Part shown: piece after piece, positions 1 through 64,000 of the stretch
Numbering within the stretch: the stretch's first letter is position 1
Layout: each line of letters begins with the position of its first letter
From: Patescibacteria group bacterium
Lineage (GTDB): Bacteria; Patescibacteriota; Patescibacteriia; CAIXNZ01
Assembly (NCBI GenBank): GCA_041651155.1
Contig: JBAZJU010000006.1
Span: 4,638 to 68,637, forward strand
Reading direction: 5' to 3'
Length of the DNA stretch: 64,000 bases
The notes under the pieces: model-generated
Told to the model about the DNA's origin: nothing
Database searches by the model: none
Seen by the model: only the letters and a program-made list of their open reading frames with translations
Program-made: the position numbers and the translations under genes

Positions 1-399
1 AAATTGCCTTTAGTTTATGGAGACAAAAAGTTGGATAACGAAAAGGTTATCAATGCGATCAAATCAGTCGGGCTTTATCATCGGCTCAATAATTTGTCAA
101 ACCAGCTGTCAGGCGGAGAAAAACAGAGAGTGGCGATTGCCCGAGCCCTGGTCAATGAGCCTTCAATTATTTTTGCAGATGAGCCGACTGGAAATTTGGA
201 CAGTAAATCCGGCAAACAGATCATGGAAATCCTGCAGGATTTAAACGATGAGGGTAAAACAATTGTCTTAGTAACACATGAACAATATACAGCCGAGCAT
301 GCGCAAAGGATTATTAGAATCAGAGATGGAGATATTGTCGGAGATATTCAGGTCGCCGAAAGGCTTTTTGCCAAAATGGAAGACCAACTGACAAAATAA
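1..399 (+). CDS. ABC transporter ATP-binding protein, C-terminal part (5' end outside window); MacB/LolD-like ATPase partner of the downstream FtsX permeases
   Basis: ABC signature LSGGEKQRVAIARAL, Walker B IIFADEPTGNLD, H-loop LVTHE. Reading frame is open from base 1 (aaa precedes first ATG in frame). Confidence 0.9.
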   Translation, partial: KLPLVYGDKKLDNEKVINAIKSVGLYHRLNNLSNQLSGGEKQRVAIARALVNEPSIIFADEPTGNLDSKSGKQIMEILQDLNDEGKTIVLVTHEQYTAEHAQRIIRIRDGDIVGDIQVAERLFAKMEDQLTK

Positions 400-420
400 T
401 GCGAATCTGCGAATAATGCG

Positions 421-524
421 AATTTACGAATGAAGTAATAGAAGTACAATTCGTATATTCGCCTGCCTGCCCTGCCTACCGGCAGGCAGGCGGTAGGCAG
501 GTACAAATTCGTAATTTCGTAGGA
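421..524. repeat. Intergenic repeat family A copy 1: imperfect palindrome of tacgaat/attcgta motifs around a GC-rich interlocked inverted repeat (cctgcctgccctgcctaccggcaggcaggcggtaggcagg), ending in aattcgtaatttcgtagga
   Basis: Seen directly; near-identical copies at 5536-5610 and a shortened copy at 17936-17986, each just upstream of a + strand start codon. Confidence 0.6.
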
Positions 525-579
525 GCATTAACTTGCCAAGCACACAAACCAAGTCCAAGCACAAACAAGCTCAAAACCT

Positions 580-1821
580 ATGCAGTTATCATCCTTACTA
601 AAAATTTCATACACAGCCTTGCTGTCAAAAAAATCCCGAACGTTTTTAACAATGCTCGGGATTATTATTGGCATTGCTTCAGTGATTATTATTATGTCAG
701 TCGGCGCAGGCGCGCAAAGTTTAATTGTAAATCAGATCAAAAGCCAGGGCTCAAACTTGATTGCTATTTTTCCCGGCAAAAGTGATGAAAAAGGACCGCC
801 GCCGAGTGTAATGGGGATTGTAAATACTAGTCTTAAAAATGAAGATATTGATGCGCTAATGAATCCTAATAATGCTCCGCATGTGGTAGCAGCTACAGGC
901 TATAATTCGGGCAGCGCCACATTTTCCTGGCGCGACCAGCAAATGGACGGCACATTCAACGGCGTGAACAGTTTTTTCCCGATTGTGGATGACGCGCCAG
1001 TGGCAGAGGGCAGGTTTTTTACAAAAGAAGAAAATATGTCTTTGGCCAGAGTGGCCATAATCGGCAGCCAGGCTAAGCTTGATCTTTTTGGCGATGCTGA
1101 TCCATTGGGCCAAGAAATAAAAATGAAAAGGGTCTCATTCACAGTTATCGGGGTGATGCCGGCCAGGGGCACGCGAGGCTTTCAAAATCAAGACAGTTTG
1201 ATATTTGTCCCGCAAAATACGGCGCAAAAACTTTTATTAGGCATAAATTATAGTTCTTTGGCCAGGGTCAAAGTGGATAGTGAAAGTAATTTAAATGTAA
1301 CAATCAATGATATTACTTTAACCTTGCGCGAAAGGCATGGCATCACTGATCCTGCCAATGATGATTTTACCATCAGGTCGCAGCAGGATTCTTTAAATGT
1401 GCTGCTATCAGTGACAGATGCTATTAAATTTTTTTTGGCAGCCATTGCCGCCATTTCATTGATAGTTGGCGGCGTGGGCATTATGAATATAATGCTTGTC
1501 TCGGTTTCTGAACGAACTCGGGAAATCGGCCTGAGAAAAGCTGTAGGCGCAAAAAGCAGCTCGATTTCCCTGCAATTTTTAGTTGAATCAGTGATTGTGA
1601 CTTTACTGGGCGGAATTATTGGAATTATTGCCGGCGCAGCGCTCTCGATTTTAGTTGCTTTGGTTGCCCGTTATTTAGGCTATGATTGGGATCTGGCGAT
1701 TTCAATCACTTCTATTTTATTAGCGACTTCTATTTCTATTATAATTGGTTTAATTTTTGGCATTTATCCGGCGCAAAGAGCAGCAAGATTAAATCCGATT
1801 GAGGCTTTGCGTTACGAGTAA
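580..1821 (+). CDS. ABC transporter permease, FtsX/MacB family (N-terminal TM, large periplasmic MacB-like domain, C-terminal FtsX 3-TM bundle)
   Basis: 413 aa. N-terminal TM LTMLGIIIGIASVIIIMSVGAG, conserved REIGLRKAVGA motif before the C-terminal TM helices, downstream of ABC ATPase. Confidence 0.85.
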   Translation: MQLSSLLKISYTALLSKKSRTFLTMLGIIIGIASVIIIMSVGAGAQSLIVNQIKSQGSNLIAIFPGKSDEKGPPPSVMGIVNTSLKNEDIDALMNPNNAPHVVAATGYNSGSATFSWRDQQMDGTFNGVNSFFPIVDDAPVAEGRFFTKEENMSLARVAIIGSQAKLDLFGDADPLGQEIKMKRVSFTVIGVMPARGTRGFQNQDSLIFVPQNTAQKLLLGINYSSLARVKVDSESNLNVTINDITLTLRERHGITDPANDDFTIRSQQDSLNVLLSVTDAIKFFLAAIAAISLIVGGVGIMNIMLVSVSERTREIGLRKAVGAKSSSISLQFLVESVIVTLLGGIIGIIAGAALSILVALVARYLGYDWDLAISITSILLATSISIIIGLIFGIYPAQRAARLNPIEALRYE

Positions 1822-1912
1822 TACTACAGATTACAGATTCTTACAGATATACGAATACAAATTGATAATCAAATCTGTAAATCTGTACGTATCCGTAATC
1901 TGTAGTAGAATT
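1822..1912. repeat. Long imperfect inverted repeat (tactacagattacagattcttacagat ... atctgtaaatctgtacgtatccgtaatctgtagtag) between the two permease genes; possible terminator/attenuator or regulatory palindrome
   Basis: Reverse-complement symmetry is visible by eye around a central tacgaat...attgataatcaaat core. Confidence 0.4.
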
Positions 1913-1927
1913 TAACAAAAAGTAATT

Positions 1928-3196
1928 ATGAACATACCAATCTGGTTAGAACAATTTGAAACGCCAGTTCAGATAGCAAAACAAGCGCTATTAAGAAACA
2001 AGGTCAGAACAATCCTGTCCATTTTAGGCGTGGTCATTGGCATTGCCGCTGTGATTATTGTTTTATCGGTCGGGCAGGGGATAAAGGGGTTTTTAATCGG
2101 ACAACTGACAACATTTGGCACTGATTATGTTGAAGTTGAAGTAAAAGTGCCTTCAACCAGCCATGTTTCAACGGAAAATGCCATTGGCATGGCTACGGGC
2201 ATCCAAATTACAACTCTGAAAGATTCTGACATGAAAGCCATTTTAAAATTAGACAATGTTAAAAATGCTTATTCAGGTTCTTTAACTCAGCAGATAACTT
2301 CTTATCAAAGCCAGAATAAACAGACCTTTATTTTTGCAGTCAGTCCTTCATTTATTGAGATTGATCCGACTAAAATTGAGCAAGGCAGGTTTTTTACTGT
2401 TGATGAAGATAATGCCATGGCCAAAGTGGCTGTCTTGGGTCCGAATTTGAAAAAAACTTTGTTTGGCGATGAAGATGCGATTGGCAAGCAAATCAAAGTC
2501 GGCAAAAATACTTTTAAAGTCATTGGCGTGACAGCTCCAAAAGGCTCTCAGTCGTTTTTTGACTTTGATTCTATGTTGTATCTGCCAATTAATACTGTGC
2601 AAAAATTAATTACCGGCGTTGATTATGTAACCTTTATTTTCGTGCAGTTAAAAGATATTTCACAAGCTGAAATCACGGCTGCTGATATCACTTCCTTAAT
2701 GCGCGATCTGCACAAAATTACTGACCCGAATAAAGATGATTTTGCAGTCGTCACTTCAGCCGAGGCTATGGATATGTTAAATACTGTAGTTGGCGCGATA
2801 ACCTTGTTATTAATTGCTATTGCCGGCATTTCACTGGTTGTGGGCGGCATTGGCATTATGAATATTATGTATGTGTCAGTGGCTGAACGCACTTTTGAAA
2901 TTGGTTTGCGAAAAGCAGTAGGCGCTAAAAGCGCTGACATTTTGCGGCAATTTTTAATGGAAGCGATTTTTGTGACTTTTTCCGGCGGGATTGTGGGCAT
3001 AATTATTGGTTCATTGGTTTCTTATCTGATTGCTGTAATTTCAACTTACTTGGGTTTTAGCTGGCAATTTGTGATGTCGCCATTGTATTTGCTTTTGGCC
3101 TGCGGAGTCTCCATAATGGTTGGCGTAATCTCTGGTTTGTATCCCGCGCGGAGCGCGGCTAAATTGGATCCGATTGTGGCCTTGCGGCAAGAGTAA
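1928..3196 (+). CDS. ABC transporter permease, FtsX/MacB family (paralog of preceding gene)
   Basis: 422 aa. Same architecture and same ERTFEIGLRKAVGAKS motif as 580-1821; tandem paralogs. Confidence 0.85.
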   Translation: MNIPIWLEQFETPVQIAKQALLRNKVRTILSILGVVIGIAAVIIVLSVGQGIKGFLIGQLTTFGTDYVEVEVKVPSTSHVSTENAIGMATGIQITTLKDSDMKAILKLDNVKNAYSGSLTQQITSYQSQNKQTFIFAVSPSFIEIDPTKIEQGRFFTVDEDNAMAKVAVLGPNLKKTLFGDEDAIGKQIKVGKNTFKVIGVTAPKGSQSFFDFDSMLYLPINTVQKLITGVDYVTFIFVQLKDISQAEITAADITSLMRDLHKITDPNKDDFAVVTSAEAMDMLNTVVGAITLLLIAIAGISLVVGGIGIMNIMYVSVAERTFEIGLRKAVGAKSADILRQFLMEAIFVTFSGGIVGIIIGSLVSYLIAVISTYLGFSWQFVMSPLYLLLACGVSIMVGVISGLYPARSAAKLDPIVALRQE

Positions 3197-3230
3197 AAAG
3201 GGAAAGAAGAGTAAAAAGGGTAAAAGGGGT

Positions 3231-3290
3231 GGCGGCTAAGGGCGCTCAATTAATTTAATTAATTGGGTTTAAATCTCGCCCTTAGCCGCC
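3231..3290. terminator. Hairpin element copy 1: 14-bp perfect stem ggcggctaagggcg / cgcccttagccgcc with a 32-nt AT-rich palindromic loop, followed by tttaaattt; part of a ~75-95 bp direct repeat also present at 4520-4600
   Basis: Seen directly; second copy differs by one base in the loop. Confidence 0.5.
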
Positions 3291-3459
3291 TTTAAATTTG
3301 AGGGAAAATTCGTATTATTTGTAGCGGATTTGTAGATTAGTATCCTATTGACTTTTTTGTTTTAAAATGTAAACTTACTTTAATAAGAGTTCTTTGAAAG
3401 CGTCAGTAGGCGCTAAAACTCAAAAAAATGGGTTTTTAACCCAAAGAAGGAGAATGGCG

Positions 3460-4284
3460 ATGGGAGAAAATCGTCAGGAAGATTTGTCTGTACAGGCAGA
3501 TCAAAAGTTTGGTCGGCAACTAAAGGAGATCATCGGCCAGTATCTGGCAGGTGATTTAACAGATAAACATTTACAAGGACTGATTGAGCACCGTAATACT
3601 TTTGACGCAATTGAATATCCTGAGTTGGATTTTGCGGTCAAAGTTTTAGGCGAAAACAAAGTAGTCAGTTCTAATGAAGCAGCTATTGCTTGGGAACTGG
3701 ACCCTGAAGGAAAAATTTGGCCTGTTGAAGTATTGGAAAATTTGGTGAAGATCAGATATTCCAAGGCAACCTTGCGCAAGGCAGCCAAAGAAAACAGAAA
3801 GGGCTTAGCTGATTGGCGACTTATCTATATCCATGGTACGAGCCTGCGTGAACAGCGCGAAAAGCGCGGCACAGACCAAGGCAAACAACCCTGTTTTTAC
3901 AAAGAGGGCATTTGGTGGCTGAAAGCCTCGGAGGACAAATGGGCGACTCATAAGCCCCAAGCCGGATACTACCTCATCAATTGTTGCGGCCAGTTCGGCA
4001 ATCTGGACTGGAAGTCGCAGGAGCAGGAGATAGCCAAACTCGGCAAGGAGTATGAGCGTTGCCATGAAACAGTTTTCAGTGAAGCCATTTTGACCATTTA
4101 TATGGTTTATAATGGTGAGCGGATTGCTGAGAAATGGTATCACTGGGGAATTTCGTTGGCTTCCGATGGCGACCGCGTCTTCGTCGGCGATCTGGTTGCC
4201 ATTGGCCTCGGTGTCAGCAACCGCTGGGATGGCTTCTCCAATCAAGACCTGCGTGTCGCGCTCGCCTGGAAGTTTGACTATTGA
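3460..4284 (+). CDS. Hypothetical protein, conspicuously GC-rich 3' half relative to the surrounding genome; no recognisable domain
   Basis: ORF 3394-4284. Start placed at ATG 3460 (MGENRQ) because GAAGGAG sits 7 nt upstream; ATG 3454 is too close to the SD. Local GC far above neighbours (e.g. gaccgcgtcttcgtcggcgatctggttgccattggcctcgg). Confidence 0.6.
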   Translation: MGENRQEDLSVQADQKFGRQLKEIIGQYLAGDLTDKHLQGLIEHRNTFDAIEYPELDFAVKVLGENKVVSSNEAAIAWELDPEGKIWPVEVLENLVKIRYSKATLRKAAKENRKGLADWRLIYIHGTSLREQREKRGTDQGKQPCFYKEGIWWLKASEDKWATHKPQAGYYLINCCGQFGNLDWKSQEQEIAKLGKEYERCHETVFSEAILTIYMVYNGERIAEKWYHWGISLASDGDRVFVGDLVAIGLGVSNRWDGFSNQDLRVALAWKFDY

Positions 4285-4330
4285 CCCTTGAACACTTGAC
4301 CTTTTTGAATTTTTGAACCTTGAATTTTTT

Positions 4331-4365
4331 CCCCGTTGGATTTATATCTGGCGGGGATTTTTTTG
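4331..4365 (+). terminator. Rho-independent terminator candidate (ccccg ... cgggg stem then T8) after the GC-rich gene
   Basis: Stem ccccgttggatttatatctggcgggg followed by attttttt. Confidence 0.5.
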
Positions 4366-4519
4366 TAATGCGAATGTTTGAATGCTAATGGTGCTAATAT
4401 AGAATTTGAATGTTTTTATGTTATCGCGGACTTTAGTCCGCGAAGTACACGGAGTAATTACGGGGATTAAAGTCCCCTGTAAAGATACCCCTAATTTACT
4501 AATAAGTTATTTTAAATGC

Positions 4520-4579
4520 GGCGGCTAAGGGCGCTCAATTAATTTAGTTAATTGGGTTTAAATCTCGCCCTTAGCCGCC
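4520..4579. terminator. Hairpin element copy 2 (same 14-bp stem and loop as 3231-3290)
   Basis: Near-identical direct repeat of 3231-3300, so the GC-rich gene is bracketed by the two copies. Confidence 0.5.
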
Positions 4580-4634
4580 TTTTTAAATTTAGGGAAATTC
4601 GTATATTTGTATATTATTCGTAATTCGTAGAGCA

Positions 4635-4661
4635 TTAGCAGTCCCACTTGACGAGTGCTAA
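4635..4661. promoter_or_regulatory. CIRCE operator (HrcA binding site) TTAGCAGTC-N9-GAGTGCTAA, one mismatch to consensus TTAGCACTC-N9-GAGTGCTAA; a TATAAT hexamer lies at 4673-4678
   Basis: Inverted repeat read directly upstream of hrcA; CIRCE is the established operator of HrcA-controlled hrcA-grpE-dnaK operons. Confidence 0.7.
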
Positions 4662-4756
4662 CTGGCTAATGTATAATACAAATGTTACGAATCTATGCTA
4701 ATGCTACGAATTATATTCGAGTCATTCGCATAATTCGTAGATTCGCATTTTTATAT

Positions 4757-5452
4757 ATGAACGAGCGTCAAAAAAAGTTATTAAACCTCATCATTAACGA
4801 GCACATTAATACAGCCGAGCCCGTTGGTTCAGGTTTTTTGGTTGAAAGTACTGGCTTAGAGTTGTCATCAGCCACTGTCAGAAATGAAATGGCTGATTTG
4901 GAAAAAGAAGGTTTTATTTATCAGCCGCACACTTCAGCCGGCCGCGTCCCGACTGAAAAGGGCTACCAGTTTTTCGTTGATAATTTTGTGGAAAAGCGGG
5001 CAATTAAAGCGACCTGGTTAAAATCATTTGAACAGGTTTTAAAAGGCAAGTTGCAGAATGACCAGCTTTTAAAACAATTAGCCAAAGAAGTGGTGGAATT
5101 AGCTGATGCCACAGTGATTGTGGCTTTTGATAAAGAAAATATTTATTACACGGGTTTATCCAATTTATTTAAAAAGCCGGAATTTAGCGAGCAGAATTTA
5201 ATTCAGGATATTTCCGAAGTCATTGATCATTTGGATGAGGAAGTGGCCAAAATTTTTGATAAAATAAATAAAGTTGAAATTTTGATAGGCAAGAAAAATC
5301 CATTTGGCAATGATTGTTCGTCAATCATCGGCAAATATCAGTTGAAAGATAAAAAGTCAGGTTTGTTTATAATTCTGGGGCCAAAGAGAATGGATTATGG
5401 GAAAAATTTGGCTTTGGTGGAATATATACGCAATTCGCTAATCAAGATTTAA
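4757..5452 (+). CDS. hrcA: Heat-inducible transcription repressor HrcA
   Basis: Start chosen at MNERQKKLLNLIINEHINTAEPVGSGFLVE, a typical HrcA N-terminus with winged-helix. ORF track extends to 4682, but that region overlaps the CIRCE/promoter. Followed by grpE-dnaK. Confidence 0.8.
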   Translation: MNERQKKLLNLIINEHINTAEPVGSGFLVESTGLELSSATVRNEMADLEKEGFIYQPHTSAGRVPTEKGYQFFVDNFVEKRAIKATWLKSFEQVLKGKLQNDQLLKQLAKEVVELADATVIVAFDKENIYYTGLSNLFKKPEFSEQNLIQDISEVIDHLDEEVAKIFDKINKVEILIGKKNPFGNDCSSIIGKYQLKDKKSGLFIILGPKRMDYGKNLALVEYIRNSLIKI

Positions 5453-5535
5453 TGCTTTTGGATAGATTGAAATGACAAATGACAAAATTCAAATAACAAA
5501 TAAATACTAAATAACAAATTTCAAATCCCAAAACA

Positions 5536-5610
5536 ATTTGTATATTCACCTGCCTGCCCTGCCTACCGGCAGGCAGGCGGCAGGCAGGTACTAATTCGTA
5601 ATTTCGTAGG
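5536..5610. repeat. Intergenic repeat family A copy 2 (ttgtatattcacc-tgcctgccctgcctaccggcaggcaggcggcaggcaggtactaattcgtaatttcgtagga), 6 nt before grpE start
   Basis: Near-identical to 448-524. Confidence 0.6.
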
Positions 5611-5615
5611 AAAAT

Positions 5616-6095
5616 ATGACAGATGAAAAAGAACAACCAAACAACAATCAGCCAACCGAATTAGCCAGGCTCCAGGCCCAATGCGACGAGTATTTAAACG
5701 GCTGGAAAAGGGCCAAGGCTGATTATATTAATTTTAAAAAAGAAACTGAAGATAAACAGGCAATGCTTTTTGAATTTGCCAATGCCACTTTATTAATGGA
5801 AGTTTTGCCGATTTATGATAATTTGAAAAAAGCAATTTTAGTCGCTGGGGAAGAAAAAAATAATTGGCTGGAAGGGATTAAACAAATTAAAAAGCAGCTG
5901 GAAGATTTATTAAAAGATCATGGCGTTGAGGAAATAAAAACTTTGGGTGAGAAATTTAATCCAGAGTTTCACGAAGCGATTTCCAAAGAAAAAAAGGAAG
6001 GCGTTGAAGCTGATACCATTATTGTTGAATTAAGTTCCGGTTATTTATTAAAAGGCAAGGTTTTGGTTGCGGCCAAAGTAATTGTGGCAGAATAA
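5616..6095 (+). CDS. grpE: Nucleotide exchange factor GrpE
   Basis: 159 aa, coiled-coil N-terminus, position between hrcA and dnaK, GrpE-like C-terminal motif (LKGKVLVAAKV). Confidence 0.85.
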   Translation: MTDEKEQPNNNQPTELARLQAQCDEYLNGWKRAKADYINFKKETEDKQAMLFEFANATLLMEVLPIYDNLKKAILVAGEEKNNWLEGIKQIKKQLEDLLKDHGVEEIKTLGEKFNPEFHEAISKEKKEGVEADTIIVELSSGYLLKGKVLVAAKVIVAE

Positions 6096-6271
6096 TAATT
6101 GAAGCCATTGGCCATAAAGCTCGGCCTAGGCTGGTTATTATGTTGTTTTACAAAAACAAGCTAAAACTAGGCCGAAGCCTGGCCATTTGGCATTGGTACT
6201 ATGAAAATTTTATTAAAAAAGAAAAAGCCGTAGTGTTTAGGCTACGGCATAAAGCTGGCGTATAGGTTGAA

Positions 6272-6553
6272 CTAATTGTTTTTCTTTTGGTTATACCAGG
6301 GAATGAGCACTGAGACGAGGTCGGCCGGTGATTGAAGGATTGCTTCTTGCCCAAGAAAGGTAATTTGTTTTTCTTCTCCTGGTACAAGGCAGAACACATG
6401 GTTGGGAATACCCCGCAGTTCTTGTTTGGCGCTTATTTGTTTTTTGCCTTTAAGCAAGTCTGGGTGAACGAAAACCATTCGGCCTTTTGTTGCGGGTTTT
6501 TGCAATCCCACGTACCCCTTTGAATGCAAAGCTCTTACTGTTTCTCCCGGCAT
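6272..6553 (-). CDS. Small hypothetical protein (93 aa) on opposite strand between grpE and dnaK; weak resemblance to HicA-like toxin N-terminal pattern
   Basis: Strong SD (AAGGAGG) 8 nt upstream of ATG at 6553 on minus strand. Pattern ETVRALHSKGYVGL...KGRMVFVHPD loosely resembles HicA (ELIKLLEEDGW...GSHHHFKHP) but lacks GSH; family assignment not reliable. Confidence 0.45.
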   Translation of the reverse strand: MPGETVRALHSKGYVGLQKPATKGRMVFVHPDLLKGKKQISAKQELRGIPNHVFCLVPGEEKQITFLGQEAILQSPADLVSVLIPWYNQKKNN

Positions 6554-6720
6554 TATCCTTTTTCCTCCTTTTTGTTTTTTGGTAGTTTTATAGGATAAGT
6601 ATAAAATACCATTTTTAGGATAACAGGCTGAAATAGATTTGTCAATAAATAAATTTGGAAAATCTGAAATCTGTGTGTTTCAGCTTTCAGCTTTCATAAT
6701 TAATAATTAATAAAAAAAAT

Positions 6721-8649
6721 ATGTCAAAAATTCTAGGTATTGACCTGGGAACTACAAATTCCTGTATGGCCATTATTGAAGGGGGTGAACCAAAAGTTTT
6801 AGAAAATAAAGAAGGTTCAAGAACCACGCCTTCTATTGTGGCGATTTCTAAAACAGGGGAGCGTTTAGTCGGCCAGTTAGCCAAAAGGCAGGCTGTGACC
6901 AATCCCTCTAACACAATTTTTTCCATTAAACGCTTGATTGGCAGGCGCTGGACAGATCCTGAAGTGCAAAAAGATAAAGAAACTTTGCCTTACAAAATCA
7001 TTCAAGCTGGTGATGGCGTTAAGGTGGCCATGAATGGCCAGGAATTTACGCCTCAGGAAATTTCAGCCATGATTTTGCAGAAATTAAAAGCTGATGCTGA
7101 GGAAAAACTGGGTGAAAAAATTACCGAAGCAATTATTACTGTCCCGGCTTATTTTGATGATTCGCAAAGACAGGCAACTAAGGATGCTGGCAGAATCGCT
7201 GGTCTGGAAGTTAAAAGAATTATTAATGAACCAACCGCTGCTGCTTTGGCCTATGGTTTTGATAAAAAAAAGGATCAGCAGATCGCTGTTTATGATTTAG
7301 GCGGCGGTACTTTTGATATTTCCATTTTAGATGTCTCAGCAAATACCGTGGAAGTTAAATCTACTAATGGCGATACTCATTTGGGCGGTGATGATTTTGA
7401 TAAAACAATTATTGATTGGATACTTGCAGAATTTAAAAGGCAAAGCGGGATTGATATTTCCAAAGATCCCATGGCTTTGCAAAGAATTAAAGAAGCTGGT
7501 GAAAAAGCCAAGATTGAATTATCTACTGCCGTGGAAACTGAAATCAACCAGCCTTTTATTACTCAGGGTTCTGATGGCAGTCCTGTTCATTTGGTCATGA
7601 AAATAACCCGCGCCAAACTGGAAGAATTAGTCGGCGATTTGGTGGACAAAACAATGGAGCCGGTGAAAAAAGCCTTGGCTGACGCTGGTTTAAAGCCAGG
7701 CGAAATTGAAGAAGTGGTTATGGTCGGCGGCATGACTCGTATGCCTTTAGTCCAGAAAAAAGTAGAAGAATTTTTTGGCAGAAAGCCACATCTGGGAGTT
7801 AATCCTGATGAAGTGGTCGCTGTTGGCGCTGCTGTCCAGGCCGGTGTTTTGCAGGGCGAAGTTAAAGATGTGCTTTTGCTTGATGTCACGCCTTTGTCAT
7901 TGGGCATTGAAACAATGGGCGGGATTGCCACCAAATTAATAACCAGAAATACTACGATCCCAACTGCCAAATCTCAGATATTTTCCACTGCTGCTGATTC
8001 GCAGACTTCAGTGGAAGTTAATGTTTTACAAGGCGAGCGCGAAATGGCTGCTGATAATAAATCACTTGGCCGCTTTATTTTGTCTGGCATACCTCCAGCG
8101 CCAAGAGGCGTGCCACAAGTTGAAGTGACTTTTGACCTTGATGCTAATGGCATTTTAAATGTTAAGGCAGTTGATAAAGCCACTAATAAAGAGCAGAAAA
8201 TCACAATTACTGCTTCTTCCGGTTTATCCAAGGAAGAAATTGACAAAATGCAAAAAGATGCGGAACTGCATGCTGAAGAAGATAAAAAGAAAAAGGAATT
8301 GATTGAAGCCAAAAATTCCGCTGACACTTTAATTTACTCAACTGAAAAAACCTTAAATGAATTAGGCGACAAGGTTAATGCTGATTTGAAAAAAGAAGTG
8401 CTGGATAAGATTGAGGAATTGAAAAAGGTGAAAGATGGTAATGATGCCGAAGTGATTAAAAAAGCTAATGACGCGGTCATGCAATCTGCACAGAAAGTTG
8501 GAGCGGAAATGTACAAGAACCAGCAGGAAGCCCAGGCAAAAGCTGGCACGCAACCTGGCCAAGGCCAAGGTGAGCCTGGCGCAGAAGAACCTAAGAAAGA
8601 TGAAGAAAAGAAGAGTCCTGAAGAGGGTGAATTTACCGAAAAGAAATAA
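6721..8649 (+). CDS. dnaK: Molecular chaperone DnaK (Hsp70)
   Basis: 642 aa. [19 protein letters not shown], full NBD+SBD, acidic GEP-rich C-terminal tail. Confidence 0.97.
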
Positions 8650-8686
8650 TATTGATTTATTTTTCGGTACTTCATAATAAACCACT

Positions 8687-9388
8687 ATGAAAAAAATTAT
8701 TTTTAGTATCGTGATATTGTTTGTTGCTATCCCAGTTTTAGTAAACGCTAGGTCTGGTTGCTGTTCTCATCATGGTGGTGTCTGCGGATGCTCTTGCTGT
8801 GATGGTTCGGCTTTATCAGCAACATGCGCGCCATATTATCCAGAGTGCAATTCTGCCCCAGTTGCTTATTGTGGCGATTATTTATGTAATAATAACGAAA
8901 CTTGTAATACTTGCCCCAAAGATTGTGGCTCTTGTCCTGCTCCAGTAGAATATTGTGGCGATGGAGTCTGTAATAATAATGAGACATGCCTGTTATGCTC
9001 TAAAGATTGTGGTTCCTGTCCCACCCCAGAACAATATTGTGGTGATGGAACCTGTAATAATGATGAAACCTGTTTATCTTGTTCTAAAGACTGTGGTTTA
9101 TGCCCGACTGCCTCGGTAAAAAATAATTCAGTAAATGTCAATGCGGTAAATAATAATCAAGAGAATTTAAATATTCCGAAACAGGAAACAAATACCTTGT
9201 CCACGGAAAGCGATAGTACCGTGCCTGTAAGTTATTCTAGCAATCCCAGTAATTCCGATTCTGCTACTAGTACTGATGGCTCAGAGGCATCTGGAGGCGT
9301 TATAGGCGCGCTATTCTTGGGCATTGTTTATTGGATATACAGAAGTAATAAGAAAAACAAAATAAATAATAATAAAGAAACGAAATAA
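8687..9388 (+). CDS. Cys-rich secreted, membrane-anchored repeat protein: signal peptide, three near-identical YCGDGxCNNxETCxxCxKDCGSCP modules, Ser/Asn-rich linker, C-terminal TM anchor
   Basis: 233 aa, about 35 Cys. The nucleotide sequence shows the triplicated ~60-bp module at roughly 8860-9110. Confidence 0.7.
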   Translation: MKKIIFSIVILFVAIPVLVNARSGCCSHHGGVCGCSCCDGSALSATCAPYYPECNSAPVAYCGDYLCNNNETCNTCPKDCGSCPAPVEYCGDGVCNNNETCLLCSKDCGSCPTPEQYCGDGTCNNDETCLSCSKDCGLCPTASVKNNSVNVNAVNNNQENLNIPKQETNTLSTESDSTVPVSYSSNPSNSDSATSTDGSEASGGVIGALFLGIVYWIYRSNKKNKINNNKETK

Positions 9389-9410
9389 ATTTAATAATTA
9401 ATTTAAAATT

Positions 9411-9896
9411 ATGGCATGGGATACAATTTTAGCTTCTATAGGAGGCGCGATTATTGGCGCTTTTATAGCAAGTTATATTTCTTACAGAATTTATAAAAAG
9501 CAGGTTTTAAGAGGACATTATAATGATATTGCCCTAAGGATACAAAAAGCTATTACATTATCTCCAATATTGAATAATCCTGGCTTTAAAGATTCTGATA
9601 GATTTAATGCAAAATTAGAGATAGATACACTCTTAAACCAAATTTGGGCCCTTTCCTTGATTGGCTTGCCAGACAAGATTTTTCAAAAATTAGATAATTT
9701 ATTTCCAAAAAGTGGTTCTGCTGCAGTTACTCCTCAAAATTTAAATCAGTTTTATTTTGAACTGAGGAAATCATTAAATAGGTGGACAAAAGTAGATTTA
9801 CAAAATATACTCAATAGGTTTATTTCAATTTCACATAGACCCTCGAAAGAAGAAACTGAAAATGAATCCCAAAAAAATAAAACCGAAAAAGTATAA
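9411..9896 (+). CDS. Hypothetical membrane protein (one N-terminal TM helix)
   Basis: 161 aa. Very AT-rich; precedes the trypsin-like protease with a 26-nt gap. Confidence 0.55.
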   Translation: MAWDTILASIGGAIIGAFIASYISYRIYKKQVLRGHYNDIALRIQKAITLSPILNNPGFKDSDRFNAKLEIDTLLNQIWALSLIGLPDKIFQKLDNLFPKSGSAAVTPQNLNQFYFELRKSLNRWTKVDLQNILNRFISISHRPSKEETENESQKNKTEKV

Positions 9897-9922
9897 TAAT
9901 TTTTTAAGATAATTTTAAATTT

Positions 9923-10636
9923 ATGAACCAATCAAGCCATATCCAACAAATTAATATTTTACCAGTTTGTGCAGGGGTACGCGCGGTAGGATTAGTAAGA
10001 CCCAGATTTGATCCTATACAGCAGGGTTTTTTACCGCCTCAATTAGATGTAATAGGAACAGCCTTTCTGTTAAAAGGCTATGAGGTAATAATCACTTGCG
10101 AGCATGTTGTAAGAGATTTTGTAAATAATCCTACTGAAATAATCGGAATGCTTGTAATAGGGAAACAAGGAATTTATTTTCCAGTTTCGATTGATTCTAC
10201 TGATTTTGCCCACGATTTAGCAATTCTAAGGTTTAGGAAAAATCCTAATATAACAGATGAAAAATTTAAAGAATTTTTAGGTAATGAATTCTCCACTGGT
10301 CTTGAATTAACAGATAGATATCCCGATGTATCAACTAAAGTTGGTTACGCAGGCTACCCTATGGGTACTCAATTATTGAATCAAAAACACGATCCCACAT
10401 ATTCAGAAGGGGTTGTGGGTATAAAATTGTGCGAGACAGATATCAGGAAAGAAATTAGGATAACAGGACCAGTTGCGGGAGGATTTAGTGGCTCGCCAAT
10501 TGTATTGAAAGAAAGTCCACAAAAAGTTATAGCAGCGCTTGCAAATAGCCCAACTAAAGAAGCAGGTGATGCAAATATTTTTTCTGGGATTTCATGGGAA
10601 CATATTAAGGCTATAGCAACCTTGGCAAAGTCATAA
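9923..10636 (+). CDS. Trypsin-like (S1/chymotrypsin-fold) serine protease, apparently cytoplasmic (no signal peptide)
   Basis: Catalytic-triad-like motifs TCEHVV (His), AHDLAIL (Asp), GGFSGSPIV (Ser, cf. GDSGGP). Confidence 0.6.
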   Translation: MNQSSHIQQINILPVCAGVRAVGLVRPRFDPIQQGFLPPQLDVIGTAFLLKGYEVIITCEHVVRDFVNNPTEIIGMLVIGKQGIYFPVSIDSTDFAHDLAILRFRKNPNITDEKFKEFLGNEFSTGLELTDRYPDVSTKVGYAGYPMGTQLLNQKHDPTYSEGVVGIKLCETDIRKEIRITGPVAGGFSGSPIVLKESPQKVIAALANSPTKEAGDANIFSGISWEHIKAIATLAKS

Positions 10637-10741
10637 TAATTAATTTAGATTTTTTTATATTTATTTTTGTCCCAACAAAACCAACCTGGCTTGGGCCAAG
10701 GTAAATCGCAACTAAATTAATATTAAAATAAAATAATTTTT

Positions 10742-10951
10742 ATGCCAATTATTGTAAATTATGAAAAATGCTGCTGGAAAGACGGCAAATGCACAGGTTG
10801 CAGCTGCGGCGGGACTTGTGTAGGCTGCGTTGAAATCTGCGCGAATCAGGCGATTACACGAGAAGATATTGTTAAAATTGATAAGAGCGCTTGCACTGAA
10901 TGCGGGGCATGTATTGCTGCCTGCAAACATGGCGCCTTGTCAATGGAATAA
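10742..10951 (+). CDS. 4Fe-4S ferredoxin-like protein (2 Cys clusters)
   Basis: 69 aa. CTGCSCGGTCVGC and CTECGACIAAC (CxxCxxCxxxC). Confidence 0.7.
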   Translation: MPIIVNYEKCCWKDGKCTGCSCGGTCVGCVEICANQAITREDIVKIDKSACTECGACIAACKHGALSME

Positions 10952-11005
10952 TTTAATTCAAAATAATTTAATTTTACGGATCAGCCTTTAATACTAACTC
11001 AAATT

Positions 11006-11857
11006 ATGCAAAAGCAAATTATTATTAAATTACATAAGAATTTTGAGGATTGCTCCCATGAAAATGACGGTGTGGAGTTTTGGTATGCTAGAGAATTACA
11101 AAGTCTTCTAGGCTATGATCGTTGGGAGAATTTTGAAAATGCCATAAAAAAGGCTAAAATCGCCTGCGAAAACTCAAAACAAAATACTGCTGATCATTTT
11201 CGTGACGTCACGAAAACGATCCCTATGCCCAAAGAAGCGAGCAAGGGAATACCCGATATTATGCTTACCCGTTATGCATGTTATCTTATAGCTCAAAATG
11301 GTGACCCAAGGAAAGATGAAATCGCTTTTGCCATGACCTATTTTGCTGTGCAGACCAGGAAACAAGAAGTTGTGGAACAAAGAATAGAACAATGGGAAAG
11401 ATTGCAGGCGCGAGAAAAGCTTTCATTGTCTGAAAAAGAATTGTCAGGAGTTTTGTTTGAACGAGGAGTAGATGGCGCCGGGTTTGCCCGAATTCGCAGT
11501 AAAGGAGACGCGGCATTATTTGGCGGTCACACGACTCAAGAGATGAAAAGTAAGCTGGGAGTTGCGGATAATAGACCATTAGCTGATTTCTTGCCCCGCG
11601 TGACAATTAAAGCCAAGGATTTGGCGAATGAAATTACCAGTTTTAATGTTAAACGAGATAAGTCTTTGAAGGGCGAAACGCCAATTACCTCTGAACATGT
11701 GAAAAATAACCAAAATATCCGCGAGGTTTTAGACAAAAGCGGAATTAGACCTGAAGCCTTGCCTCCGGAAGAAGATATTAAAAAATTAGAACGGAAATTG
11801 AAATCTGAAGATAAAAAATTGCCAAAGAATGTTAAAAAATTAAGTAATAAAAAATAA
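11006..11857 (+). CDS. DinD (DNA-damage-inducible protein D)/Bro-N-like domain protein with Lys-rich C-terminal tail
   Basis: EFWYARELQSLLGYDRWENFENAIKKAKIACENS ... LTRYACYLIAQNGDPRK resembles the DinD/RhuM-type N-terminal domain as I recall it; not verified by search. Confidence 0.55.
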   Translation: MQKQIIIKLHKNFEDCSHENDGVEFWYARELQSLLGYDRWENFENAIKKAKIACENSKQNTADHFRDVTKTIPMPKEASKGIPDIMLTRYACYLIAQNGDPRKDEIAFAMTYFAVQTRKQEVVEQRIEQWERLQAREKLSLSEKELSGVLFERGVDGAGFARIRSKGDAALFGGHTTQEMKSKLGVADNRPLADFLPRVTIKAKDLANEITSFNVKRDKSLKGETPITSEHVKNNQNIREVLDKSGIRPEALPPEEDIKKLERKLKSEDKKLPKNVKKLSNKK

Positions 11858-11911
11858 TTTAATTTTACGGATCAACCAAATCAAATAATATGCGAATGAT
11901 TATTTAAATTT

Positions 11912-12298
11912 ATGAATAACAAAGAAAATCCAATACCAATCTCGCACGGAAATGAAATAAATATACAAAAGCTAATTGATACTATAAAAGAAAAGTCATC
12001 AATGCTCGAAGAAATGCATACAGATATTGTTAAACAGATAGAAGATAAAGAAGCGCTTTACAATAGAGAGTTTATGAAATCTGCAAGTAAAATAAATTAT
12101 GGCTTGATAGCTGACTTAACTGAAGAAATTGAGACATTAAATGATATAGAAAAGAAAATTTTTGATGATCTACTTGAAGCTGAAGATTTATTGCAAGAAG
12201 GTGCAGAAAGCTTAAGAGATTATCAAGAATTGTCAGATTTGATTGAGAAAATAACTTTTTTAGAAAAATTGCTTAAAGCAGAACCAGGCAATAAATAA
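11912..12298 (+). CDS. Hypothetical coiled-coil protein
   Basis: 128 aa, acidic, heptad-like. Confidence 0.5.
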   Translation: MNNKENPIPISHGNEINIQKLIDTIKEKSSMLEEMHTDIVKQIEDKEALYNREFMKSASKINYGLIADLTEEIETLNDIEKKIFDDLLEAEDLLQEGAESLRDYQELSDLIEKITFLEKLLKAEPGNK

Positions 12299-12332
12299 TC
12301 ATTAATATTAAAAAAAATATTTTTAAAATAAC

Positions 12333-13118
12333 ATGATATTAAAACATCCGGATCTATCTCCTGATTATCCTATAATTGACCGAAGAAGAACTGAAAAATT
12401 ATATAAAGATGAATTTAAAAGGCATTTGCGGGCTTATGATTTAACCCCCGCTGATTTGCAGGGTAAAAGAATTTTGGATATTGCCAGCGGGTTAGAATTG
12501 TATTTTCCCATCGCGGCTGCCATGGCTGGTTTTGAGAATGTCTATTCTCTGGATATTAGAAAAACACCGCTTATTCAAAAAGCAGAGGCTCTGCATTATC
12601 ATGAGGCTAAATTATATCCTCATCTTAGGCGAGTCAAAGAAAACATACCGCCCAAAATTTTAGAAAGTGTTAAACAGAAATATGTTCAGGCCAACGCTGA
12701 GAAGCTGCCATTTAAAGACCAATCATTTGATCTGATTCTTTCCAGATATGCCATTCCATTGATCCTTTTACCTGAAAGAAAAAAAGCGGCCAGGCAGGCA
12801 ATCCAGGAAATTTTGCGGGTTTTAAAAAATAATGGCCAATTCAGATTTTTTAGCGTTGAGGAAAATTTTTCTCTAAAAGAAAATATCCCCAAGGAATTAG
12901 AAAAATTTTTGGTTAAGTTTATGGCCAAAAACGTCGCGCTTAATGAATTATTGGAAAAAATGGCCCAGGAAAAACTTTTAGAATATGAAACAAAAAATGT
13001 CTATCAGAAAACAACCAAATATTTCCGGCCAAAAAATAAAGAGGGATTATTAGCCTATCAAAATATCCGTCAGATGAAGATTATTAGAAAAGTTAAAGCC
13101 ACAGAAAAAAGGAAATAA
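12333..13118 (+). CDS. Class I SAM-dependent methyltransferase-like protein
   Basis: Motif I RILDIASG, post-I SLDI, motif II-like LPFKDQSFDLILS. Confidence 0.55.
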   Translation: MILKHPDLSPDYPIIDRRRTEKLYKDEFKRHLRAYDLTPADLQGKRILDIASGLELYFPIAAAMAGFENVYSLDIRKTPLIQKAEALHYHEAKLYPHLRRVKENIPPKILESVKQKYVQANAEKLPFKDQSFDLILSRYAIPLILLPERKKAARQAIQEILRVLKNNGQFRFFSVEENFSLKENIPKELEKFLVKFMAKNVALNELLEKMAQEKLLEYETKNVYQKTTKYFRPKNKEGLLAYQNIRQMKIIRKVKATEKRK

Positions 13119-13145
13119 ATGTTATAAATAAATAATTTAAAATCC

Positions 13146-13838
13146 ATGAAAAAGCTTCTTATTATTTTCGCTTTCATTGTTTTACTAGCCGGCTGTTCTT
13201 TGCAGTCTATTTTCAAGCCAAATCAACCCATTGCCAATCTTAACCAGCCCCAGTTTATCACAAATTTTAAGGAATGCGCCGCAACTGGTAATCCGGTTAT
13301 GGAAAGTTATCCCAGGCAATGCCGCGCTAATGACCAGACTTTTACGGAAATTTTAGCCAAAGTGGGTGATAGTTGTATTCAAAGCGCTGATTGCCAGTTG
13401 CCTATGGACTATGCTGCTCGTTCCAATTGTCCGTACAAGGCTTATTGTTATAAGCAGAAATGCGCAGTGGGCTGTCCTTCGTGGGCGGAAAAAACCAATA
13501 CCTGGGAGGTAAAATGTCAGACTGATAAAGATTGTAATTGTGCCAGCTGGAATGAACAGACAAATTATATTTGCGCTTGTGTTGACAATCAATGCGCTTC
13601 TATTGTTTCTGAGCCGGGCTCTGAACAACAACCCGGTCCGGTCTCCGGGGATTATGCTGGCGATTGCGTTAAAAATAATGGTACCTGGCTGGATCAATAT
13701 CAGGAATGCGAATATACTAACCAGACATGGTGTGAAAAATTCGGCGGGGTTTTTAAAGAGTGTGAATCAGCTTGCCGTCATGATCCGCAGGCACAAGTGT
13801 GCACCCTGCAATGCGTGCCAGTCTGCCAGTTTAAATAA
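13146..13838 (+). CDS. Cys-rich lipoprotein (lipobox LLAGCS)
   Basis: Signal MKKLLIIFAFIVLLAGCSLQ; 26 Cys in mature part. Confidence 0.65.
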   Translation: MKKLLIIFAFIVLLAGCSLQSIFKPNQPIANLNQPQFITNFKECAATGNPVMESYPRQCRANDQTFTEILAKVGDSCIQSADCQLPMDYAARSNCPYKAYCYKQKCAVGCPSWAEKTNTWEVKCQTDKDCNCASWNEQTNYICACVDNQCASIVSEPGSEQQPGPVSGDYAGDCVKNNGTWLDQYQECEYTNQTWCEKFGGVFKECESACRHDPQAQVCTLQCVPVCQFK

Positions 13839-13852
13839 ATAATTTTAAATCC

Positions 13853-14278
13853 ATGAAAAAGCTTTTTATCATTTTTGCTTTTATTGTTTTGCTAGCCGGC
13901 TGTTCTTTGCAGCCAATCACCAAACCAAATCAGTTGCCTAATAACACCAATCAACGCGCCTGCACTCAGGAAGCTAAACTTTGTCCTGATGGTTCAGCTG
14001 TGGGACGAACTGGCTCTAATTGCGAATTTGCGCCTTGTCCGGAAGTTAATTCTGCACTTTCTGAAGCAGAAGCCCGCGCTATTGCAGAAAAGGCCTGCAT
14101 TAAAGGCGGTGAGGCATTAAGCGCAGGAACTTATAATGCCATTACTAAAACCTGGTGGTTTGATGCTAATTTAAATGCTACCAAGCCAGGCTGCAATCCT
14201 GCTTGCGTGGTCAGTGAAACCACCAAAACTGCTGAAATAAACTGGCGCTGTACTGGCCTAATTCCGCCAAATCAATAA
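13853..14278 (+). CDS. Cys-containing lipoprotein; 5' end including upstream 18 nt is a near-identical duplicate of the preceding gene's signal-peptide region
   Basis: Signal MKKLFIIFAFIVLLAGCSLQ. DNA aataatttaaaatccatgaaaaagct... is repeated at 13128 and 13835. Confidence 0.65.
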   Translation: MKKLFIIFAFIVLLAGCSLQPITKPNQLPNNTNQRACTQEAKLCPDGSAVGRTGSNCEFAPCPEVNSALSEAEARAIAEKACIKGGEALSAGTYNAITKTWWFDANLNATKPGCNPACVVSETTKTAEINWRCTGLIPPNQ

Positions 14279-14323
14279 ATCTAATACCTATTACTAATTA
14301 CTTATTACTAATTACCAACATTT

Positions 14324-14620
14324 ATGGATCAACCTAATCAACAGGGTCAGCAACAAATCAATGTTAAGGCCGTTGACGAAATCCTGGCTGGTAAGTATAC
14401 TAATATGATGCAGGTAGCGCACACTAAAGAAGAATTTGTCCTGGATTTTATGAATATTCTGCCGCCCCAGGGAATTTTAAATGCCAGAGTTATTACCAGC
14501 CCGGGCCACATGAAAAGAATTATTAAAGCCTTACAGGATAATATGGAAAAATATGAGCAGTCATTTGGCTCAATTAATGAGGCTGAGGCGCCTAAAGGCA
14601 CGCCATTTCCGATTATTTAG
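14324..14620 (+). CDS. DUF3467-like small protein
   Basis: 98 aa. Motif YTNMMQVAHTKEEFVLDF as in DUF3467 family members; recollection only. Confidence 0.5.
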   Translation: MDQPNQQGQQQINVKAVDEILAGKYTNMMQVAHTKEEFVLDFMNILPPQGILNARVITSPGHMKRIIKALQDNMEKYEQSFGSINEAEAPKGTPFPII

Positions 14621-14719
14621 GAGAGCTGAACCACTAAATTTTTATCACAAAACTCACTAAAAAAACATTTTGTGTTTTTTGTGAATTAATTTCGTGGTTC
14701 AGAAATTCATTTAAAAACT

Positions 14720-15820
14720 ATGCCTAATTTTGAACCAAAATTTGAACAACCAACAAAAACCAGCTTTGATTATGAGCAAGCGGCTCTTTTGGCGCGACAA
14801 AAAATTGAATTGGAAACCAGCCAGGACAAGCAAAAAAAAGCCCAGGTTAAAAGAGAAATCAAAGAAACTTATGGCGCTGAAGGCCAGGCTGGGCGCAGAA
14901 TTTTTGATTTGGAATTGGCAAAACAAAGATTAGAATTGGAAAAGGAAAAATCATTGGGGGAAGGAGAAATTAAATTAAAGGTTGATAAAAGGCAGATTGA
15001 TTTTGACAAAAATACACAAAGTTTTGATTACCCGACAGAAAAAGGATTTACACAAAAAGTCAGCCAGGGCGATTTACTGGCTGATATTAATTGGGGTTTG
15101 TATTATGGATTAAGTCACGATGTGCCAAAAGAATTTAAGGACCAATACATTGAAGCTGTCTATGATCGGGAAATCGCTAAAATATTTGACCAGCAATTAA
15201 TTATTCAGCGCCGTGAGCTTGAACGCGATCAGATTGATGATCTTTTGGACAGGACGTATCAGATAATCGGCGTTAATCTGGAAAGCAAAGGCAGTGAATC
15301 AGCCGGACTGCTTTTTGAAAAAATGATTAAAAATATTTTAAGCAAAGTAGCAATTGATTTGAAAAAATACGGCTTGAAAATCGAGCCGGCCACAGTTATT
15401 GAAGACGTAGAGGAAAAAATTGATTTTATAATCAAACATAAAAAGAATCGCGGGGTTGGTTTTGAAGAAATAAAAGAATCAGAAGGCGCGGAAGAAACAC
15501 TAGGCATCCAGTTTACTTTGAAAAGCGCCAAATCAGAAGATTTTAAGCATAAGCAAAGACAGGTAGCCAGGGCGCTTGAAAAACCGCATGAAATTGATGA
15601 TTTGGTTTTAATTTCAGTGCCAGTTGAACACGATGTGATTTTTGGCAATTATAAAAAATGGCAAAAGCATGACAAGCTGCCTGGCGGCCCGGAAAATTGT
15701 TTTAAGCCAGAGGTCATTGTTAATTTTATAAAAGAGATATTGAAAAATACAGATTTGGCCAAGGATGATGACTTTTTGCAAGATGTTAAGGAATATTTTG
15801 AAGGGAAAAGGGGGAATTAG
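14720..15820 (+). CDS. Hypothetical protein (366 aa, charged, coiled-coil N-terminus)
   Basis: Long ORF with coding-like composition; no confident domain. The segment DVEEKIDFIIKHKK could be a PD-(D/E)xK-like motif but this is speculative. Confidence 0.55.
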   Translation: MPNFEPKFEQPTKTSFDYEQAALLARQKIELETSQDKQKKAQVKREIKETYGAEGQAGRRIFDLELAKQRLELEKEKSLGEGEIKLKVDKRQIDFDKNTQSFDYPTEKGFTQKVSQGDLLADINWGLYYGLSHDVPKEFKDQYIEAVYDREIAKIFDQQLIIQRRELERDQIDDLLDRTYQIIGVNLESKGSESAGLLFEKMIKNILSKVAIDLKKYGLKIEPATVIEDVEEKIDFIIKHKKNRGVGFEEIKESEGAEETLGIQFTLKSAKSEDFKHKQRQVARALEKPHEIDDLVLISVPVEHDVIFGNYKKWQKHDKLPGGPENCFKPEVIVNFIKEILKNTDLAKDDDFLQDVKEYFEGKRGN

Positions 15821-15825
15821 GTTGG

Positions 15826-15935
15826 GTGAAAAGCCCATTTGTCATTCAGAACGAAGTGAAGAATCTATTACATCCAGTATCCCACGCTATGCTTTGAATG
15901 ACATAAGGACAAAGGGGCTTTTCGCCTTTAATTGA
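15826..15935. repeat. ~110-nt hairpin (MITE/REP-like) repeat family C copy 1, between hypothetical gene and dnaJ
   Basis: Shares ttgtcattcRgaaYgaagtgaRgaatctattacWtccag ... ctgaatgaca ... acaaaRgggc with copy at 25886-25995; arms are reverse complements (aaaagccc/gggctttt). Confidence 0.55.
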
Positions 15936-15941
15936 ATTATT

Positions 15942-17078
15942 ATGGGAAAAGATTACTACAATATTTTAGGCGTGGCAAAAAGCGCTTCCAAAGACGAGAT
16001 TAAAAAAGCCTTTCGCGAGAAGGCTCATGTTTTTCATCCAGATAAACCAGGCGGCGATGAAAAGAAATTTAAAGAAATCAATGAGGCTTACCAGGTTTTG
16101 AATAATGATCAGAAAAGGCAGCAATATGACCAGTTTGGAGCGACTTTTGATCAACAAGGCGGTTTTGGCGGTGGTATGGGTTGGGAAGATTTTATGCGCG
16201 CAGCCAGGCAAGGTGGGGGAACTTACAACAATGTTGATGTGGATATGGGAGATTTAGGTGATATTTTGGGTGATTTGTTTGGCGGTGGTTTTGGGTTTGG
16301 CGGAAATACGCGCAGACGCAAGACGACCACGCGCGGCCGTGACATTGAAGTTGATTTAAATCTTGATTTTAAAGAAGCTGTTTTTGGTACTGATAAAACA
16401 ATTGAATTATACAAATTAACCGCCTGCGATAGGTGTAATGGCAATGGCGCTGAGCCAGACACCAAGATTTCTGAATGCCAGGCCTGCAAGGGCCAGGGCA
16501 ATGTGCGTACTGTCCAGCGCACGATTTTGGGTCATATTCAGACAGTCAGAGATTGTCCTGAGTGCGGAGGCGAAGGCAAAAAGCCGGAAAAAGCCTGCAC
16601 AAAATGTGGCGGTACAGGCAGAACAAAGCAAAAAACAGATATTAATGTAAAAATACCAGCTGGCATTGATAATGGCATGAGTTTGAAAATGTCAGGCGCT
16701 GGCGAGGCTGGGATTAAAGGCGGTAAGGCAGGAGATTTATACCTTCATATTCATGTTAAGCCGGATCCATATTTTAAACGTGAAAATAATAATATTTTAA
16801 CCTCAATTGAAATACCATTTAGCGCTGCTTCCTTAGGCGCAAAAATTCCAGTTAAGACTATTGATGGCGAAGTTGAACTCAAAATTCCTGCTGGAACCCA
16901 GTCAGGCAATGTTTTTATTTTACGGGGCAAAGGCGCGCCTCATTTTCAGCATTATGGCTCGTCTTGGCCGAAGCCAGGCAAAGGCGATCAATTGGTGACA
17001 GTTAATATTAAAACCCCGGAACATTTGAGTAAAAAGCAAAAGGAATTGTTGGAGGAATTGAGGGGCGAGGGGATTTAA
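15942..17078 (+). CDS. dnaJ: Molecular chaperone DnaJ
   Basis: J-domain with HPD, Gly/Phe region, four CxxCxGxG zinc-finger repeats, C-terminal domains. Confidence 0.95.
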   Translation: MGKDYYNILGVAKSASKDEIKKAFREKAHVFHPDKPGGDEKKFKEINEAYQVLNNDQKRQQYDQFGATFDQQGGFGGGMGWEDFMRAARQGGGTYNNVDVDMGDLGDILGDLFGGGFGFGGNTRRRKTTTRGRDIEVDLNLDFKEAVFGTDKTIELYKLTACDRCNGNGAEPDTKISECQACKGQGNVRTVQRTILGHIQTVRDCPECGGEGKKPEKACTKCGGTGRTKQKTDINVKIPAGIDNGMSLKMSGAGEAGIKGGKAGDLYLHIHVKPDPYFKRENNNILTSIEIPFSAASLGAKIPVKTIDGEVELKIPAGTQSGNVFILRGKGAPHFQHYGSSWPKPGKGDQLVTVNIKTPEHLSKKQKELLEELRGEGI

Positions 17079-17234
17079 ATTTTTAGGCAAAAAATGCAAC
17101 GGAACTCTTCTTCTTGTAGGCGCGATATCGTTATCGCGCCTTCGTTGTGGAATAAAGGGCATTTTTTGCCTAGAATTTTGTTTGACAGGTGATTTTATGC
17201 TATAATAAAGCCAAGAAAATTAAATATCCACAGT

Positions 17235-17759
17235 ATGGATTTTTTAACCAATATTAACTGGGCGCAGCCTAATTGGGATTTATTTATAATCTTGTTTTTT
17301 GTGGTGGCTGCCTTTTTATACGGCCTATCTTTAGGCCGCGACCGCGTGATTGTGATTTTGGTCAGCATTTATATGGGCTTGGCCATAGTTAACACAGCTC
17401 CTTATTTAAATGATTTTAGCGCTGAGATCAACTTTAACAATGCCTCAATTTTTAAAGTCACGATTTTTCTGGGCATTTTTATTGCCTTGTTTTTTCTGCT
17501 ATCGCGCAGCGCTTTACTCCACACTATTGCCGCCTCTGACAGCCCTGGACGATGGTGGCAGTCAATTTTGTTTTCTTTTTTCCATGTAGGACTAATGATT
17601 AGCATTGTGATGGCTTATTTGCCTAAAGAGGTAGTTAACAATGTTTCTGAGGGCATGAGGAATTTATTTATTTCTGATCCGGCGAAGTTTTTCTGGCTGG
17701 TTGCGCCGATTGTGGTGATGGTTTTGATTAGGAAGAGTAAGAAGAGTATAGAAGGGTAG
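17235..17759 (+). CDS. Hypothetical integral membrane protein (about 5 TM)
   Basis: 174 aa, hydrophobic. Confidence 0.6.
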   Translation: MDFLTNINWAQPNWDLFIILFFVVAAFLYGLSLGRDRVIVILVSIYMGLAIVNTAPYLNDFSAEINFNNASIFKVTIFLGIFIALFFLLSRSALLHTIAASDSPGRWWQSILFSFFHVGLMISIVMAYLPKEVVNNVSEGMRNLFISDPAKFFWLVAPIVVMVLIRKSKKSIEG

Positions 17760-17787
17760 GATGAGGAAATGACAAATAACAAATACC

Positions 17788-17831
17788 AAACCTTCGTTTG
17801 CCGTAGCAAACTACGGTTTGCAAAGGCAAAT
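17788..17831. repeat. Structured repeat family B copy 1: aaaccttcg-[hairpin ccgtagc/ctacgg]-tttgcaaaggcaaat preceded by caaat-rich tract
   Basis: Second copy at 21226-21270 has identical flanks but a different, still self-complementary stem (gtcccgc/gcgggac). Confidence 0.5.
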
Positions 17832-17935
17832 GACTCGTCTCGGCTTCAGATTTAAAGAGTAGAAATTTAACTTTTTTAAATCCGAGCCGAAGTCGGACAA
17901 AATAAATTCAAATTCCAAATTTTAAATCACAAAAA

Positions 17936-17986
17936 ATTCGTATATTCGCCTGCCGGCAGGCAGGTACTGATCCGTAATTCGTAGGA
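17936..17986. repeat. Intergenic repeat family A copy 3 (short form: ttcgtatattcgcctgccggcaggcaggtactgatccgtaattcgtagga) ending 3 nt before start codon at 17990
   Basis: Shares both flanks and the GC palindrome core with 448-524 and 5536-5610. Confidence 0.55.
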
Positions 17987-17989
17987 TTT

Positions 17990-18664
17990 ATGAGATTAAA
18001 TAGGATTACCATCATTTGTCTGGCAATCGCTGGTTTATTAACGAGCGGAGTTTTGCTTGCCAAGGCTGCTGGATTTGTCAGCTATGAGCCAAATGCTGAT
18101 CCGCAAAAAACAAAAATTATTCTCTGGGATAATGTTAAAATCGCGCCATCAAACAGGGTTGATTGCGCAGCCGATCCAAATAGCAATGACTGCCAGGTTG
18201 GCTTGAATATTTCTGATTCAGGCTCAGCAGTGAGCGCAGGTAATGTTTTTTTGGGCAATGGACGCGATCTTTTTATAAAAAAATCTATGGGTTTTGATTG
18301 CGCTGATTATCCCGCAACTCCCAAATGCAATACGCAAATTGGCGATACGGGCAGTAATATATTTTTGCAGATTGGCCAGATCTCCGGCCAGAATCTGGTA
18401 TTGCAATCTCAAAGCAGCGGGATAAGCCTGGGCGGAACCTCGCTGGAAATAACAGGCAAAATAATTCTGGCTTCAGCTAAAGATTTAATCATGACTGCAA
18501 ATCCCATTACACTCACGCCCAATAGCGTTTTTAGCGATAATTTACAGGTTAATGAAATTATTGATTTGCCAGGCTCGGGCTTGGCTGTCTCGCTTTTAAA
18601 ATTAAATCAAGGCTCATTTTTTTTGACTAATAAGCTGATTCAATACACGCCCCCTTTGCAATAA
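17990..18664 (+). CDS. Secreted hypothetical protein (Sec signal peptide), Gly/Ser/Asn-rich
   Basis: MRLNRITIICLAIAGLLTSGVLLAKA signal; first of three consecutive secreted proteins. Confidence 0.6.
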   Translation: MRLNRITIICLAIAGLLTSGVLLAKAAGFVSYEPNADPQKTKIILWDNVKIAPSNRVDCAADPNSNDCQVGLNISDSGSAVSAGNVFLGNGRDLFIKKSMGFDCADYPATPKCNTQIGDTGSNIFLQIGQISGQNLVLQSQSSGISLGGTSLEITGKIILASAKDLIMTANPITLTPNSVFSDNLQVNEIIDLPGSGLAVSLLKLNQGSFFLTNKLIQYTPPLQ

Positions 18665-18672
18665 TTTTTAAT

Positions 18673-19629
18673 ATGAGAAGAATCTATAAATTTTGCCTTA
18701 TTGCCAGCGCCCTTATTTTAACCATTTTAATCGGTAATTTTGTCTTGGCCGCAGGCCAGGGTTATTTTTTAGAAAAGGGCAATGAAGTTTATATTTATGA
18801 TAATTTGCAGGTCAATGGCTATTTAGCTGCAGCCAAAGATAATTCTAAAATAAGCGGAATAAGCGGTGATATTTTGATCGGAGCAGATTTTAACGCAGAT
18901 ATTAATTCTAATATTTATTTTTGCAAATCCGTTAATGTTACTAATGACTGTCCGCAAAAAGCCATGATCTGGCATGGTGGTCCGGATTTCTCATTAGAGG
19001 CCATTGATCCAAATTTTTATAAAATTCAGACAAATAAAATTTTGGGCATAAATTCAGATCTTAATTTATCTGCAGCTGATGGGAGTGAGATCAGTTCATC
19101 CAGTCCGATAAAAGTTACGGGCTGTTTAGCCGCTGATGGGAGCGCTGATTGTAATCAAGGTGAAGTCAAGACCAGCATAATGTATGTAGATAGTTTAAAT
19201 AGCTTGAATAAGTTTTGCGCTGGCGGGACAAATAGCGGTAAAACTTGTATTCAGCATCTTGATTGCCCAAACAGTGTTTGTCTGTCAATAATTAAATTAA
19301 ATCCAAGCACGCTCGTTTTTGAAGATTTAAATTTAGGTGAAATCGGTACTGCAAGATTAAATAATATAACTTTACCCGATGAAACAGGAGAGCAGAAGAC
19401 AACAGCGCCGCAAATAAATTTGCAGAATGTTTGTTATGTGGCAAGCAGCTTATCATCTGATTGCCTTTCACCTGCAAATGGCGCGGTGGTTGCCCCCAGC
19501 ACGTTTTTAGCGCAAAACCCTTCATGGAATTTCACCAGCACGCTTTATCCCGCCGGTTTTCAAGGCGATAATAATAAAAAAATTTGCTGCAATTTAAGCA
19601 TTATTTATCCTGTAGCGCCTGCACAATAA
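18673..19629 (+). CDS. Secreted hypothetical protein, Cys-containing
   Basis: Signal peptide LIASALILTILIGNFVLAAGQG; 318 aa. Confidence 0.6.
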   Translation: MRRIYKFCLIASALILTILIGNFVLAAGQGYFLEKGNEVYIYDNLQVNGYLAAAKDNSKISGISGDILIGADFNADINSNIYFCKSVNVTNDCPQKAMIWHGGPDFSLEAIDPNFYKIQTNKILGINSDLNLSAADGSEISSSSPIKVTGCLAADGSADCNQGEVKTSIMYVDSLNSLNKFCAGGTNSGKTCIQHLDCPNSVCLSIIKLNPSTLVFEDLNLGEIGTARLNNITLPDETGEQKTTAPQINLQNVCYVASSLSSDCLSPANGAVVAPSTFLAQNPSWNFTSTLYPAGFQGDNNKKICCNLSIIYPVAPAQ

Positions 19630-19665
19630 GACAACCTTTGGCTAAGATATTATTTACACTTAAAT

Positions 19666-20484
19666 ATGCCCAATCATTATAAAATCTGCCTAATTCTTTC
19701 ATTATTTTTACTCTCAGCTACAGCTGCCTGGGCAGGTTTTAATTATGATTCGGCCAATAATAATTTTTTATTTGATTCAATCTTGAGGACAGAAGGCAAT
19801 TATTTGCTGGTCGGCAATGCCTTTAATGAAAATTTAAAAAAGCAAGATAATAGCATTTCCACTAATTTTTTGGCCGTTTCCAATAATTTAATATTTTTAA
19901 ACAGCGGTGATGCGAATAACATTGGCGGCCAATTCTCCAGCGGTTTGCGCCAAGTTAGCAAAAATAATTTTTCCAGCCAGGCCATTACAATTGACAACAG
20001 CCAAAATTTGCAATTAGAGCCGGTTGGCGGCGCGAAATCATTGAGCCTGGAAGCCAACCGCATTTTATTAAATCAAAATTTTAGGCTCAGGAGCGGTTTG
20101 GCTTTTGATGTCCGGAGCGTGAATCAGATTTCAAATAGGACAATTTATGTTGACAAAGTATTGGCCTCTGGTCTGCAAAATTTAACCGCGGATAATCCTT
20201 TGCAGATTTCCAATAGTACTGTCTTGAATATTCCGGCCACAGCCGGAGCTGTTACGGCTGATAAAATTACTTTTGGCGCCAAAGATTTATGCGTGGTTAA
20301 GACCTGGACAGTTGTTGATAATACTTTAAAGCAGGGCGTGGGCGTGGCAGATTCTCCTATTATCACAGCGGATTGTCCTCCCAATTATTTTGTATTTGAT
20401 CTGGATGCTTCAGCAGGCAAAATGGTCTGTTGCCAGGCAGCCAGCGGGCAATTGCAGCTTAGCCAAATCCAGCAAACACCTTAA
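19666..20484 (+). CDS. Secreted hypothetical protein
   Basis: Signal peptide ICLILSLFLLSATAAWAG; 272 aa, Asn/Ser-rich. Confidence 0.6.
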   Translation: MPNHYKICLILSLFLLSATAAWAGFNYDSANNNFLFDSILRTEGNYLLVGNAFNENLKKQDNSISTNFLAVSNNLIFLNSGDANNIGGQFSSGLRQVSKNNFSSQAITIDNSQNLQLEPVGGAKSLSLEANRILLNQNFRLRSGLAFDVRSVNQISNRTIYVDKVLASGLQNLTADNPLQISNSTVLNIPATAGAVTADKITFGAKDLCVVKTWTVVDNTLKQGVGVADSPIITADCPPNYFVFDLDASAGKMVCCQAASGQLQLSQIQQTP

Positions 20485-20501
20485 AAATAAAAAAACAGAT
20501 A

Positions 20502-20975
20502 ATGGACCAAGGCTTTAATTTTAAAATTAACAAGCAAGCTCAAAGCATAGAATTTACCATAAATACTGAAATTTATTCTTTGACAGCGATTTACAATGCC
20601 GCCTATTTATTTTTGGATAAGGCGTATGTTTTTTTAGATGGCGATCCGAAGGCAGAGATCATCGCAATATTTAAAAGGAAAGAAGGGCAAAAAGAGGAAA
20701 ATGGGAGAGAAGGCTTGGAAAAGATTGCCGGAGAATTTTATAATGAACTTTTAAATCAGCTGTTGCGGGAAAAAGTAAGCGAGTCAAATGCAAAAATCAG
20801 GGAATATGTGGTTTCAGCCGCGCTTTATAACGCTGTGCCCAATGAGGTGGATAAGCTTTTGCAGGAAGTTGAGGAGGAAGATTGGCAGGAAGATCCTTTA
20901 GGGATTGCAAAAACATGGGAGGATAATGAGAAGAGCAAAGAGGGTAAGAAGGGAGAAATGGGAAAATGGAAGTAA
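20502..20975 (+). CDS. Hypothetical protein
   Basis: 157 aa; acidic/basic C-terminus. Confidence 0.5.
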   Translation: MDQGFNFKINKQAQSIEFTINTEIYSLTAIYNAAYLFLDKAYVFLDGDPKAEIIAIFKRKEGQKEENGREGLEKIAGEFYNELLNQLLREKVSESNAKIREYVVSAALYNAVPNEVDKLLQEVEEEDWQEDPLGIAKTWEDNEKSKEGKKGEMGKWK

Positions 20976-21166
20976 TTAAGTTTAATAAAAAGATTTATAG
21001 TCTTGAAGCAATTGAAAAGGCGATTAATGAATTTAAAAATTTAGCTGAATTTAAGATAAAAGATGAGGCTGATTACTTTGAAGTGCAAATTGATAAAATT
21101 GATAATGAATATGAAGGTGTTTTGAAAGATGAATTTGGAAATTATGTATTGGGATTGATGAGCTGA
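20966..21166 (+). CDS. Small hypothetical protein (66 aa), start overlaps previous stop
   Basis: ORF only; overlap ATGGAAGTAATTAAG with previous gene end suggests coupling. Confidence 0.35.
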   Translation: MEVIKFNKKIYSLEAIEKAINEFKNLAEFKIKDEADYFEVQIDKIDNEYEGVLKDEFGNYVLGLMS

Positions 21167-21225
21167 TCTATAAGCACCAAAATTCAAATCCCAAATCACA
21201 AATAAATTTCAAAAATCAAATAACA

Positions 21226-21270
21226 AACCTTCGTCCCGCCCAGCGGGACTACGGTTTGCAAAGGCAAATA
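21226..21270. repeat. Structured repeat family B copy 2 (aaaccttcg-gtcccgcccagcgggac-tacggtttgcaaaggcaaat)
   Basis: See 17788-17831; compensatory stem substitution. Confidence 0.5.
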
Positions 21271-21288
21271 AAAAACAAAAACAAAAAT

Positions 21289-21636
21289 ATGGATAAGAAG
21301 TACGATTTAGAAGATCGCACCTTAGAGCTTGGAAAAGAAATAATTCGTTTATGTAAAACTTTACCTGCTAATACTATAAACTTTAGGCTAATAGATCAGT
21401 CTATTCGCTCTGGGACATCAGTTGGCGCCAATTATCGAGAAGCAAATGAAACTGACACAAAGAAAGATTTTAGATTTAAAATTAGAATTTGTTTAAGAGA
21501 AGCTAGGGAAACAATTTATTGGCTTGAGCTTATAAAAGAGGCTAACCAAAATTTTTCTGCCAGGATTGATAAATTGATTAGTGAGACAAGAGAAATAGTT
21601 AAGATTTTTGGTTCAATTTTGGAGAAATCTAAATAG
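21289..21636 (+). CDS. Four-helix-bundle protein (23S rRNA intervening-sequence-type protein family)
   Basis: Start at MDKKYDLEDRTLELGKEI; motif SVGANYREA ... DF ... REA...E typical of this family. Confidence 0.65.
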   Translation: MDKKYDLEDRTLELGKEIIRLCKTLPANTINFRLIDQSIRSGTSVGANYREANETDTKKDFRFKIRICLREARETIYWLELIKEANQNFSARIDKLISETREIVKIFGSILEKSK

Positions 21637-21737
21637 TTTGTGATTTGCTATCTGTGATTTGCTATTTATTTGAAGCTTGCAATTTGGTGCTTGGGATTTG
21701 AAACAAAGATTTAGGGGGTAAATTTTTTAAAATATTC

Positions 21738-23219
21738 ATGTTAGATTTACAAACCATCAACAATTTAGATACCAAGTCAGTAGGATATTTTCGATTTAAA
21801 CAGTTTGGCAATGAATATCTGCTGACTAATGAAACTGGGGAGTATGTTTTTTTACCTGAAAATAATTTCAAGGAATTTTTAACTGGAAAGCTAGATTCTA
21901 AAAGTGAAAATTTTCAGGAGTTACTAAACAAGTCGTTCCTTAAAGATAAAAATTATCTGGCGAATGCAGTTTTAAAGTATCGCGAGCGCTATCATTTTTT
22001 AAAATTCGGGCCGTCTTTGCATATTGTGGTTGTAACTTTAAGATGCAATCATAAGTGTATTTATTGCCATGCCAGCGCCGGTAGCAGCGAGGATAAAGGT
22101 TTAGACATGGATTTGGCAACTGCCAAGAAAGTAGTAGATACGATTTTTCTCACTACCAATGATGCGATTTGTATTGAGTTCCAGGGCGGAGAGCCGCTTC
22201 TAAATTGGCCGGTGGTTAAATTTATCATTTCTTACGCAGCGGAAAAAAATAAGCTGGAAAAGAAAAATTTAATTTTTAGGCTCGTGTCCAATTTTAGCTT
22301 GATGGATGAAGAAAAAATGAAGTTCCTGATGGACAATGAAGTTTACTTCTGCACTTCGCTTGACGGCGACGAGGAAACTCATAATTATAATCGCATTTAT
22401 ACGGAAGGCAATAGCTATCAGAACGCGGTCAACTGGATAAAAAAGATAAACGCCGAATACGAGGAAGTAAATAAGGGCAAGAAAAAAAATTATTATAGAG
22501 TAGGCGCCTTGATAACTGTGACCAAAAAAACACTGGCTAGTTACAAAGAAGTGATAGATACTTATCTTGAGCTTGGCTTTAAAAGCATTTATCTGCGCTA
22601 TTTATATCCTTATGGCTTTGCCAGGCAAGCCAAAGAAAAAATTTGGTACACAGTAGATGAGTATGTTGACTTTTATAAAAAATCTCTTGATTATATTTTA
22701 GCCAAAAATTATCAGGGCCAGCTTTTTTACGAGAACATGGCCGCGACTTATTTGCGCAAGATTTTAGACCAGGAGGAGCCTCATAATCTGGATATGCGTT
22801 CGCCCTGCGGCGCGGTCATCGGCCAATTATCTTACAATTACAATGGTGATGTGTACACTTGTGATGATTCCAGGTCTCTTTCCAGACTAGGTGATGAAAC
22901 ATTTAAACTGGGCAATATTAAGCAAAATACTTTTAGCGAGCTGGTAAATAACAGTTTATGCAAATCAATGTGCGTTGCCTCATGCACCAATGGCTTGCCT
23001 GGCCATAATGAGAGCGTTTACCAGCCATATTGGGGAGCCTGTCCGGTCTACAATTATTGTCTTTCCGGCAATATATTCCCGGCCATGAAGGAAAATTTTA
23101 AATGGCAAATTGATGAGCAAATTCTTGATTATATTTTTGAAAAATTAAAAGATAAAAAAAATAAGGATATTTTTAAGGAATGGTGCAAAGCTTCACGGCC
23201 GAGAGCGAAATATGAATAA
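21738..23219 (+). CDS. Radical SAM/SPASM-domain peptide-maturase-like enzyme (493 aa)
   Basis: CX3CX2C at LRCNHKCIYCHA, GGEPLL motif, C-terminal Cys-rich SPASM-like region (CGAVIG ... CDDS ... CKSMCVASCTNG ... CPVYNYC). N-terminal region YFRFKQFGNEYLLTNETGEYVFL resembles peptide-maturase N-termini. Confidence 0.85.
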   Translation: MLDLQTINNLDTKSVGYFRFKQFGNEYLLTNETGEYVFLPENNFKEFLTGKLDSKSENFQELLNKSFLKDKNYLANAVLKYRERYHFLKFGPSLHIVVVTLRCNHKCIYCHASAGSSEDKGLDMDLATAKKVVDTIFLTTNDAICIEFQGGEPLLNWPVVKFIISYAAEKNKLEKKNLIFRLVSNFSLMDEEKMKFLMDNEVYFCTSLDGDEETHNYNRIYTEGNSYQNAVNWIKKINAEYEEVNKGKKKNYYRVGALITVTKKTLASYKEVIDTYLELGFKSIYLRYLYPYGFARQAKEKIWYTVDEYVDFYKKSLDYILAKNYQGQLFYENMAATYLRKILDQEEPHNLDMRSPCGAVIGQLSYNYNGDVYTCDDSRSLSRLGDETFKLGNIKQNTFSELVNNSLCKSMCVASCTNGLPGHNESVYQPYWGACPVYNYCLSGNIFPAMKENFKWQIDEQILDYIFEKLKDKKNKDIFKEWCKASRPRAKYE

Positions 23220-23300
23220 CTATAACTTTGGTTGTATTTTACGTTTAAAATCGCACAATGCTTTAAAATTTAATAAAAAGATAGTATAATAAAGATAACT

Positions 23301-23801
23301 ATGCTAAACAAACTGCCAAAACTAAAGAAAAAATTTCAGGAATTTCTTAATGATGAAGAAGGCAAGATAACTAAAAAAGATATTATCATGCTTGGCATTG
23401 GCGCAAGCGCGCTTGGCATCATGGCCGAAGGAATCAATGCTGCTCATGCTGCTACGCCCACTTGTAGCGCAGGTGGTGGAGTTTATACCTCACCGCCAAA
23501 TTATGTTCAATGCAATGAAGGTTGGGCAGGAAGTTCAGGCTGCGGACCTCATGATTGCAACGGCGGTGGCTCGGGCTCAACTACCAATCTATGCCAAAAT
23601 AATTTGTCATACCCTTTGGGTTCTTGCACTAATACCCCCGGAGCTATTTGCGGGGTGGATATAGGAGATACTCATTTCGGCCATAATAATTTTGTTCATA
23701 ATGAAGGAGTAGTCGGTTCTCATTGCTCACACGGCTCTCATGGCTCTCACGGCTCACACGGCTCTCATGGCTCTCATGGCTCTCATGGGTTTGCCGGTTA
23801 A
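23301..23801 (+). CDS. Secreted Cys/Gly-rich protein with C-terminal (Ser-His-Gly)x7 = His-Xaa-Ser repeat tail; candidate radical-SAM substrate (HxsA-like)
   Basis: Charged N-terminal ~30 aa, hydrophobic segment MLGIGASALGIMAEGINAAHAA, 10 Cys core, then SHCSHGSHGSHGSHGSHGSHGSHGFAG. Confidence 0.7.
   Translation: MLNKLPKLKKKFQEFLNDEEGKITKKDIIMLGIGASALGIMAEGINAAHAATPTCSAGGGVYTSPPNYVQCNEGWAGSSGCGPHDCNGGGSGSTTNLCQNNLSYPLGSCTNTPGAICGVDIGDTHFGHNNFVHNEGVVGSHCSHGSHGSHGSHGSHGSHGSHGFAG
23726..23789 (+). repeat. Tandem 9-bp repeat (cayggctcw)x7 encoding the His-Gly-Ser repeats; frame-preserving simple sequence repeat
   Basis: Seen directly: cacggctct catggctct cacggctca cacggctct catggctct catggctct catgggttt. 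Confidence 0.8.
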
Positions 23802-23811
23802 ATTATATTTT

Positions 23812-24648
23812 ATGAAAAAAATAATTTTGATATTAGCGATAATAGCCTTATTAATAATTGTTGGTGTAGTTATTTTTTTTATTTATCTCAAAGCACCAGC
23901 GCGGCCAACAAATGTAAATCAGCCAGTGGCGGTTGCCAAAGAAAAAATTATTGGTAATTTTTCATTATTTCTTAATGAGCTAATAAATGTACAAAAAGTA
24001 CAGCCAGTTGCACTCACACCAATATTGGAATACTTAAGTTTTTGTGAATTTAAAAATAATAACATCTCTTTTGATCAGCAATGCATTAAGACCAATGAAA
24101 CATATTATGGCGTAAAAAATAGCTCTGCCGATTGCACCATTAAAGATGGAGATTTTGCTGAAATTGATTTTATCAAAAAAGGAGAACAAGACAATTTTTT
24201 GAAAATTTGCCAAGAATATATTTCTGCTCTTAATACCTATTACAATAATAATTCTCAAGAAAAAACAAGTTTAAACGCCCAAAGGTTTTATCAGTTTTAT
24301 AATGATTGTAATTTGCTTTGGGATAATAAGCTATATGGCGATAACGAATATTGTGATGCTGGAGATAATTGCTATGCAATCTTGCTGCCAGAGGACCAAA
24401 ATTGTCCTAATAAAATAAAGATTGATACCGTCAGTCTTGATAGCATTAAAACGGTTCAATGCCAAACTCAAGTCGGCTTTAGAAGAGCCAGCCAAAAATC
24501 AGATTGTCTGAACATCAAGAATTTAATGGCTCGGCTCTTTTGCCTTGACGCATTTGACAATAATCTTTGCTCAGAAGTCACAGCCAGCGTGGAAAATTTA
24601 AAATTACAAGATTTTGTGACAAAATATCAATTACAAACTGCCCAGTAA
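23812..24648 (+). CDS. Cys-rich membrane-anchored (signal-anchor) extracytoplasmic protein
   Basis: Start at MKKIILILAIIALLIIVGVVIFFIYL (ATG 23812), since the six-frame ORF start at 23740 lies inside the previous gene's repeat; about 14 Cys. Confidence 0.6.
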   Translation: MKKIILILAIIALLIIVGVVIFFIYLKAPARPTNVNQPVAVAKEKIIGNFSLFLNELINVQKVQPVALTPILEYLSFCEFKNNNISFDQQCIKTNETYYGVKNSSADCTIKDGDFAEIDFIKKGEQDNFLKICQEYISALNTYYNNNSQEKTSLNAQRFYQFYNDCNLLWDNKLYGDNEYCDAGDNCYAILLPEDQNCPNKIKIDTVSLDSIKTVQCQTQVGFRRASQKSDCLNIKNLMARLFCLDAFDNNLCSEVTASVENLKLQDFVTKYQLQTAQ

Positions 24649-24741
24649 ATTATGTAAAATTTTACCGATAGGCCATTGCCAAAATGGCTTATTTTTTTTA
24701 TTATTAAGTAACAATGGGGTGAAAAAGCCTTTGGTTTAATT

Positions 24742-25881
24742 ATGGCAAAAACGCTTAAAAACGATAAATTTTGGCTATCAATCAGCACCAGATGCAATAA
24801 TCAGTGCCTTTTTTGCCATGATAAGGAAAATCAGGTAAACGGACGTTTTTTTACATTGGCAGAGGTTCAAGATAAGATTGAACAGGCAAAAAAAGAAGGT
24901 TACAAGCGTTTGATTTTAAGCGGCGGGGAAGCTTCAATTAATCCTGATTTTTTGAAAATAGTCAGATATGCTCACGATTTAGGCTTTAAAGAAATCCAGA
25001 CAATCACTAATGGCCGCTATTTTTATTATTCCAAATTTGCCGCTGAGGCGATTAAAGCCGGTCTGACTGAAATAACTTTTTCTCTGCACGGCCATAACGA
25101 AGAACTGCACGAGGAATTTACCGGAGTTAAGGGTTCTTTTCAGCAGGCTTTAACTGGCCTGGCTAATGTCAGAAAATATCCGCAAATAATTGTTAATATT
25201 GATATAGTGATTAATAAATTGAATTACCCAAAGTTATATGACATAATTCAGTTTTATGCCCAGAATTTCGGGGTCTATGAATTTGATCTTTTACAAGTTG
25301 TCCCTTTTGGCCAAGCCTGGGAAAATCGTGATAAATTATTTTATGATTTTAATGATGCTTTGCCTTATCTGAACAAAGTGTGGGAGCTGGCAAAAAATGA
25401 CCAGAGATTTCATATCTGGACCAATCGTTTCCCGGCGCAATATCTGGAGGGTTATGAATTTTTGATTCAGGATCCGTATAAATATTTTGACGATGTTTTG
25501 GGACGCAAAAAAATGTTTGCGGAATTTATAAATGAAAATAAATTAATGCCTTGTTTTAATCCGGAGCGTTGCAAATCGTGCAACCTAAACGATTTTTGCC
25601 AGAAATTAATTAATTTAACAAAAGGAGATTTGTCAGACAAATTAATGAAATTAACAATGCCGCCTGTTTGTCTTGATTTGCCCCGCGATAATTATGAGAT
25701 TAATTTTTTGAATGCGCAAGGCAGAATCAATTTGGAAAAATTTGTGGATTTTTATATTAATAATTTGTACAACCTTAAATCTTTACGTTGCGATGATTGT
25801 AATAAATTTAAAGATTGTAACGGATTGAATATTAATTTAATTAAGGAAAAGGGTTTTAAAGTTTTAAAGCCAATATCATGA
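24742..25881 (+). CDS. Radical SAM enzyme with C-terminal partial-SPASM/twitch Cys motif; paralog 1 of six tandem copies (379 aa, longest)
   Basis: CX3CX2C at RCNNQCLFCHD (residues 18-25), SGGEASINP, CKSCNLNDFC (CX2CX5C). Confidence 0.85.
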   Translation: MAKTLKNDKFWLSISTRCNNQCLFCHDKENQVNGRFFTLAEVQDKIEQAKKEGYKRLILSGGEASINPDFLKIVRYAHDLGFKEIQTITNGRYFYYSKFAAEAIKAGLTEITFSLHGHNEELHEEFTGVKGSFQQALTGLANVRKYPQIIVNIDIVINKLNYPKLYDIIQFYAQNFGVYEFDLLQVVPFGQAWENRDKLFYDFNDALPYLNKVWELAKNDQRFHIWTNRFPAQYLEGYEFLIQDPYKYFDDVLGRKKMFAEFINENKLMPCFNPERCKSCNLNDFCQKLINLTKGDLSDKLMKLTMPPVCLDLPRDNYEINFLNAQGRINLEKFVDFYINNLYNLKSLRCDDCNKFKDCNGLNINLIKEKGFKVLKPIS

Positions 25882-25885
25882 CCAG

Positions 25886-25995
25886 GGCGAGAACGCCCTT
25901 TTGTCATTCCGAATGAAGTGAGGAATCTATTACTTCCAGGATTCTTCGCTTCGCTCTGAATGACAGTGAAGACAAAAGGGCGTTTTCGCCCGACA
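25886..25995. repeat. ~110-nt hairpin repeat family C copy 2, inserted between radical SAM paralogs 1 and 2
   Basis: Same conserved core as 15826-15935 with compensatory arm changes (acgccc/gggcgt vs agccc/gggct). Confidence 0.55.
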
Positions 25996-26004
25996 ATTAA
26001 TTCT

Positions 26005-26940
26005 ATGGCTAATCTAGGCTACATCCAATTAAACAGAACCTGTAATCAAAAATGCCTTTTTTGTTCTAATCCAGAAAACGGCAATGTTTTGGATTTAGCT
26101 CAAGTCAAATTTTATATTGATGATTTTGCGAATAAAAATTATCAGGGCGTAATTTTAACCGGCGGCGAGCCGACTTTAAATGCAGATTTAGAAAAAGTAA
26201 TTAGTTATGCCAAGTCCAAAGGTTTGGAAGTAAGGATAATTACCAATGGCCAAAAAACAGCTGACTTAGAATATCTAAAGAAACTAAAAAATGTCGGCTT
26301 GGATTTAATTCATGTTTCAGTGCAGTCTTATGACCCGAAAATCCAGGATTATCTGAGCCAAAATCCAGGTTCATTAAAAAATATCCTAAAAACTTTGGTT
26401 AATGCTTGGCGCCTGAATTTGCCTGTAAATATAAATACAGTGATCAATAGTTTTAATGCCAAAAGCCTGGATAAAAATATTAAATTTTTTCTGGTTAAAT
26501 TTCCAGAAATTAATCATTTTGTTTTTAATAATCTAGATCCTGAAATGAATCGGGTAGAGCAAAATAAATTTGTGGTGCCAAGATTAATTGATTTCAAGGA
26601 ATCTTTAAAAAGAGCTTTTGAATCGTTAAGTAAATTTGGCAAAACTTTCCGGGCAGAAAGAGTGCCTTTATGCTATATGGCTGAATATGGAGAATTTTCC
26701 ACCGAAACCAGAAAAATAGTTAAAAATGAAGAAAGAAGCATTTTATTTCTGGATGATAGAAAAGATCCTTATAGCATCCAAAAAAATTTTTATTATAAAA
26801 AAGCAAAACAGTGCGGCCAATGCAGCCTGAATGATATTTGCGCGGGTCTGTATGCCATGGATACGTATTTTGACAGTAGGGAATTGGAGCCGCAGCTGAT
26901 TGATAAGCAACTCATTATTAATAAAATTAAAAATGAATAA
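26005..26940 (+). CDS. Radical SAM twitch-domain enzyme, tandem paralog 2
   Basis: Start at MANLGYIQLNRTCNQKCLFCSNPENG (ORF track start 25960 lies in the repeat element); LTGGEPTLN; CGQCSLNDIC. Confidence 0.8.
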   Translation: MANLGYIQLNRTCNQKCLFCSNPENGNVLDLAQVKFYIDDFANKNYQGVILTGGEPTLNADLEKVISYAKSKGLEVRIITNGQKTADLEYLKKLKNVGLDLIHVSVQSYDPKIQDYLSQNPGSLKNILKTLVNAWRLNLPVNINTVINSFNAKSLDKNIKFFLVKFPEINHFVFNNLDPEMNRVEQNKFVVPRLIDFKESLKRAFESLSKFGKTFRAERVPLCYMAEYGEFSTETRKIVKNEERSILFLDDRKDPYSIQKNFYYKKAKQCGQCSLNDICAGLYAMDTYFDSRELEPQLIDKQLIINKIKNE

Positions 26941-27814
26941 GCGGGTGGAAATTTATATTGGTTTTAAATGCAATAATGATTGTGTTTTTTGCGTTGAAAG
27001 AAATATCCGCCTGCAAAATAAAGATAAAATTTTATACTCCGATCTGACTGCAATTGTCAATAAAATTAAGGATTTGAAAAATCAAGGCTATGGCCATATT
27101 AATTTTTTGGGCGGGGAGCCATTTTTGGAAAAAAACTTTTTGCCTTTTTTGCAGGCCGCTAAACAAAATGGCCTGTCCACCGCAGTCACCACCAATGGCA
27201 GCCTGCTTAGCAATGAAGAAATCGCCAAGTCACATTTGCCTTTGCTTGATGATTTGATTATCTCTATTCATGGCCACAATGAAGAACTGATAAGCCAGCA
27301 ATCAAAAAATCCCGGTTTGTTTAAAAGTTTGCTTGAGGCTTTTGCTAATATAAAAAAATATTTTCAAGGCAGACTGCTTAAAGCCAATTGCGTAATAAAT
27401 AAATTAAATTATAAAGATCTGCCGGAAATTATTGAGTTTATTTGTACTAACGGCATCCACGAAATTAGCCTGACAAATATGTCTCTCAAAGGTTACAATA
27501 ATGAATATGTTGTGCCTTTGAGCGAACTAAAAAAAGTTATACCCAAAATCGCAGATTATGCCAAAGAAAATAATTTGGTTCTTCGTTTTTCTGATTTGCC
27601 CTTTTGTATTTTGGGGGATAATTATTATCTGACTAATGAAATTTTTGCCGATGAGCGCGTTAAATATAATGCGGCCAATAAAGAGGAAAGTTTTTGGCGG
27701 CCCAAGCTTAAAACCGAAAAATGTAATGAGTGCAAGCTCAAGGATCTATGCATGGGAATTGATTTAGAATATTATAAATTATTTGGGGATTGTGAATTGA
27801 ATTCGGTAATATGA
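26933..27814 (+). CDS. Radical SAM twitch-domain enzyme, tandem paralog 3 (start overlaps stop of paralog 2: ATGAATAA)
   Basis: MNKRVEIYIGFKCNNDCVFCVERN; LGGEPFLE; CNECKLKDLC. Confidence 0.8.
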   Translation: MNKRVEIYIGFKCNNDCVFCVERNIRLQNKDKILYSDLTAIVNKIKDLKNQGYGHINFLGGEPFLEKNFLPFLQAAKQNGLSTAVTTNGSLLSNEEIAKSHLPLLDDLIISIHGHNEELISQQSKNPGLFKSLLEAFANIKKYFQGRLLKANCVINKLNYKDLPEIIEFICTNGIHEISLTNMSLKGYNNEYVVPLSELKKVIPKIADYAKENNLVLRFSDLPFCILGDNYYLTNEIFADERVKYNAANKEESFWRPKLKTEKCNECKLKDLCMGIDLEYYKLFGDCELNSVI

Positions 27815-27986
27815 AATTTTTTGTATTTTTGGATCTCCGCCTTTTGATTCTAGACAAAATTACAAATTAGCTACAAATTTAACAAAACAATAACTAGAAA
27901 AAGTCTTTTTGTATGTTTTGTATAAAAATTCGTAATTTTGTAGGAGTCAACCATTTTATACCCCACCTAAAGTTAAATATACCGAT

Positions 27987-28883
27987 ATGAGAAACATTGA
28001 GATTAACATTGGCAATAGCTGCAATAATGAATGTCTTTTTTGTATGGTGGACCACTCCAGCCGTGGTTTTGTTGCTTATAAAACAATTGAAAAAGAGATT
28101 ATCAGGGCAAAACAAAATGGTTTTGAGTCCATTGGTTTTTTAGGCGGGGAATTTACCTTGCATCCTGAGGTTTTAAAAATTGTAAAACTAGCCAAGATTT
28201 TAGGTTTTAAGATTATTCACATCATTAGTAATGGCCGTAAATATCAAGATGAGAATTTTGTCAAACAACTAATTAATAATGGCGTTAATCGCTTCTCAGT
28301 TTCAATCCATAGCCATAAGATGGAAGTTGAAGATTATTTAACGCAAAGGCCGGGAGGATTTGCAGAAAAAATTCAGGGCTTGAAAAATTTGGTAAAAATG
28401 AATCAGCCTGTTTCAGCTAATTTAGTCATCAACAACTTGAATTATCAGGATATTGCGGAAACTTTAAATTTTTTAAACGGGCTAGGAATTATTGATTTTC
28501 GTTTGAATTTTATCTGGTTGCATGGCCGGGCTTTAGCTAACCAAAATTTATTTCTTAAATTTAATGACTTTTTGCCTTTGGTGGATAAAATTATTAATCT
28601 GGCAAAAGAGAAAAATCTTACCATTGCTTTTGAAGGAATACCCGCTTGTTTAATTAAAGATAACAATAAATTGGATTACATCGGCGAATTAAGAGATTTA
28701 AAAACAGAAGTGGTAGCTTTTAATAATCCGCAAAAAGAAAGAGAAAATTTTAATTGGCAGGAAAGGAAGACCAATGAATTTAAAATTAAGCATGAAAAAT
28801 GCCTGGAGTGCGTTTATAATAATTCTTGCGAGGGTGTATGGAGAGATTATATTAACTTCTTTGGCTGGAAGGAATTTTTTTAA
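27987..28883 (+). CDS. Radical SAM twitch-domain enzyme, tandem paralog 4
   Basis: IGNSCNNECLFCMVDHS; LGGEFTLHP; CLECVYNNSCEGVW; ends FGWKEFF. Confidence 0.8.
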   Translation: MRNIEINIGNSCNNECLFCMVDHSSRGFVAYKTIEKEIIRAKQNGFESIGFLGGEFTLHPEVLKIVKLAKILGFKIIHIISNGRKYQDENFVKQLINNGVNRFSVSIHSHKMEVEDYLTQRPGGFAEKIQGLKNLVKMNQPVSANLVINNLNYQDIAETLNFLNGLGIIDFRLNFIWLHGRALANQNLFLKFNDFLPLVDKIINLAKEKNLTIAFEGIPACLIKDNNKLDYIGELRDLKTEVVAFNNPQKERENFNWQERKTNEFKIKHEKCLECVYNNSCEGVWRDYINFFGWKEFF

Positions 28884-28937
28884 ATATCAATCCGAAGAAG
28901 CGATTGGCCAATCGCTTCTTCGGACAAGTTTTATCCT

Positions 28938-29786
28938 ATGTCTTTAATCCGCTTAACAAATTTATGCAATGCAAAATGTTTATTCTGCAATTTCCCAGAT
29001 GATTGCCGAGTTTTAAGTTTGGACGAAGCAAAAAAAGAAATTGATACTATTACTGATGATTCGGTTGCTTTTACTGGCGGTGAGCCAACGATTCATCCGT
29101 TTCTTAAAGAGACAATTAGTTATGCCAAGCAAAAAGGGATTAAAAACATTGAACTGCAAAGCAATTGTTTTTTGCTTGAAAATTTAGATTTGGTTAAGGA
29201 ATTAAAAGCATTGGGTTTGACCGGAGTTTTTGTTACAGTTCATTCTGAGCAAAAAGAAGTTTTTGAAAAAATCACCCAGGTGCCCGGGAGTTTTGAAAAA
29301 GTTTTGCAAGGAATCGCTAATTTAATTTCCTTAGGGGTTAAAGTGCGAATCAATATTGTTATTAATTTTTTAAATTATAAGAATCTAGAAGAAATCACTA
29401 AATTTATTTACAGCCAATTTCCACAAATAAAAAGTATTGATTATTCTTTTGTCGTACCGGTTGAAAAAGTTTTAAAGCAGCCAGAATTATTGCCAAAAAT
29501 AAGCGAGGTTGTACCATTTTTAAAAAAAGCCTTTAAATATTGCCAGGAAAATAAAATTAGTTTTTCTAATCCAGGCTGTGGCCTGCCTTTATGTTTTATT
29601 CCCGAATATAAAGAAAATAGTTTGGAATATAATTTTTTAAAAAAACAAATAGAAAATGGGTTAATTTCTGATAATCGTTTTGAAAAGATTAAGTTTGCTA
29701 AATGCAAAACCTGTGAATTTGATGAATTTTGTCTGGGCTTTTGGCCAAATTATGTTAAAATTCACGGTGAGCAGGAATTTATTTAA
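28938..29786 (+). CDS. Radical SAM twitch-domain enzyme, tandem paralog 5
   Basis: RLTNLCNAKCLFCNFPDD; FTGGEPTIHP; CKTCEFDEFCLGFW. Confidence 0.8.
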   Translation: MSLIRLTNLCNAKCLFCNFPDDCRVLSLDEAKKEIDTITDDSVAFTGGEPTIHPFLKETISYAKQKGIKNIELQSNCFLLENLDLVKELKALGLTGVFVTVHSEQKEVFEKITQVPGSFEKVLQGIANLISLGVKVRINIVINFLNYKNLEEITKFIYSQFPQIKSIDYSFVVPVEKVLKQPELLPKISEVVPFLKKAFKYCQENKISFSNPGCGLPLCFIPEYKENSLEYNFLKKQIENGLISDNRFEKIKFAKCKTCEFDEFCLGFWPNYVKIHGEQEFI

Positions 29787-29797
29787 TTTTATTATTT

Positions 29798-30691
29798 ATG
29801 GACAGAGTTGATATAAAAATCGGCTTTAAGTGCAATAACAATTGCCAGTTTTGCGTCCAGGGTGAAAAAAGGTATAAACATGAGAACAGAACATTGGATG
29901 AGATTAGGAACGCTTTAGCAGAGGCCAAAGGACAAGGCGCCGCAGGCGTGGTTTTTACCGGAGGTGAGCCGACCATTCATCCTGATATTTTGGCAGCCGT
30001 AAAATCCGCCCGTGATTTGGGTTTTAAAAATATCCAGATTCAATCAAACGGCCGGATGTTTGCCTATTTGGATTTTTGCAAAAAGTTAGTTTTGGCCGGG
30101 GCAAATGAATTTTCCCCGGCTTTGCACGGCTCAAACCCAGAAATCCATGATGAATTAACCAGCAGTCCTGGCGCGTGGCAGCAAGTGGTGCAGGGGATTA
30201 AAAATTTAAAATCACTGGGGCAGCATGTTTTGACCAATACAGTAATTAATTCTGAAAATTATCAGGATTTGCCAAAGCTGGCCCAGCTTTTTGTTGATTT
30301 GGGCGTTGACCAATTCCAATTTGCCTTTGTCCATATTTTGGGTACGGCAGAAAAAAATAAAGATTGGATTGTGCCAAAGATGAGTGAAGTGATGCCTTTT
30401 GTAAAACAAGGCTTGGAGATCGGGATTAAGGCAGGGAAGGTTGTGATGACTGAAGCTATCCCTTTTTGTTTAATGCAGGGCTATGAAGATTTTATTGCCG
30501 AAAGGATAATGCCTGAAACAAAAATTGTTGATGCCGAAGGCGTAATTGAAAATTTTGCTGACTATCGTTGGAATCAGGGGAAAGTTAAAAGGGAAGAATG
30601 CAAGGTGTGTAAATTTTTTAAGCTTTGCGAAGGCCCCTGGAAAGAATACCCGGAAATTTTTGGCTGGGATGAATTCCAGCCGATCTTATAA
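29798..30691 (+). CDS. Radical SAM twitch-domain enzyme, tandem paralog 6
   Basis: IGFKCNNNCQFCVQGEKR; FTGGEPTIHP; CKVCKFFKLCEGPW; ends FGWDEFQPIL. Confidence 0.8.
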   Translation: MDRVDIKIGFKCNNNCQFCVQGEKRYKHENRTLDEIRNALAEAKGQGAAGVVFTGGEPTIHPDILAAVKSARDLGFKNIQIQSNGRMFAYLDFCKKLVLAGANEFSPALHGSNPEIHDELTSSPGAWQQVVQGIKNLKSLGQHVLTNTVINSENYQDLPKLAQLFVDLGVDQFQFAFVHILGTAEKNKDWIVPKMSEVMPFVKQGLEIGIKAGKVVMTEAIPFCLMQGYEDFIAERIMPETKIVDAEGVIENFADYRWNQGKVKREECKVCKFFKLCEGPWKEYPEIFGWDEFQPIL

Positions 30692-30693
30692 AT

Positions 30694-32175
30694 ATGCAAA
30701 ATCCATTTGAAGTTATTTTTTTAGCTTTTTTATTTATCTTTGGCATCATAATCTGCTATGAGGATTTTAGGTTTGACAAAATCAGGAATAAATGGATTAA
30801 ATGGGGTTTTATAATCGGCGTTGCTTTGTACTTGTTGCAGATTATTTATTTAATTTTTTCATCTCAAACAATTGAATTGCATAATTATTGGCAGATAATT
30901 TTAAATACCTTGATTGCCTTTGTTTTGGGGTTTACCCTCTGGTATTTTAAGCTTTGGTCAGGAGGTGATGCGAAACTATTTACTCTCTTTGTTTTTTTAC
31001 TGCCGATCAGCTTCTATTCTGAATGGAATTTTATTTATTGGCCGCCTTTAAATTTATTGATAAATATTACAATTCCGATTTTTATTTATTTGCTGATTAA
31101 ATTTTTACTTTATCCCTTTCAATTGCTGATAAATTATCTAAAAAATCCCCATTTACTTAAAGAATATTATCGCAATTATAAAAGCAGGAATAAGCTTGAT
31201 AAGAAAAAAATCAATGAATATTTGGCTGCGGCCTTGAGCTTTGTTATAATTTTGATATTTTTTCAAATTATAAGAGTGCGGTTGGGCGATTTTTTGCATC
31301 CTTATCTCGGCAGCCTGATGATTGCTTTTTACTTTTTTATGGGTTTTGTAGTTTTTCAGCCCTTGCGGAAATTAATGCAAAAAAGAATTATTTTGGCTTT
31401 AATTTCAGTGATTGCGTACTTTGTGGCTGGAATCATATTTTTTCGTAATTTGGTTTTCGCTGATTTGCACAATTTATTTGCCGTGCAGTTAATTTTTATG
31501 CTTTCTTATTATTATATCTTCAAATACGGCAAAGCCCTGATTATGTTTTTGTATAATTCAGCTGAAGTAAGAATGATTCCGGTAGAAGAACTGCAGGCCG
31601 GAGTTTACATTAACAAAGATTATGTCAGTAATGTTTTAGGCAATCGTTTTAATCTGGAAAATTTTAAAAACAGCCTGGATGCAACTTTGGCTAATGAGGA
31701 CAAGGAACAATTATGGAGCCTGCTTAAGCAAAAATCAGACAAAAGCCATAAGGAAAAACAATATATTCAGCTGGTTGCTTATTTGAATCCGCAAAGTTGG
31801 CCGTATTTAATCAAGCAAATTTTTCAGATAAGAAAACAAAAAAAGGCTGGCCAAGACCTGTTGGAAAAAATTTCCGCCAAGTTAAATTTAGAACAAAAAT
31901 CAGAATTAGAAAATATTTTAAATCACACGGATGAATTTAAAAAATTTTTAAAGTCAATTCGCGGAAAATTAACTGCAGAGCAAGCAGACAAACTAAAGGC
32001 CATGATAATGCAAAGAAACGAAGAGATTAAAGCCCATGGCTTGCAGCCGATTGATAAAATTATTTTGCATAAAACCTTTGCTTTTGCGCCTTTTATGCTT
32101 TTGGGCGTGATTATAACTCTCGTCACAAAAAGTTCTTTAATTCATTTAATTTACGTTTACATTTTGCACAAGTAG
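30694..32175 (+). CDS. Prepilin-peptidase (A24 aspartyl protease)-like polytopic membrane protein fused to a ~330-aa C-terminal TM/coiled-coil extension
   Basis: Motifs CYEDFRFDKIRNKW (first Asp region) and LWSGGDAKLFTLFVFLLP (cf. GxGDVKL second catalytic Asp of PilD/FlaK/TadV); starts 3 nt after paralog 6. Confidence 0.6.
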   Translation: MQNPFEVIFLAFLFIFGIIICYEDFRFDKIRNKWIKWGFIIGVALYLLQIIYLIFSSQTIELHNYWQIILNTLIAFVLGFTLWYFKLWSGGDAKLFTLFVFLLPISFYSEWNFIYWPPLNLLINITIPIFIYLLIKFLLYPFQLLINYLKNPHLLKEYYRNYKSRNKLDKKKINEYLAAALSFVIILIFFQIIRVRLGDFLHPYLGSLMIAFYFFMGFVVFQPLRKLMQKRIILALISVIAYFVAGIIFFRNLVFADLHNLFAVQLIFMLSYYYIFKYGKALIMFLYNSAEVRMIPVEELQAGVYINKDYVSNVLGNRFNLENFKNSLDATLANEDKEQLWSLLKQKSDKSHKEKQYIQLVAYLNPQSWPYLIKQIFQIRKQKKAGQDLLEKISAKLNLEQKSELENILNHTDEFKKFLKSIRGKLTAEQADKLKAMIMQRNEEIKAHGLQPIDKIILHKTFAFAPFMLLGVIITLVTKSSLIHLIYVYILHK

Positions 32176-32187
32176 GCCTTTACATCT

Positions 32188-32559
32188 ATGGGTTTTAAGC
32201 CTATAATAAAGATATCAAAATTAATTAAAGATATGGAAAACGAACAAAAATATTTAACTAAAACTGAATTAGCTGAATTTACTGAAGAAACTTTATTGCC
32301 GGCTGTGGAAAAAATTGTTGATGATAAGCTCGAGGAAAAACTAGAAAATAAGCTAAATGCAAAGTTTGGTGAATTTAAGCATGAAATAAAAAGCTATATT
32401 GATGATAAGCTAGCTGATACAAAAGGCGATATTATAGCGGTAATAAAGGGCGAAAAGGAAAGAGACAGGAGTTTTAAAGAAAAAGTGGTTGAAATTTTTA
32501 AAAGAAATAAATTGGCAGATAGAAAGGAAGCTGAATTATTAGAATCTTTGATTCATTAA
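32188..32559 (+). CDS. Hypothetical coiled-coil protein
   Basis: 123 aa, repetitive DDKL/EEKL heptads. Confidence 0.5.
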   Translation: MGFKPIIKISKLIKDMENEQKYLTKTELAEFTEETLLPAVEKIVDDKLEEKLENKLNAKFGEFKHEIKSYIDDKLADTKGDIIAVIKGEKERDRSFKEKVVEIFKRNKLADRKEAELLESLIH

Positions 32560-32593
32560 GCTTGTATTTTAAAGCTATAAAAAGGATATAAAT

Positions 32594-32875
32594 TTGATTA
32601 ATTTAAAATATATGTTAGAAAAAAATGATTTATTACAACTTGAGCAACTTTTAGATAGAAAGCTGGATGAAAAATTAGATGAAAAGCTTGATCCTATCAT
32701 GCAAAGGCTAAATTCTATTGAGGAAGAAATTGCTGATATTAAAATAATATTAGCGAGAATTGATAAAAGGACAGATGAGGATGTTAGTGCGGCCTATAAA
32801 GAAATTGAGAAATTAAAAGATAGAGTCAGCGACTTAGAAAATCAAGTAAAAATGCTTAAAATTCAAAGTGCTTGA
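32594..32875 (+). CDS. Hypothetical coiled-coil protein (paralogous repeats KLDEKLDEKLD to preceding gene)
   Basis: 93 aa. Confidence 0.5.
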   Translation: MINLKYMLEKNDLLQLEQLLDRKLDEKLDEKLDPIMQRLNSIEEEIADIKIILARIDKRTDEDVSAAYKEIEKLKDRVSDLENQVKMLKIQSA

Positions 32876-32961
32876 TTTTTTATTTAGTCATAGTATCTTT
32901 AGGGCCTCTTTAATAGAGGCTTTTTGATTTTTTTTAAAATTTAAGTTAAGATAAAAGTATT

Positions 32962-34338
32962 ATGATAAAGCTATACAATACTTACTCTAAAAAAATTGAA
33001 GAATTTAAAGCCCTAAATGACAAAAAGGTGAGCATGTACACTTGTGGCGTGACTGTTTATGATTATGATCACCTTGGCCATGCCTGGACTTATACTTACG
33101 CAGATTTATTGCGCCGGATGTTTGAATATAATGGCTATAAAGTAAAACAAGCCTTGAATATCACAGATGTCGGGCATTTAACCAGTGATGCTGATACTGG
33201 CGAGGACAAGCTGGAGAAAAAAGCCCGCGAACAGGGCAAAACAGCCTGGGAAATTGCAGAATTTTTTACTAAAGTTTACTTAGACAATCGCCAGAAATTA
33301 AATCTGGAAAAACCAGAGATTATTTGCAAGGCCACAGATCATATCAAAGAAATGATTAAATTAGTCCAGGTTTTGCTGGATAAGGGTTATGCTTATGAAA
33401 TCAGCGACGGCATATATTTTGATACTTCAAAATTTAAAGATTATGGCAAATTATCAGGCAATACCTTGGCCAGTTTAATGGAAGGAGCCAGAGTTGAAAT
33501 CAACCCAGAAAAGAAAAACCCGACTGATTTTGCTGTCTGGAAATTCTCATCTCAGAGCCAAAAACGCCAGATGGAATGGCAGGCTTTTGGGCATAAAGGT
33601 TTTCCAGGCTGGCATATAGAATGTTCTGCCATGAGCATGGCTTATTTAGGCCCATCTTTAGATGTGCACACTGGCGGTGAAGATAATATCTTTCCCCATC
33701 ATGAATGCGAAATTGCCCAGTCAGAAAGCTCAACTGGCCAGAAATTTGTGGACTATTGGTTTCATACCAGATTTTTATTAATTGAAGGCCAGAAAATGTC
33801 CAAATCCTTAAAGAATTTTTTTACGATTAAGGATCTTGAAGCTAAAGGTTTTTCTGCTTTGGATTTGCGCTATTTATTTTTAACTGCTCATTACCGCTCC
33901 CAGCTGAATTTTACCTGGCCAAGTTTAGAAGCAGCCAAAACCGCGCGCCAGAAAATGAATGATTTTGTTTTGAGCATTAAAGTTAAAGGCAAAGTTAATA
34001 AAGAATACAAGGAAAAATTTACTGAAAAAATTAATAATGATTTGGATTTGCCAGGGGCTTTAGCCATTGCCTGGCTAATGATTAAAAATAATAATATCAG
34101 CGCCGAAGATAAAAAAGCGACTCTGCTTGATTTTGATAAAGTCCTGGGCTTGAATTTAGCCAAAGTGAAAAAAGAAAAAATTAATATTACCAAGGATGTT
34201 GAGAAATTGGTTAAGCAAAGGGAAATTGCGCGCAAAAAGAAAGATTTTAAAAAATCCGATGAATTAAGAGATAAAATTGAAGGTTTTGGTTATTTGGTTG
34301 AGGATACCGCCGATGGTTCATTAGTTAAGAAAAAGTAA
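32962..34338 (+). CDS. cysS: Cysteine--tRNA ligase
   Basis: HIGH motif as HLGHAWTY, KMSKS present, zinc-binding Cys (CGVTVYD, HIEC). Confidence 0.93.
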   Translation: MIKLYNTYSKKIEEFKALNDKKVSMYTCGVTVYDYDHLGHAWTYTYADLLRRMFEYNGYKVKQALNITDVGHLTSDADTGEDKLEKKAREQGKTAWEIAEFFTKVYLDNRQKLNLEKPEIICKATDHIKEMIKLVQVLLDKGYAYEISDGIYFDTSKFKDYGKLSGNTLASLMEGARVEINPEKKNPTDFAVWKFSSQSQKRQMEWQAFGHKGFPGWHIECSAMSMAYLGPSLDVHTGGEDNIFPHHECEIAQSESSTGQKFVDYWFHTRFLLIEGQKMSKSLKNFFTIKDLEAKGFSALDLRYLFLTAHYRSQLNFTWPSLEAAKTARQKMNDFVLSIKVKGKVNKEYKEKFTEKINNDLDLPGALAIAWLMIKNNNISAEDKKATLLDFDKVLGLNLAKVKKEKINITKDVEKLVKQREIARKKKDFKKSDELRDKIEGFGYLVEDTADGSLVKKK

Positions 34339-34361
34339 ATTTAAAGAAGTAAACAAGTTGT

Positions 34362-35522
34362 ATGGATTTAGAAAGCTATAAGAAATTAGTTGAGGAATTA
34401 GATGATAAAATTGGGAAAAAAAGAAATTCGATTAGAATATTATTTTTCATTGCTTTATTCATAGTTTTGTTTATTTTAGCTAATAAATATTCTTGGGCTG
34501 AAACTTTGGGCTGGAAGTTTGCATTAGCTTTTATTTATACTTGCTATCCAGGCTTTATGCTATGGGCTCCATGGGATTTTAACTGGATTTTGCAGTATTT
34601 TAAAAGCTATAGGGAATTATTGCAAAAAATAAAAAGTTATAAGGAGGAAATAAAAAAAATAGAAGAAACAAATAAAGTAGTGAAAAATAAGGAAGGGATT
34701 GAGAAGCTTGAAAGATTGAGAACTGTTTATTCAGAAATTTTTAATAGAAGAATAAGCGTTGAATCTTTGGAAGAATATGAGGAGTTTATTAGTATTGATA
34801 AAGATTTGTCAACCAATAATTATTACTTTGATTATGAGACTCGTAGGAAATATGAATTACTGCACAAATATTCAAAACAATTACAAGAAAGAATAATAAA
34901 TTTTAATCAAGATAAAAGAATCGGGGTGGTAAAAACGTTTATTGGTATAAAAAATGAAAATATTTCTAATGAATCTGATGTAAAAATAAATTTTAATGCT
35001 GAACAAAAAGTAAGATTAGTAAATATTGAAAGTTTTAAAAATAAATATAAGCAGTATAAGATTCGAGACGGAAAAGAGGATTGGAGGTCTGGTAGAAAGA
35101 TCAAAATTGATTATTTAAAGAAAAATTTGCAAAACATTAATCTTGGGTTACAAGGCGAATTAATTGTATTGGATTGGGAGAGAGATAATCTAATTCAATG
35201 CGGTCTTAACAATTTAGCTGAAAAAGTTCGGCACATATCGCAAGAGCTTGGAGACGGAGTAGGATTCGACATACTTTCTTATGACGAAAATGGTAACGAA
35301 AAATTTATAGAAGTAAAAACTACAAAAAGTGGCATGAATACTCAGTTTTATTATTCTGAAGGTGAATTGAATTTTATTAATAATACACAAAATTATTATT
35401 TATATCGTTTGAATTTAGAAAATGAGGATGAAGCGGAATTGACGATTATTAGTAAGGACGAATTTTTGAATAAGTTTGAAGTTTTACCTTATCAATATAG
35501 TGTTAAATTTAAAAATGAATGA
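34362..35522 (+). CDS. Membrane-anchored protein with C-terminal DUF3883-like (PD-(D/E)xK nuclease-fold) domain
   Basis: Two N-terminal TM helices, coiled-coil middle, C-terminus GELIVLDWERD...GFDILSYDENGNEKFIEVKTT...YLYRL matching DUF3883/NOV C-terminal signature (D...E-V-K). Confidence 0.6.
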   Translation: MDLESYKKLVEELDDKIGKKRNSIRILFFIALFIVLFILANKYSWAETLGWKFALAFIYTCYPGFMLWAPWDFNWILQYFKSYRELLQKIKSYKEEIKKIEETNKVVKNKEGIEKLERLRTVYSEIFNRRISVESLEEYEEFISIDKDLSTNNYYFDYETRRKYELLHKYSKQLQERIINFNQDKRIGVVKTFIGIKNENISNESDVKINFNAEQKVRLVNIESFKNKYKQYKIRDGKEDWRSGRKIKIDYLKKNLQNINLGLQGELIVLDWERDNLIQCGLNNLAEKVRHISQELGDGVGFDILSYDENGNEKFIEVKTTKSGMNTQFYYSEGELNFINNTQNYYLYRLNLENEDEAELTIISKDEFLNKFEVLPYQYSVKFKNE

Positions 35523-35642
35523 CAAAAATATAAAACTTATGTAAAATGTCGCACTTTAGTTCGACTAAGCTCAATGTAAACTTTTGACTAAGTTCTGAGC
35601 TGGCCGAATGACCAATGTGGCATTTTTTTGATTTTATAGTTT

Positions 35643-36587
35643 ATGAAAAAGAATTTCTGGAACAATTTAAAAAAGCCGATTATTGCTTTGGCGCCAATGG
35701 CGGGAATTACTGATTCTTCTTTTCGGCAGATTTGTAAAAAGTTTGGCGCAGACGTAGTATATTCGGAAATGATTTCCGTTGACGGCTTGAATTATTTGTC
35801 AGCAAAAACTTTTGAATTGCTTAAATTTGAGCAAAAAGAAAAGCCAATCGTTATTCAGCTATTTGGTTCTAAACCTGAATTTTTCGCCAAAGCAGCCCAA
35901 GTAGTGCAGGAAGTCGGAGCTGACGGGGTGGATATTAATTTTGGCTGTCCGGCGCCCAAGGTTTTTAAATGCGGCGGGGGAGCGAGCTTAATGAAAGATT
36001 TGGATTTATGTTATGAAATTATTAAGGCAACTTGTTCTGCGGTTAAAATTCCGGTTTCCATAAAAATTAGAAGTTCAGTTGGCAAAGTCACGGCTTTGGA
36101 TTTGGTTAAAAAGATTAAGAACTTACCAGTAGCAGCGATTATGGTTCATGGACGGCGTTATGAGCAAGTTTTTAGCGGGGAAGTTGATTTGGCTATGATC
36201 AAGAAAGTAAAAGAAAATTTCAGGAACATTGTTTTGGGTAATGGGGGAATTATAAATCCACACAAGGCCAAAGAACTGTTGGTTCAGACCAAAGTTGATG
36301 GTCTTGGTTTGGCTCAAGGTATTTTGGGTAAACCCTGGCTGTTTAAGCAAATTAAGGATTATTTAAAAACTGGCAAGTTTAAGGAAATTAAATTAGCTCA
36401 AATAAAAAAAGTCGCTTTGGAACACGCGGCTTTGAATTATAAATTAAAAGGCAAACAAGGGATTTTGGAAATGCGCAAGCATTTGGCTTGGTATTTCAAA
36501 GGTTTTAGCGGAGCCCATGATTTACGGCAAAAATTAATTCAGGTAAATAGTTTAAAAGAAGTCAAAGACATTTTAGGCAATCTTTAA
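35643..36587 (+). CDS. dus: tRNA-dihydrouridine synthase (DusB-like)
   Basis: ALAPMAGITDSSFR, FMN-binding TIM-barrel motifs, catalytic Cys in NFGCPAPKV. Confidence 0.88.
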   Translation: MKKNFWNNLKKPIIALAPMAGITDSSFRQICKKFGADVVYSEMISVDGLNYLSAKTFELLKFEQKEKPIVIQLFGSKPEFFAKAAQVVQEVGADGVDINFGCPAPKVFKCGGGASLMKDLDLCYEIIKATCSAVKIPVSIKIRSSVGKVTALDLVKKIKNLPVAAIMVHGRRYEQVFSGEVDLAMIKKVKENFRNIVLGNGGIINPHKAKELLVQTKVDGLGLAQGILGKPWLFKQIKDYLKTGKFKEIKLAQIKKVALEHAALNYKLKGKQGILEMRKHLAWYFKGFSGAHDLRQKLIQVNSLKEVKDILGNL

Positions 36588-37519
36588 ATCCATTTTTTAC
36601 CTCTAAAATAGAAATACATCATAAGAGAGAAAAAGAGCATTAAGCTTAATATTTTCCAAAAATCCAGATATGAGCCGGCAATGGGCATATGGTTGACATT
36701 CATGCCAAAAATTGCCGCCATTAAAGTCAGGGGAAAAACAATTACTGAAAAAATAGTCAGGGTTCTCATGATGTCATTTAATTTAAAAGTAACTAAGGAG
36801 CTATTAGTATCTTCCAAAGCATTAATCGTTTGTTGATAATTTTCCAGTAAGTCCCAGATATTCTGGGTATGGTCAATCAAATCATTGTAATAAGATTGTA
36901 TCTTGGCCGCCTGGCCATTGAATAGATTCATTTCCTGCTTTACCAATTTTTGTAAAACTACCCGGTGGACTTGCATGATTTTGCGGAAATAAACAATATT
37001 TCTTTTAACTACTAAAATTTCACTGACCATTTCGCGCTCTTTGCCGGCAAAGATGTTTTTTTCAATATTGCTAATGTCCAGGCTGATATGATCAAGCATG
37101 GGGAAAATGGAAACATAAATGCGATCCAGAATCTCATAAAGCAGCATGGCCGGCGAATTATTCAGATATTTTTCTCTGGTTGCCTTGGCAGTCAGGCAGG
37201 CATCAAAAAGATCTCGCAGCGGCTGAAGCTGGTTATAATGAATGGTGATTAGATCATTTTTAGCCAAATAAATATCAATCTCAGCTGGCGTTATCTCTCT
37301 TGTTCTGCGATTATAAACCGGAAAAAGTAAAACCAAAAAGTAATAATTTGGCCTGACGTTTAGTTTCGGCCTTTGGGCATGTTTATGAGAATATGAATCA
37401 TCCAGATCAAGCTGGTCAAATTTATATTTTTTCTTTAAATTTGAGATTTCTTTTTCTGAAGCATTAAGGATGTTAATCCAGCTTGATTTTGAGCCATTGA
37501 TTATTTGGGTTTGAGGCAT
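36584..37519 (-). CDS. corA: Magnesium/cobalt transporter CorA
   Basis: GMN motif (FGMNVNHMP) before two C-terminal TM helices; convergent 4-nt overlap with dus. Confidence 0.85.
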   Translation of the reverse strand: MPQTQIINGSKSSWINILNASEKEISNLKKKYKFDQLDLDDSYSHKHAQRPKLNVRPNYYFLVLLFPVYNRRTREITPAEIDIYLAKNDLITIHYNQLQPLRDLFDACLTAKATREKYLNNSPAMLLYEILDRIYVSIFPMLDHISLDISNIEKNIFAGKEREMVSEILVVKRNIVYFRKIMQVHRVVLQKLVKQEMNLFNGQAAKIQSYYNDLIDHTQNIWDLLENYQQTINALEDTNSSLVTFKLNDIMRTLTIFSVIVFPLTLMAAIFGMNVNHMPIAGSYLDFWKILSLMLFFSLMMYFYFRGKKWI

Positions 37520-37729
37520 GGGTTTTATTTAATATTTGTTTGAATATATTATAGCATAGAAAAGGAATTAGCTATAGGTTTTTAGTCGGGGCAACCAGTT
37601 TAGTCTTCCGGCTTATGCCTTAAGTTCTTGATAAAGACCAGCTACTATTTACCAAGCTGGCAGTTAAGACTTATAACCAAAGCCCATTTTCTTTTTTTTC
37701 CCAAAATATGCTATTATAAATACAAGTTT

Positions 37730-38269
37730 ATGCCCCAGAAAATAACAGATATTACCAAGAAAATTGAAGATCCTCAGGAGAAAGAGGTTAAAATCCAGCC
37801 AGAGCATACACAAGAAGCTCCGCGCATAATTGAAGTTGAAAAAAAAATAGAAGCCGCGCCTTCTGCTGAAATTTTGGTTACCCAGATTGTAAAAGAAGAA
37901 AAGGGAGAACCGCCTGTTTCTGCCGGGATCAGACAGGCGCCGGCCGAACCGGTAAAAAGCCCCATTCTGGAAAAAATTGAAGATGTTTTGCAGGAAGATT
38001 TGGAAGATATTTATTTTCAGCTGACTCCGGAAAAACAGGAAGAATTCAGGCAAACAGGCGAACAAACCGCCTCACAAATTGCGGTTTTAATGGGCGCAGT
38101 TAAAATTCAGGTCACTAAAATATTAGGCCTGATTATCAAATGGCTCAGAATTATACCTCACGTCAATAGATATTTTTTAGAACAGGAAGCAAAAATTAAG
38201 ACTGATAAGCTTATAGAGCTTAGAAATAAGGGAGAGATTATTAGTCCTGAAAATCAAAACAAAATCTAG
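37730..38269 (+). CDS. Hypothetical protein (Glu/Lys-rich)
   Basis: Start at MPQKITDITKK; upstream portion of the six-frame ORF overlaps corA promoter region. Confidence 0.5.
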   Translation: MPQKITDITKKIEDPQEKEVKIQPEHTQEAPRIIEVEKKIEAAPSAEILVTQIVKEEKGEPPVSAGIRQAPAEPVKSPILEKIEDVLQEDLEDIYFQLTPEKQEEFRQTGEQTASQIAVLMGAVKIQVTKILGLIIKWLRIIPHVNRYFLEQEAKIKTDKLIELRNKGEIISPENQNKI

Positions 38270-38278
38270 TAAAAACAA

Positions 38279-40834
38279 ATGGATAATTTTTTCATTCAAT
38301 TAGCTAATTTTGAAATCAGCGGCCCTAAATTATACATCCTTTTAGGCTTAGTTATATTTGTCGGTGTTTTGATCCTGTGGCTGCTGTTTTTTTTAATTAA
38401 AAAAATATTAAAGAAAATTTTAAAAAATTCAGCCAGCTTTAAGCAGGCAGTACTTTTAATCCAGGTGCCAAAATATGAAATCGTGGAAACAGGCGAGCGG
38501 ACTCAGCCAAAAACCCAGGAAGATTTAGCAGAAAAGATTGCGACCATGGAAGCCTTTTTTGCCAATATCGCAGGTTTGCCGGCGCAGAAAGGCTTGAAAT
38601 ACGAATTTATTAACCGCACTGATCATTTATCTTTGGAAATAGTTTTGAAAGATGGCTTGATTTATTTTTATGCGGTGGTGCCGCAAAATTGGAAAGATTT
38701 TATTGAACAGCAGATAATGGCCCAGTTCCCCAAGGCTTTTGTGGCAGAAGTAGAAGATTATAATATTTTTAGCCCGCAGGGCGTGATAGCCGGCTCTATG
38801 CTCAAATTCAGGAAAGAATATATTTACCCTATTAAAACTTATAGAAAATTGGAAACAGATTCTTTGAATGCTTTAACCGGCGCCTTAAGCAAACTGGATA
38901 AAAATTCAGGCGCGGCTATTCAGGTCGTGCTCAGATCAGCCAACCCCAAATGGCATAGGTGGGGTCGCCAGGCTGCTTCAATCGCGCATCAGGGCAAAAA
39001 AGTCAGCGAAGCAATCTCAGAAGCAGGGGGCAGTTTTTTCTCACTAGATAAAATCTTAAAGTTTTTTCAGGGCTGGAGCAGTCCGCCAAAACCTGTGGCA
39101 GGTCAGGAGCCGCTCAAACCTTACCAGTTGTCTTCCCTGGAAGAGGAAATTCTGAAAGGCATTGAAGAAAAATCAGCCAAGGGCGGCTTGGAAGCAAACA
39201 TCAGGGTCATTGTCTCCGCAGAAAATCAAGAAAAGGCGAATATGTATCTGGAAAATATTTTAAATAGTTTCGGCCAGTTTAATATTTATGAATACGGCAA
39301 TGCTTTTAAAAGATATTCACCGAATAAAAATAAATTAATCAAAGATTTTATTTTTCGTGAGTTTGATGATAAAGCTAAGATGATCATGAATACAGAAGAG
39401 ATCACCTCTGTTTATCATTTTCCTTTGGGTCACACTGAAACGCCGAATATCATCTGGTTGCAGGCCAGAAAAGCTGCTCCGCCGGCTGAATTGCCCAGCG
39501 AAGGACTTTTAATCGGCTATAATGATTTTCGCGGCATAAATAGAGAAATACGCTTAACAGATGATGATCGCCGCCGCCATGTTTATATTATAGGTCAAAC
39601 TGGTACTGGTAAATCGCAGTTGCAAATTAATATGATCATCCAGGATATTGCTAATGGCAAAGGCGTTTGTTTCATTGATCCTCATGGTGATACAATTGAC
39701 ACGATCATGCAATATATCCCCAAAGAAAGGGCTGAAGATGTAATTCTTTTTGATCCTTCAGATACGCAAAGGCCAATGGCTTTAAATATGATGGAATTTG
39801 AAAATCCTGAACAAAAGACAATGGTGATAAATGAAATGATGAATGTCTTTGATAAATTGTATGATTTAAAAACAACCGGCGGTCCGATTTTTGAACAGTA
39901 TATGAGAAACACCATGCTTTTAAACATGGAAGATCCTGAATCAGGCTCTACTTTGTTAGAAGTTTCCAAAGTTTTATCAGATGAAGATTTTAGAAAATAT
40001 AAATTGTCCAAAACCAAAACTCAGGTAGTTAAAGATTTCTGGGAAAAAGAAGCAGAAAAGGCAGGCGGTGAAGCTGCTTTAGCTAATATGGTGCCTTATA
40101 TTACTTCCAAATTAACTTCATTTATTGCCAATGACGTGATGAGGCCAATTATCGCCCAGCAAAAAAGCGCATTCAGCTTCAGAAAAGCCATGGATGAACA
40201 AAAGATTATTATGGTGAAATTGTCTAAGGGCTTGCTTGGCGAAATTAATGCTAATTTATTAGGCATGGTAATTGTGGGGAAAATCCTTTTGGCTGCTTTA
40301 AGCCGAGTAGACCAGCCTGAGGCATCAAGAAAAGATTTTTATTTATATATTGATGAGTTCCAGAATTTTTTAACTGAGGGCATTCAGGTGATTTTATCAG
40401 AAGCCAGGAAGTATAGATTGTGCTTAACGATTGCCCATCAATTTATCGGCCAATTGGTAAAGAATAATGACACGCGATTTAAAGACGCGATTTTTGGCAA
40501 TGTGGGCAGCAAAGTAGCTTTCCGAGTAGGCGTGGAAGATGCGGAAATTTTTGCCAAAGAATTTGCGCCGGTTTTCAACCAATATGATGTGATGAACGTG
40601 CCGAATTTAAACGGCTTTATTAAGCCTCTGATTTTGGGCAAAGTTGTGCCGCCTTTTAGTTTTCAGCTGATGCCGTTTGAAACAAGGCCAAAAGCTAATC
40701 CTGAATTAGCCCAGGCCATTAAAGAACTTTCCCGTTTGAAATACGGCCGAGACAGAAATATTGTGGAAGCGGAAATTATTGAAAGAACAAAAAAGACAGT
40801 GGCTAAAGAAGAAAATGAGGATATCTTCGCTTAA
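38279..40834 (+). CDS. Membrane-anchored P-loop ATPase, VirD4/TraG-coupling-protein or HerA/DUF87-like (851 aa)
   Basis: N-terminal TM, Walker A IIGQTGTGKSQL, Walker B YIDEFQNF; architecture common in CPR type IV secretion/competence-like loci. Confidence 0.65.
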   Translation: MDNFFIQLANFEISGPKLYILLGLVIFVGVLILWLLFFLIKKILKKILKNSASFKQAVLLIQVPKYEIVETGERTQPKTQEDLAEKIATMEAFFANIAGLPAQKGLKYEFINRTDHLSLEIVLKDGLIYFYAVVPQNWKDFIEQQIMAQFPKAFVAEVEDYNIFSPQGVIAGSMLKFRKEYIYPIKTYRKLETDSLNALTGALSKLDKNSGAAIQVVLRSANPKWHRWGRQAASIAHQGKKVSEAISEAGGSFFSLDKILKFFQGWSSPPKPVAGQEPLKPYQLSSLEEEILKGIEEKSAKGGLEANIRVIVSAENQEKANMYLENILNSFGQFNIYEYGNAFKRYSPNKNKLIKDFIFREFDDKAKMIMNTEEITSVYHFPLGHTETPNIIWLQARKAAPPAELPSEGLLIGYNDFRGINREIRLTDDDRRRHVYIIGQTGTGKSQLQINMIIQDIANGKGVCFIDPHGDTIDTIMQYIPKERAEDVILFDPSDTQRPMALNMMEFENPEQKTMVINEMMNVFDKLYDLKTTGGPIFEQYMRNTMLLNMEDPESGSTLLEVSKVLSDEDFRKYKLSKTKTQVVKDFWEKEAEKAGGEAALANMVPYITSKLTSFIANDVMRPIIAQQKSAFSFRKAMDEQKIIMVKLSKGLLGEINANLLGMVIVGKILLAALSRVDQPEASRKDFYLYIDEFQNFLTEGIQVILSEARKYRLCLTIAHQFIGQLVKNNDTRFKDAIFGNVGSKVAFRVGVEDAEIFAKEFAPVFNQYDVMNVPNLNGFIKPLILGKVVPPFSFQLMPFETRPKANPELAQAIKELSRLKYGRDRNIVEAEIIERTKKTVAKEENEDIFA

Positions 40835-40957
40835 GGAGGTTTTATGAAGTTTTATGACGTTTATGATGCTGCATAAAACCAGAAGCAACCTCATAAAACT
40901 TAATATAACATTATATAACCTCATATAACCTAAACAATATAAATAAAAAATAAACCC

Positions 40958-41542
40958 ATGAAAAACAAAAATCAAAACTCAGAGTCAATTATTTTGTCGC
41001 AAAGCAAATATCTGCTGATCCAAAAAATTTTAAGGAACATCCATGAGAATTTGGGCAAGGTTATCCAGATTTTAGAACAAGGCCCGGAAGAAATGGAAGA
41101 CTGGGACAATTCTTTACAGGGAATTTCTCAGACTTTAAAAGAGGCTGAAAGAGATTTAGAGGTCATGGGTGGAGAAAGAGTAATTGAAGGTGTTTTTGAC
41201 GGAGAAAAAATGATTGGACCCGATGGCCAGGAATATGCCGTGCCAGCCAATTATGCTTCCAAATCAAAATTAGTTGAAGGCGATATTCTAAAATTAACGA
41301 TCAATGGCCGGGGGGATTTCCTTTATAAACAAATAGGCCCGGTGGAAAGAAAAAAGATCCTGGGTACGATTGGTCTGGATAAAAATGGGGATTATTTTGT
41401 AGCTGCTGAAAAAAAGAAATGGAAAGTACTGCCAGCCAGTGTCACTTATTTTAAAGGCCAGCCTGGCGATGAAGCAGTAATTCTGGTGCCTAAAGATGCT
41501 GTCAGTAAATGGGCGGCTGTGGAAAATGTGGTAAAAAAGTAA
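40958..41542 (+). CDS. Hypothetical protein
   Basis: 194 aa; immediately downstream of ATPase. Confidence 0.5.
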   Translation: MKNKNQNSESIILSQSKYLLIQKILRNIHENLGKVIQILEQGPEEMEDWDNSLQGISQTLKEAERDLEVMGGERVIEGVFDGEKMIGPDGQEYAVPANYASKSKLVEGDILKLTINGRGDFLYKQIGPVERKKILGTIGLDKNGDYFVAAEKKKWKVLPASVTYFKGQPGDEAVILVPKDAVSKWAAVENVVKK

Positions 41543-41662
41543 GTCAAACCACAGATTTTTTATCACAGATAACACTGATACATTTAAATCCCGGGGAACT
41601 GGGATTTTTATAACTGTAACAAAAATTTGGCTTTGGCGTTTAATAAGTTATAACGAAAGATT

Positions 41663-42199
41663 ATGAATCTTTCAGAAAAAGAAATACAAAATTTAATATT
41701 GCAGGCCCAGCAAGGGGACCAGAGTTCTTTTACGCAAATTTATAATTTGTTTTTTGAACGTGTGTATAAATTCATCTTTTTTAGGACTAAAATAAGGGAA
41801 GAAGCTGAAGATCTGACCAGCCGCGTTTTTCTGAAAGTCTGGCAGAATCTGACTAAATATAAAGAGCAAAAAACAGCGAAATTTTCCACTTGGCTATTTC
41901 AAATCGCCAGGTTCACAGTGATTGATTATTATCGGCAGGCAAAAACTAAAGTTTCTTTGACTGAAGTTGAAAATTATATTGGCAGTGAATTTAATCAAGC
42001 TGAGCAGGAAATTGCCGAGGTTAAAAGGAGCATCCATAATTTGCCTGTTGAATGGCAAAATATAATCACGCTGCGCTATTTTGATGGTTTGGATTATGCG
42101 CAGATAGCTAAAATTACAGGCAAAACTGCAGTCGGAGTACGGGTGATTGCGCATCGGGCGATAAAAAGATTGGGTAAATTATTAAAAATATATGAATAA
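41663..42199 (+). CDS. RNA polymerase sigma-70 factor, ECF subfamily
   Basis: Region 2 (FERVYKFIFFR...AEDLTSRVFLKVW) and region 4 HTH (LRYFDGLDYAQIAKITGKTAVGVRVIAHRAIKRL). Confidence 0.85.
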   Translation: MNLSEKEIQNLILQAQQGDQSSFTQIYNLFFERVYKFIFFRTKIREEAEDLTSRVFLKVWQNLTKYKEQKTAKFSTWLFQIARFTVIDYYRQAKTKVSLTEVENYIGSEFNQAEQEIAEVKRSIHNLPVEWQNIITLRYFDGLDYAQIAKITGKTAVGVRVIAHRAIKRLGKLLKIYE

Positions 42200-42947
42200 T
42201 AAAAAAGCCAAAATTGAAAATTTATTAACCAAAACAAACCAGCAGTTTGTAGTTTTAGATTTGCCGCAGAATGCCACCAGAGACAAATTAATGCGGCAAA
42301 TTAATCAGCCTGTAACAAATTTATCAGCCGATCGATTAAATATAGGCAAAGAGCTTTTTAAATTAAAAATTTTTAGATTGGCAAGCTCTGGCACAATTGT
42401 TTTGGTTGCCATGCTACTTTTAGGCGGTTCAAGTGTTTACGCAGCGACCCAATCATTGCCCGGCGATATGCTTTATCCGGTCAATAGAAAAATAGAGGAT
42501 TTTAATCTGGCCCTGGCCAGAAATCAGGTCCAAAGGCATCAGATTATTATTATTCATTTGCAAAAACGGGCAACTGAATGGGAAAAAATAAAAGCCCACA
42601 ATAATGATGTTCAGGTTTTAACAACTCAGGAAAAGCTGGCAATGGAAAACATGAAAGCAGCTTTTGCTCAGACTATTAATGAGTTGCGGGCACAAAAGCA
42701 AAATTATCTTAATGATAATTTTGACCAATTAACCGAGAAACAGCAATTTGAGCAGGAGATTATCAGAATGAATGAGATTATGGTCCAGCATCTGCAATTT
42801 TTAAAAAATCGTGAAAGTGAAATTGAACAAGGCATAAATTCCGTGCAGGATGATAAAAAGGAAATTGAAGATTTGGTTAATTCAATGAATGCGCAGATGG
42901 CTGAACATAAGCAGATGATGCAGGCAGCCCAGATGATTTCCCAATAA
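42192..42947 (+). CDS. Putative anti-sigma factor (single TM, coiled-coil periplasmic part); start overlaps sigma gene stop
   Basis: Position after the ECF sigma, one TM helix (GTIVLVAMLLLGGSSVYA). Confidence 0.5.
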   Translation: MNNKKAKIENLLTKTNQQFVVLDLPQNATRDKLMRQINQPVTNLSADRLNIGKELFKLKIFRLASSGTIVLVAMLLLGGSSVYAATQSLPGDMLYPVNRKIEDFNLALARNQVQRHQIIIIHLQKRATEWEKIKAHNNDVQVLTTQEKLAMENMKAAFAQTINELRAQKQNYLNDNFDQLTEKQQFEQEIIRMNEIMVQHLQFLKNRESEIEQGINSVQDDKKEIEDLVNSMNAQMAEHKQMMQAAQMISQ

Positions 42948-43103
42948 TTTTTAGCAAAAAGGTCGAAAAATAATAATATTTAAGCATGGCAAAGAATTCC
43001 CTTGGCAAATGTCCGGGGATTCTTTGTTTTTATTCGCCTTGATTTTCTGATCCGTTTGGCTTAAAATAGAGTTAGACGCAAAGATAAAAACACTCAAAAT
43101 AAT

Positions 43104-43724
43104 ATGCCTAAAAAAGAAACTCAGATATTTTATATACATGGAGGAATGACTTTTAAAAATAAAAGGGATTATTTGCATTTTTTAAAAAACAGAGATGTAA
43201 CTATCGAAAAGAAGATGAAGTGGAGCGACGCCTACTTGGAAAAAAAACTAGGCAGAAATTTCCAGATTATAAGACCCAGAATGCCACTTCAGGATAATGC
43301 TAAATATTACGATTGGGCGACTCACTTTGAAAGATATATCCCAAAATTAAAAAACAATATTATTTTGATTGGCGAATCTCTTGGCGGTATATTTTTGGCC
43401 AAATATTTATCTGAAAATACATTTCCCAAAAAGATAAGGGCAACATATTTAATCTGTCCTCCATTTGACAACTCGCTTCCGGGCGAAGATTTGGTTGGCG
43501 GGTTTACTTTGAAAAAAGATATATCAAAAATCGAAAAAAATTCTAAAAAGCTTTATCTGCTTTTTTCAAAGAACGACCCCGTGGTTCCTCCGTCTCAAGC
43601 TAAAAAATATGCCGCCAAGTTAAAAAATGCAAATATTATTATATATGACCACATTGCAGGACATTTTCAAATATCTGAGTTTCCAGAAATTATAAAAATT
43701 ATTAAAGCGGATGTAAGAAAGTAG
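43104..43724 (+). CDS. Alpha/beta-fold serine hydrolase (YdeN/RBBP9-like esterase family)
   Basis: GXSXG nucleophile elbow IGESLGG; catalytic His near C-terminus (HIAGHF); ~200 aa. Confidence 0.6.
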   Translation: MPKKETQIFYIHGGMTFKNKRDYLHFLKNRDVTIEKKMKWSDAYLEKKLGRNFQIIRPRMPLQDNAKYYDWATHFERYIPKLKNNIILIGESLGGIFLAKYLSENTFPKKIRATYLICPPFDNSLPGEDLVGGFTLKKDISKIEKNSKKLYLLFSKNDPVVPPSQAKKYAAKLKNANIIIYDHIAGHFQISEFPEIIKIIKADVRK

Positions 43725-43933
43725 TGTTTTTATTGCAGCAAATAACAAGTTCTATCGGGTTCCAGGAATTTGCCATAATACAATATATAAAACCCCGGGA
43801 AACTGGGGTTTTTCGCCCTTGCTTTTATCCCATAATTCGCTTAAAATAGAGTTATCAATTAAGAGCTAAAACGTTAAAATCTCTAAACTTATACACATTT
43901 AGCTCCTCTTAAACCTCTAAAACCTATTATCAC

Positions 43934-45607
43934 ATGTCTTTAGCTTTATACAGAAAATACAGGCCGCAGACCTGGCAGGAATTAACCGGCCAGAATCACA
44001 TTAAAGTGACCTTGCAGCATGAAATTGAAACTGGCAAAGTTAGCCATGCTTATCTTTTTACTGGCCCGCGCGGGATCGGTAAAACTACCACGGCGCGGCT
44101 TTTAGCCAAGGCAATTAATTGCGAAAAGCGCCAGGAAGGCGAAAGCGAACCTTGCGGTCAGTGTGATTCATGCTTGGAATTAACTGCTGGCAATGATTTG
44201 GATATTTTGGAAATAGATGCAGCTTCGCATACAGGAGTTGATAATGTGCGCGAGAATATTATTGCCAACGCGCGTTTTACTCCTGCTAAAAGAAAATTCA
44301 AAGTGTTTATCATTGATGAAGTGCACATGCTGTCAATCTCGGCTTTTAATGCGCTTTTAAAAACCCTGGAAGAACCGCCGGCTCATGCCATATTTATTTT
44401 AGCTACGACTGAAGTGCATAAAGTGCCAGCCACTATTATTTCCCGCTGCCAGAGATTTGATTTTAAAAAAGTTAATGCTGATGATTTAATTAAGCGCTTA
44501 AGCTGGATGTGCCAGCAGGAAAACGTGAAAGTCACTAGTGATGTCTTAACTGATATCGCCCGCTTTAGCGAAGGTTCTTTGCGCGATGCTGAGAGCTTGC
44601 TCGGACAAATTCTCTCGCTTGGTGAAAAGGAAATTGGCAGGGCAGAAGCCAGCTTAATCATTCCTGCTTCAAATTATAATTTGGTTCTAGAGCTTGTTGA
44701 ATATTTAGTCTATAAAAATTTGGAAGCCAGCATTACCTTAATTAATAAATTAGTGCAGGAAGGCGTTGATCTTAATAAGTTTGTTGATGACTTGGTGGAA
44801 TTTTTACGCAAAATAATTTTGGCAAAAATCAGCGGAAGTTTAAAATCGTATTCTTTTGAATTGGATGAAAAAATGGAAAAAGCCATACTGGAGGTCTCGC
44901 AGAAATTTGAAGCGGCAGAACTGGTTGATTTGATTAATTCATTTAGCTCAAAAAAATTTGAAATAAAAACAGCGGCTATTCCTCAGCTGCCTTTAGAAAT
45001 CGCAGTGATAGAGTATTGCGGCAAAGGTTCCTCCTTTGCTTCTGGCGAAGCTTCGGAGGACAAGAAAGATGGGAAATTCCCGCCGGGCGGAGGAGCAATT
45101 TCAGGCAGCAAATTGGCAGACAAAGGAAAAGAAAATACAGGTGGTGCGAACAGCGCCACTTTAAAAAATTCAATTTCTGTGAATAAAGGCGACTTAAACA
45201 AAAAGATAAATATAAGTCTTGACAAAATAAAAAATAAATGGCATAATTTTTTAGTAAAACTCCAGGAGACCAATGCATCTTTAGTTTTTATTCTAAAAGT
45301 ATCAGAACCTTTAGAATTAAACGGTAATATCTTAAAGATCGGCTTTAAATATCCTTTTCATGAACAGCGTGTGAACCAGGCTAAAGTTAAAGACGCAGTG
45401 GAAAATATTTTAGCAGAATTTTTTAATGAGCAAATTATTGTTGCGACCAGCCTTTTGCCCAAGGATTATGAAAGTGATTTTATTAAAGAAGAAACTAAGT
45501 CTGATGAGGTTGAATTAGTGGAAGAAATATCCAGCCCTGTTAACGGTGAACAGCAAGCTATGATTGATAATTTGGTTAAGACGTTTGGAGGGAAGGTGGT
45601 GGAATAA
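43934..45607 (+). CDS. dnaX: DNA polymerase III subunit gamma/tau
   Basis: LYRKYRPQTWQEL, Walker A GPRGIGKTT, zinc module CGQCDSC, DEVHML, SRCQ sensor motif. Confidence 0.92.
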   Translation: MSLALYRKYRPQTWQELTGQNHIKVTLQHEIETGKVSHAYLFTGPRGIGKTTTARLLAKAINCEKRQEGESEPCGQCDSCLELTAGNDLDILEIDAASHTGVDNVRENIIANARFTPAKRKFKVFIIDEVHMLSISAFNALLKTLEEPPAHAIFILATTEVHKVPATIISRCQRFDFKKVNADDLIKRLSWMCQQENVKVTSDVLTDIARFSEGSLRDAESLLGQILSLGEKEIGRAEASLIIPASNYNLVLELVEYLVYKNLEASITLINKLVQEGVDLNKFVDDLVEFLRKIILAKISGSLKSYSFELDEKMEKAILEVSQKFEAAELVDLINSFSSKKFEIKTAAIPQLPLEIAVIEYCGKGSSFASGEASEDKKDGKFPPGGGAISGSKLADKGKENTGGANSATLKNSISVNKGDLNKKINISLDKIKNKWHNFLVKLQETNASLVFILKVSEPLELNGNILKIGFKYPFHEQRVNQAKVKDAVENILAEFFNEQIIVATSLLPKDYESDFIKEETKSDEVELVEEISSPVNGEQQAMIDNLVKTFGGKVVE

Positions 45608-45703
45608 GTTTAAAATTCAAAGTTAAAAGTTTAAATTTGCAGTTCAAAATTAAAAATTTTAATTTTTTTGTCATTTGTTATTTGTCATTTGATATTTCTA
45701 TAT

Positions 45704-45775
45704 TGGGGAGTAGCCAAGTGGTAAGGCACCTGCCTCTGGAGCAGGCATTCGTAGGTTCGATCCCTACCTCCCCAG
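45704..45775 (+). tRNA. tRNA-Gln (anticodon CTG)
   Basis: Cloverleaf by eye: acceptor tggggag/ctcccca, D arm gcc-aagtggtaa-ggc, anticodon stem cctgc/gcagg with loop ctCTGga, T arm gtagg-ttcgatc-cctac, discriminator g; CCA not encoded. Confidence 0.8.
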
Positions 45776-45951
45776 TCCTATATTTATCCGCAGAAGGTAT
45801 GCTTAAGCGCACATTTTTTCTCTTGGCAAGAATGATTTATGTTCAACAATATTTTATAAACGAATTAATATATGTCTATCGATAAGGAACTTAAATGTTG
45901 AAATGGCGCTGATATCAATTTAAAATTCTAACCGAATCGTAAAATTATTTT

Positions 45952-46851
45952 ATGCCCGAAATAAAGAGACCCGATATCAGTGAATTCAAAAATTTCGTTC
46001 TGCTCCGCGCGATAAGCGATAAACTTTTATTATCTGATATTCAATTAAAAGAAATTCAGTCCAACATCTTATTGGTTAATGGGACGAATAAGTTGGGACA
46101 AAAAGAAAATTTTATTTTCAAAAAGCAACGTAATCGCAGTCCGTTACTTGGGGACAATACTAACAATAGAGAGGCGCTATTTTATCATGTCATGGCAGAT
46201 GAGGTCACTTTTGATTTACCGCGGTATTTCGGGAGGGTTAATGATTTTGAAGTTTTTTCTTTTTTAAAAAAAGATGAAATGGAAATTAACACTGAGCAGA
46301 TGTTAAGTCCGCTCGAGAAATTGCAGAGAATTGGCATTGCAAAACAGGACAAGGTCATGTTTGCGGGGGAATACAGAGACAAAGACAAAATTATCCATTT
46401 TATAGACAAATTGCTTATTGATATTAGGAGGAATCCTTTGTTAAAGCCGACTGCGGATAAAATTTCTGAGAATATGGATTTATTTGTTCAAGCAATTGAT
46501 TACTTGAGCCAGTTACCCCAGGTTTTTGTTCATGGAGATTACTGGAGAAATAATTTGATTGTTTCGAACGGAAGAGTATATATTATTGATTGGGAAAACT
46601 GTCAGATAAATAACAACTACTACGATTTAACAACGTTATTCTATACTGAAAAAATCATGTTTGCTAATGAAAAATTTGATCCGACAATAAATGGTCATAA
46701 TGACATTCGGGCGATGGATTATAATTTTTTGCTTCAAACAGTATCGCAAATAATCCCGGAATTGGCGGGAAAGAAGGGTTCCCCCCACGACTGGGAGAAA
46801 AATTGGCTCGATGCCTTTATTGATATTATGAATAAATACGGTGTAAAATAA
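45952..46851 (+). CDS. Aminoglycoside-phosphotransferase (APH)-fold kinase family protein
   Basis: VFVHGDYWRNNLIV ... YIIDWENCQ (Brenner motif HGD, DxxxxN and IDWE motif). Confidence 0.65.
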   Translation: MPEIKRPDISEFKNFVLLRAISDKLLLSDIQLKEIQSNILLVNGTNKLGQKENFIFKKQRNRSPLLGDNTNNREALFYHVMADEVTFDLPRYFGRVNDFEVFSFLKKDEMEINTEQMLSPLEKLQRIGIAKQDKVMFAGEYRDKDKIIHFIDKLLIDIRRNPLLKPTADKISENMDLFVQAIDYLSQLPQVFVHGDYWRNNLIVSNGRVYIIDWENCQINNNYYDLTTLFYTEKIMFANEKFDPTINGHNDIRAMDYNFLLQTVSQIIPELAGKKGSPHDWEKNWLDAFIDIMNKYGVK

Positions 46852-46864
46852 TAAACTTATTTTT

Positions 46865-47557
46865 ATGATTAGAGCTACAAATCTTTTGTCTAAATACTAT
46901 GGGGAGACAGGCGGATACCTGAGGGAGCATGACACATTTTTACGTTCGGCGGATATCAAAAAGGATCTGCTTTTCTTAATTAGGGCGCTTGATATAAAAA
47001 AGAGTGATGTCATTTTAGATATTGCTTGCGGCCAGGGGCGTCATAGCAACGCTTTGGCGGAAAAGGGTTATCAAGTAGACGGTGTTGATTTTTCCCAATA
47101 CTTGCTTGATAAGGCAAGGGCAGGGGAAAAAGAATTATCAAGGGGAAGACCTAATTATTATAAAGCTAATGTTGAACAACTAAATTTGAAAAAAAAGTAT
47201 AGCAAAGCCTATTGGTTTTTTTCTGATTTGGCGGATATTGATTTGCCCAAGGCAATTGTCTCTATAAGTCATAATATGAAAGTAGGGGGAATGGTTCTTC
47301 TCGACACGGATAATATTTTCAGAATCCTTGCCTACCTTTCTAAAAATCACGATTCGGGTTTTGATTTTGACGCTAGCCGCTTGGAGCTTATTGTTAAAAA
47401 AAACAATTTGCGCATAAAATACCCCGTCTTACCTTTGTGGGAACAATGGCTGAGGGCATCTGGTTTTTTCATTAAAGATTTTTGGGGAGATTATAAATTT
47501 AGCAAGTATTCGGTTAAAAGCCCCAGATTAATAATATTAGCAAAAAAAATCGCTTAG
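46865..47557 (+). CDS. Class I SAM-dependent methyltransferase
   Basis: Motif I VILDIACGQGRH, post-I VDGVDFS, motif II-like MVLLDTD. Confidence 0.65.
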   Translation: MIRATNLLSKYYGETGGYLREHDTFLRSADIKKDLLFLIRALDIKKSDVILDIACGQGRHSNALAEKGYQVDGVDFSQYLLDKARAGEKELSRGRPNYYKANVEQLNLKKKYSKAYWFFSDLADIDLPKAIVSISHNMKVGGMVLLDTDNIFRILAYLSKNHDSGFDFDASRLELIVKKNNLRIKYPVLPLWEQWLRASGFFIKDFWGDYKFSKYSVKSPRLIILAKKIA

Positions 47558-47591
47558 GTTCTTGAACTTAAGCGATTTATGTTTGCGAGCT

Positions 47592-49025
47592 TTATGCTGT
47601 TGTCGCATGGGAATTAACTGTAGCATATAGCTGGTTGACTTTGCACTTGAAAAGATCAGGTTCTTCAGTAAGTATCCACATTAATTCCAGTATTGAATCG
47701 TGAATTTCTTCGCATTTAAAGTGCGGGCTTTTGAGTTCTCCAGTCGTCTGGTAATTTTCTCCGCGACAATTACCGGCGCACAAATACCGCACATCGCATG
47801 CCGAACATTTGGGGTTTAAAGAATCTATGTTTAAAGTGCGGAGTTCCTTTAAAATGGGTGAGGTTTCCCAAATATCGGCAAGATTAGTATCCAGAAGGTT
47901 CCCCAGCTTAAAGTCCTGTAATGCTGTGTCTGCGCAGGGGTAAAGGGTTCCATCAGCTTTGACGTAAACAGCTCGATTCGTGCCGATGCCACAACTATAG
48001 CTTTTCACTCCTCCCGCAATGCCCATGATTTGATTAGCAAAAGTAGAACACATCATCAACTCTTGCAATCTTGGCTCATTGCGAATCGCTTCAAACACTT
48101 TTCGGTAGAAAGTGGCTAAAGGCACTGGAATTAGAAGTTGTTTGGTTTTCTTGCTATTGCCTCGGCCTACATGCATCATATTTAGGCAATTAAACCCTTC
48201 CACGCCAAGCGAGTTGGCTAAAATCATCGTTCCTTTCATGTCGTCAATGTTTTCAGCATGAACGAACATATTTATAGCCACAGACACACCGCTTTGGCAA
48301 AGTGCTCTTATATTTTTTATGGTGAGATTAAAGGTATCTTTGCCCCTGATGTACTCATGTGTGGCTTTTTGGCAGCCATCAAGCGAAATTGACATCTTTA
48401 GTCTTGGATACTCAGCCAGCTTGGCGATTTGGTTTTTCGTAAGCAGTGTGGCGTTGGTATTGACTTGGACAAAAAAACCTTGGTTGTGGACATATTCAAT
48501 TAAGTCTAGGGCATCTGGACGCGTAAATAGCTCGCCACCTGTTAGAGCTACGCGTGAAATGCCGTTTTGCCAAGGCATTTTAGTGAGTTGATCGACAACC
48601 ATTTTTATTTGTTTAGTTGTCATTTCACTTGGCATCTTTTGGCTGGCCATTGCATAGCACATCGGACAGGTCATATTGCATTGCTGGGTAGTAGCAATGA
48701 CCAATACATTTTCTACTTCATTAACCTGGAAGTCGGGGGAATATTCTTTAGCTTGAGCCATTTCGCCGTCAATAGCCAAAACTCCCGAGGAATAAAGCAA
48801 ATCTTTTAGATCGGAATAGACAACTTCCGCATCTATTATTGAAACAGACAAAATGCTAGCAATTTTTTCAATGATTTGCGATGACTCCCCAAGATTAAAA
48901 GCTTTGAGGATATCAATGACTTCATTAGATGCCGAAAACCAGTAAGGTCTTGAAGGAAAAATTACTATAGCATTGTCATCTCGGCTATAGCACGAAGGTT
49001 CTTCGGACATTGTCACTTTACTCAT
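47592..49025 (-). CDS. Radical SAM/SPASM peptide maturase with N-terminal PqqD-like RRE (~110 aa)
   Basis: CX3CX2C at CNMTCPMCYA, LTGGELF, C-terminal SPASM Cys cluster (CSTFANQ ... CGIGTN ... CADTALQ ... CSACDVRYLCAGNC). N-terminal IVIFPSRPYWFSASNEVIDILKAF resembles RiPP recognition element. Confidence 0.85.
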   Translation of the reverse strand: MSKVTMSEEPSCYSRDDNAIVIFPSRPYWFSASNEVIDILKAFNLGESSQIIEKIASILSVSIIDAEVVYSDLKDLLYSSGVLAIDGEMAQAKEYSPDFQVNEVENVLVIATTQQCNMTCPMCYAMASQKMPSEMTTKQIKMVVDQLTKMPWQNGISRVALTGGELFTRPDALDLIEYVHNQGFFVQVNTNATLLTKNQIAKLAEYPRLKMSISLDGCQKATHEYIRGKDTFNLTIKNIRALCQSGVSVAINMFVHAENIDDMKGTMILANSLGVEGFNCLNMMHVGRGNSKKTKQLLIPVPLATFYRKVFEAIRNEPRLQELMMCSTFANQIMGIAGGVKSYSCGIGTNRAVYVKADGTLYPCADTALQDFKLGNLLDTNLADIWETSPILKELRTLNIDSLNPKCSACDVRYLCAGNCRGENYQTTGELKSPHFKCEEIHDSILELMWILTEEPDLFKCKVNQLYATVNSHATTA

Positions 49026-49088
49026 CGATATTTCTCCTTTTTTTAAAAAATGGCAGGGAGGTTGAACCCACCCTGCCTGGCCATTGAG

Positions 49089-49181
49089 TCACTGACCCCG
49101 ATAGTACATCACGCCCTGCGATTCTTTGGTCAGGACGATGACGCCACAATTGCCGCGATTCAGAATCCGGAATCGTTTCAT
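49089..49181 (-). CDS. Candidate precursor peptide (30 aa) MKRFRILNRGNCGVIVLTKESQGVMYYRGQ immediately upstream of the RRE-radical SAM/SPASM gene
   Basis: AGGAGG 5 nt upstream of ATG (49181). Stop followed by hairpin ggcagggtgg-gttcaa-cctccctgcc plus T-tract, then SD and radical SAM start. The overlapping 70-aa six-frame ORF (49018-49230) reads through this hairpin and the next gene start, so it is less plausible. Confidence 0.55.
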   Translation of the reverse strand: MKRFRILNRGNCGVIVLTKESQGVMYYRGQ

Positions 49182-49563
49182 GTGTACCTCCTTTCATAGA
49201 ATTTGGTAATGAGATATGCTTTACTGCCATATTTCATCCATTCATAACTTAACACTAATTTAGTTAGGTTGTCAAAAGAAGCGCTTTAGCGCTTTTTATA
49301 GTGTCTCATTTTGTGCTTAAATAGCCCGACCCAGGTGCCTCAAATCAGCTCTTGAAAAGAATCTCAAAATTCCTTAAAATATCCCTATAACACAGGTCCT
49401 AGACCGGATTGTTCAGCCTTCGCTCTCCGAAGCGAAAAGTGCTCACGCACTTTTTGCATAGGCGAGCCACTACTCAATTTAAGCTTGGCGAGCTACGGCT
49501 GGTGATGACCAGCCAAATGCACCAAATCTAGAAGATTAATCGTAATATATTATAATAGCTAGA

Positions 49564-50250
49564 GTGCAAATGTCTCCAAGATTTAATTACGATTCTATCA
49601 CTACTTATTATCAAAAAATTAACAAAATTTATTTTTCAAAACATTTCTATTATATTGTAGCGGGTGTTTTTTTATTTTGTGTTGCAGGTTTATTTTTGTA
49701 TGTAAATTATCTGCGGGATAATAGAGATTTGGCTCAAAAAAATATGTGTGATGCAGTGACACAATCATTTGCTCCTTTACCGACAGAAATAAATCCTAAC
49801 TTTTTAACCCAGATAAATGATTGTTTCATCCCCAGCGCTGCTGTTTATGGCTATTCTTTGCGGATTACTTCAGGATTTCGGACAGTAGCGGAGCAGAATC
49901 AAATATATAATCAAGGACGAAATGATGATGGTGATATTGTGACCGAGGCGCCAGGCGGCAGAAGCATTCACAACTTTGGCTATGCCGCAGACGTGGTTGA
50001 TAGCAATCATGAATACAATATAAACTGGAAAAGACTGGCCAAGATTGGAGCATTCTGCGGGCTTGAAGCAGGTGATGATTGGGATTTTGCCCATTACGAA
50101 TATCGGGGCGGCCTAACCACGGCTGATTTTGTCACTGGCAGCCGACCCTCGCCGCTTATGTTGCCATGTGCTGTAATGCAAAAGCGGGCAAAAGACGGCC
50201 AGCCTCTAACACTTAAGGATTTACAAAATTGTGGAGCTCCTAAGTTTTAA
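49564..50250 (+). CDS. Peptidase M15 (VanY/D-alanyl-D-alanine carboxypeptidase-like) family protein with N-terminal TM anchor
   Basis: SGFRTVAEQNQIY, SIHNFGYAADV, DWDFAHYEY match the zinc-binding H/D/H motifs of the M15 family. Confidence 0.7.
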   Translation: MQMSPRFNYDSITTYYQKINKIYFSKHFYYIVAGVFLFCVAGLFLYVNYLRDNRDLAQKNMCDAVTQSFAPLPTEINPNFLTQINDCFIPSAAVYGYSLRITSGFRTVAEQNQIYNQGRNDDGDIVTEAPGGRSIHNFGYAADVVDSNHEYNINWKRLAKIGAFCGLEAGDDWDFAHYEYRGGLTTADFVTGSRPSPLMLPCAVMQKRAKDGQPLTLKDLQNCGAPKF

Positions 50251-50313
50251 TAATAAATATTTTAATAATTTTTAATAATTTCCGTCTTTGGCGGGAAATT
50301 TAACCTTAATTTT

Positions 50314-51024
50314 ATGGATAATGAAACAAGTCAAGCTCAACCAGGCAATGCTCAAAATTTACAGCCAGAAGCGGAGAAAATAACAATTTTGCCAGAAGCT
50401 CACAGTAAGCAGATAAAAAAAGGGGAAGCAATAAAAAAATTTATTAAAGATAACCTGAGAATAGTTATTATAATTGCGGTGATTGTAGTTGTGGGCATTT
50501 TGGCGTATTTTTTTAGAGGTTTAGTTATTGCCGCTACTGTTGATGGCAGTCCCATTAGCCGCTTGGCCGTGATTCAAAAGTTGGAAAAAGAATCAGGCAA
50601 AAATTTATTAGATTCTTTGATTACGCAAAAGCTGGTGCAAAACGCAGCCAGCGCGAATAAGCTCAGTGTCAGCGATGATGATGTCAATGGCGAGATTAAA
50701 AAAATAGAAGATCAGGTCGCCTCAATGGGCAGCACGATGGATGAGGCTCTCTCAGCGCAAGGCATGACCATGGCTGATTTAAAAGAGCGGATTGTTTTGC
50801 AAAAAGAATTGGAAAAATTGCTGGCAGACAAAATTAATGTGGCTGATGAAGAAATTGCGCAATACATTAAAGATAATAATATTACGGTTCCAACAGGGCA
50901 GGAAGCAGCTACCAATGACCAGATAAAAAGTGAAATAAGTTCGCAAAAGTTTAATAGCGAAGCCGAGACTTATATTGCAGAATTAAAAGCCAAGGCCAAT
51001 ATCCAATACTTTGTAAATTACTAG
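50314..51024 (+). CDS. SurA N-terminal-domain-like periplasmic chaperone-type protein (single TM anchor, no obvious PPIase domain)
   Basis: TM IVIIIAVIVVVGILAYFF then GSPISRLAVIQKLEKESGKNLLDSLITQKLV, the typical SurA_N pattern. Confidence 0.45.
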   Translation: MDNETSQAQPGNAQNLQPEAEKITILPEAHSKQIKKGEAIKKFIKDNLRIVIIIAVIVVVGILAYFFRGLVIAATVDGSPISRLAVIQKLEKESGKNLLDSLITQKLVQNAASANKLSVSDDDVNGEIKKIEDQVASMGSTMDEALSAQGMTMADLKERIVLQKELEKLLADKINVADEEIAQYIKDNNITVPTGQEAATNDQIKSEISSQKFNSEAETYIAELKAKANIQYFVNY

Positions 51025-51119
51025 ATATAGCATAATATAAAAAACCGTCCTGATACTCAGAACGGTTTTTTAGTTTTATGGTATAATTAGGTTAGATTTA
51101 TATTATAAATGACATTTTT

Positions 51120-52028
51120 ATGCAATGGTTTTGGATTTCTTTGGCAGCGTCTGCTATTTGGGCGCTAGTCAATCATGCTGACAAATACATTATCTCCAAA
51201 TACTTTGTAGGCAAAGGCGTTGGCTCGCTTGTGATTTTTACGAGTTTAAGCGGCTTTATCTTTGCTCTTTTTATTCTACTCTTTGACCGCAGCGTTTTGG
51301 CTTTTGATTTTTTAAGCGCTGTGATTATTGCGATTAGCGGCGCGATTTTAGTGGCTTCGTTTATCCCATATCTTTATGCCCTGGAAAAAGAAGAGGCTTC
51401 CATGGTTTCTACGCTTTTTCAATTGATTCCAGTTTTTAGTTATTTTTTAGCTTTATTTTTTCTTAATGAAACACTAAGCCTTAAGCAAATTTTTGCCTCG
51501 CTTCTAATACTTTTAGGCGCGGTTATTATTTCTCTGGATCTTTCAAAAAAAATAAATTTAAAATTAAGGCCTTTTCTGCTGATGGTTGTTTCTTCATTTA
51601 TGAGCGCTTTAAGCGCGCTTATTTTTAAAATAATTGCGCTGGAGCAAAATTACTGGGGGACTGCTTTTTGGGAATATATCGGTGGCGCGTTTTTTGGCTT
51701 ATTTTTGTTCACCTGTATTGGTTTATACCGAAAACAATTTTTAGCCACGATTGCGAAAGGCAGGCTAGTTGTTTTTAGCATAAATTTTTTGGCTGAACTT
51801 TTAAATATCATTGCCAAGCTTTTAGTCAATTTCGCCAGCCTTTTAGCGCCGCTGACTCTGGTTTTGGTGGTTAATGGCTTTCAGCCTCTTTTTGTTTTTG
51901 TCTACGGAATTTTGATTACGATTTTTTTGCCGAAAATCGGCAAGGAAACTTTGACGAAAAAAGTGATTGTCCAAAAGCTAATTGCGATTTTTGTTATTTT
52001 TATCGGGGTATATTTTCTTTTTGTATAG
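51120..52028 (+). CDS. EamA/DMT-family transporter (10 TM)
   Basis: 302 aa, two repeated 5-TM halves. Confidence 0.6.
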   Translation: MQWFWISLAASAIWALVNHADKYIISKYFVGKGVGSLVIFTSLSGFIFALFILLFDRSVLAFDFLSAVIIAISGAILVASFIPYLYALEKEEASMVSTLFQLIPVFSYFLALFFLNETLSLKQIFASLLILLGAVIISLDLSKKINLKLRPFLLMVVSSFMSALSALIFKIIALEQNYWGTAFWEYIGGAFFGLFLFTCIGLYRKQFLATIAKGRLVVFSINFLAELLNIIAKLLVNFASLLAPLTLVLVVNGFQPLFVFVYGILITIFLPKIGKETLTKKVIVQKLIAIFVIFIGVYFLFV

Positions 52029-52102
52029 AATTATTGATTGAGATGCAAGTGTTAATTGACATTAACCATTTCACCTGATAATTTCACCTCAAGGAGGATC
52101 CA

Positions 52103-52594
52103 ATGAAAAAAGTAGTTTTTGTTTGTTTGCTGGTCAGCACCTTGTTAATTTCGGGAAACTTCATCTATTCAAAAACAACTGCGACAGTTATTTTTGGAAC
52201 CTGCCAGATGCAGGACAGGTTGCCTGATCCAGTTTGCACGCCAGGTGCGATTTTTCAGGTGACTGAAGAGGATATTTGCGTCAAAGGGTACACTAAAAAA
52301 GTGCGCAATGTGACTGCCAAAACAAAAAACTTGGTCTTTCAGGAATATGGCATTACCACGCACGCCAAAGGCGAATACGAGGTTGATCACTTTATTCCCC
52401 TGGAATTAGGCGGATCCAATGACCTCAAAAACCTCTGGCCTGAACCAGCCGAACCTCGGCCAGGGTTTCATGAAAAAGACAGGGTGGAGAATTATTTGCA
52501 CAGGCAAGTCTGCACAGGCCAGATGACTTTGGCTGAAGCGCAAAAACAAATACAGACAAACTGGCTTGAAGTTTACGAGCAAATCATAAAATAA
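52103..52594 (+). CDS. Secreted HNH-motif nuclease family protein
   Basis: Signal peptide; EYEVDHFIPLELGGSNDLKNLWPE resembles the HNH beta-beta-alpha metal-finger motif. Confidence 0.5.
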   Translation: MKKVVFVCLLVSTLLISGNFIYSKTTATVIFGTCQMQDRLPDPVCTPGAIFQVTEEDICVKGYTKKVRNVTAKTKNLVFQEYGITTHAKGEYEVDHFIPLELGGSNDLKNLWPEPAEPRPGFHEKDRVENYLHRQVCTGQMTLAEAQKQIQTNWLEVYEQIIK

Positions 52595-52776
52595 GTCAGA
52601 CGCTCCTGCATTGGGGCGTTTTTTTTAATACCTGCTTAATTGTAAAATTTATTATTGAGAAGGCAATTAGTGAGATTTAATAAATTTTTAACCAAAATTT
52701 AATTAGTTTTTTTATATCTTATTAAGACAGGCTGTATTTTGACAAAACAGCAAAAAACCAAAAAAGAGGAGGAATT

Positions 52777-53484
52777 ATGGAGTTGTTTAAGGTCTTAGAT
52801 TTGAGCAGGCAGGATTTGTCCGCAATTTGCAGGCAAATTACCATTCCGCTCAGCCACAGTTTTAGTCTGCGGCAAGCCACCCTGGCTGACATCCCCCGCA
52901 TAGTGGAAGTGGATAAAAAGAGTTTTGGCGCAGAAGATCTGGCCATGACTGAGGAAATGATGACCAGTCGCATCAAGATTTTTCCCGAAGGCAATTGGGT
53001 TCTGCAAAAGGAAAAGGAAATTGTCGGCGTCGGCTGCAGCATGCTAATCAGCGATGATGAAGACAAAATCACTTCCTGGTCCGAGCTTACCGGCAATGGA
53101 ACCATTAGCACGCATAAGCCTGACGGCAAAGCGCTTTTAGGCATAAATGTGAGCCTGCTGCCGGATGTCCATGGTTTTGGTTCGGCTTTTTTAAATGAGT
53201 TTACCCACATTTTAGTCGTGGGCTTAAAACTGAAATTGGCTTTTGGGGTGGGCAGGCTGCTTGGCTATAAAGAGTTTGCTGACAAAATGAGCCCGCAGGA
53301 ATTCCTCTGCCTTTGCGTCGCAGAAAATAATATTCTGCCAGTTTCGCCGGTTGTCTCATTTTTAATGAGAGCTGGCGGCAAACTAATTAAATTGGTGCCG
53401 AATTATTGGCCTGTTGACACTGACAGCCTTGGCTACGGCGTCTTGATGGAATGGGTAAATCCCTATTGGCGGTTTTTAAGCTAA
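52777..53484 (+). CDS. GNAT-family N-acetyltransferase-like protein (higher local GC)
   Basis: RQATLADIPRIVEVDKKSFG N-terminal motif typical of GNAT; rest unassigned. Confidence 0.45.
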   Translation: MELFKVLDLSRQDLSAICRQITIPLSHSFSLRQATLADIPRIVEVDKKSFGAEDLAMTEEMMTSRIKIFPEGNWVLQKEKEIVGVGCSMLISDDEDKITSWSELTGNGTISTHKPDGKALLGINVSLLPDVHGFGSAFLNEFTHILVVGLKLKLAFGVGRLLGYKEFADKMSPQEFLCLCVAENNILPVSPVVSFLMRAGGKLIKLVPNYWPVDTDSLGYGVLMEWVNPYWRFLS

Positions 53485-53528
53485 TAAAAAAAGCCTGACT
53501 TCTTTTTAGCAGTCAGGCTTAAATCTTT

Positions 53529-54569
53529 TTAAATATTACATTTTTCCAGCCATTCTTTTTTGCAGGCGCAAGTCAGATTGCTTAGCAAATTTAGGTCTGG
53601 CATTTGGCGATAATTTTTTAGCTGCTTGTAAATCGCAGCGGAACAGCGCGGACAGTTTTTGGGCACGGCCAAAGGCAGGGGATATTCATTTTCAAAATTG
53701 CCGATTTGAATCGGACCCAAATGGTGAGTTTTTTTCAGCACTTCAATGATGCTCCACAGCCAGGGCGGCTGATACATTCCCTGCTCGTAGATTACAGCCA
53801 TTTTTGTGCCCGGCTGGACAAAGGCAGACTCCAGACCGACACTGTCGCTGCCTGATTGAAAAGCAAATTCAATCGTTTTAATCGCTTCAGCGATGGCCAG
53901 GCGTTCGTTGACGCCAACAGGCTTTAAAAATACATAAGTTGAAACTAGGACATCCTGGGCTTTTAGCACTTTAACAGCCTTTTGATAATCAGCCCGGCTA
54001 AAGCCTTTGTTAATGCATTTTTGCCTGATTTCATCATCTTGAGTTTCCAGGCCAATAGCCACTTCCAGCTGTTTTGGGCCTAATTGCTTTTTCAGCGCCA
54101 TGATTTTTTCAAGACTGATCAGCTCTGCTCTAGACTCAATTAAAATATGCCGGCAGCTTGCGTCATCTTTCAGAGAAGTGAGAATTTTTTTCTGGGCAGT
54201 CAAGGGCAGATCCAGGAAACTTCCGCCGGTAAAAATCATAATTTTTCTCGGACCCGAGATCAGCTGCAGGCCCAGCTGAAACATCAAGGCCAAATTTTTG
54301 CCTGAGAAAGGGATATCCTGGGTGAATTCCTTGACAGCCTGCTGGAATCCGCACATCGTGCATTTTCCCCAGGAACAAGGACCTGGTAAAAGCACATACC
54401 CGACGCTTTCGGCTTTATTTGTCTCCGGACAGTACAGAGATTCCAGGTAAGCAAACTCTTCGCCCCGGGTTAAGAAGAAAACTATTTTTCTGCATATTTT
54501 TTTGCCCAGGACGATTTTTAAGAAAATGAGAATCCTAAAAAGAAGATTGCGGCTGAAATTTTTCATCAT
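53529..54569 (-). CDS. Radical SAM-like protein with noncanonical CX4CX2C cluster
   Basis: GPCSWGKCTMCGF near N-terminus; FTGGSF; C-terminal CPRCSAAIY ... CACKKEW. Family not assigned. Confidence 0.55.
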   Translation of the reverse strand: MMKNFSRNLLFRILIFLKIVLGKKICRKIVFFLTRGEEFAYLESLYCPETNKAESVGYVLLPGPCSWGKCTMCGFQQAVKEFTQDIPFSGKNLALMFQLGLQLISGPRKIMIFTGGSFLDLPLTAQKKILTSLKDDASCRHILIESRAELISLEKIMALKKQLGPKQLEVAIGLETQDDEIRQKCINKGFSRADYQKAVKVLKAQDVLVSTYVFLKPVGVNERLAIAEAIKTIEFAFQSGSDSVGLESAFVQPGTKMAVIYEQGMYQPPWLWSIIEVLKKTHHLGPIQIGNFENEYPLPLAVPKNCPRCSAAIYKQLKNYRQMPDLNLLSNLTCACKKEWLEKCNI

Positions 54570-54676
54570 GCCTCCTTTCTATTTTTTTCAAGGTCCGCTA
54601 AGCTCTGTCTGATTATTTATAAATTTAACCTATTACTATTTTCTTGGCAAGTAAAAGAGAAGTGTAAATTAATTTT

Positions 54677-56854
54677 TTGGACTTATTTATGGCTTTTATT
54701 ATCAGCTTAATTATTACCGTGCTTTTGGATATCCTGATCCTTTATTTGGGACTGCTGGTATTTAAAAAAAATCCTCAGGGCAAGATTAATCAAATTTTTT
54801 TCATTCTGGCTTTTGCCATTTTAAGCTGGATAGTTTTTAATTTTTTGGAAAACGAAATCAGTTATTTGCCGCTGGCCGCTTTTTTTTTAAAGCTTGATTT
54901 TTCAACCGGCCCTTTGATTGTCAGTTTTTTCCTGCTATTTGCGGTTTATTTCCCTGACCGGGCGGAAATTTTGGCAATCTGGAAAAAAATATTATTAGCC
55001 GCGGTCTGCGCTCTGTTTGCCATTTTGCCGTTTAGCAATCTGCTGCTTAATAATTTTACGATCAAAAATCGCGGCATCCGTTACGAGGAGGGGAGCCTGT
55101 ATGAAGCGTATGCAATCTTTTTGCTGGGCATGATCATGTGGGGCAGTTATATCCTAATAAAAAAATACTTGAGCTATACCGGCCAAAAAAGATTGCAAGT
55201 CATCTACGTTTTAGTAAGTTTCGGCCTAACTGGCCTGATTACCGCAGTGATAAATTTATTTTTTTCAAACAGCCTGCCGATTGAAGTCTCAAGAATCGGC
55301 ATCTATTGCTTTATTATATTTATCGGCAGTACAACTTATGCCATGGTGCGCCATCATCTGATGGATATCAGGGTGATTATCCAAAAAAGCTTGGTTTTTA
55401 CTTTTTTGCTGGTAATAATTTCTGTCCTTTACGCGCTGATAGTTTTTTCCGTTAATTTTATTGCTAAGGGTTTGTCCCTGAATTGGTTGATATTTTCCGC
55501 CGCCCTCACCGTGATTATCCTCTCTTTTACTTTGCCTGTTTTAGAAAAAAAATTCACAAAACTGACTGACAAAATTTTTTTTAAGGCTCCCATTGATTAC
55601 AAGGAGGCGCTGAAAACATTAAGCTATATTTTTGCCACGGAAATAAAACTGCCCGAACTAGTCAAAAAAACCCGGCAATTTCTGCAAAAAACATTTAAAA
55701 TTGACTTGGTCAGCTTTTATTTTTCGGCCAGCATAAAAAAATATTACCGCATTTCCTCTGCTGATAAGAATAAGATTTATTTTTTGCCTGCCAAGGGCAG
55801 TTATCTGGCTAAATATTTTACCAGCCAGTCAAGCGTTTCCAAAATTATTGCCAGAGACGATTTAGAATGGCAGGCAGCGGCGGATAAAACTAAAATCGCG
55901 CGCAAGATGATTTTAGAAATGGACGCGCTTAAAGGTGATTTAGTTATCGCGATTTTCGGCCAAAAAGAGCTTTTAGGCATAATTTGTCTGGGACATAAGC
56001 TTGATGACAATCCATATTTCAGCCAGGATATTGAGTGGTTTGACATTATTGCAAAGCAATTAGGCCTGGCGTTGGAAACTTCATTGCTTTATGAAAATTT
56101 GGAGGATTTAGTGGCGGAAAGGACAGAACAATTAAAACAGGCGAATCAAAAATTAAAGCAAATCAGCGCGGCCAAATCAGAATTCGTTTCTGTGGCCTCG
56201 CACCAGTTAAAGACTCCTTTGTCAGTCATCAGAAATATTTTTTCTTTGCTAAAAGACGGGGATTTGGGCAAAGTCACAGCGAAGCAGTCTGATTATGGGC
56301 AAAGAGGCTTTAAGCAAAGCGAGAAATTAATCAAATTAGTCAAAATGCTTTTAAATATCAGCAGGATTGAAACAGGCAGACTTAATCTTGAGCTGAGCAA
56401 AAGTAATCTTGATCCTATCATTAAAGAGCACCTGCCAATGTTTGAGACTTTAGCCAAACAAAAGAAAATACAAATTCAGTTTTCGCCGGGTTTAGACAAC
56501 AGGCTGTTTAATTTTGATAAGAATTTAATAGGCGAGGTCATAGATAATTTACTTGATAATGCAATTAAATACACGCCTCAAGGCAAGATTATAATTAAAA
56601 GCCAAAAAATCGGCAAACTGGCCAGAGTCAGCATTAGCGACACTGGCCTGGGCATCAAGCCTGACAATCTTAAGGAATTATTTCAAAGGTTTATCCGCGG
56701 CAGCGACAAAAAAAAGATCGCGATTGCCGGCACGGGCTTGGGCTTATATTTTTGCCGGCGCGTGATTGAGGTCCACAATGGCAAAATTTGGGCTGAAAGC
56801 CCTGGCCTGGACAAAGGCGCTGTTTTTATTTTTGAATTGCCCATGATCAAATAA
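54677..56854 (+). CDS. Sensor histidine kinase with ~10 TM N-terminal domain, GAF-like linker, HisKA and HATPase_c
   Basis: H-box VASHQLKTPLSVI, N box DNLLDNAIKY, G boxes DTGLGI and GTGLGL. Confidence 0.85.
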   Translation: MDLFMAFIISLIITVLLDILILYLGLLVFKKNPQGKINQIFFILAFAILSWIVFNFLENEISYLPLAAFFLKLDFSTGPLIVSFFLLFAVYFPDRAEILAIWKKILLAAVCALFAILPFSNLLLNNFTIKNRGIRYEEGSLYEAYAIFLLGMIMWGSYILIKKYLSYTGQKRLQVIYVLVSFGLTGLITAVINLFFSNSLPIEVSRIGIYCFIIFIGSTTYAMVRHHLMDIRVIIQKSLVFTFLLVIISVLYALIVFSVNFIAKGLSLNWLIFSAALTVIILSFTLPVLEKKFTKLTDKIFFKAPIDYKEALKTLSYIFATEIKLPELVKKTRQFLQKTFKIDLVSFYFSASIKKYYRISSADKNKIYFLPAKGSYLAKYFTSQSSVSKIIARDDLEWQAAADKTKIARKMILEMDALKGDLVIAIFGQKELLGIICLGHKLDDNPYFSQDIEWFDIIAKQLGLALETSLLYENLEDLVAERTEQLKQANQKLKQISAAKSEFVSVASHQLKTPLSVIRNIFSLLKDGDLGKVTAKQSDYGQRGFKQSEKLIKLVKMLLNISRIETGRLNLELSKSNLDPIIKEHLPMFETLAKQKKIQIQFSPGLDNRLFNFDKNLIGEVIDNLLDNAIKYTPQGKIIIKSQKIGKLARVSISDTGLGIKPDNLKELFQRFIRGSDKKKIAIAGTGLGLYFCRRVIEVHNGKIWAESPGLDKGAVFIFELPMIK

Positions 56855-56892
56855 ACAATTAAATATTTTTTAACAATTTAATTTTTAAATCT

Positions 56893-57279
56893 ATGAAACT
56901 GGAAGAGAAAACTATTTTAATAATTGAAGATGAGCAGGATTTGGCCGACACTTATAAATTAAAGCTAAAAAATGCGGGTTACAATGTCATTATTGCTGCT
57001 GACGGGCTAAAAGCCTTGGCAGCGGTCAAGGAAAACAAGCAGATAGATTTGATTCTTTTGGATCTTATCCTGCCCCAAAGAAGCGGGTTTTCCCTATTAA
57101 AAGATTTTAAAGAAAATCCCGAATCTGAGAAGATCCCGATTTTTATTTTGTCTAATTTGAGCCTGGAAAAGGAAATTGACCAGGGGCTGAAATTGAAAGC
57201 TGACAAATACCTGATAAAAACAGATTATACTCCGGAAAAAATCGTCAATCTGGTGAATGAATATTTTGCCGGCAAATAA
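56893..57279 (+). CDS. Response regulator, stand-alone receiver domain
   Basis: IEDEQDL, phospho-acceptor D in LILLDLILP, K in conserved position (KADKYLIK). Confidence 0.8.
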   Translation: MKLEEKTILIIEDEQDLADTYKLKLKNAGYNVIIAADGLKALAAVKENKQIDLILLDLILPQRSGFSLLKDFKENPESEKIPIFILSNLSLEKEIDQGLKLKADKYLIKTDYTPEKIVNLVNEYFAGK

Positions 57280-57342
57280 GCAGCTTAAAAATGGATTTTA
57301 AAAAAAATCGCTGTTATGGCGATTTTTTGTTATAATTAAGCC

Positions 57343-59097
57343 ATGAACAAAAGGTTTTTTATATATTTAGTATTCATAAGTTTACTGGCAGTAATTGCGC
57401 CCATTACTGTCGCTTTTTATTATTTGCCAAAATTAAGCCAGGCTGTAATTAATGTTGAGTCAACACCAAAAAGCGCGCCTGCTAAGAGCTTATCAATTGC
57501 CGGAGGCATTGTGCCGCATCATTTGGCTGCGAAGCCAATTATTGACCAGTTTTGGCAAAAAATTGGAGAACAAAAACCAGATACAATAATTTTAATTAGC
57601 CCTGATCATTTTAAAAAAGGTGAACTAAGCGAGACGCCTAAAATAATTACTGTTGGTTTGGCAGAAAGTAAATTTGGCGATTTAATAATTGCGCAGGATC
57701 TTTTGGCAAAACTTGACCCAAAAATATTTGTTTTCAATTCCGCTGATTTAGATCTGGATCATGGCATTATGGCTCATTTGGATTTTATAAAAAAGTATTT
57801 GCCCGAGGTTAAGATTTTGCCTTTTTTAGTTCCGGCTGACATTAATCAAACGCAGATCGCAGATTTTACTAAACAATTAGCTCAGCATGCAGATTCTAAG
57901 GTCGTGGTGATTGCCAGCGTTGATTTTTCCCATTATCTGCCCAGGCAGGCAGCTGATTTGCATGATGCCAAGAGTTTGGCTGCAATTGTAAATTTTGACG
58001 AGCCGCAATTCCCTAAGCTGGAAGTTGATTGCTGGCAATGCCTTTACTCAAGCTGTTTATATGCGCAATTAGAAAAAAAAGATAAGCCTGAAGTTTTAGA
58101 ACATAAAAATTCTTTAGATTTTTTAGCTCCGCTTGATCTGAATAAAACCACTTCATATTTTACTATTATTTTTAAGCAGTCTAATTTATCCATTAAAAAA
58201 ATAGGCGCTAAAACTATTTTATTTGTCGGCGATATGATGCTGGATCGCAATGTAGAGGCTTTAATGAACAAAAATAGCTTTAATTATCCCTTTGAGAAAA
58301 TTGGTCAGTTTTTTAAAGGCCTGGATTTGGTTTTTGCCAATCTGGAAGGGCCAATCGTTAAAAACCCGACCCAGTTTCCAGCTCATTCTTTGCAGTTCGC
58401 TTTTTCTCCCAAAGTAACCACAGCTTTGAACTTCAACGGCATTAATTTGGTTTCCTTAGCCAATAACCATATTTTAAATATGGGCTCTGACGGCTTAAAT
58501 CAAACTCGGGAATTTTTAAAAGACAGCAAGATAAATTTCGCAGGCGATCCCAATAGTTGCGACAAAAAGTTTGCCTATCAGAACGATTATCTGGTGATGC
58601 TGGCTTTTAATAAAACAAATTCTGCCTGCACCAGCGAAGATATTATAAAAACTATTACTGAAATTAAAGCTGAAAATAAAATCAAGTTTTTAGCAGTTTC
58701 AATTCATTGGGGCAATGAATATCAAACAAATAATACTGATTTTCAGCAGAAAGCGGGCAGGCAAATGATTGAAGCCGGTGCCGATGTGATTATTGGCCAT
58801 CATCCTCACGTGGTAGAAAATATTGAAGTTTATAAAAATAAATTAATTTTTTATTCTTTGGGAAATTTTGTTTTTGACCAGTATTTTTCCAAAAATACCC
58901 AGCAAGGCCTGGCAGTGGGCTTGGAAATTAATAATGATAAGCTTGTTTATAGATTATTTCCTTTGCAGTCTAAACTTTCTCAGCCGCAGCTAATGGAAAA
59001 ATCTGAGGCCGATAAATTTTTAGCTGATTTGGCTAATAGATCTAGTCTTGGATTAAAGGAAAAGATTAGGAATGGTATAATTAAAATGAATTTTTAA
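57343..59097 (+). CDS. Fusion protein: N-terminal MEMO1/AmmeMemoRadiSam-system-protein-B-like domain plus C-terminal CapA (poly-gamma-glutamate/capsule biosynthesis, metallophosphatase-like) domain
   Basis: GGIVPHHL and SPDHF (Memo family); FVGDMMLDRNVE, ANLEGPI, ANNHILNMG, HWGNEYQ, IIGHHPHV (CapA family). Confidence 0.6.
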   Translation: MNKRFFIYLVFISLLAVIAPITVAFYYLPKLSQAVINVESTPKSAPAKSLSIAGGIVPHHLAAKPIIDQFWQKIGEQKPDTIILISPDHFKKGELSETPKIITVGLAESKFGDLIIAQDLLAKLDPKIFVFNSADLDLDHGIMAHLDFIKKYLPEVKILPFLVPADINQTQIADFTKQLAQHADSKVVVIASVDFSHYLPRQAADLHDAKSLAAIVNFDEPQFPKLEVDCWQCLYSSCLYAQLEKKDKPEVLEHKNSLDFLAPLDLNKTTSYFTIIFKQSNLSIKKIGAKTILFVGDMMLDRNVEALMNKNSFNYPFEKIGQFFKGLDLVFANLEGPIVKNPTQFPAHSLQFAFSPKVTTALNFNGINLVSLANNHILNMGSDGLNQTREFLKDSKINFAGDPNSCDKKFAYQNDYLVMLAFNKTNSACTSEDIIKTITEIKAENKIKFLAVSIHWGNEYQTNNTDFQQKAGRQMIEAGADVIIGHHPHVVENIEVYKNKLIFYSLGNFVFDQYFSKNTQQGLAVGLEINNDKLVYRLFPLQSKLSQPQLMEKSEADKFLADLANRSSLGLKEKIRNGIIKMNF

Positions 59098-59148
59098 TTT
59101 ATAATTTATAATTTTTAAATATAAAGTTTTAATTTTTAATTATTTACT

Positions 59149-61758
59149 ATGCTTAAACAAAAAGGGATATTATTAATTATTTTGATAATTGTTATTGTTG
59201 TTTTAGCCAGTGCAGGATTGGCTATTTATTATTTAAAGATTGGCTGGCCAATTTTGAAGCAAAATGCCAATACAAATGCTACAGTAAATTTAGAGCCGAT
59301 TACTGCAAATTTGGCAGTAGCTAATAAAAATCTAATTTCCAAAGATGATTTAGAATTAAAAAAAGCAGTAATTGAGCCAAAGATTCCTAAGTACGATTTG
59401 CCATTAGAAGCTGACCAGGATATTAAAAATTATTCGGACGTGGTTAAAAAGATCGGCCTGAGTTTGGCAGCCAATGACCTTTTGCAGAAAAATGGCTTTG
59501 TGGTGATTGATACCCCTGCGGATTTTTTAGCCAAAGCCGATGATTTTGCAGATTATTATGGCCAATTAGAATCAAAAGAATTGCCTGTTTTTATCACCTC
59601 AGACAGCATGCTTCATTATTATCACATTTTTTTTGATACGACTTTAATGAAATTAGAACGAGATTTATTCTATGATGATGTCTGGCAGATGAGCCAGGAA
59701 TTATACAATGAATCGCTGGCTGTTTATAGCAATTCAACAGGCGATTTGCAGGAAGCAGCCAAGCGCAACCTGGCTTATCTAAGCGTGGCCATGGAACTTT
59801 TAAAACCAAAGCCAGACCAGGTGGCTACTGATAAAACCTTAAAAGCCGAATACTGCGAGCAATATATGGATGAGGCGACTTGCCAGATGGTCATTAAAGG
59901 CGTGAAAGAGCAGTATGGCGATAAAACCAGCTTTAAATATTTTTCCAATGAAGATGTACAAAAATATAATTTTCAAACCTCGGATATTGTCACAGATACT
60001 GTGGCTGCTGAATTAGATTTAATCAGCCGGCATGAGGGCTGGAAAAATTCGCCGCTTTTTGTTTATAAAGAAGATTACTCCCAGTATGTGCCGCGCGGAC
60101 ATTATACCAAGTCAGAAAAGCTGAAAAATTATTTCCAGGCAATGATTTGGTTTGGCCGCATGACTGATTTATTAAATGGCACTGACCAATTGCAACCAAA
60201 TGATTCAGCTTGTGATGGCCGCTGGACAGGCATTGTCTCAGACTATGATGCTAAGATTCAGACTTTGCAGGCAGAATTAATCGCCGCGAAATTTTTAGGC
60301 AGCCAGGATTTGCAAAACCATTGGCAGAGAATGTATGCTATTACTGGTTTTTTTGCCGGGTTTTCCGATGATTTAGGCCCTTATGAATATGGCCAAGCCA
60401 TTGAAGCTGTTTTGGGCAAAAATTTTTCAGTGCAGGATTTAGAAACAAAATTTACTGAGCTAAAAAATAAGCTAAATGAATTAAATTATGCGCCGAAAAT
60501 TTATAGCGGTTTGGGAGCATGTCAAATGATCATGTCTTGTCCGCCGCTTTTGGCTTCTGAAGTGCAAAATCTTAAAGTTCAGGCCAAGACTTTATTAAAT
60601 CAGACCAAAGGATTTCGGTTAATGGGGCAAAGATTTGCCCTGGACTCATATTTATTTTCTGAAATTGTTTCGCCATATTCTGGCCAGTATTCAGGTGAAA
60701 TTTCACCTTTGCCAACGCAGGAATTGCCTTTAACATTTTCTTGGGATGATCCTTTTACTGCAGCGCAAAAAAACAGGCCTTTCACCTGGGTTAAAACACA
60801 GGTAGCCGGCTGTTCAGAAGGCAGGGAGGTGAGAGGCTTTCCCACAGGCTTGGATGTTTTGGCAATCTTTGGTTCAGACCGAGCCAAAGAAGTTATCAGC
60901 CAAATAGGTGATGATAAATACAGTGATTATCAAACCAAGTTTGACCAGCTGAAAAAAGAAATTGAGGCTATGCCACAAGAGGATTGGTATAAAAATATAT
61001 ATAATAATTGGCTGTATGTTTTAAATAGTTTGCCGGTTAAATATGGCCAAGGTTATCAGTCATTTATGCAGACTGCTGCCTGGCAAGACAAAGAATTAAA
61101 TACCAGCTTGGCGTCCTGGTCTGAATTAAGGCATGATACTATTTTGTATGTTAAGCAAAGCTATACGATTGCTGAATTGGGAGCAGGGGAACCGCCTCCA
61201 ATTGTCGGCTATGTTGAACCAGTGCCAGAATTTTATGTGCGTTTATTAAATTTAACCAATCTGACTAAAAAAGGCCTGGATAAATTAGTGCCGCAGGATA
61301 CTATGGATAATTTAAAAATTGACGCGGCTTTGACAAATTTTTCCAGTATTTTAGAAAAACTTCAGACCATGTCACAAAAAGAATTGGCCAATCAGGCTTT
61401 AAGCGATCAAGAAAATGAATTCATCAGGAATTTTGGCGATTCACTGGTAAATTTAATCAGCACCTTAAGCGGCGGTGATGTTGATCCGCAGATTTTCAAA
61501 TCAGTGATGGTGGCTGATGTGCATACTGAAGGCAATGTTAAAAAAGTTCTGGAAGAAGGTGTTGGCTATATTAAAACATTGTTAGCAGCTTATAAATTGC
61601 CTGATAATCGCATCTTACTCGGAGTCGGACCGGTATTTAGCTATTATGAATTTAAACAAGACATGGATAATCGTTTAACTGATGAAGCCTGGAGGCAAAT
61701 GCTAGACAGTGATAAGCACCCAGCTTTGCCGAGTTGGACACAAAGTTTTACTGAATAA
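59149..61758 (+). CDS. Large membrane-anchored extracytoplasmic hypothetical protein (869 aa)
   Basis: N-terminal TM ILLIILIIVIVVLASAGLAIYYL; long Trp/Tyr-rich ectodomain; no family assigned. Confidence 0.6.
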   Translation: MLKQKGILLIILIIVIVVLASAGLAIYYLKIGWPILKQNANTNATVNLEPITANLAVANKNLISKDDLELKKAVIEPKIPKYDLPLEADQDIKNYSDVVKKIGLSLAANDLLQKNGFVVIDTPADFLAKADDFADYYGQLESKELPVFITSDSMLHYYHIFFDTTLMKLERDLFYDDVWQMSQELYNESLAVYSNSTGDLQEAAKRNLAYLSVAMELLKPKPDQVATDKTLKAEYCEQYMDEATCQMVIKGVKEQYGDKTSFKYFSNEDVQKYNFQTSDIVTDTVAAELDLISRHEGWKNSPLFVYKEDYSQYVPRGHYTKSEKLKNYFQAMIWFGRMTDLLNGTDQLQPNDSACDGRWTGIVSDYDAKIQTLQAELIAAKFLGSQDLQNHWQRMYAITGFFAGFSDDLGPYEYGQAIEAVLGKNFSVQDLETKFTELKNKLNELNYAPKIYSGLGACQMIMSCPPLLASEVQNLKVQAKTLLNQTKGFRLMGQRFALDSYLFSEIVSPYSGQYSGEISPLPTQELPLTFSWDDPFTAAQKNRPFTWVKTQVAGCSEGREVRGFPTGLDVLAIFGSDRAKEVISQIGDDKYSDYQTKFDQLKKEIEAMPQEDWYKNIYNNWLYVLNSLPVKYGQGYQSFMQTAAWQDKELNTSLASWSELRHDTILYVKQSYTIAELGAGEPPPIVGYVEPVPEFYVRLLNLTNLTKKGLDKLVPQDTMDNLKIDAALTNFSSILEKLQTMSQKELANQALSDQENEFIRNFGDSLVNLISTLSGGDVDPQIFKSVMVADVHTEGNVKKVLEEGVGYIKTLLAAYKLPDNRILLGVGPVFSYYEFKQDMDNRLTDEAWRQMLDSDKHPALPSWTQSFTE

Positions 61759-61836
61759 ACCTGTAACTTTTTGGCTAATTTTACGTCCTATATATAGTAG
61801 TACTCCGCAGATTACTGTGGAGTATTTACTTATTTT

Positions 61837-63597
61837 ATGAAATATAATACCAAACAAACCCTGAAAATTTATTGGCAATATGCCATGCGCTACAAAATAG
61901 CGGTTTTTTTCGTTGTTCTGACTACAATTGGCGCATCTATAATAAACGTGGTTACGCCTTTGTATTACAAGAAATTTTTTGATGTTATTTCCAGCGGACT
62001 GGATAAACAGTCACTTGGTTCTCAGCTTATAACTATAATTATTTATGTTTTAGTTTTGGATGTGGTTAGCTGGATTTGCTGGCGCGTGGCGACTTTTACT
62101 GCTTCATATTTTCAGGCTCATGTTATGGCTGACTTGTCAAATTATTGCTTTGCTTATTTACATAAGCATTCTTTTGCTTACTTTAATAATAACTTTGTTG
62201 GCTCATTAGTTAAAAGAGTAAAATGGTTTACTGCTGCTTTTGAAGATATTAGCGATAGAATAATATGGGATATAATTGTTTTAATAGTTAATTTGGTTGG
62301 AATCTTGTATGTTCTTTATACCCGTAATGCTCTTTTGGCGCTAGCCATGATTATTTGGGTGGCAATTTTTATGGTGTTTAACTGGGTATTTGTCAGATAT
62401 AAATATAAATTTGATGTGGCGAGAAATGAAGCGGAAACAGAATCAAGCGGGCTTTTGGCTGATACAATTACCAATAATGCCAATGTCAAGCTTTTTAACG
62501 GTTATAAAAAAGAACTTAAAAGCTTTGCTCTAATCACGAAAAAATTGCGCGATTTGCGCAAATTTGCCTGGTATTTAGGCGGTTATTTTGAATCAGCGCA
62601 AGGCGCCATGGGCGTAATTTTGGATTTTGTCATTTTTTATATTGCCATAAAATTGTGGCAGAAAAATTTGTTGACTATTGGCGATTTTGTCCTGATCCAG
62701 GCTTATATTATAAATATTATCAGCCGTGTTTGGGGTTTTGGCCGAATGATTCAAAAAGTTTATGAAAAGTTGTCAGACGCTGAAGAAATGACGGTGGTCT
62801 TAACTACGCCTCATGAGATTCAGGATATCCCGGAGGCTAAGGATCTAATTGTTAAACAAGGCAAAATAGAATTTCAAAATGTTAATTTTAATTATCACCA
62901 GACTCGCAAGGTCTTGTCTAATTTTAATTTAACAATTATGCCCGGTGAAAAAATCGCTTTGGTCGGGCCTTCAGGCGCTGGCAAAACCACCATCGCCAGA
63001 GTGCTATTGCGCATGTATGATTTGACCAGCGGCAAGATTTTGATTGATGGGCAAAATATTGCCAAGGTGACCCAGGAAAGTTTGTGGCGCAACATCAGCA
63101 AAGTGCCGCAAGACCCGATTTTGTTTCATCGCAGTTTAATGGAAAATATCCGTTATGGAAATTTTAAGGCTACGGACAAAGAAGTTATTCAGGCATCTAA
63201 ATTAGCCTATTGTCATGAATTTATCAGCAAACTCTCAGACGGTTATAGTACTTTTGTCGGCGAACGGGGGATTAAGCTTTCGGGCGGAGAACGCCAGCGC
63301 GTAGCAATTGCGCGGGCGATTTTGCACAATACGCCGATTTTAATCCTGGATGAAGCAACTTCCAGCTTGGATTCTGAATCTGAAATGCTGATTCAAAAAG
63401 CTTTGGATGAATTAATGAAAGATAAAACCGTGATTGCTATTGCTCATCGCTTGTCCACGATTAGAAAAATGGACAGGATTATTGTGATTGGTGAAAAGGG
63501 GATAATTGAAGAGGGGACTCATGAATCTTTAATTGCGCAAAAAGAAGGACTCTATAAAAAACTTTGGGGATTGCAGGCCGGTGGGTTTATACAATGA
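61837..63597 (+). CDS. ABC transporter, fused permease/ATP-binding protein (MsbA-type exporter)
   Basis: 6-TM domain then Walker A GPSGAGKTT, LSGGERQRVAIARA, Walker B ILILDEATS, H-loop IAHRL. Confidence 0.9.
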   Translation: MKYNTKQTLKIYWQYAMRYKIAVFFVVLTTIGASIINVVTPLYYKKFFDVISSGLDKQSLGSQLITIIIYVLVLDVVSWICWRVATFTASYFQAHVMADLSNYCFAYLHKHSFAYFNNNFVGSLVKRVKWFTAAFEDISDRIIWDIIVLIVNLVGILYVLYTRNALLALAMIIWVAIFMVFNWVFVRYKYKFDVARNEAETESSGLLADTITNNANVKLFNGYKKELKSFALITKKLRDLRKFAWYLGGYFESAQGAMGVILDFVIFYIAIKLWQKNLLTIGDFVLIQAYIINIISRVWGFGRMIQKVYEKLSDAEEMTVVLTTPHEIQDIPEAKDLIVKQGKIEFQNVNFNYHQTRKVLSNFNLTIMPGEKIALVGPSGAGKTTIARVLLRMYDLTSGKILIDGQNIAKVTQESLWRNISKVPQDPILFHRSLMENIRYGNFKATDKEVIQASKLAYCHEFISKLSDGYSTFVGERGIKLSGGERQRVAIARAILHNTPILILDEATSSLDSESEMLIQKALDELMKDKTVIAIAHRLSTIRKMDRIIVIGEKGIIEEGTHESLIAQKEGLYKKLWGLQAGGFIQ

Positions 63598-63760
63598 GAA
63601 TAAATTTAACGATGGAAAAACTTTTAAAGAATATTTGGTAAAACTGTGGTAATAAAGTGGTAAAAAGTAGTAAGACATTGTTTTACAACTGTCTTACTAT
63701 CGTCTTCCAGCCATTACATTTCTATTTATGCTTTGAGCTAAAATTTGGAAATAAAAAAAA

Positions 63761-63815
63761 GCGGCCTGCACTCCGTAGCTTTAACGAAGGATGTGGCCGC
63801 TTGTTTTGTTTGTTT
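63761..63815. terminator. Bidirectional rho-independent terminator candidate (A8-gcggcc...ggccgc-ttgttttgtttgttt)
   Basis: Stem gcggcctgcactccgtagctttaacgaaggatgtggccgc flanked by A-run and T-rich run. Confidence 0.5.
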
Positions 63816-64000
63816 ATCCTCTAATCCGAAAGGAGTTTACGATAATCCGACCCATTTTTGAATCGGAAAATTTCAATTTTAAATTCTCCGTGGTCAAGTT
63901 CCTTTCTTACAACTGCAATATTTTTGAGGAAAGAATCTTTCCCCAAGGAAGGCGAAAATCTCTTAATGACAGCCTTCAATGACGTTAGCAAATAATCTTC

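Follow-up and report, generated by a model that had tools for sequence, protein, structure and literature searches.

A tandem array of six HxsC-like radical SAM genes beside a His-Xaa-Ser maturation locus in a Patescibacteria genome

The window analysed here, a 64,000-nucleotide stretch of a Patescibacteria group bacterium contig, contains six plus-strand radical SAM (rSAM) open reading frames at positions 24742-30691, as a sequence-only reading of the same DNA had described. That reading did not see the Hxs context of the array: genes for HxsD, an HxsD-like protein, HxsB and a His-Xaa-Ser (HxS) precursor lie upstream, and an A24 peptidase gene lies downstream. The features of the locus are as follows (window coordinates; related loci carry L numbers below).

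20502..20975, +, HxsD homolog, 157 aa; TIGR03976, 63.7 bits against a cut-off of 50
20966..21166, +, HxsD-like small protein, 66 aa; NF038315 (HxsD_rel), 78.8 bits against a cut-off of 41
21256..21636, +, four-helix-bundle protein, between the HxsD-like gene and hxsB; TIGR02436, 90 bits against a cut-off of 24
21738..23219, +, HxsB, 493-aa rSAM/SPASM maturase; TIGR03978, 500.4 bits against a cut-off of 370
23301..23801, +, HxsA4-like precursor, 166 aa; leader, hydrophobic helix, Cys-rich core, C-terminal (SHG)7
23809..24648, +, membrane-anchored Cys-rich protein, 279 aa from ATG 23809
24667..24700, +, terminator-like hairpin with T8 tail, between the 279-aa gene and P1; consensus scan only
24742..25881, +, P1, HxsC-like rSAM, 379 aa; two C-terminal four-Cys motifs
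25885..25991, palindromic hairpin repeat in the P1/P2 spacer; another copy near 15824-15927
26005..26940, +, P2, 311 aa from the true start; PF04055, 6e-25
26933..27814, +, P3, 293 aa from the true start; PF04055, 9e-18; HxsC4, 90 bits
27815..27986, P3/P4 spacer, 172 nt; AT-rich hairpin and recurring motif AATTCGTAATTTTGTAGGA at 27927-27945
27987..28883, +, P4, 298 aa; PF04055, 5e-22; orthologs in 7 loci
28891..28924, P4/P5 spacer palindrome; perfect 15-bp stem, -23.9 kcal/mol, z = -6.0
28938..29786, +, P5, 282 aa; PF04055, 1e-23; HxsC4, 91 bits; HxsC, 90 bits
29798..30691, +, P6, 297 aa; HxsC4, 166.5 bits; most conserved paralog
30694..32175, +, A24 prepilin-peptidase-type membrane protein, 493 aa; PF01478, 27.2 bits against a cut-off of 26.5

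All six paralogs match the Radical_SAM family in a Pfam profile search (PF04055, E 9e-18 to 2e-27). Pairwise alignment gives identities of 24.2-34.8%, slightly lower than the 30-40% estimated by eye. CNxxCxFC (CX3CX2C), GGE and a C-terminal CX2CX5C followed by G are retained in 6/6; a single residue separates the last cysteine from this glycine in P2-P6 and in the second motif of P1. The full GGEP, originally ascribed to every copy, occurs in P2, P3, P5 and P6 only, with GGEA in P1 and GGEF in P4; likewise, the FGW.EF ending is exact in P4 and P6 and takes looser forms in the other four. We found no frameshift and no lost cysteine in any of the six. Each has orthologs in other genomes, with motifs intact in essentially all of them, and dN/dS against orthologs is 0.04-0.31 where computable, with dS near saturation. 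Where this ratio is available, it shows purifying selection on the array genes. Because orthologs with intact motifs accompany dN/dS values well below 1, the array is best described, as the sequence-only reading had it, as an old, maintained expansion with all six genes kept intact. A decaying pseudogene series, or an artefact of assembly or duplication, is very improbable: the tandem arrangement alone speaks for it, and against it stand a divergence too great for such an artefact, uniformly open frames, complete cysteine motifs, the orthologs and their dN/dS values, the presence of identical P1 and P6 sequences in independent public collections, and the recurrence of P5-P6-A24 on an independent Logan assembly contig.

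The paralogs differ widely in distribution. P6 has orthologs of 53-87% identity in Patescibacteria, Elusimicrobia, Omnitrophota, Myxococcota and Woesearchaeota, with a dN/dS of 0.04; P2 orthologs (45-74% identity) occur in 20 loci, Elusimicrobia included; those of P3 are limited to 6 closely related loci; and P5, whose dN/dS against L002 is 0.16, has the narrowest distribution, with orthologs in only 4 loci. We place the true start of P2 at ATG 26005 (MANLGYIQLNRTCNQ), since orthologs in L005, L007, L009 and L051 share this N-terminus, and reject the six-frame start at 25960; P3 starts at ATG 26933, overlapping the P2 stop by 8 nt as in the sister locus L007. The term “twitch-type”, applied earlier to all six, fits P2-P6 by cysteine count only. 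It does not fit P1: in the P1 family two C-terminal four-Cys motifs supply eight invariant cysteines, which rules out a simple one-cluster twitch enzyme; no match among solved twitch/SPASM structures covers this two-motif domain of about 130 aa. The AF2 model of P6 (pLDDT 85.5) has a low-confidence C-terminus; Foldseek ranks BlsE, SkfB and SuiB highest among the matches to this model. Identity to solved Twitch/SPASM rSAM enzymes (BlsE 7vob, SkfB 6efn, SuiB 5v1t, MoaA, viperin) is only 13-26%.

The reported repeat of about 110 nt is real and present in two copies, one in the P1/P2 spacer, where it overlaps the six-frame start of P2 and lies upstream of the true one. The copies (25886-25995 and 15826-15935) are about 81% identical when aligned; the former folds as a long hairpin (-63.6 kcal/mol, z = -10.6), and the fold of the latter is weaker (-36.9 kcal/mol, z = -4.6). 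The window has the core 27-mer three times, where 0 copies are expected; at least 120 metagenome contigs contain the core motif, and no Rfam family matches the repeat. In L007 and L008 the same junction is just 1-2 nt long and has no hairpin repeat, which supports the earlier reading of the element as an insertion. The P3/P4 junction in L007 is a 4-nt overlap, and L002, the closest relative, has an APH-type kinase gene between P4 and P5, at the position of the palindrome. Genes in the sister arrays overlap by 4 or 8 nt, which suggests an operon.

By profile matches and motifs, the six genes can be classed as short HxsC-like enzymes. The best NCBIfam match is HxsC4 for P1, P3, P4, P5 and P6, and HxsC4 or HxsC for all six; P4 matches HxsC4 with 141 bits across the full model, and P2 matches HxsC with 93.5 bits, covering positions 10-290 of a 292-position model. 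None passes a cut-off (HxsC, 70-99 bits against 267.9; HxsC4, 90-166.5 bits against 500), and the N-terminal domain of canonical HxsC (about 110 aa) is absent from 6/6, but the C-terminal CX2CX5C-x-G-[FW] motif is common to the paralogs and the canonical HxsC of Aeromonas and Nostoc.

The HxsD homolog is 30% identical to Nostoc HxsD, HxsB contains the Pfam SPASM domain and is 34-38% identical to annotated plasmid hxsB genes, and the order HxsD, small protein, HxsB is repeated in L024, L049, L053, L054, L062, L081, L084 and L206. None of the related loci having both an HxsD-like gene and hxsB has space between them for a TIGR02436-type gene, and the four-helix-bundle gene is probably an unrelated insertion. 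The precursor gene carries 9-nt tandem repeats and HCSHGSHGSHGSHGSHGSHGS, and encodes seven consecutive H-x-S units (HCS plus six HGS, that is, seven SHG). Its product matches HxsA3 and HxsA4 weakly, below cut-off; its leader, FLxxEEGKIxKKD, is common to 85/120 precursor homologs, some of them named HxsA4 by NCBI. The 279-aa membrane-anchored protein has no family match in NCBIfam and Pfam profile searches, and a protein stands at its position in L007 (28% identical) and in L008. The A24 protein has an N-terminal aspartyl protease domain with EDFRFDKIRN and GGDAK motifs, and its gene comes after the last rSAM gene in close sister loci.

Patescibacteria, Elusimicrobia, Omnitrophota and Spirochaetes have further loci of this design, which hold up to nine or ten HxsC-like genes. 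The median across 80 P6 loci is 5 per locus; the suggestion that serial tailoring enzymes of this kind are unusual, reasonable as to function, thus holds for textbook genomes and fails for uncultivated phyla. Within 10 kb of P6 in these loci, some of them clipped by contig ends, we counted HxsB in 34, HxsD in 21, A24-like genes in 34 and HxS-repeat ORFs in 17. The Omnitrophota locus L084, reached via HxsA4 and not via P6, has HxsD, a small HxsD-like gene, HxsB and HxsA4, followed in the fetched stretch by nine Pfam radical-SAM genes, including a P6 ortholog (58% identity), and a 335-aa ORF without family match; none of its rSAM genes tested comes near the HxsC4 cut-off of 500 bits. L206 (Spirochaetes) combines nine rSAM genes with an HxS precursor, HxsD and HxsB.

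In sister genomes the array occupies the same chromosomal site, where it is followed by the A24 gene, a gene for a small coiled-coil protein, cysS and dus, but its content and copy number differ: 2 to about 9 rSAM genes are joined by glycosyltransferases, a carbamoyltransferase, APH-type kinases, a PEP-utilising swivel-domain protein or an HD-domain fusion, and the HxsC-like enzymes fall into at least 15 orthogroups at 45% identity, each genome holding a subset. Such variation, together with the scars that repeats and hairpins form in the window at junctions with other genes or no spacer in relatives, and the antiphage role of canonical HXS (PMC13128918), would suit a gain/loss hotspot whose variable repertoire decorates one envelope protein in a lineage-specific manner, driven by conflict with phage or host. 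We consider this improbable as an account of the array, given that P6, P2 and P1 are conserved across phyla under strong purifying selection, atypical of fast-changing conflict genes, and that there is no sign of mobile-element genes flanking the array.

The added enzymes also bear on a second alternative, in which the array forms a biosynthetic operon of its own, making a small molecule, a sugar or nucleotide derivative or a cofactor, and merely adjoins hxsD-B-A; the six enzymes would then act on a substrate other than a peptide. We regard this as possible, though rather unlikely. The terminator-like hairpin, and a promoter-like site found by scan just 5' of P1, would divide the array from the hxsD-B-A part; BlsE, DesII and viperin, enzymes with sugar or nucleotide substrates, are among the best structural neighbours; P6 is solitary in certain genomes, L034, L076 and L077 among them; and P1 and P2 homologs also occur in rSAM-rich clusters with NifH-like and Oxidored_nitro (NifH/NifDK-like) genes, where no HxS peptide was found within 10 kb. 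On the other side, no sugar, nucleotide, tetrapyrrole or NifHDK-like genes occur in the window and only Hxs genes and the A24 peptidase flank the array, in unrelated phyla such arrays are repeatedly accompanied by HxsB, HxsD and precursors with HxS repeats, HxsC-type families match best and share their C-terminal motif, and the kinases and glycosyltransferases could equally modify serines of the repeats.

We therefore favour, at a probability of roughly 0.55, a reading in which the array is the enlarged HxsC-like component of a variant His-Xaa-Ser maturation system of the HxsA4 type and most likely serves to mature the HxS-repeat protein in several radical steps. This reading draws on the HxsB, HxsD and HxsD-like proteins that pass NCBIfam cut-offs, the HxsC4/HxsC affinity of the paralogs and the motif shared with HxsC, the H-x-S units and HxsA4-shared leader of the precursor, the recurrence of the architecture in L084, L206 and the 80 P6 loci, the intact motifs, low dN/dS and overlapping sister genes, and the precedent of canonical HXS. 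The sub-cut-off HxsC and HxsC4 scores and the missing N-terminal domain count against it, as do the dividing hairpin, the solitary P6 orthologs, sister-array extras also typical of small-molecule or sugar pathways, the NifH/NifDK-like associations, and structural neighbours that include BlsE, viperin and DesII besides the maturases SkfB and SuiB.

Under HxsA4-type maturation, the leader would dock the precursor on the maturation machinery in the cytoplasm, with HxsD and the HxsD-like protein possibly serving as adaptors, as in the canonical HxsC-HxsD complex. HxsB and the six HxsC-like enzymes would then apply 5'-deoxyadenosyl radical chemistry, each making a different modification or acting at different positions, to the His-Xaa-Ser repeats and the core region, or to groups attached to them. 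P6 would probably perform the core HxsC-equivalent step, and P1-P5 accessory tailoring steps that differ by lineage. The product would be exported, its N-terminus removed by signal peptidase, by the neighbouring A24-type peptidase or by both, and would act at the cell envelope; by analogy, and this is the weakest of our inferences, it may form an envelope barrier against phage.

The canonical four-gene HXS system, whose hxsD-hxsB-hxsC-hxsA families are Haft's TIGR03976-03979, blocks phage DNA entry (Li et al., Nat Commun 2026, PMC13128918). There, HxsB, HxsC and HxsD mature HxsA, HxsC binds HxsD, and maturation involves a +8 Da change on an HxS motif, N-terminal processing and export (PMC13128918). 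The window resembles it in its HxsB and HxsD, which pass the family cut-offs, in a precursor that has an N-terminal segment for export and repeats the His-Xaa-Ser unit in tandem, and in the CX3CX2C and C-terminal motifs of the paralogs. It differs in having six HxsC-like genes instead of one, each 22-28% identical to HxsC, an extra HxsD-like gene, an A24-type peptidase and another gene order; its precursor has the FLxxEEGKIxKKD leader, no peptidoglycan-binding domain and neutral SHG units in place of basic H(R/S)S units; and its host belongs to the Patescibacteria, whereas canonical systems are 99.7% from Pseudomonadota and more than 99.8% four-gene. Also related are the NCBIfam HxsA4/HxsC4/HxsD_rel variant families (NF038313, NF038332, NF038315): the HxsD-like protein passes NF038315 and precursor homologs bear the HxsA4 name, although the precursor itself scores below the HxsA3 and HxsA4 cut-offs and no paralog comes near the 500 bits of HxsC4. 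Our literature search found no paper describing a multi-rSAM Hxs architecture.

Suites of up to 13 rSAM genes beside Group VI nitrogenase-like (Nfl) genes have been described in Elusimicrobia, Gracilibacteria and Myxococcales, and are predicted to make a tetrapyrrole-type cofactor of unknown identity (Meheust et al. 2020, bioRxiv 10.1101/765248), still unresolved in 2026 (PMC13474568). The array is like these in having many rSAM genes in a row, in the P1 and P2 homologs near NifH-like genes and in the P6 orthologs clustered with NifH-like genes in Elusimicrobia loci; unlike them, the window has no NifH/NifDK-like, HemN-like or B12-rSAM genes. From its sequence relationships, then, the array would belong to a variant of the known His-Xaa-Ser system with a multi-rSAM architecture, an enlarged form that appears to be common in uncultivated phyla.

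The six tandem genes that the sequence-only reading had described at 24742-30691 are real radical SAM (rSAM) genes, all on the + strand, and their context is richer than that reading saw. Here called P1 to P6, they comprise 379, 326, 304, 298, 282 and 297 codons, and each product matches the Pfam Radical_SAM family (PF04055) with 65-97 bits against a gathering cut-off of 29.5. The CNxxCxFC (CX3CX2C) cluster motif, the GGE motif and the VIN..N strand are kept in all six paralogs, as is a C-terminal CX2CX5C followed by G. Their pairwise identity in a MAFFT alignment is 24.2-34.8%, which reaches only into the lower part of the roughly 30-40% that had been estimated by eye. Two gene starts were corrected: P2 begins at ATG 26005, with an N-terminus (MANLGYIQLNRTCNQ) that matches its orthologs in four related loci fetched from other genomes (L005, L007, L009 and L051), and P3 begins at ATG 26933, overlapping the P2 stop by 8 nt. 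The rSAM core of P2 (25960-26940) also gives a faint match to PF13344 (HAD-like Hydrolase_6), as does that of a homolog in another related locus, L205 (11655-12599); this is probably a chance resemblance, yet a marker of the P2 family.

All six genes had been labeled twitch-type, a term for enzymes whose short Cys-containing C-terminal domain binds a single auxiliary Fe-S cluster; going by the number of C-terminal cysteines, it would suit P2 to P6 but not P1. In P2 to P6, a further Cys in a "P.C" motif, located ~40-50 residues before CX2CX5C, brings the C-terminal count to four. P1 has no "P.C" Cys at the aligned position and carries instead an insertion of ~75 residues with a second CX2CX5C. 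Alignment of P1 with 15 database homologs reveals eight invariant C-terminal cysteines (C271, C277, C280, C286, C310, C350, C353 and C359), which would be enough for two clusters.

The possibility that the array is a decaying set of pseudogenes, or an artefact, is excluded by the divergence among the paralogs, by their intact motifs and by dN/dS values of 0.04-0.31. The loss of cysteines expected under decay is seen in none of the six, and CX3CX[FYW]C and CX2CX5C are retained in all orthologs of P1 to P5 and in 79 of the 80 P6 orthologs. Computed with the Nei-Gojobori method against L002, the closest of the related loci, or against L007, dN/dS takes its lowest value, 0.04, for P6, and the remaining computable comparisons give 0.09-0.31; these figures are rough because dS is near saturation, and dN is far under dS in every comparison.

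The array is flanked by genes of a His-Xaa-Ser (HXS) maturation system and by a membrane protein gene, which together give the following arrangement:

20502-20975: HxsD (TIGR03976, 63.7 bits vs a cut-off of 50)
20966-21166: HxsD-like protein (NF038315, 78.8 bits vs a cut-off of 41)
21256-21636: four-helix-bundle protein (TIGR02436, "23S rRNA intervening sequence protein" type), probably unrelated, between the HxsD-like gene and hxsB
21738-23219: HxsB (TIGR03978, 500.4 bits vs a cut-off of 370), with a SPASM domain
23301-23801: 166-aa HxS-repeat precursor, C-terminal end HCSHGSHGSHGSHGSHGSHGSHGFAG
24742-30691, + strand: P1 to P6
30694-32175, + strand: 493-aa membrane protein, 2 nt after P6, with an N-terminal match to the A24 prepilin-peptidase family

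HxsB and HxsD above their cut-offs, together with a precursor bearing tandem His-Xaa-Ser repeats at its C-terminus (HCSHGSHGSHGSHGSHGSHGS), identify this as a His-Xaa-Ser locus. The precursor falls below the cut-offs of both the HxsA3 model (40.9 bits; cut-off 65) and the HxsA4 model (41.6 bits; cut-off 55). Its leader KKKFQEFLNDEEGKITKKD (leader peptide FLNDEEGKITKKD) and hydrophobic segment are common to 85 of 120 database homologs, and the homologs sharing the leader have a median of nine HxS units, often with Trp at the end; some are named HxsA4 by NCBI. The exact precursor sequence was not returned from a collection of 5.8 billion proteins (best match 61 bits), in which P1 and P6 are present exactly; the small repeat gene was probably left uncalled in the source annotation. 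P1 starts 1.5 kb past hxsB, with two other genes and a terminator-like hairpin in between. An AT-rich CAAAT-type repeat (21178-21227), with another copy at 5483-5532, lies ahead of the four-helix-bundle gene. The related loci carrying both the HxsD-like gene and hxsB leave no space for such a gene between the two. The membrane protein matches PF01478 marginally (27.2 bits vs a cut-off of 26.5) and has two predicted catalytic Asp motifs, EDFRFDKIRN, of the form ED..K(I/V)(R/K)N, and GGDAK, the latter kept in nine of nine close relatives. By gene order only, it is a candidate for removal of the precursor leader, in which a simple prepilin-like cleavage site (G|FTLxE) is not present.

P6 shows striking conservation, with relatives found at 364 loci in the genome collection. 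The best 80 of these 364 are 53-87% identical and belong to Patescibacteria, Elusimicrobia, Omnitrophota, Margulisiibacteriota, Myxococcota and Woesearchaeota. Within 10 kb of P6, these best 80 loci have a median of five HxsC-like rSAM ORFs (maximum nine; 18 loci with six), HxsB in 34, HxsD in 21, an A24-like gene in 34 and a HxS-repeat ORF in 17, nearly all of these with the same leader, the counts being lower bounds because many contigs stop inside the flank. At 45% identity the HxsC-like ORFs form at least 15 groups, several large ones of which are missing from the window; the P6 group spans 78 loci (by construction), P2 20, P1 14, P4 seven and P3 six, and P5, at 40% identity, is present in four. 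The design is confirmed by two loci that were not found through P6. In L084 (Omnitrophota, found via HxsA4), genes for HxsD, a small HxsD-like protein, HxsB and HxsA4 are followed in the fetched stretch by nine Pfam radical-SAM genes, among them one HemN-like, one B12-rSAM and, besides a P6 ortholog (58% identity), another four HxsC-like genes; the locus also has a 335-aa ORF without a family match. In L206 (Spirochaetes, found via P1), nine rSAM genes precede a HxS precursor, HxsD, a small protein and HxsB.

In its closest relatives the array occupies the same chromosomal place, upstream of an A24-like gene, a small coiled-coil gene, cysS and dus. In the window, cysS and dus are separated by the gene for a 386-aa NOV_C (PF13020) protein (34362-35522), which looks inserted, since cysS is directly followed by dus in L003 and L006. 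Sister genomes share the array, but not a fixed number of copies:

Composition of the array at related loci
L006: P2, P6, A24
L003: P2, 311-aa ORF, P6, glycosyltransferase, A24
L004 and L005: P1, P3, P4, P2, P6
L007: about nine rSAM genes, a glycosyltransferase and an rSAM-HD fusion
L051: an additional carbamoyltransferase
L002 (closest; P6 87% identical): P4 and P5 separated by an APH-type kinase; P6 with a fused 300-aa extension, followed by a PEP-swivel-domain protein

In L002 (2888-4690), L005 (10001-11791) and L009 (10001-11815), an extension of 300 aa at the C-terminus makes the P6 ortholog an ORF of ~600 aa. The one extension scanned, that of L002, has no Pfam match, and with the PEP-utilising swivel-domain protein that follows it could constitute a split phosphotransferase attached to P6. 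P6 orthologs also occur in Woesearchaeota without the array, which suggests transfer between bacteria and archaea. In L034 (10001-11586) the P6 ortholog adjoins ORFs with N-termini resembling, by eye, those of NrdD (anaerobic ribonucleotide reductase) and its activase NrdG, and in L023 its neighbours, encoded on the other strand, are homologs of HxsB and HxsD.

The hairpin repeat reported in the P1/P2 spacer, with a second copy near 15826, is borne out by direct alignment, in which 25870-26010 and 15810-15950 are ~81% identical across an element of ~100 nt; direct alignment was required, as a repeat search with a 12-nt seed overlooked the 25886/15826 pair. The element had been noted to overlap the six-frame ORF start of P2. 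It stops before the true start codon, and hence lies wholly in the spacer. The P1/P2 copy folds as a single long hairpin (-63.6 kcal/mol, z = -10.6), with small terminator-like hairpins at both ends of the element, and the second copy, located between an unnamed gene and dnaJ, has a weaker fold (-36.9 kcal/mol, z = -4.6). Rfam, searched over the whole window at gathering thresholds, returned one tRNA only, with no match for the hairpin element or the spacers. The hairpin core has no match in 83 related loci, indicating that the element is not part of the conserved array, and the element is missing at the P1/P2 junction of L007 and L008, where the genes are 1-2 nt apart. A 27-nt core is found exactly in at least 120 metagenome contigs, with 25%-69% GC among the matches listed and its inverted partner often nearby in these same matches. 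From these sequence comparisons, we conclude that a palindromic intergenic element of very wide occurrence has been inserted locally between P1 and P2. In sister arrays, genes directly adjoin each other or overlap by 4-8 nt; the window has spacers of 123 nt between P1 and P2 (the hairpin repeat), 172 nt between P3 and P4 (an AT-rich hairpin and a recurring 19-nt motif) and 54 nt between P4 and P5 (a perfect 15-bp palindrome), which could be traces left when genes were gained or lost.

The 19-nt motif, AATTCGTAATTTNGTAGGA, occurs in three exact copies (506-524, 5593-5611 and 27927-27945; 0.12 expected), one of them preceding P4, and in weaker copies near 3300 and 4590. The copies are intergenic, 5-56 nt upstream of gene starts and usually right after a GC-rich hairpin repeat, and the motif may be a promoter or other regulatory module of the host. 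Three further families of intergenic direct repeats, 88-95% identical, were observed at 446-524/5533-5611, 3231-3315/4520-4604 and 13125-13225/13832-13932; the GC-rich palindromes in the first two point to several hairpin repeat families in this genome besides that of the P1/P2 spacer. Within gene 8687-9388 there are three 84-nt tandem repeats (8853-9072), with an apparent Cys-containing unit, ~YCGD..CNNNETC, read by eye from the DNA.

We suggest that the array most likely matures the HxS-repeat protein in several radical-based steps ahead of export, a function proposed from gene neighbourhood and analogy. P6 would perform the conserved core step and P1 to P5 lineage-specific tailoring steps, and the A24-type peptidase might remove the precursor leader. 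An antiphage role is possible by analogy; PADLOC v2.0 matched the rSAM cores to generic viperin models alone, which is uninformative. It is rather unlikely, in our estimation, that the six enzymes instead act on a non-peptide substrate, apart from HXS peptide maturation. This alternative draws on the terminator-like hairpin ahead of P1, on the sugar- and phosphate-handling enzymes in sister arrays, on the occurrence of P6 alone in a few genomes, and on structural neighbours, including BlsE, that work on sugars or nucleotides. The AF2 model of P6, built from a 14-sequence alignment, has pLDDT 85.5, with a confident core and values of 41-57 over residues 260-297, which hold the C-terminal Cys, and its top Foldseek matches in the PDB are BlsE, SkfB, SuiB, GDGT-MAS, viperin and MoaA; a PDB sequence search found no solved HxsC-type structure. 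The same alternative is also favored by the NifH-like genes that adjoin P1 and P2 homologs, as well as P6 orthologs in Elusimicrobia loci. NifH-type P-loop ORFs are present in five Elusimicrobia loci, and L205 combines at least 13 rSAM genes with a Fer4_NifH and two Oxidored_nitro genes. Such suites of rSAM genes have been described alongside "Group VI" nitrogenase paralogs, an unknown tetrapyrrole cofactor being their proposed product (bioRxiv 10.1101/765248), and the role of Group VI nitrogenase-like clusters was still unresolved in 2026 (PMC13474568). No HxS-repeat peptide was found within 10 kb in the Nif-like loci examined here. The window itself contains all the accessory parts of an HXS-type system alongside six HxsC-like enzymes, and multi-step maturation of the HxS-repeat protein is the best-supported reading.

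A broader proposal, which we consider improbable, is that such arrays represent a widespread modular rSAM "assembly line" of uncultivated small-genome lineages, heavily modifying secreted HxS-repeat proteins into an envelope polymer that would serve as a phage-entry barrier or a metal-binding surface layer. Under this proposal the same enzyme families would work in Group VI nitrogenase-like clusters, where a peptide, as substrate or as scaffold, might take the place of a free tetrapyrrole. The enzyme families in common offer a new and testable lead on the nitrogenase-like rSAM clusters, and the divergent paralogs a natural series with which to work out what HxsC-type enzymes do. We note that seven radical SAM genes, occupying ~7 kb in a small-genome lineage, imply a strong selective benefit. 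We found no paper on multi-rSAM Hxs clusters in CPR bacteria or on their link to nitrogenase-like clusters. The NCBIfam models HxsA4, HxsC4 and HxsD_rel already exist, showing that curators have seen a variant system; no rSAM gene of the array, and none of those tested in L084, reaches the HxsC4 cut-off, and the products of P1 and P6 are named by NCBI only as "radical SAM protein".

In the canonical HXS system, HxsA depends on HxsB, HxsC and HxsD for its N-terminal processing, its export and a +8 Da modification on an HxS motif. HxsC and HxsD bind each other, and the mature HxsA keeps phage DNA from entering (PMC13128918). The demonstration of this block by the four-gene system is very recent, and of the systems in that study 99.7% are in Pseudomonadota and >99.8% have four genes (PMC13128918). 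The locus described here belongs to a far larger version, in which the HxsC-like enzymes can number nine or ten and are accompanied by a distinct conserved leader and a dedicated putative membrane peptidase. This version is found in Patescibacteria, Elusimicrobia, Omnitrophota and Spirochaetes, outside the reported distribution. The repeats of the window precursor are neutral (SHG), in contrast to the basic repeats of canonical HxsA, so the DNA-binding mode proposed for canonical HXS need not apply. The best NCBIfam match of every paralog is HxsC4 (NF038332; 63-166.5 bits across P1 to P6, cut-off 500) or HxsC (TIGR03977; 70-99 bits, cut-off 267.9), in all cases far below cut-off, and P1 to P6 are 22-28% identical to the HxsC of Aeromonas and Nostoc plasmids. 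Canonical HxsC has ~400 aa and a ~110-aa N-terminal domain that P1 to P6 do not have: the rSAM core begins near residue 105-120 in the HxsC of Aeromonas (401 aa) and of Nostoc (394 aa), whereas the cluster motif of the paralogs starts within residues 11-24 of their true N-terminus. What canonical HxsC (CKACVEKDHCGGFF, CDDCASKAVCCGFF) and P6 (CKVCKFFKLCEGPW) have in common is the motif CX2CX5C-x-G-[FW], an equivalent of which is present in all six paralogs.

What the first reader, a model, noticed from the sequence alone, without database searches (positions are those of the whole stretch)
30694..32175. A24 prepilin-peptidase-like protease fused to a large extra domain at the end of the radical SAM array
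The N-terminal ~150 aa carry the two Asp motifs of type IV prepilin/preflagellin peptidases (YEDFRFD... and WSGGDAKL). The remaining ~340 aa (further TM helices plus a Lys/Glu-rich coiled coil) are not part of any A24 enzyme I know. No prepilin-like gene (class III signal, G|F/M-hydrophobic) is visible nearby. The substrate may therefore be the leader of the neighbouring Cys/His-rich proteins: the hydrophobic MLGIGASALGIMAEG segment of 23301-23801 follows a charged ~30-aa N-terminus. This would be an unusual recruitment of an A24 protease into a modification cassette.
Basis: inference. Interest (0 to 1): 0.6.

Follow-up and report, generated by a model that had tools for sequence, protein, structure and literature searches.

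The report
Prepilin-peptidase-like protease in His-Xaa-Ser cassettes
The gene encodes a divergent membrane aspartyl protease of the prepilin-peptidase (A24/FlaK) type that, in ultra-small bacteria and archaea, is almost always wired into radical-SAM "His-Xaa-Ser" protein-maturation gene clusters, making it the best candidate for the still-unidentified enzyme that trims the leader of the His-Xaa-Ser repeat protein.

Summary

The "radical SAM array" is an expanded His-Xaa-Ser (Hxs) system: HxsD, HxsB, an HxsA-like precursor, a TM protein, six HxsC-like enzymes, then this protease, 2 nt after the last one.

The protease family has at least 765 clusters at 50% identity and no NCBIfam model. It lies next to HxsC-like or HxsD/B/A genes in nearly all 85 related loci, with different gene orders in CPR bacteria and DPANN archaea.

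HxsA3/A4-type precursors share a conserved basic leader, a small residue, then a hydrophobic segment. This layout is class III-like. Leader cleavage by this protease is the best-supported mechanism but is inferred. An ordinary pilin-processing role is not excluded, since about 20% of related loci carry pilus genes nearby.

The parts
20502..20975 (+). HxsD (small His-Xaa-Ser system protein)
   Evidence: TIGR03976 63.7 bits against a cut-off of 50.
21256..21636 (+). Four-helix-bundle protein (TIGR02436) lying between HxsD and HxsB. Probably an unrelated insertion.
   Evidence: TIGR02436 90 bits against a cut-off of 24. Absent from the HxsD-HxsB interval in other loci.
21738..23219 (+). HxsB, radical SAM/SPASM maturase
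   Evidence: TIGR03978 500.4 bits against a cut-off of 370. Pfam Radical_SAM plus SPASM.
23301..23801 (+). HxsA-like precursor (166 aa): conserved leader, hydrophobic segment, Cys-rich middle, and C-terminal H-x-S repeats
   Evidence: The N-terminus matches HxsA3 NF038309 (40.9 bits; cut-off 65) and the C-terminus matches HxsA4 NF038313 (41.6 bits; cut-off 55). Both are below cut-off. Relatives in other loci pass the HxsA4 cut-off.
23301..23396 (+). Leader, residues 1-32 (MLNKLPKLKKKFQEFLNDEEG21KITKKDIIMLG32). G21 and G32 are the candidate cleavage sites, ahead of the hydrophobic segment IGASALGIMA.
   Evidence: Logo from 70 unique precursors: P, KK, F, L, E, E invariant or nearly so; G at 67/70; a small residue (G50/A12/S7/T1) directly before the hydrophobic stretch.
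23721..23783 (+). H-x-S repeat tract (HCS followed by six HGS repeats)
   Evidence: Regex on the translation.
23812..24648 (+). Membrane-anchored Cys-rich protein of unknown role (278 aa counted from the MKKIIL start)
   Evidence: ORF list and start position. No Pfam or NCBIfam hit.
24742..25881 (+). HxsC-like radical SAM paralogue 1
   Evidence: Best NCBIfam hits are HxsC4 and HxsC, below cut-off. Pfam Radical_SAM.
25960..26940 (+). HxsC-like radical SAM paralogue 2
26933..27814 (+). HxsC-like radical SAM paralogue 3 (ATG at 26933; the listed ORF starts at TTG 26900)
27987..28883 (+). HxsC-like radical SAM paralogue 4
   Evidence: HxsC4 141.4 bits against a cut-off of 500.
28938..29786 (+). 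HxsC-like radical SAM paralogue 5
29798..30691 (+). HxsC-like radical SAM paralogue 6. Its stop codon lies 2 nt before the protease ATG.
   Evidence: HxsC4 166.5 bits against a cut-off of 500. Junction sequence read. No terminator-like site between the two genes.
30694..32175 (+). A24/GxGD-type membrane aspartyl protease, called 'A24L' in this report (493 aa)
30694..31143 (+). A24 core, residues 1-150: five TM helices, with D24 (30763-30765) and D92 (30967-30969) at the predicted cytoplasmic face
   Evidence: Pfam residues 12-128. Model helices. K+R count is 44 in 'in' loops and 1 in 'out' loops.
31219..31557 (+). Four additional TM helices (residues ~176-288), present across the whole family
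   Evidence: Model. Occupied in short-form homologues. Profile matches are full-length in 360-410-aa relatives.
31561..32073 (+). Predicted cytoplasmic module (residues ~290-460), flanked by strands 292-296 and 455-459
   Evidence: Model. 29 K+R residues. No significant structural relative.
31636..31929 (+). Clade-specific Lys/Glu-rich helical insert (residues 315-412).
   Evidence: Absent from more than 70% of the 57 short-form homologues.
32074..32133 (+). Last TM helix (residues 461-480). F462, F464, G471 and T475 are near-invariant. It resembles the C-terminal helix of GspO.

Best explanation
ORF 30694-32175 encodes an active GxGD-type (A24B/FlaK-like, no methyltransferase domain) intramembrane aspartyl protease. 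I call it A24L. It belongs to a distinct, unnamed family that serves as an accessory component of expanded His-Xaa-Ser (Hxs) radical-SAM maturation cassettes in CPR bacteria, a few other bacterial candidate phyla, and DPANN archaea.

Proposed mechanism:
1. The HxsA-like precursor (23301-23801) is made with a ~32-residue conserved basic leader followed by a hydrophobic segment.
2. HxsB/HxsD and the six HxsC-like enzymes modify its Cys/His-rich, H-x-S-repeat C-terminal part in the cytoplasm.
3. The hydrophobic segment inserts N-in into the membrane.
4. A24L cuts off the leader. Its two Asp residues and its large soluble module are predicted to face the cytoplasm. The cut would fall after a conserved small residue: G32 just before the hydrophobic segment, as in class III signals, or G21 in the invariant FLxxEEG motif.
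5. This releases or activates the mature surface-exposed or exported protein.

Shown here: protease family membership, conservation of the catalytic residues, fold, predicted topology, the Hxs identity of the cassette, gene linkage across lineages, and conservation of the leader.

Inferred: that HxsA is the substrate, where it is cut, and the order of events.
For: Protease identity:
- PF01478 scores above its cut-off.
- D24, D92, K94 and N32 are invariant in 81 sequences. D92 is invariant and D24 is conserved in at least 90% of 118 distant representatives.
- Positive-inside count of 44 against 1 puts both Asp residues and the soluble module on the cytoplasmic side.

Cassette identity:
- HxsB and HxsD pass their cut-offs.
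- The precursor carries H-x-S repeats and an HxsA3/A4-type leader.

Gene linkage:
- 5 of 5 contexts found by exact-protein look-up show a radical SAM array directly upstream, with differing downstream genes.
- Among 85 related loci, 47 of the 86 loci (window included) have the protease start within -53 to +17 nt of an HxsC-like gene.
- All 30 loci with at least 8 kb on both sides contain HxsC-like genes, and 11 of them show HxsD/B/A in view.
- In DPANN loci the order is A24L-HxsD-HxsB-HxsA with 4-40 nt gaps (L068-070, L074, L076, L077, L083, L084, L137). In CPR bacteria the order is D-B-A...C(n)-A24L. Linkage therefore survives rearrangement and spans two domains.
- A24L never sits inside a type IV pilus operon.

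Substrate candidate:
- The leader is conserved in 70 unique precursors.
- Its layout is charged leader, then a small residue, then an H-domain. [quoted passage not shown]
- In leader-seeded loci without A24L in view (L127, L129), a canonical PilD-type A24 peptidase lies 0.5-0.8 kb upstream of HxsD-B-A.
- In E. coli HXS, HxsA undergoes N-terminal processing that is not ordinary signal-peptide removal and has no identified protease (PMC13128918).
Against: - No experiment or complex model connects protease and precursor.
- Neither candidate Gly fits the canonical class III rule of a charged residue at -2, G/A/S at -1, and the H-domain at +1. G21 is 11 polar residues away from the H-domain. G32 has K at -3, not -2 (PMC4371748).
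- Eight leaders gave no Pfam Flp/pilin match at E<=10.
- An AxA-like site after the hydrophobic segment suggests ordinary signal peptidase I could do the processing.
- Leader conservation could be explained entirely by recognition by HxsB/HxsD.
- The reciprocal test was weak. Only 3 of 58 leader-seeded loci show A24L. Most contigs are truncated inside the array, but the L116 and L129 arrays end without it.
- L003-type loci show A24L plus HxsC-like genes but no HxsD/B/A within 10 kb.
- Pilin or pilus genes lie 0.2-8 kb downstream in 16-17 of 85 loci.
- The Pfam score is marginal, and Foldseek gave no significant hit.
Confidence: 0.55

Rival explanations
1. A24L is an ordinary, if divergent, prepilin peptidase. 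Its substrates are type IV pilins or pseudopilins. Its position beside radical SAM arrays reflects conserved synteny, or a shared regulon, rather than action on HxsA.
For: It has A24 family features. A four-gene minor-pilin set with G|F-T-L-I-E signals follows A24L directly in L033 and L041, and follows it after a PKD protein in L003, L037 and L040. Pilin, ATPase or PilC genes lie within 10 kb downstream on the same strand in 16-17 of 85 loci. Two T2SSF genes lie 7-9.5 kb upstream in L074. There is precedent for a second, 'much larger' prepilin peptidase with its own pilin class, EppA (PMC4371748).
Against: The 64 kb window contains no pilin-like ORF and no pilus gene. About 80% of related loci have none within 10 kb. 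A24L is never inside a pilus operon, whereas a canonical PilD is (L127, L101). It is translationally coupled to radical SAM genes, or heads the A24L-HxsD-HxsB-HxsA unit, across two domains of life. The pattern scan found only 179 relatives among 185,579 species genomes, so it is not the housekeeping peptidase of CPR bacteria, though the pattern-limited scan makes that count a lower bound.
Confidence: 0.17
2. Unifying variant: HxsA3/A4 proteins are themselves pilin-like class III substrates. A24L, or PilD where A24L is absent, processes both them and adjacent minor pilins. The modified H-x-S protein is then displayed or exported by type IV filament machinery.
For: The Hxs cluster, an A24 peptidase and pilus genes recur together. 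PilD plus a full pilus operon lie directly upstream of HxsD-B-A in L127 and L129. Minor-pilin sets lie after A24L. The precursors have a class III-like layout. Archaeal PibD already processes non-pilus substrates such as sugar-binding proteins (PMC4371748).
Against: The H-domain is short (~15-17 residues), lacks the +5 Glu of bacterial pilins, and is followed by an AxA-like site. Pilus genes are absent from most loci, including this window. L127 and L129 are close relatives and so count as about one independent event.
Confidence: 0.13
3. A24L acts like a signal-peptide peptidase, or processes another membrane protein of the cassette. Signal peptidase I would release mature HxsA at the AxA site, and A24L would then clear or liberate the leader-plus-anchor remnant. 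Alternatively it cuts the TM protein at 23812-24648.
For: GxGD proteases include signal-peptide peptidases (established knowledge). AxA-like motifs follow the hydrophobic segment in most precursors. A membrane-anchored Cys-rich protein sits next to HxsA.
Against: A24-branch enzymes are known to cut at the cytoplasmic membrane face before the H-domain, not inside it (PMC4371748). The TM protein has no Gly before its hydrophobic segment and matched no family in Pfam or NCBIfam; its presence in the other loci was not examined.
Confidence: 0.08
4. A24L is not a protease here. It would be a membrane scaffold or export conduit that tethers the radical SAM enzymes through its cytoplasmic module.
For: It has a large conserved cytoplasmic module and four extra TM helices with no known relative. 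The E. coli study proposes that Hxs proteins help export HxsA (PMC13128918).
Against: Both catalytic Asp residues, the Gly before D92 and the Lys after it are invariant or nearly so across 81-118 sequences at 22-32% identity. This is what is expected of a working active site.
Confidence: 0.07

Closest known systems
FlaK / PibD / TadV-CpaA type prepilin (preflagellin) peptidases (MEROPS A24B, GxGD aspartyl proteases)
   Different: It is about 150-260 aa longer, with four extra TM helices and a cytoplasmic module inserted before the last helix. The motif is mostly A-G-D rather than G-x-G-D across the family. It is encoded in radical SAM/Hxs cassettes rather than pilus or archaellum operons. The candidate substrate is not a pilin, and neither Gly fits the canonical -2/-1/+1 rule.
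EppA of Methanococcus maripaludis (a second, 'much larger' archaeal prepilin peptidase with its own substrate class; PMC4371748)
   Same: It is a precedent for an enlarged A24 paralogue dedicated to one substrate family alongside a general peptidase.
   Different: EppA substrates are true pilins (+1 Gln) encoded with pilus genes. Sequence or structural relatedness of A24L to EppA was not tested here.
Canonical His-Xaa-Ser (HXS) antiphage system of E. coli/Klebsiella (HxsD-HxsB-HxsC-HxsA; PMC13128918)
   Same: It has HxsB and HxsD orthologues above cut-off, HxsC-like enzymes, and a precursor with C-terminal H-x-S repeats. The published system also requires N-terminal processing of HxsA.
   Different: The gene order is D-B-A-TM-C(x6)-A24L. 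There are six divergent HxsC paralogues instead of one. The precursor has an HxsA3/A4-type leader and a Cys-rich region instead of a Sec signal plus a peptidoglycan-binding domain. It has an added membrane protease. The host is a CPR bacterium. No evidence here bears on antiphage function.
Dedicated leader peptidases of RiPP / peptide-maturation clusters (e.g. C39 domains of ABC exporters, LanP-type subtilisins)
   Same: The functional logic is the same: a protease gene at the end of a modification cassette that removes a conserved leader after modification.
   Different: The protease class is unrelated (membrane GxGD aspartyl protease). No paper in the searched library combines 'prepilin peptidase', 'radical SAM' and 'leader peptide'.

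Membership tests
Peptidase A24 (type IV prepilin/preflagellin peptidases) | Match to the family profile above the curated threshold | tested here: met
   PF01478 27.2 bits against a gathering score of 26.5, residues 12-128. This is marginal. Only some homologues carry the precomputed hit.
Peptidase A24 (type IV prepilin/preflagellin peptidases) | Two catalytic Asp residues, the second in a G-x-G-D / x-G-D-x-K-L motif | tested here: met
   D24 and G91-D92-x-K94 are invariant in 81 sequences. D92 and K94 are invariant and D24 is conserved in at least 90% of 118 representatives. Motif-by-motif match to E. coli GspO by eye.
Peptidase A24 (type IV prepilin/preflagellin peptidases) | FlaK-like polytopic fold with the active site at the cytoplasmic face | tested here: met
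Peptidase A24 (type IV prepilin/preflagellin peptidases) | Cleaves class III signal peptides of pilins, archaellins or pseudopilins | not testable with these tools
   No pilin in the window. Pilins lie downstream in about 20% of related loci. Activity needs an experiment.
A24A (PilD-type bifunctional peptidase/N-methyltransferase) | N-terminal Cys-rich DiS_P_DiS / methyltransferase domain | tested here: not met
   No PF06750 hit. D24 lies in the first TM helix, 23 residues from the N-terminus. Contrast the canonical PilD of L127, which has CxxC..CxxC.
His-Xaa-Ser (Hxs) system | HxsB radical SAM/SPASM maturase | tested here: met
   TIGR03978 500.4 bits against 370.
His-Xaa-Ser (Hxs) system | HxsD small protein | tested here: met
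   TIGR03976 63.7 bits against 50.
His-Xaa-Ser (Hxs) system | HxsC radical SAM partner | tested here: inconclusive
   HxsC or HxsC4 is the best hit for five of the six paralogues and nearly tied with it for the sixth (28938-29786). All are far below cut-off; the best scores are 99.2 against 267.9 and 166.5 against 500.
His-Xaa-Ser (Hxs) system | HxsA precursor with His-Xaa-Ser repeats | tested here: inconclusive
   A tract of seven H-x-S repeats is present. The leader matches HxsA3 and the tail matches HxsA4, but both are below cut-off (40.9 against 65; 41.6 against 55). Relatives in L016, L054 and L059 pass the HxsA4 cut-off.
His-Xaa-Ser (Hxs) system | Four-gene composition in the order D-B-C-A (99.6-99.8% of described systems) | tested here: not met
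   Here the order is D-(4HB)-B-A-TM-Cx6-A24L. The canonical order is from PMC13128918.
Flp/Tad prepilins (substrates of TadV/CpaA) | Match of the precursor N-terminus to the Flp/Fap pilin profile (G|xxxxEY motif) | tested here: not met
   Eight leaders gave no Flp_Fap hit at E<=10. The 'FLxxEEG' resemblance to 'FLKDESG' is recalled from memory only.

The most novel reading that the evidence does not exclude
A whole family of A24/GxGD proteases, at least 765 clusters at 50% identity, has been recruited away from pilus biogenesis. It would serve as the dedicated leader peptidase of radical-SAM-modified His-Xaa-Ser repeat proteins in CPR bacteria and DPANN archaea. That would supply the protease step that is still unassigned in HXS maturation. 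These precursors would then be a new, non-pilin class of class III-like signal peptide substrates, possibly handed on to type IV filament machinery.
Probability: 0.45. Interest if true: 0.75.

Novelty: new variant of a known kind. Interest (0 to 1): 0.62.

Why it matters
Prepilin-type (A24) peptidases are known almost only as processors of pilins, archaellins and a few pilin-like proteins. A large, unnamed A24 branch embedded in radical-SAM protein-maturation cassettes would widen the substrate range of this protease class.

It also bears on an open point. The 2026 study of the E. coli HXS antiphage system showed that HxsA needs non-canonical N-terminal processing but did not identify the protease. 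The CPR/DPANN variant encodes an obvious candidate next to the substrate. This gives a directly testable pair for heterologous expression.

Finally, it flags heavily expanded Hxs cassettes (6-9 radical SAM paralogues) as a recurrent feature of ultra-small episymbiotic bacteria and archaea. Their surface biology and phage defence are poorly known.

Tried and rejected
- NCBIfam has no model for the protease (0 hits).
- The Flp-prepilin resemblance of the leader was not supported by Pfam and is kept only as a lead.
- The 18-sequence leader alignment was too variable for a collection scan. A 5-sequence alignment worked, but most metagenome contigs were too short to reach the end of the array, so the reciprocal co-occurrence test is inconclusive.
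- The AlphaFold-database fold library was unavailable.
- The three secreted proteins at 17990-20484 and the TM protein at 23812-24648 were considered as class III substrates and rejected. They have Sec-type N-termini and no Gly before the hydrophobic stretch.
- A pure synteny artefact was considered for the close relatives (L001 and L002 also share cysS and corA downstream). It was rejected because distant homologues with different downstream genes and different gene orders keep the linkage.
- Some record titles look unreliable, for example 'uncultured Gammaproteobacteria/Methanosarcinales/Saccharibacteria' on automated MAGs. The claim of archaeal occurrence rests on several independently named Woesearchaeota and Nanoarchaeota MAGs and was not verified phylogenetically.
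Full report
**1. The observation**

The window has an ATG-to-stop ORF at 30694..32175 on the + strand, encoding 493 aa. Pfam reports Peptidase_A24 (PF01478) over residues 12-128 at 27.2 bits, just above the gathering score of 26.5. NCBIfam has no model that matches. Codons 30763-30765 and 30967-30969 encode D24 (YED24FRFDKIRN) and D92 (SGGD92AKL).

In an alignment of 81 homologues, down to 24% identity, D24, N32, G91, D92 and K94 are invariant. In 118 further representatives at 22-32% identity, D92 and K94 stay invariant and D24, N32 and G91 are conserved in at least 90%.

By inspection the motifs line up with E. coli GspO, fetched as L144. 'VID94FRTQLLPD' corresponds to 'YED24FRFDKIRN', and 'GYGD158FKL' to 'SGGD92AKL'. 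The Asp spacing is 64 in GspO and 68 here. There is no N-terminal Cys-rich methyltransferase domain, so the protein is of the FlaK/PibD/TadV type rather than the PilD type.

**2. The "large extra domain"**

The model shows five TM helices in residues 1-150. These are followed by:
- a strongly basic loop;
- four more TM helices (about residues 176-288);
- a soluble module (about 290-460) bracketed by two short strands (292-296, 455-459);
- a last TM helix (464-478).

Counting Lys+Arg in the loops gives 44 on the predicted inner side and 1 on the outer side. Both Asp residues and the soluble module are therefore predicted to face the cytoplasm, as expected for A24 enzymes.

Most of the extra part is family-wide. 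An exhaustive profile search of 1.84 billion representatives finds 765 clusters at E<=1e-30, 1595 at E<=1e-10 and 2439 at E<=1e-3. Typical lengths are 360-410 aa, matched end to end. Only residues 315-379, 385-412 and 444-451 are missing from more than 70% of the shorter homologues.

No solved structure resembles the insert.

**3. The neighbourhood is an expanded His-Xaa-Ser system**

- 20502-20975 is HxsD (TIGR03976: 63.7 bits against a cut-off of 50).
- 21738-23219 is HxsB (TIGR03978: 500.4 bits against 370).
- 23301-23801 is an HxsA-like precursor. It ends in a tract of seven H-x-S repeats, HCS followed by six HGS. Its N-terminus matches the HxsA3 model and its tail matches the HxsA4 model, both below cut-off.
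- The six genes from 24742 to 30691 are radical SAM proteins. HxsC or HxsC4 is the best NCBIfam match for five of them and nearly tied for the sixth, always far below cut-off.
- A four-helix-bundle gene (TIGR02436) lies between HxsD and HxsB.
- A membrane-anchored Cys-rich protein (23812-24648) lies between HxsA and the first HxsC-like gene. It has no family match.

The protease ATG is 2 nt after the stop of the last radical SAM gene, with no terminator-like site between them. A strong promoter-like site follows the protease stop at 32179-32207, and a terminator-like hairpin lies at 32901-32923, before cysS.

The Hxs system was recently shown to be an antiphage system in E. coli. There, HxsB/C/D are needed for a +8 Da modification of HxsA. 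[quoted passage not shown] No protease was identified. Of described systems, 99.8% have four genes and 99.7% are in Pseudomonadota (PMC13128918).

**4. Linkage of the protease family to these cassettes**

Five genomic contexts were found by exact-protein look-up: two close relatives at 52-56% identity and three distant ones at 29-43%. All five show a run of radical SAM genes ending at the protease, while the downstream genes differ.

A scan of 185,579 species genomes found 179 relatives. The 80 loci kept come from Parcubacteria-type CPR lineages, Omnitrophota, Schekmanbacteria, and Woesearchaeota/Nanoarchaeota MAGs. This taxonomy is taken from record titles, some of which look unreliable.

Using HMMs built from the window's own genes:
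- 47 of 86 loci have the protease start within -53 to +17 nt of an HxsC-like gene.
- All 30 loci with at least 8 kb on both sides contain HxsC-like genes.
- 11 of those 30 also show HxsD/B/A.
- In many of the rest the array runs to the edge of the fetched DNA.

The gene order differs between lineages. In CPR bacteria it is D-B-A...C(n)-protease. In the archaeal loci it is protease-HxsD-HxsB-HxsA, with gaps of 4-40 nt (L068, L069, L070, L074, L076, L077, L083, L084 and metagenome locus L137). Linkage that survives rearrangement and spans two domains is the main argument for a functional connection.

**5. The candidate substrate**

Precursors from 70 distinct loci share a striking N-terminus. 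In positions relative to the invariant Phe:
- Pro at -9 in 70/70, and Lys-Lys at -6/-5;
- Phe-Leu at 0/+1 (70 and 69);
- Glu-Glu at +4/+5 (70 and 68);
- Gly at +6 (67, Ala in the other 3);
- Lys-Ile at +7/+8, and Lys at +10;
- a small residue at +17 (G 50, A 12, S 7, T 1), directly before a hydrophobic stretch of 15-17 residues.

In the window this reads MLNKLPKLKKKFQEFLNDEEG21KITKKDIIMLG32|IGASALGIMA. Several relatives pass the HxsA4 cut-off.

The layout is a charged cytoplasmic leader, a small residue, then an H-domain. This is the class III layout, in which the peptidase site precedes the H-domain (PMC4371748).

The fit is imperfect:
- Archaeal sites have a charged residue at -2. Here Lys is at -3 relative to G32.
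- G21 lies 11 polar residues ahead of the H-domain.
- The H-domain is followed by AxA-like motifs that could serve signal peptidase I.
- Eight leaders gave no Pfam pilin or Flp match at E<=10.

The leader could equally be what HxsB/HxsD recognise.

**6. Reciprocal test and the pilus connection**

Seeding a metagenome scan with the leader returned 58 loci. In nearly all of these where the flanks are present, the order is HxsD-HxsB-HxsA. Only three show the protease (L096, L098, L137). Most contigs stop inside the radical SAM array. In L116 and L129 the array ends without the protease. The protease is therefore not demonstrably universal in these systems.

In L127 and L129, however, a canonical PilD-type A24 peptidase lies 0.5-0.8 kb upstream of HxsD. 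It has the Cys-rich N-domain, GLGDVKL and IPFGPFL motifs, and sits at the end of a full pilus operon. In L101 a PilD lies 4.6 kb upstream.

Conversely, pilin-like genes, PilB/T-like ATPases or PilC lie within 10 kb downstream on the same strand in 16-17 of the 85 protease-seeded loci. A four-gene minor-pilin set follows the protease directly in L033 and L041, and follows it after a PKD protein in L003, L037 and L040. The protease itself is never inside a pilus operon.

The window has no pilin-like ORF, pilus gene or second A24 gene in 64 kb.

These data cut both ways. They keep alive the reading that this is a pilin peptidase. They also fit the idea that HxsA3/A4 precursors need an A24-type cut, supplied either by a dedicated enzyme or by PilD.

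**7. Most likely mechanism**

I favour, at about 0.55, a dedicated leader peptidase model:
1. The precursor is modified in the cytoplasm by HxsB/HxsD and the HxsC-like enzymes.
2. Its hydrophobic segment inserts N-in into the membrane.
3. The protease removes the leader at the cytoplasmic face. The class III analogy favours G32. Conservation favours G21.
4. The cytoplasmic module may dock the leader or the maturases.

Shown: family, catalytic residues, fold, topology prediction, cassette identity, linkage and leader conservation. Inferred: substrate, site and order of events.

Rivals:
- an ordinary pilin peptidase (0.17);
- a unifying version in which HxsA is itself a pilin-like substrate handled with minor pilins (0.13);
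- a signal-peptide-peptidase-like or other-substrate role (0.08);
- a non-proteolytic scaffold (0.07), made unlikely by the invariant active-site residues.

**8. Comparison with what is known, and novelty**

As a protein, this is a member of the A24/GxGD peptidases of the FlaK/PibD/TadV kind. The profile test is met marginally, and the catalytic-motif and fold tests are met. The PilD methyltransferase domain is absent. Pilin cleavage is untestable here.

As a system, the cassette is a variant of Hxs. HxsB and HxsD are met. HxsC and HxsA are inconclusive. The canonical four-gene composition and order are not met.

EppA, a "much larger" second archaeal prepilin peptidase with its own substrate class, is the nearest precedent for a specialised enlarged paralogue (PMC4371748). 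Relatedness to it was not tested.

No paper in the searched library combines 'prepilin peptidase', 'radical SAM' and 'leader peptide'. None links Hxs with CPR bacteria, DPANN archaea or prepilin peptidases. NCBIfam catalogues HxsA3, HxsA4 and HxsC4 but has no model for this protease.

I rate it a new variant of a known kind: a known protease class in a new genomic and probably functional role, attached to a recently characterised system whose processing protease is unknown.

Noticed in passing
L127:3145-10360 and L129:1-3297 (also L101:1-2154): A canonical PilD-type prepilin peptidase lies 0.5-0.8 kb upstream of HxsD-HxsB-HxsA, in loci where the A24-like protease is not in view. It sits at the end of a PilB/PilT/PilC/pilin operon. 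In L101 a PilD lies 4.6 kb upstream of HxsD.
   Followed up: partly
L033:10437-12462; L041:6341-8355; L003:12508-14374; L037:12387-14221; L040:9682-11640: A conserved four-gene minor-pilin set (GspH/I/J/K-like, with G|F-T-L-I-E signals) lies directly after the A24-like gene, or after an intervening PKD-domain protein. It is followed by either a trypsin-like protease or LigA.
   Followed up: partly
window 28891-28924: A 34-nt near-perfect palindrome (TCCGAAGAAGCGATTGGCCAATCGCTTCTTCGGA, 15-16 bp stem) lies in the 54-nt gap between radical SAM paralogues 4 and 5. It could be an internal attenuator or an RNA processing site.
   Followed up: no
window 21256-21636: A four-helix-bundle protein (TIGR02436, the family often called 23S rRNA intervening-sequence protein) is inserted between HxsD and HxsB. 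A related PF05635 gene also appears near the cassette in L004.
   Followed up: no
window 47592-49025 (- strand): A further 477-aa radical SAM protein lies on the opposite strand, about 15 kb from the cassette. It was detected with the HxsC-like HMM. Its partner genes were not examined.
   Followed up: no
window 8687-9388: A secreted protein with an extremely Cys-rich N-terminal region (…RSGCCSHHGGVCGCSCCDGS…). Function unknown.
   Followed up: no
window 13146-13838 and 13853-14278: Two adjacent lipoprotein genes have almost identical signal peptides (MKKL[LF]IIFAFIVLLAGCSLQ). This looks like a recent tandem duplication.
   Followed up: no
L028:880-2394; L097:974-2473; L114:5699-7210; L116:9986-11560; L111:5434-6864: Giant HxsA-like precursors of about 475-525 aa have the same leader, very long H-x-S repeat tracts and an extra C-terminal domain. 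L136 has a 2222-aa protein right after a short precursor.
   Followed up: no
L003:550-3508; L005:412-4544; L004:5858-9991: In some A24-like loci the array also contains other genes. These include a HemN-like radical SAM, SPASM-type maturases, glycosyltransferases (GT28, GT2), and TsaD/Sua5-like carbamoyltransferase-type genes. No HxsD/B/A lies within 10 kb. The product there may differ from an H-x-S protein.
   Followed up: partly
L074:485-2629 and 7592-9901: In a Nanoarchaeota MAG, two T2SSF (PilC/TadC-like) genes lie 7-9.5 kb upstream of the A24-like gene. A LAGLIDADG-domain ORF lies directly upstream of RtcB.
   Followed up: no
window 32188-32559 and 32594-32875: Two small coiled-coil proteins with no TM segment and no family match lie between the protease and cysS. 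Close relatives (L001, L002) also have one small ORF in this position, so these may belong to the long-form cassette.
   Followed up: no
window 38279-40834; L001:17792-19996; L002:16386-18959: A DUF8128/TraG-VirD4-like ATPase, together with cysS and corA, keeps the same downstream synteny in close relatives. This shows that the close relatives alone cannot prove functional linkage.
   Followed up: yes

Follow-up and report, generated by a model that had tools for sequence, protein, structure and literature searches.

The 64,000-nucleotide stretch of DNA from a Patescibacteria group bacterium analyzed here (the window) contains a tRNA-Gln gene followed by the genes of an APH-fold kinase and a class I methyltransferase, which converge on a radical SAM/SPASM gene with a small ORF upstream of it, and then by the gene of an M15 peptidase (Table 1). 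An earlier note on this DNA had placed these genes in the same order and this placement was borne out by ARAGORN and Pfam, but the boundaries of the unit had to be redrawn. The ORF-free stretch described in front of the M15 gene is present as well, and its extent depends on which of two overlapping ORFs is taken as the border.

The functional unit is probably a compact RiPP cassette, in which a ribosomally synthesized peptide is modified after translation. The peptide, a GC-rich hairpin and an RRE-like/radical SAM/SPASM enzyme always co-occur in about 45 distinct related loci, and wherever the DNA upstream of the radical SAM gene is present, it contains the peptide gene. The core of the cassette consists of three genes in about 2.4 kb, and the four-gene version found here (about 45.8-49.5 kb) sits in a hypervariable site between the tRNA-Gln gene and the resident pair of the M15 gene and a SurA-like gene. 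Genes for a protease, a transporter or exporter and immunity are missing from the cassette, although a secreted RiPP would usually come with them.

Table 1. Features at the locus, with positions counted from the first nucleotide of the window.
Feature	Position	Strand	Basis
tRNA-Gln(CTG), left edge of the variable region, outside the cassette	45703-45778	+	ARAGORN; Rfam, 66 bits
APH-fold kinase, optional accessory gene	45952-46851	+	Pfam APH, E = 4e-11
Class I SAM-dependent methyltransferase, core cassette gene	46865-47557	+	Pfam Methyltransf_25/11
Inverted repeat between the convergent methyltransferase and radical SAM genes	47542-47583	.	repeat search
Radical SAM/SPASM peptide maturase (predicted), N-terminal RRE-like domain	47592-49025	-	Pfam Radical_SAM, SPASM
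GC-rich hairpin and U-tract between the peptide and maturase genes	49045-49077	-	fold
Precursor peptide, 30 amino acids, MKRFRILNRGNCGVIVLTKESQGVMYYRGQ	49089-49181	-	conserved upstream of the radical SAM gene
Shine-Dalgarno sequence AAAGGAGG, 5 nt ahead of the peptide ATG	49187-49194	-	read from sequence
Putative terminator-like hairpin (49274-49297), then promoter-like TTGACA, 18-nt spacer, TGtTAAGTT	49246-49297	-	sequence; inferred
ORF-free stretch	49231-49563 (counted after the 70-amino acid ORF); 49182-49563 (counted from the start of the 30-amino acid peptide)		
Membrane-anchored M15 (CwlK / L-Ala-D-Glu peptidase-like) cell-wall hydrolase (predicted)	49564-50250	+	Pfam VanY

Precursor peptide and putative expression signals

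The pairing of a RiPP-like precursor with the radical SAM/SPASM enzyme, as suggested in the earlier note, is supported by our analysis, but the precursor is the 30-amino acid ORF and not the 70-amino acid ORF at 49018-49230. The longer ORF overlaps the shorter one in another frame, only the 30-amino acid frame is conserved, and similar long ORFs in relatives merely result from the conservation of the DNA that they overlap. The 32 distinct peptides share a nearly invariant core, LTKESQGxMYYR, the codons of which vary freely. G10, N11, K19, E20, Q22, G23, M25, Y26 and Y27 are invariant across all 32 peptides; among the DNA versions, Y26 and Y27 are found in 34 of 34 and R28 in 33 of 34. The invariant residues are encoded by all synonymous codons (six for arginine, four each for serine, leucine and glycine), and the peptides of relatives are 60-89% identical, compared to 49-70% for the radical SAM enzyme. 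Judged from these alignments, the peptide is a real gene that is under strong selection at the protein level.

Seven clusters of the peptide were found among 1.84 billion representative proteins. A 1149-amino acid repeat protein (P0125) that also matched the peptide was discarded as a chance resemblance of beta-hairpin repeats. The peptide gave no match to the Pfam and NCBIfam models and a literature search for its motif retrieved no paper; the cassette is undescribed. For the combination of Patescibacteria or CPR with radical SAM RiPPs, the literature search retrieved general BGC surveys only.

GGAGG-type sites precede the peptide gene in nearly all relatives, and putative promoters of the TTGACA type are located at comparable distances from it in many of them. 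The hairpin between the peptide and maturase genes has a folding energy of -26.6 kcal/mol (z = -2.2), and a strong stem-loop is present in 32 of 32 distinct related spacers, with 10-14 bp in most cases, differing sequences and often a U-tract following it. It is a candidate attenuator or partial terminator. Where the methyltransferase and radical SAM genes converge, an inverted repeat with 20-nt arms (85% complementary, 2 nt apart) may serve as a bidirectional terminator. Rfam searches of the window and of 49000-49650 returned the tRNA as the sole match.

The radical SAM/SPASM enzyme and its partner genes

The predicted maturase comprises 477 amino acids (Pfam Radical_SAM, E = 9e-23; SPASM, E = 1e-10). 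Its CX3CX2C motif (C116, C120, C123), the GGE motif and the complete 7-Cys SPASM motif (C345, C364, C407, C410, C416, C420, C438) are invariant in 22 homologues. In the AF2 model (pLDDT 87.8) four beta-strands (residues 3-33) and three helices (35-79) form the N-terminus with a pLDDT around 90, and residues 1 to about 85 are predicted to be an RRE-like domain; a Pfam search with residues 1-105 gave no PqqD/RRE match. The profile of the maturase aligns to CteB from residue 37, and SkfB, CteB and SuiB are the best solved matches. In the comparison with NCBIfam (82 matches) every family score was below its cut-off, and no triceptide/3-CyFE family is among the best 25 of these 82 matches. Members of this enzyme family are automatically annotated as MftC in some sources. 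An enzyme with 32% identity (L057) was judged uninformative for this family, because its precursor is unrelated and contains Cys.

The closest solved relatives make sulfur-to-carbon thioethers at Cys, and a sactipeptide or ranthipeptide would be in line with SkfB and CteB as best structural and sequence matches, with a score of 151 bits against the StsB model and with the one Cys of the window peptide at position 12. However, the StsB score is far under the cut-off of 625, and Cys occupies position 12 in just 4 of 34 DNA versions, the remaining ones having R, S, H, K, A, N, P or E. As this is the sole Cys of the window peptide and no other Cys is conserved among relatives, a thioether is very improbable and the idea is effectively refuted.

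The methyltransferase gene adjoins the radical SAM gene in nearly all loci, in convergent orientation in clade A and co-directional in clade B; it was not detected in L026 and L044. The kinase gene, with the motifs HGDYWRNN (HGDxxxxN) and IIDWE (IDWE), is located 13 nt upstream of the methyltransferase gene on the same strand. It was found in 4 of about 13 loci of clade A, the closer clade, and nowhere in clade B, and wherever it occurs the methyltransferase gene comes right after it. Orthologues with 35-40% identity at this position are limited to L002/L050, L005 and L018, and the kinase-bearing loci are scattered over the radical SAM tree. Since only a minority of cassettes carries the kinase, it is not a core tailoring enzyme. 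From the tailoring set of kinase, methyltransferase and radical SAM enzyme put forward in the earlier note, the methyltransferase stands as a constant partner in nearly all loci, but the kinase does not.

A viperin-like anti-phage defence formed by the radical SAM enzyme and the kinase, with the small ORF being incidental, would agree with the matches of PADLOC pVip models to the radical SAM core (74 and 58 bits) and with a region that varies between relatives as defence islands do. However, these matches span only the generic core (residues 111-289), and viperins (about 300 amino acids) lack both the complete SPASM domain and the peptide-binding-like N-terminal domain of the maturase. In addition, the small ORF is never missing and is strongly selected at the protein level, and most loci have no kinase, so that we consider such a defence function hardly credible.

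The tRNA-Gln site and the M15 gene

The synteny comparison proposed in the earlier note turned out as expected for an accessory block: the dnaX-tRNA-Gln arrangement is kept in seven close relatives (L067-L073), and the cassette is absent from this site in all seven examined. In L071 (DnaX 82% identical) and L067 (78%) the SurA-like gene directly follows the tRNA and the M15 gene is absent, and in L069, L070 and L072 other genes follow. In L069 the 3' end of the tRNA is moreover repeated directly over 31 nt, resembling an attachment-site scar. As the tRNA-Gln sites of the relatives lack the cassette, we regard the region from about 45.8 to 49.5 kb as an insertion into a hypervariable site. This claim is based on a comparison with genomes that are just 74-82% identical in DnaX, and it is the comparison that has to carry it, because attachment repeat, integrase and GC deviation are all missing. 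Alternatively, the cassette may have been lost from the relatives and not gained here.

No further match of the 19-mer from the tRNA 3' end was found in the window with up to 3 mismatches allowed, and no direct words of at least 10 nt are common to 45690-45960 and 49180-50330. The repeat of the tRNA 3' end expected in the earlier note is thus missing from the window at this threshold. Integrase, transposase or recombinase genes were not found among all genes scanned between 45.9 and 57.3 kb. Base composition in this region is not atypical, and the suspected richer GC content was not found. The GC content of the four genes (0.35-0.42) is within one standard deviation of the 59 genes of the window (mean 0.377, sd 0.046) and the same is true for GC3; just the synonymous-codon fit is somewhat low, for the radical SAM (z = -2.2) and methyltransferase (z = -1.6) genes. 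In other genomes with the cassette no tRNA-Gln gene is nearby, and unrelated tRNAs occur occasionally within a few kb.

The predicted M15 peptidase matches Ply500 and LysB4 in the PDB. It has 103 homologues, the named sources of which are all Patescibacteria/CPR with the exception of one Nanoarchaeota and one unclassified "bacterium". The M15-SurA pair is found at 65% and 70% identity in L074/L075, where the cassette is absent, and the last approximately 48 nt upstream of the M15 gene are homologous to these two loci. In other loci the M15 gene never adjoins the cassette. On the basis of these alignments, the M15 gene is an ordinary resident neighbour that is natively paired with the SurA-like gene and lies outside the cassette, and its assignment to the unit in the earlier note was abandoned.

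These data also bear on the model of the earlier note, an integrase-mediated island at tRNA-Gln with five genes including M15 as one unit and a Ser/Thr elimination driven by the kinase. As in tRNA-linked genomic islands, the block is located directly 3' of a tRNA gene in a hypervariable region and is absent from relatives, L067 and L071 run from the tRNA into the SurA-like gene and hence also lack M15, and a scar-like repeat is present in L069. In contrast to such islands, the window is without flanking repeat, integrase and compositional signature. Furthermore, M15 and SurA form a native pair elsewhere, the kinase is found in a minority of clade A loci, and nothing speaks for the proposed elimination, as there is no lyase or cyclase and the peptide has just one Cys, at a position where relatives mostly have other residues. 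The absence from seven close relatives therefore makes the block accessory at the tRNA-Gln site, but a classical tRNA-integrated island is not supported and the model as a whole is improbable. As this locus also shows, a site next to a tRNA can be a hotspot of gene turnover in these genomes without a visible integrase.

Putative biosynthetic route and comparison with known systems

For the modified-peptide cassette that we favour, we propose the following route. The precursor gene, with a promoter-like site to itself and a ribosome-binding site of high strength, would be strongly expressed, and the hairpin behind it would allow just a fraction of the transcripts to continue into the maturase gene. 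In the maturase, the RRE-like domain is combined with the radical SAM core and a SPASM domain for two auxiliary Fe-S clusters. The N-terminal half of the peptide (FRILNRGN..VV) may dock on the RRE-like domain, and hydrogen abstraction within LTKESQGxMYYR at the radical SAM site would then lead to an intramolecular cross-link. Our leading guess is a cross-link at tyrosine, preferably one in which Tyr26 (or Tyr27) is joined to a neighbour by a carbon-carbon bond, as in a Tyr26-Cbeta(Arg28) cyclophane of three residues. The cross-linked product would subsequently be methylated by the class I methyltransferase, and in some lineages the APH-type kinase could add an extra step, which may be peptide phosphorylation or self-protection.

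The genomes of Patescibacteria are tiny, and their biosynthetic capacity is generally considered small. Yet several of their lineages have retained the three genes of this peptide-modification cassette, and the precursor barely changes, which points to one conserved function (signal, cofactor or effector) and not to a variable antibiotic. It is conceivable, and we offer this as a tentative suggestion with considerable doubt, that the cassette represents a new Patescibacteria-specific class of RiPP or of peptide-derived cofactor or signal, in which an undescribed cross-link in KESQGxMYYR is followed by methylation and the product has one conserved target or role. If so, such a role in reduced, host-dependent bacteria would account for the stronger conservation of the peptide compared to its enzyme. 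The core of the cassette is small enough for direct heterologous reconstitution.

The mycofactocin (MftA/MftC) and PQQ (PqqA/PqqE) systems resemble the cassette in a very short, highly conserved precursor with an essential Tyr, in the radical SAM/SPASM enzyme and in a hairpin that follows the peptide gene. A methyltransferase is likewise part of some mycofactocin clusters. A peptide-derived cofactor of this kind, made by cross-linking of Tyr, trimming by a housekeeping protease and a final methylation and used inside the cell, would be consistent with a peptide that, like PqqA and MftA, hardly varies between divergent lineages and is better conserved than the enzyme, with Glu20 and Tyr26/27 among the invariant residues, with the lack of exporter, protease and immunity gene in the cassette, and with moderate scores of the maturase against the MftC and PqqE models. 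However, these scores are under the cut-offs (MftC, TIGR03962, 128.6 bits vs 265; PqqE, TIGR02109, 99.4 bits vs 381). The window peptide ends in ...MYYRGQ and not in ...GVY, its Glu20 and Tyr26 are 6 residues apart and do not show the E-x3-Y spacing of PQQ, and equivalents of mftB/D/E/F and of pqqB or pqqC are missing nearby. The patchy occurrence of the cassette at a hypervariable site also fits an accessory trait better than a core cofactor, and we consider this explanation rather unlikely.

The RiPP systems of CteB/thermocellin, SuiB/streptide and SkfB, which are among the closest known systems to the cassette, share with it the N-terminal peptide-binding-like domain, the CX3CX2C core, the two-cluster SPASM domain and a precursor gene immediately upstream on the same strand. 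The maturase model aligns with CteB over the full length (TM 0.65-0.72) and also with SuiB, but the identity to the three enzymes is just 15-20%. The peptide has no conserved Cys, in contrast to CteA and SkfA, and no Trp, in contrast to streptide, and its core is nearly invariant instead of variable; in addition, the window cassette has a class I methyltransferase as constant partner and no transporter or protease. Triceptides, the RiPPs with three-residue cyclophanes (XncB, YhhB and related enzymes), are likewise made by a radical SAM/SPASM enzyme from a short precursor with an aromatic-x-x motif, which occurs once in the window peptide and is not repeated. Compared by this motif and the reported link, Y26-Y27-R28 fits the triceptide pattern, as cyclophanes between Tyr C3 and Cbeta(Arg) in i/i+2 positions have been reported for radical SAM/SPASM enzymes (PMC11002830).

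Precursor peptide and radical SAM/SPASM enzyme

The gene calls of the earlier note were borne out by annotation of the interval. Upstream of the radical SAM gene two ORFs of 70 and 30 aa lie in different frames, and a AAAGGAGG site is located 5 nt ahead of the ATG of the shorter one (MKRFRILNRGNCGVIVLTKESQGVMYYRGQ). Among relatives of the enzyme gathered from 15 genome loci and 50 metagenome loci, the 30-aa frame precedes the enzyme gene wherever the locus extends far enough to cover this DNA, and this ORF is, as judged from sequence, the real precursor. A comparison of the 32 distinct peptides revealed invariance of G10, N11, K19, E20, Q22, G23, M25, Y26 and Y27 and conservation of 90% or more at I6, N8, L17, T18, S21 and R28; the sole Cys of the window's peptide (position 12) is not conserved among relatives. 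As every available synonymous codon is used for the invariant residues across the 34 distinct DNA versions (the peptides use six codons for Arg and four each for Leu, Ser and Gly), the constraint acts on the protein and not on the DNA or RNA. At the level of sequence comparison, the peptide is evidently translated and strongly constrained.

Neither Pfam nor NCBIfam contains a model of the peptide, and a literature search for its motif returned no paper containing it. Querying 1.84 billion representative proteins yielded seven clusters of 29-75-aa peptides with identical C-terminus and one repeat protein (P0125, 1149 aa), whose Ig-like repeats (NNCGSSVLTKGSQPSGVTYYWQ) are similar to peptide residues 10-27. 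We take the latter as a chance match, probably due to a coincidental similarity of beta-hairpins.

The enzyme (477 aa) carries a CX3CX2C motif, a GGE motif and seven SPASM cysteines, all of which are invariant among 22 homologues (47-70% identity). Its scores remain under the curated cut-offs of all NCBIfam families, with 154 bits against 395 for TIGR04053, 151 against 625 for StsB, 129 against 265 for MftC and 99 against 381 for PqqE. In the AlphaFold model (pLDDT 87.8) four strands and three helices precede the radical SAM barrel, and among solved structures the protein is closest to the peptide maturases SkfB, CteB and SuiB, with CteB aligning over almost the full length (TM 0.65-0.72). As Pfam does not recognize PqqD in the N-terminal domain, its putative role as peptide-recognition element is read from the predicted fold only. 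The protein collection contains about 280 homologues, and nearly all sources naming a lineage name Patescibacteria.

The related locus L057 encodes a radical SAM/SPASM enzyme of 32% identity whose N-terminal domain is similar and whose partner is an unrelated 54-aa precursor containing Cys; this enzyme may represent a sister family that performs different chemistry. Near the cassette, some of the more distant relatives (clade B) have one or two further radical SAM paralogues.

Positions of the features discussed, in the window or in the related locus named
Feature	Sequence	Position	Strand
TraG/VirD4-like coupling protein (DUF8128)	window	38279-40834	
alpha/beta hydrolase	window	43104-43724	+
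dnaX	window	43934-45607	+
tRNA-Gln(CTG)	window	45703-45778	+
APH-fold kinase	window	45952-46851	+
class I methyltransferase	window	46865-47557	+
radical SAM/SPASM protein	window	47592-49025	-
70-aa ORF	window	49018-49230	-
peptide-to-enzyme stem-loop	window	49045-49077	
30-aa ORF	window	49089-49181	-
ORF-free stretch	window	49231-49563	
M15/VanY peptidase	window	49564-50250	+
SurA-N-like protein	window	50314-51024	+
EamA transporter	window	51120-52028	+
second accessory patch	window	52103-57279	
acetyltransferase-like protein	window	52777-53484	
RaSEA-like radical SAM protein	window	53529-54569	-
radical SAM/SPASM enzyme	L057	1688-3343	
radical SAM paralogues	L011	2539-3846, 11514-13103	
radical SAM paralogue	L012	6507-7961	
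31-nt direct repeat	L069	11770-11800, 11853-11883	
two ~90-nt units	L073	~11800-11982	
one ~90-nt unit	L068	~11750-11825	

Cassette partners

Clustering of all ORFs of 16 loci revealed only two families common to every locus, that of the enzyme and that of the methyltransferase. In the closer relatives (clade A, at least 61% identity) the methyltransferase gene converges on the enzyme gene, whereas in the more distant clade B (about 50-55%) it lies downstream in the same direction; given this difference in orientation, their adjacency must have outlived a rearrangement. The kinase was seen only in the window, L002/L050, L005 and L018, always immediately upstream of the methyltransferase with a gap of 5-13 nt. 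Because of this fixed position and the dispersal of the four kinase-bearing loci over clade A, we consider the kinase a genuine but dispensable accessory, which was probably ancestral to clade A and repeatedly lost. M15, SurA, dnaX and tRNA-Gln were never found beside the cassette in other loci.

A strong GC-rich stem-loop of varying sequence, often with a U-tract, is present in all 32 distinct peptide-to-enzyme spacers examined, which measure 55-92 nt in all but one; the stem comprises 10-14 bp in most. This arrangement is expected if the peptide transcript exceeds the enzyme transcript. An enzyme with peptide-maturase architecture always adjoins the peptide, the hairpin lies between them and the methyltransferase is the constant partner.

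The tRNA-Gln site

In its 88% coding density, its GC content of 0.28-0.45 per kb and its strand bias (56 of the 59 long ORFs are on the plus strand), the window resembles a Patescibacteria (CPR) genome. The earlier note had proposed an accessory island of richer composition beside tRNA-Gln, extending to the M15 peptidase. This composition was not confirmed: GC and GC3 of the four cassette genes are within ±1 sd, and the synonymous-codon fit is low only for the radical SAM gene (z = -2.2, the window minimum) and the methyltransferase gene (z = -1.6). The search for a direct repeat of the tRNA-Gln 3' end found no copy, the two junctions share no direct words of at least 10 nt, and no recombinase was found between 45.9 and 57.3 kb.

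The synteny comparison included seven contigs encoding DnaX 74-82% identical to that of the window. As far as each extends, the order CysS, Dus, CorA, TraG-like protein, 194-aa protein, dnaX and tRNA-Gln(CTG) is kept, and ECF sigma and DUF5667 genes are also retained in most. Gene content 3' of tRNA-Gln varies in almost every contig: a SurA-like gene follows directly in L071 (DnaX 82%) and L067 (78%), an HNH gene in L069 and other genes in L070 and L072. Kinase, methyltransferase, enzyme and peptide were found at this site in none of the seven, so that relatives lacking the insert at tRNA-Gln do exist. Furthermore, M15 and SurA are neighbours (65% and 70% identity) in another context without the cassette in L074/L075, and the final ~48 nt ahead of the M15 start are homologous between these loci and the window. 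The simplest reading of these sequences is that the M15-SurA pair is resident and that the extra segment, with kinase, methyltransferase, enzyme and peptide, spans ~45.8-49.5 kb. What stands of the island is an accessory segment at a tRNA-flanking hotspot; hallmarks of an integrase-driven event are missing, and the M15 gene does not belong to it.

The DUF8128 coupling protein occupies the same position in six of the seven relatives, which are all whose contigs extend there, and appears to be a resident gene and not part of a mobile element. The M15 protein is annotated by NCBI with 168 aa versus a 228-aa ORF from a GTG start with a transmembrane helix; the longer form is probably correct, given the full-length alignment of 227-229-aa homologues. 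The ORF-free stretch, which has no Rfam match, shows unusually strong plus-strand folding (z = -3.5) and forms several strong hairpins. The putative peptide promoter region takes up part of it, its last ~48 nt belong to the M15 upstream region, and neither accounts for its middle (~49300-49515).

In L069 the tRNA-Gln 3' end and downstream flank (CGAATCCCTGTCCCCGAGTTTTGCTTATAAA) form a 31-nt direct repeat with copies 83 nt apart, which looks like an attachment-site scar; this lineage is therefore liable to integration-type events at the site. No scar of this type is present in the window. Just upstream of tRNA-Gln, L073 (two in tandem) and L068 contain ~90-nt units, each of which opens with the initial 12-13 nt of the tRNA (TGGGGAGTAGCC) and continues into unrelated sequence rich in GC. 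Two clearly distinct tRNA-Gln(CTG) sequences occur at this one syntenic position after dnaX, one in the window, L068 and L073 and the other in L067 and L069-L072.

The second accessory patch, inside the same variable region, encodes a secreted HNH nuclease, an acetyltransferase-like protein, a radical SAM protein similar to RaSEA, an archaeosine enzyme (182.6 bits, cut-off 212), and a histidine kinase paired with a response regulator. GC3 in this patch is the highest of the window (z = 1.4-2.7), and except for the HNH gene, retained in L069 and L070, the patch is missing from the relatives examined. In L002 the peptide gene adjoins a gene distantly homologous (27% identity) to the acetyltransferase-like one.

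Proposed chemistry and known systems

We propose that the N-terminal half of the peptide would bind the N-terminal domain of the enzyme, which would abstract a hydrogen within the invariant LTKESQGxMYYR segment, thereby forming a cross-link. The methyltransferase would modify the product after cross-linking, and the kinase, where present, might phosphorylate the peptide or protect the producer. A thioether is very unlikely, as the peptide has no conserved Cys. In triceptides, radical SAM/SPASM enzymes join Tyr C3 to Cbeta of the Arg two residues on (PMC11002830). As the invariant Y26-Y27-R28 matches this pattern, a triceptide-type Tyr C3-Cbeta(Arg) link is our leading guess by analogy, held with low confidence; a link of Tyr to Glu20 or to Lys19 is just as likely.

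Regarding the product, the earlier note had proposed a plausible RiPP tailoring set. The main alternative, a cofactor-like or signalling role of the peptide product, is kept alive by the extreme peptide conservation and by a cassette without protease, exporter or immunity gene. The defining features of sactipeptides, mycofactocin and PQQ were checked and are absent, which places the cassette outside these families, whereas it may belong to the triceptides. The cassette probably works like RRE-fused radical SAM/SPASM RiPP pathways, as a new family of that kind. While the kind of system is familiar, this RiPP cassette in Patescibacteria is unusually conserved and wholly uncharacterised, which makes it a good experimental target.
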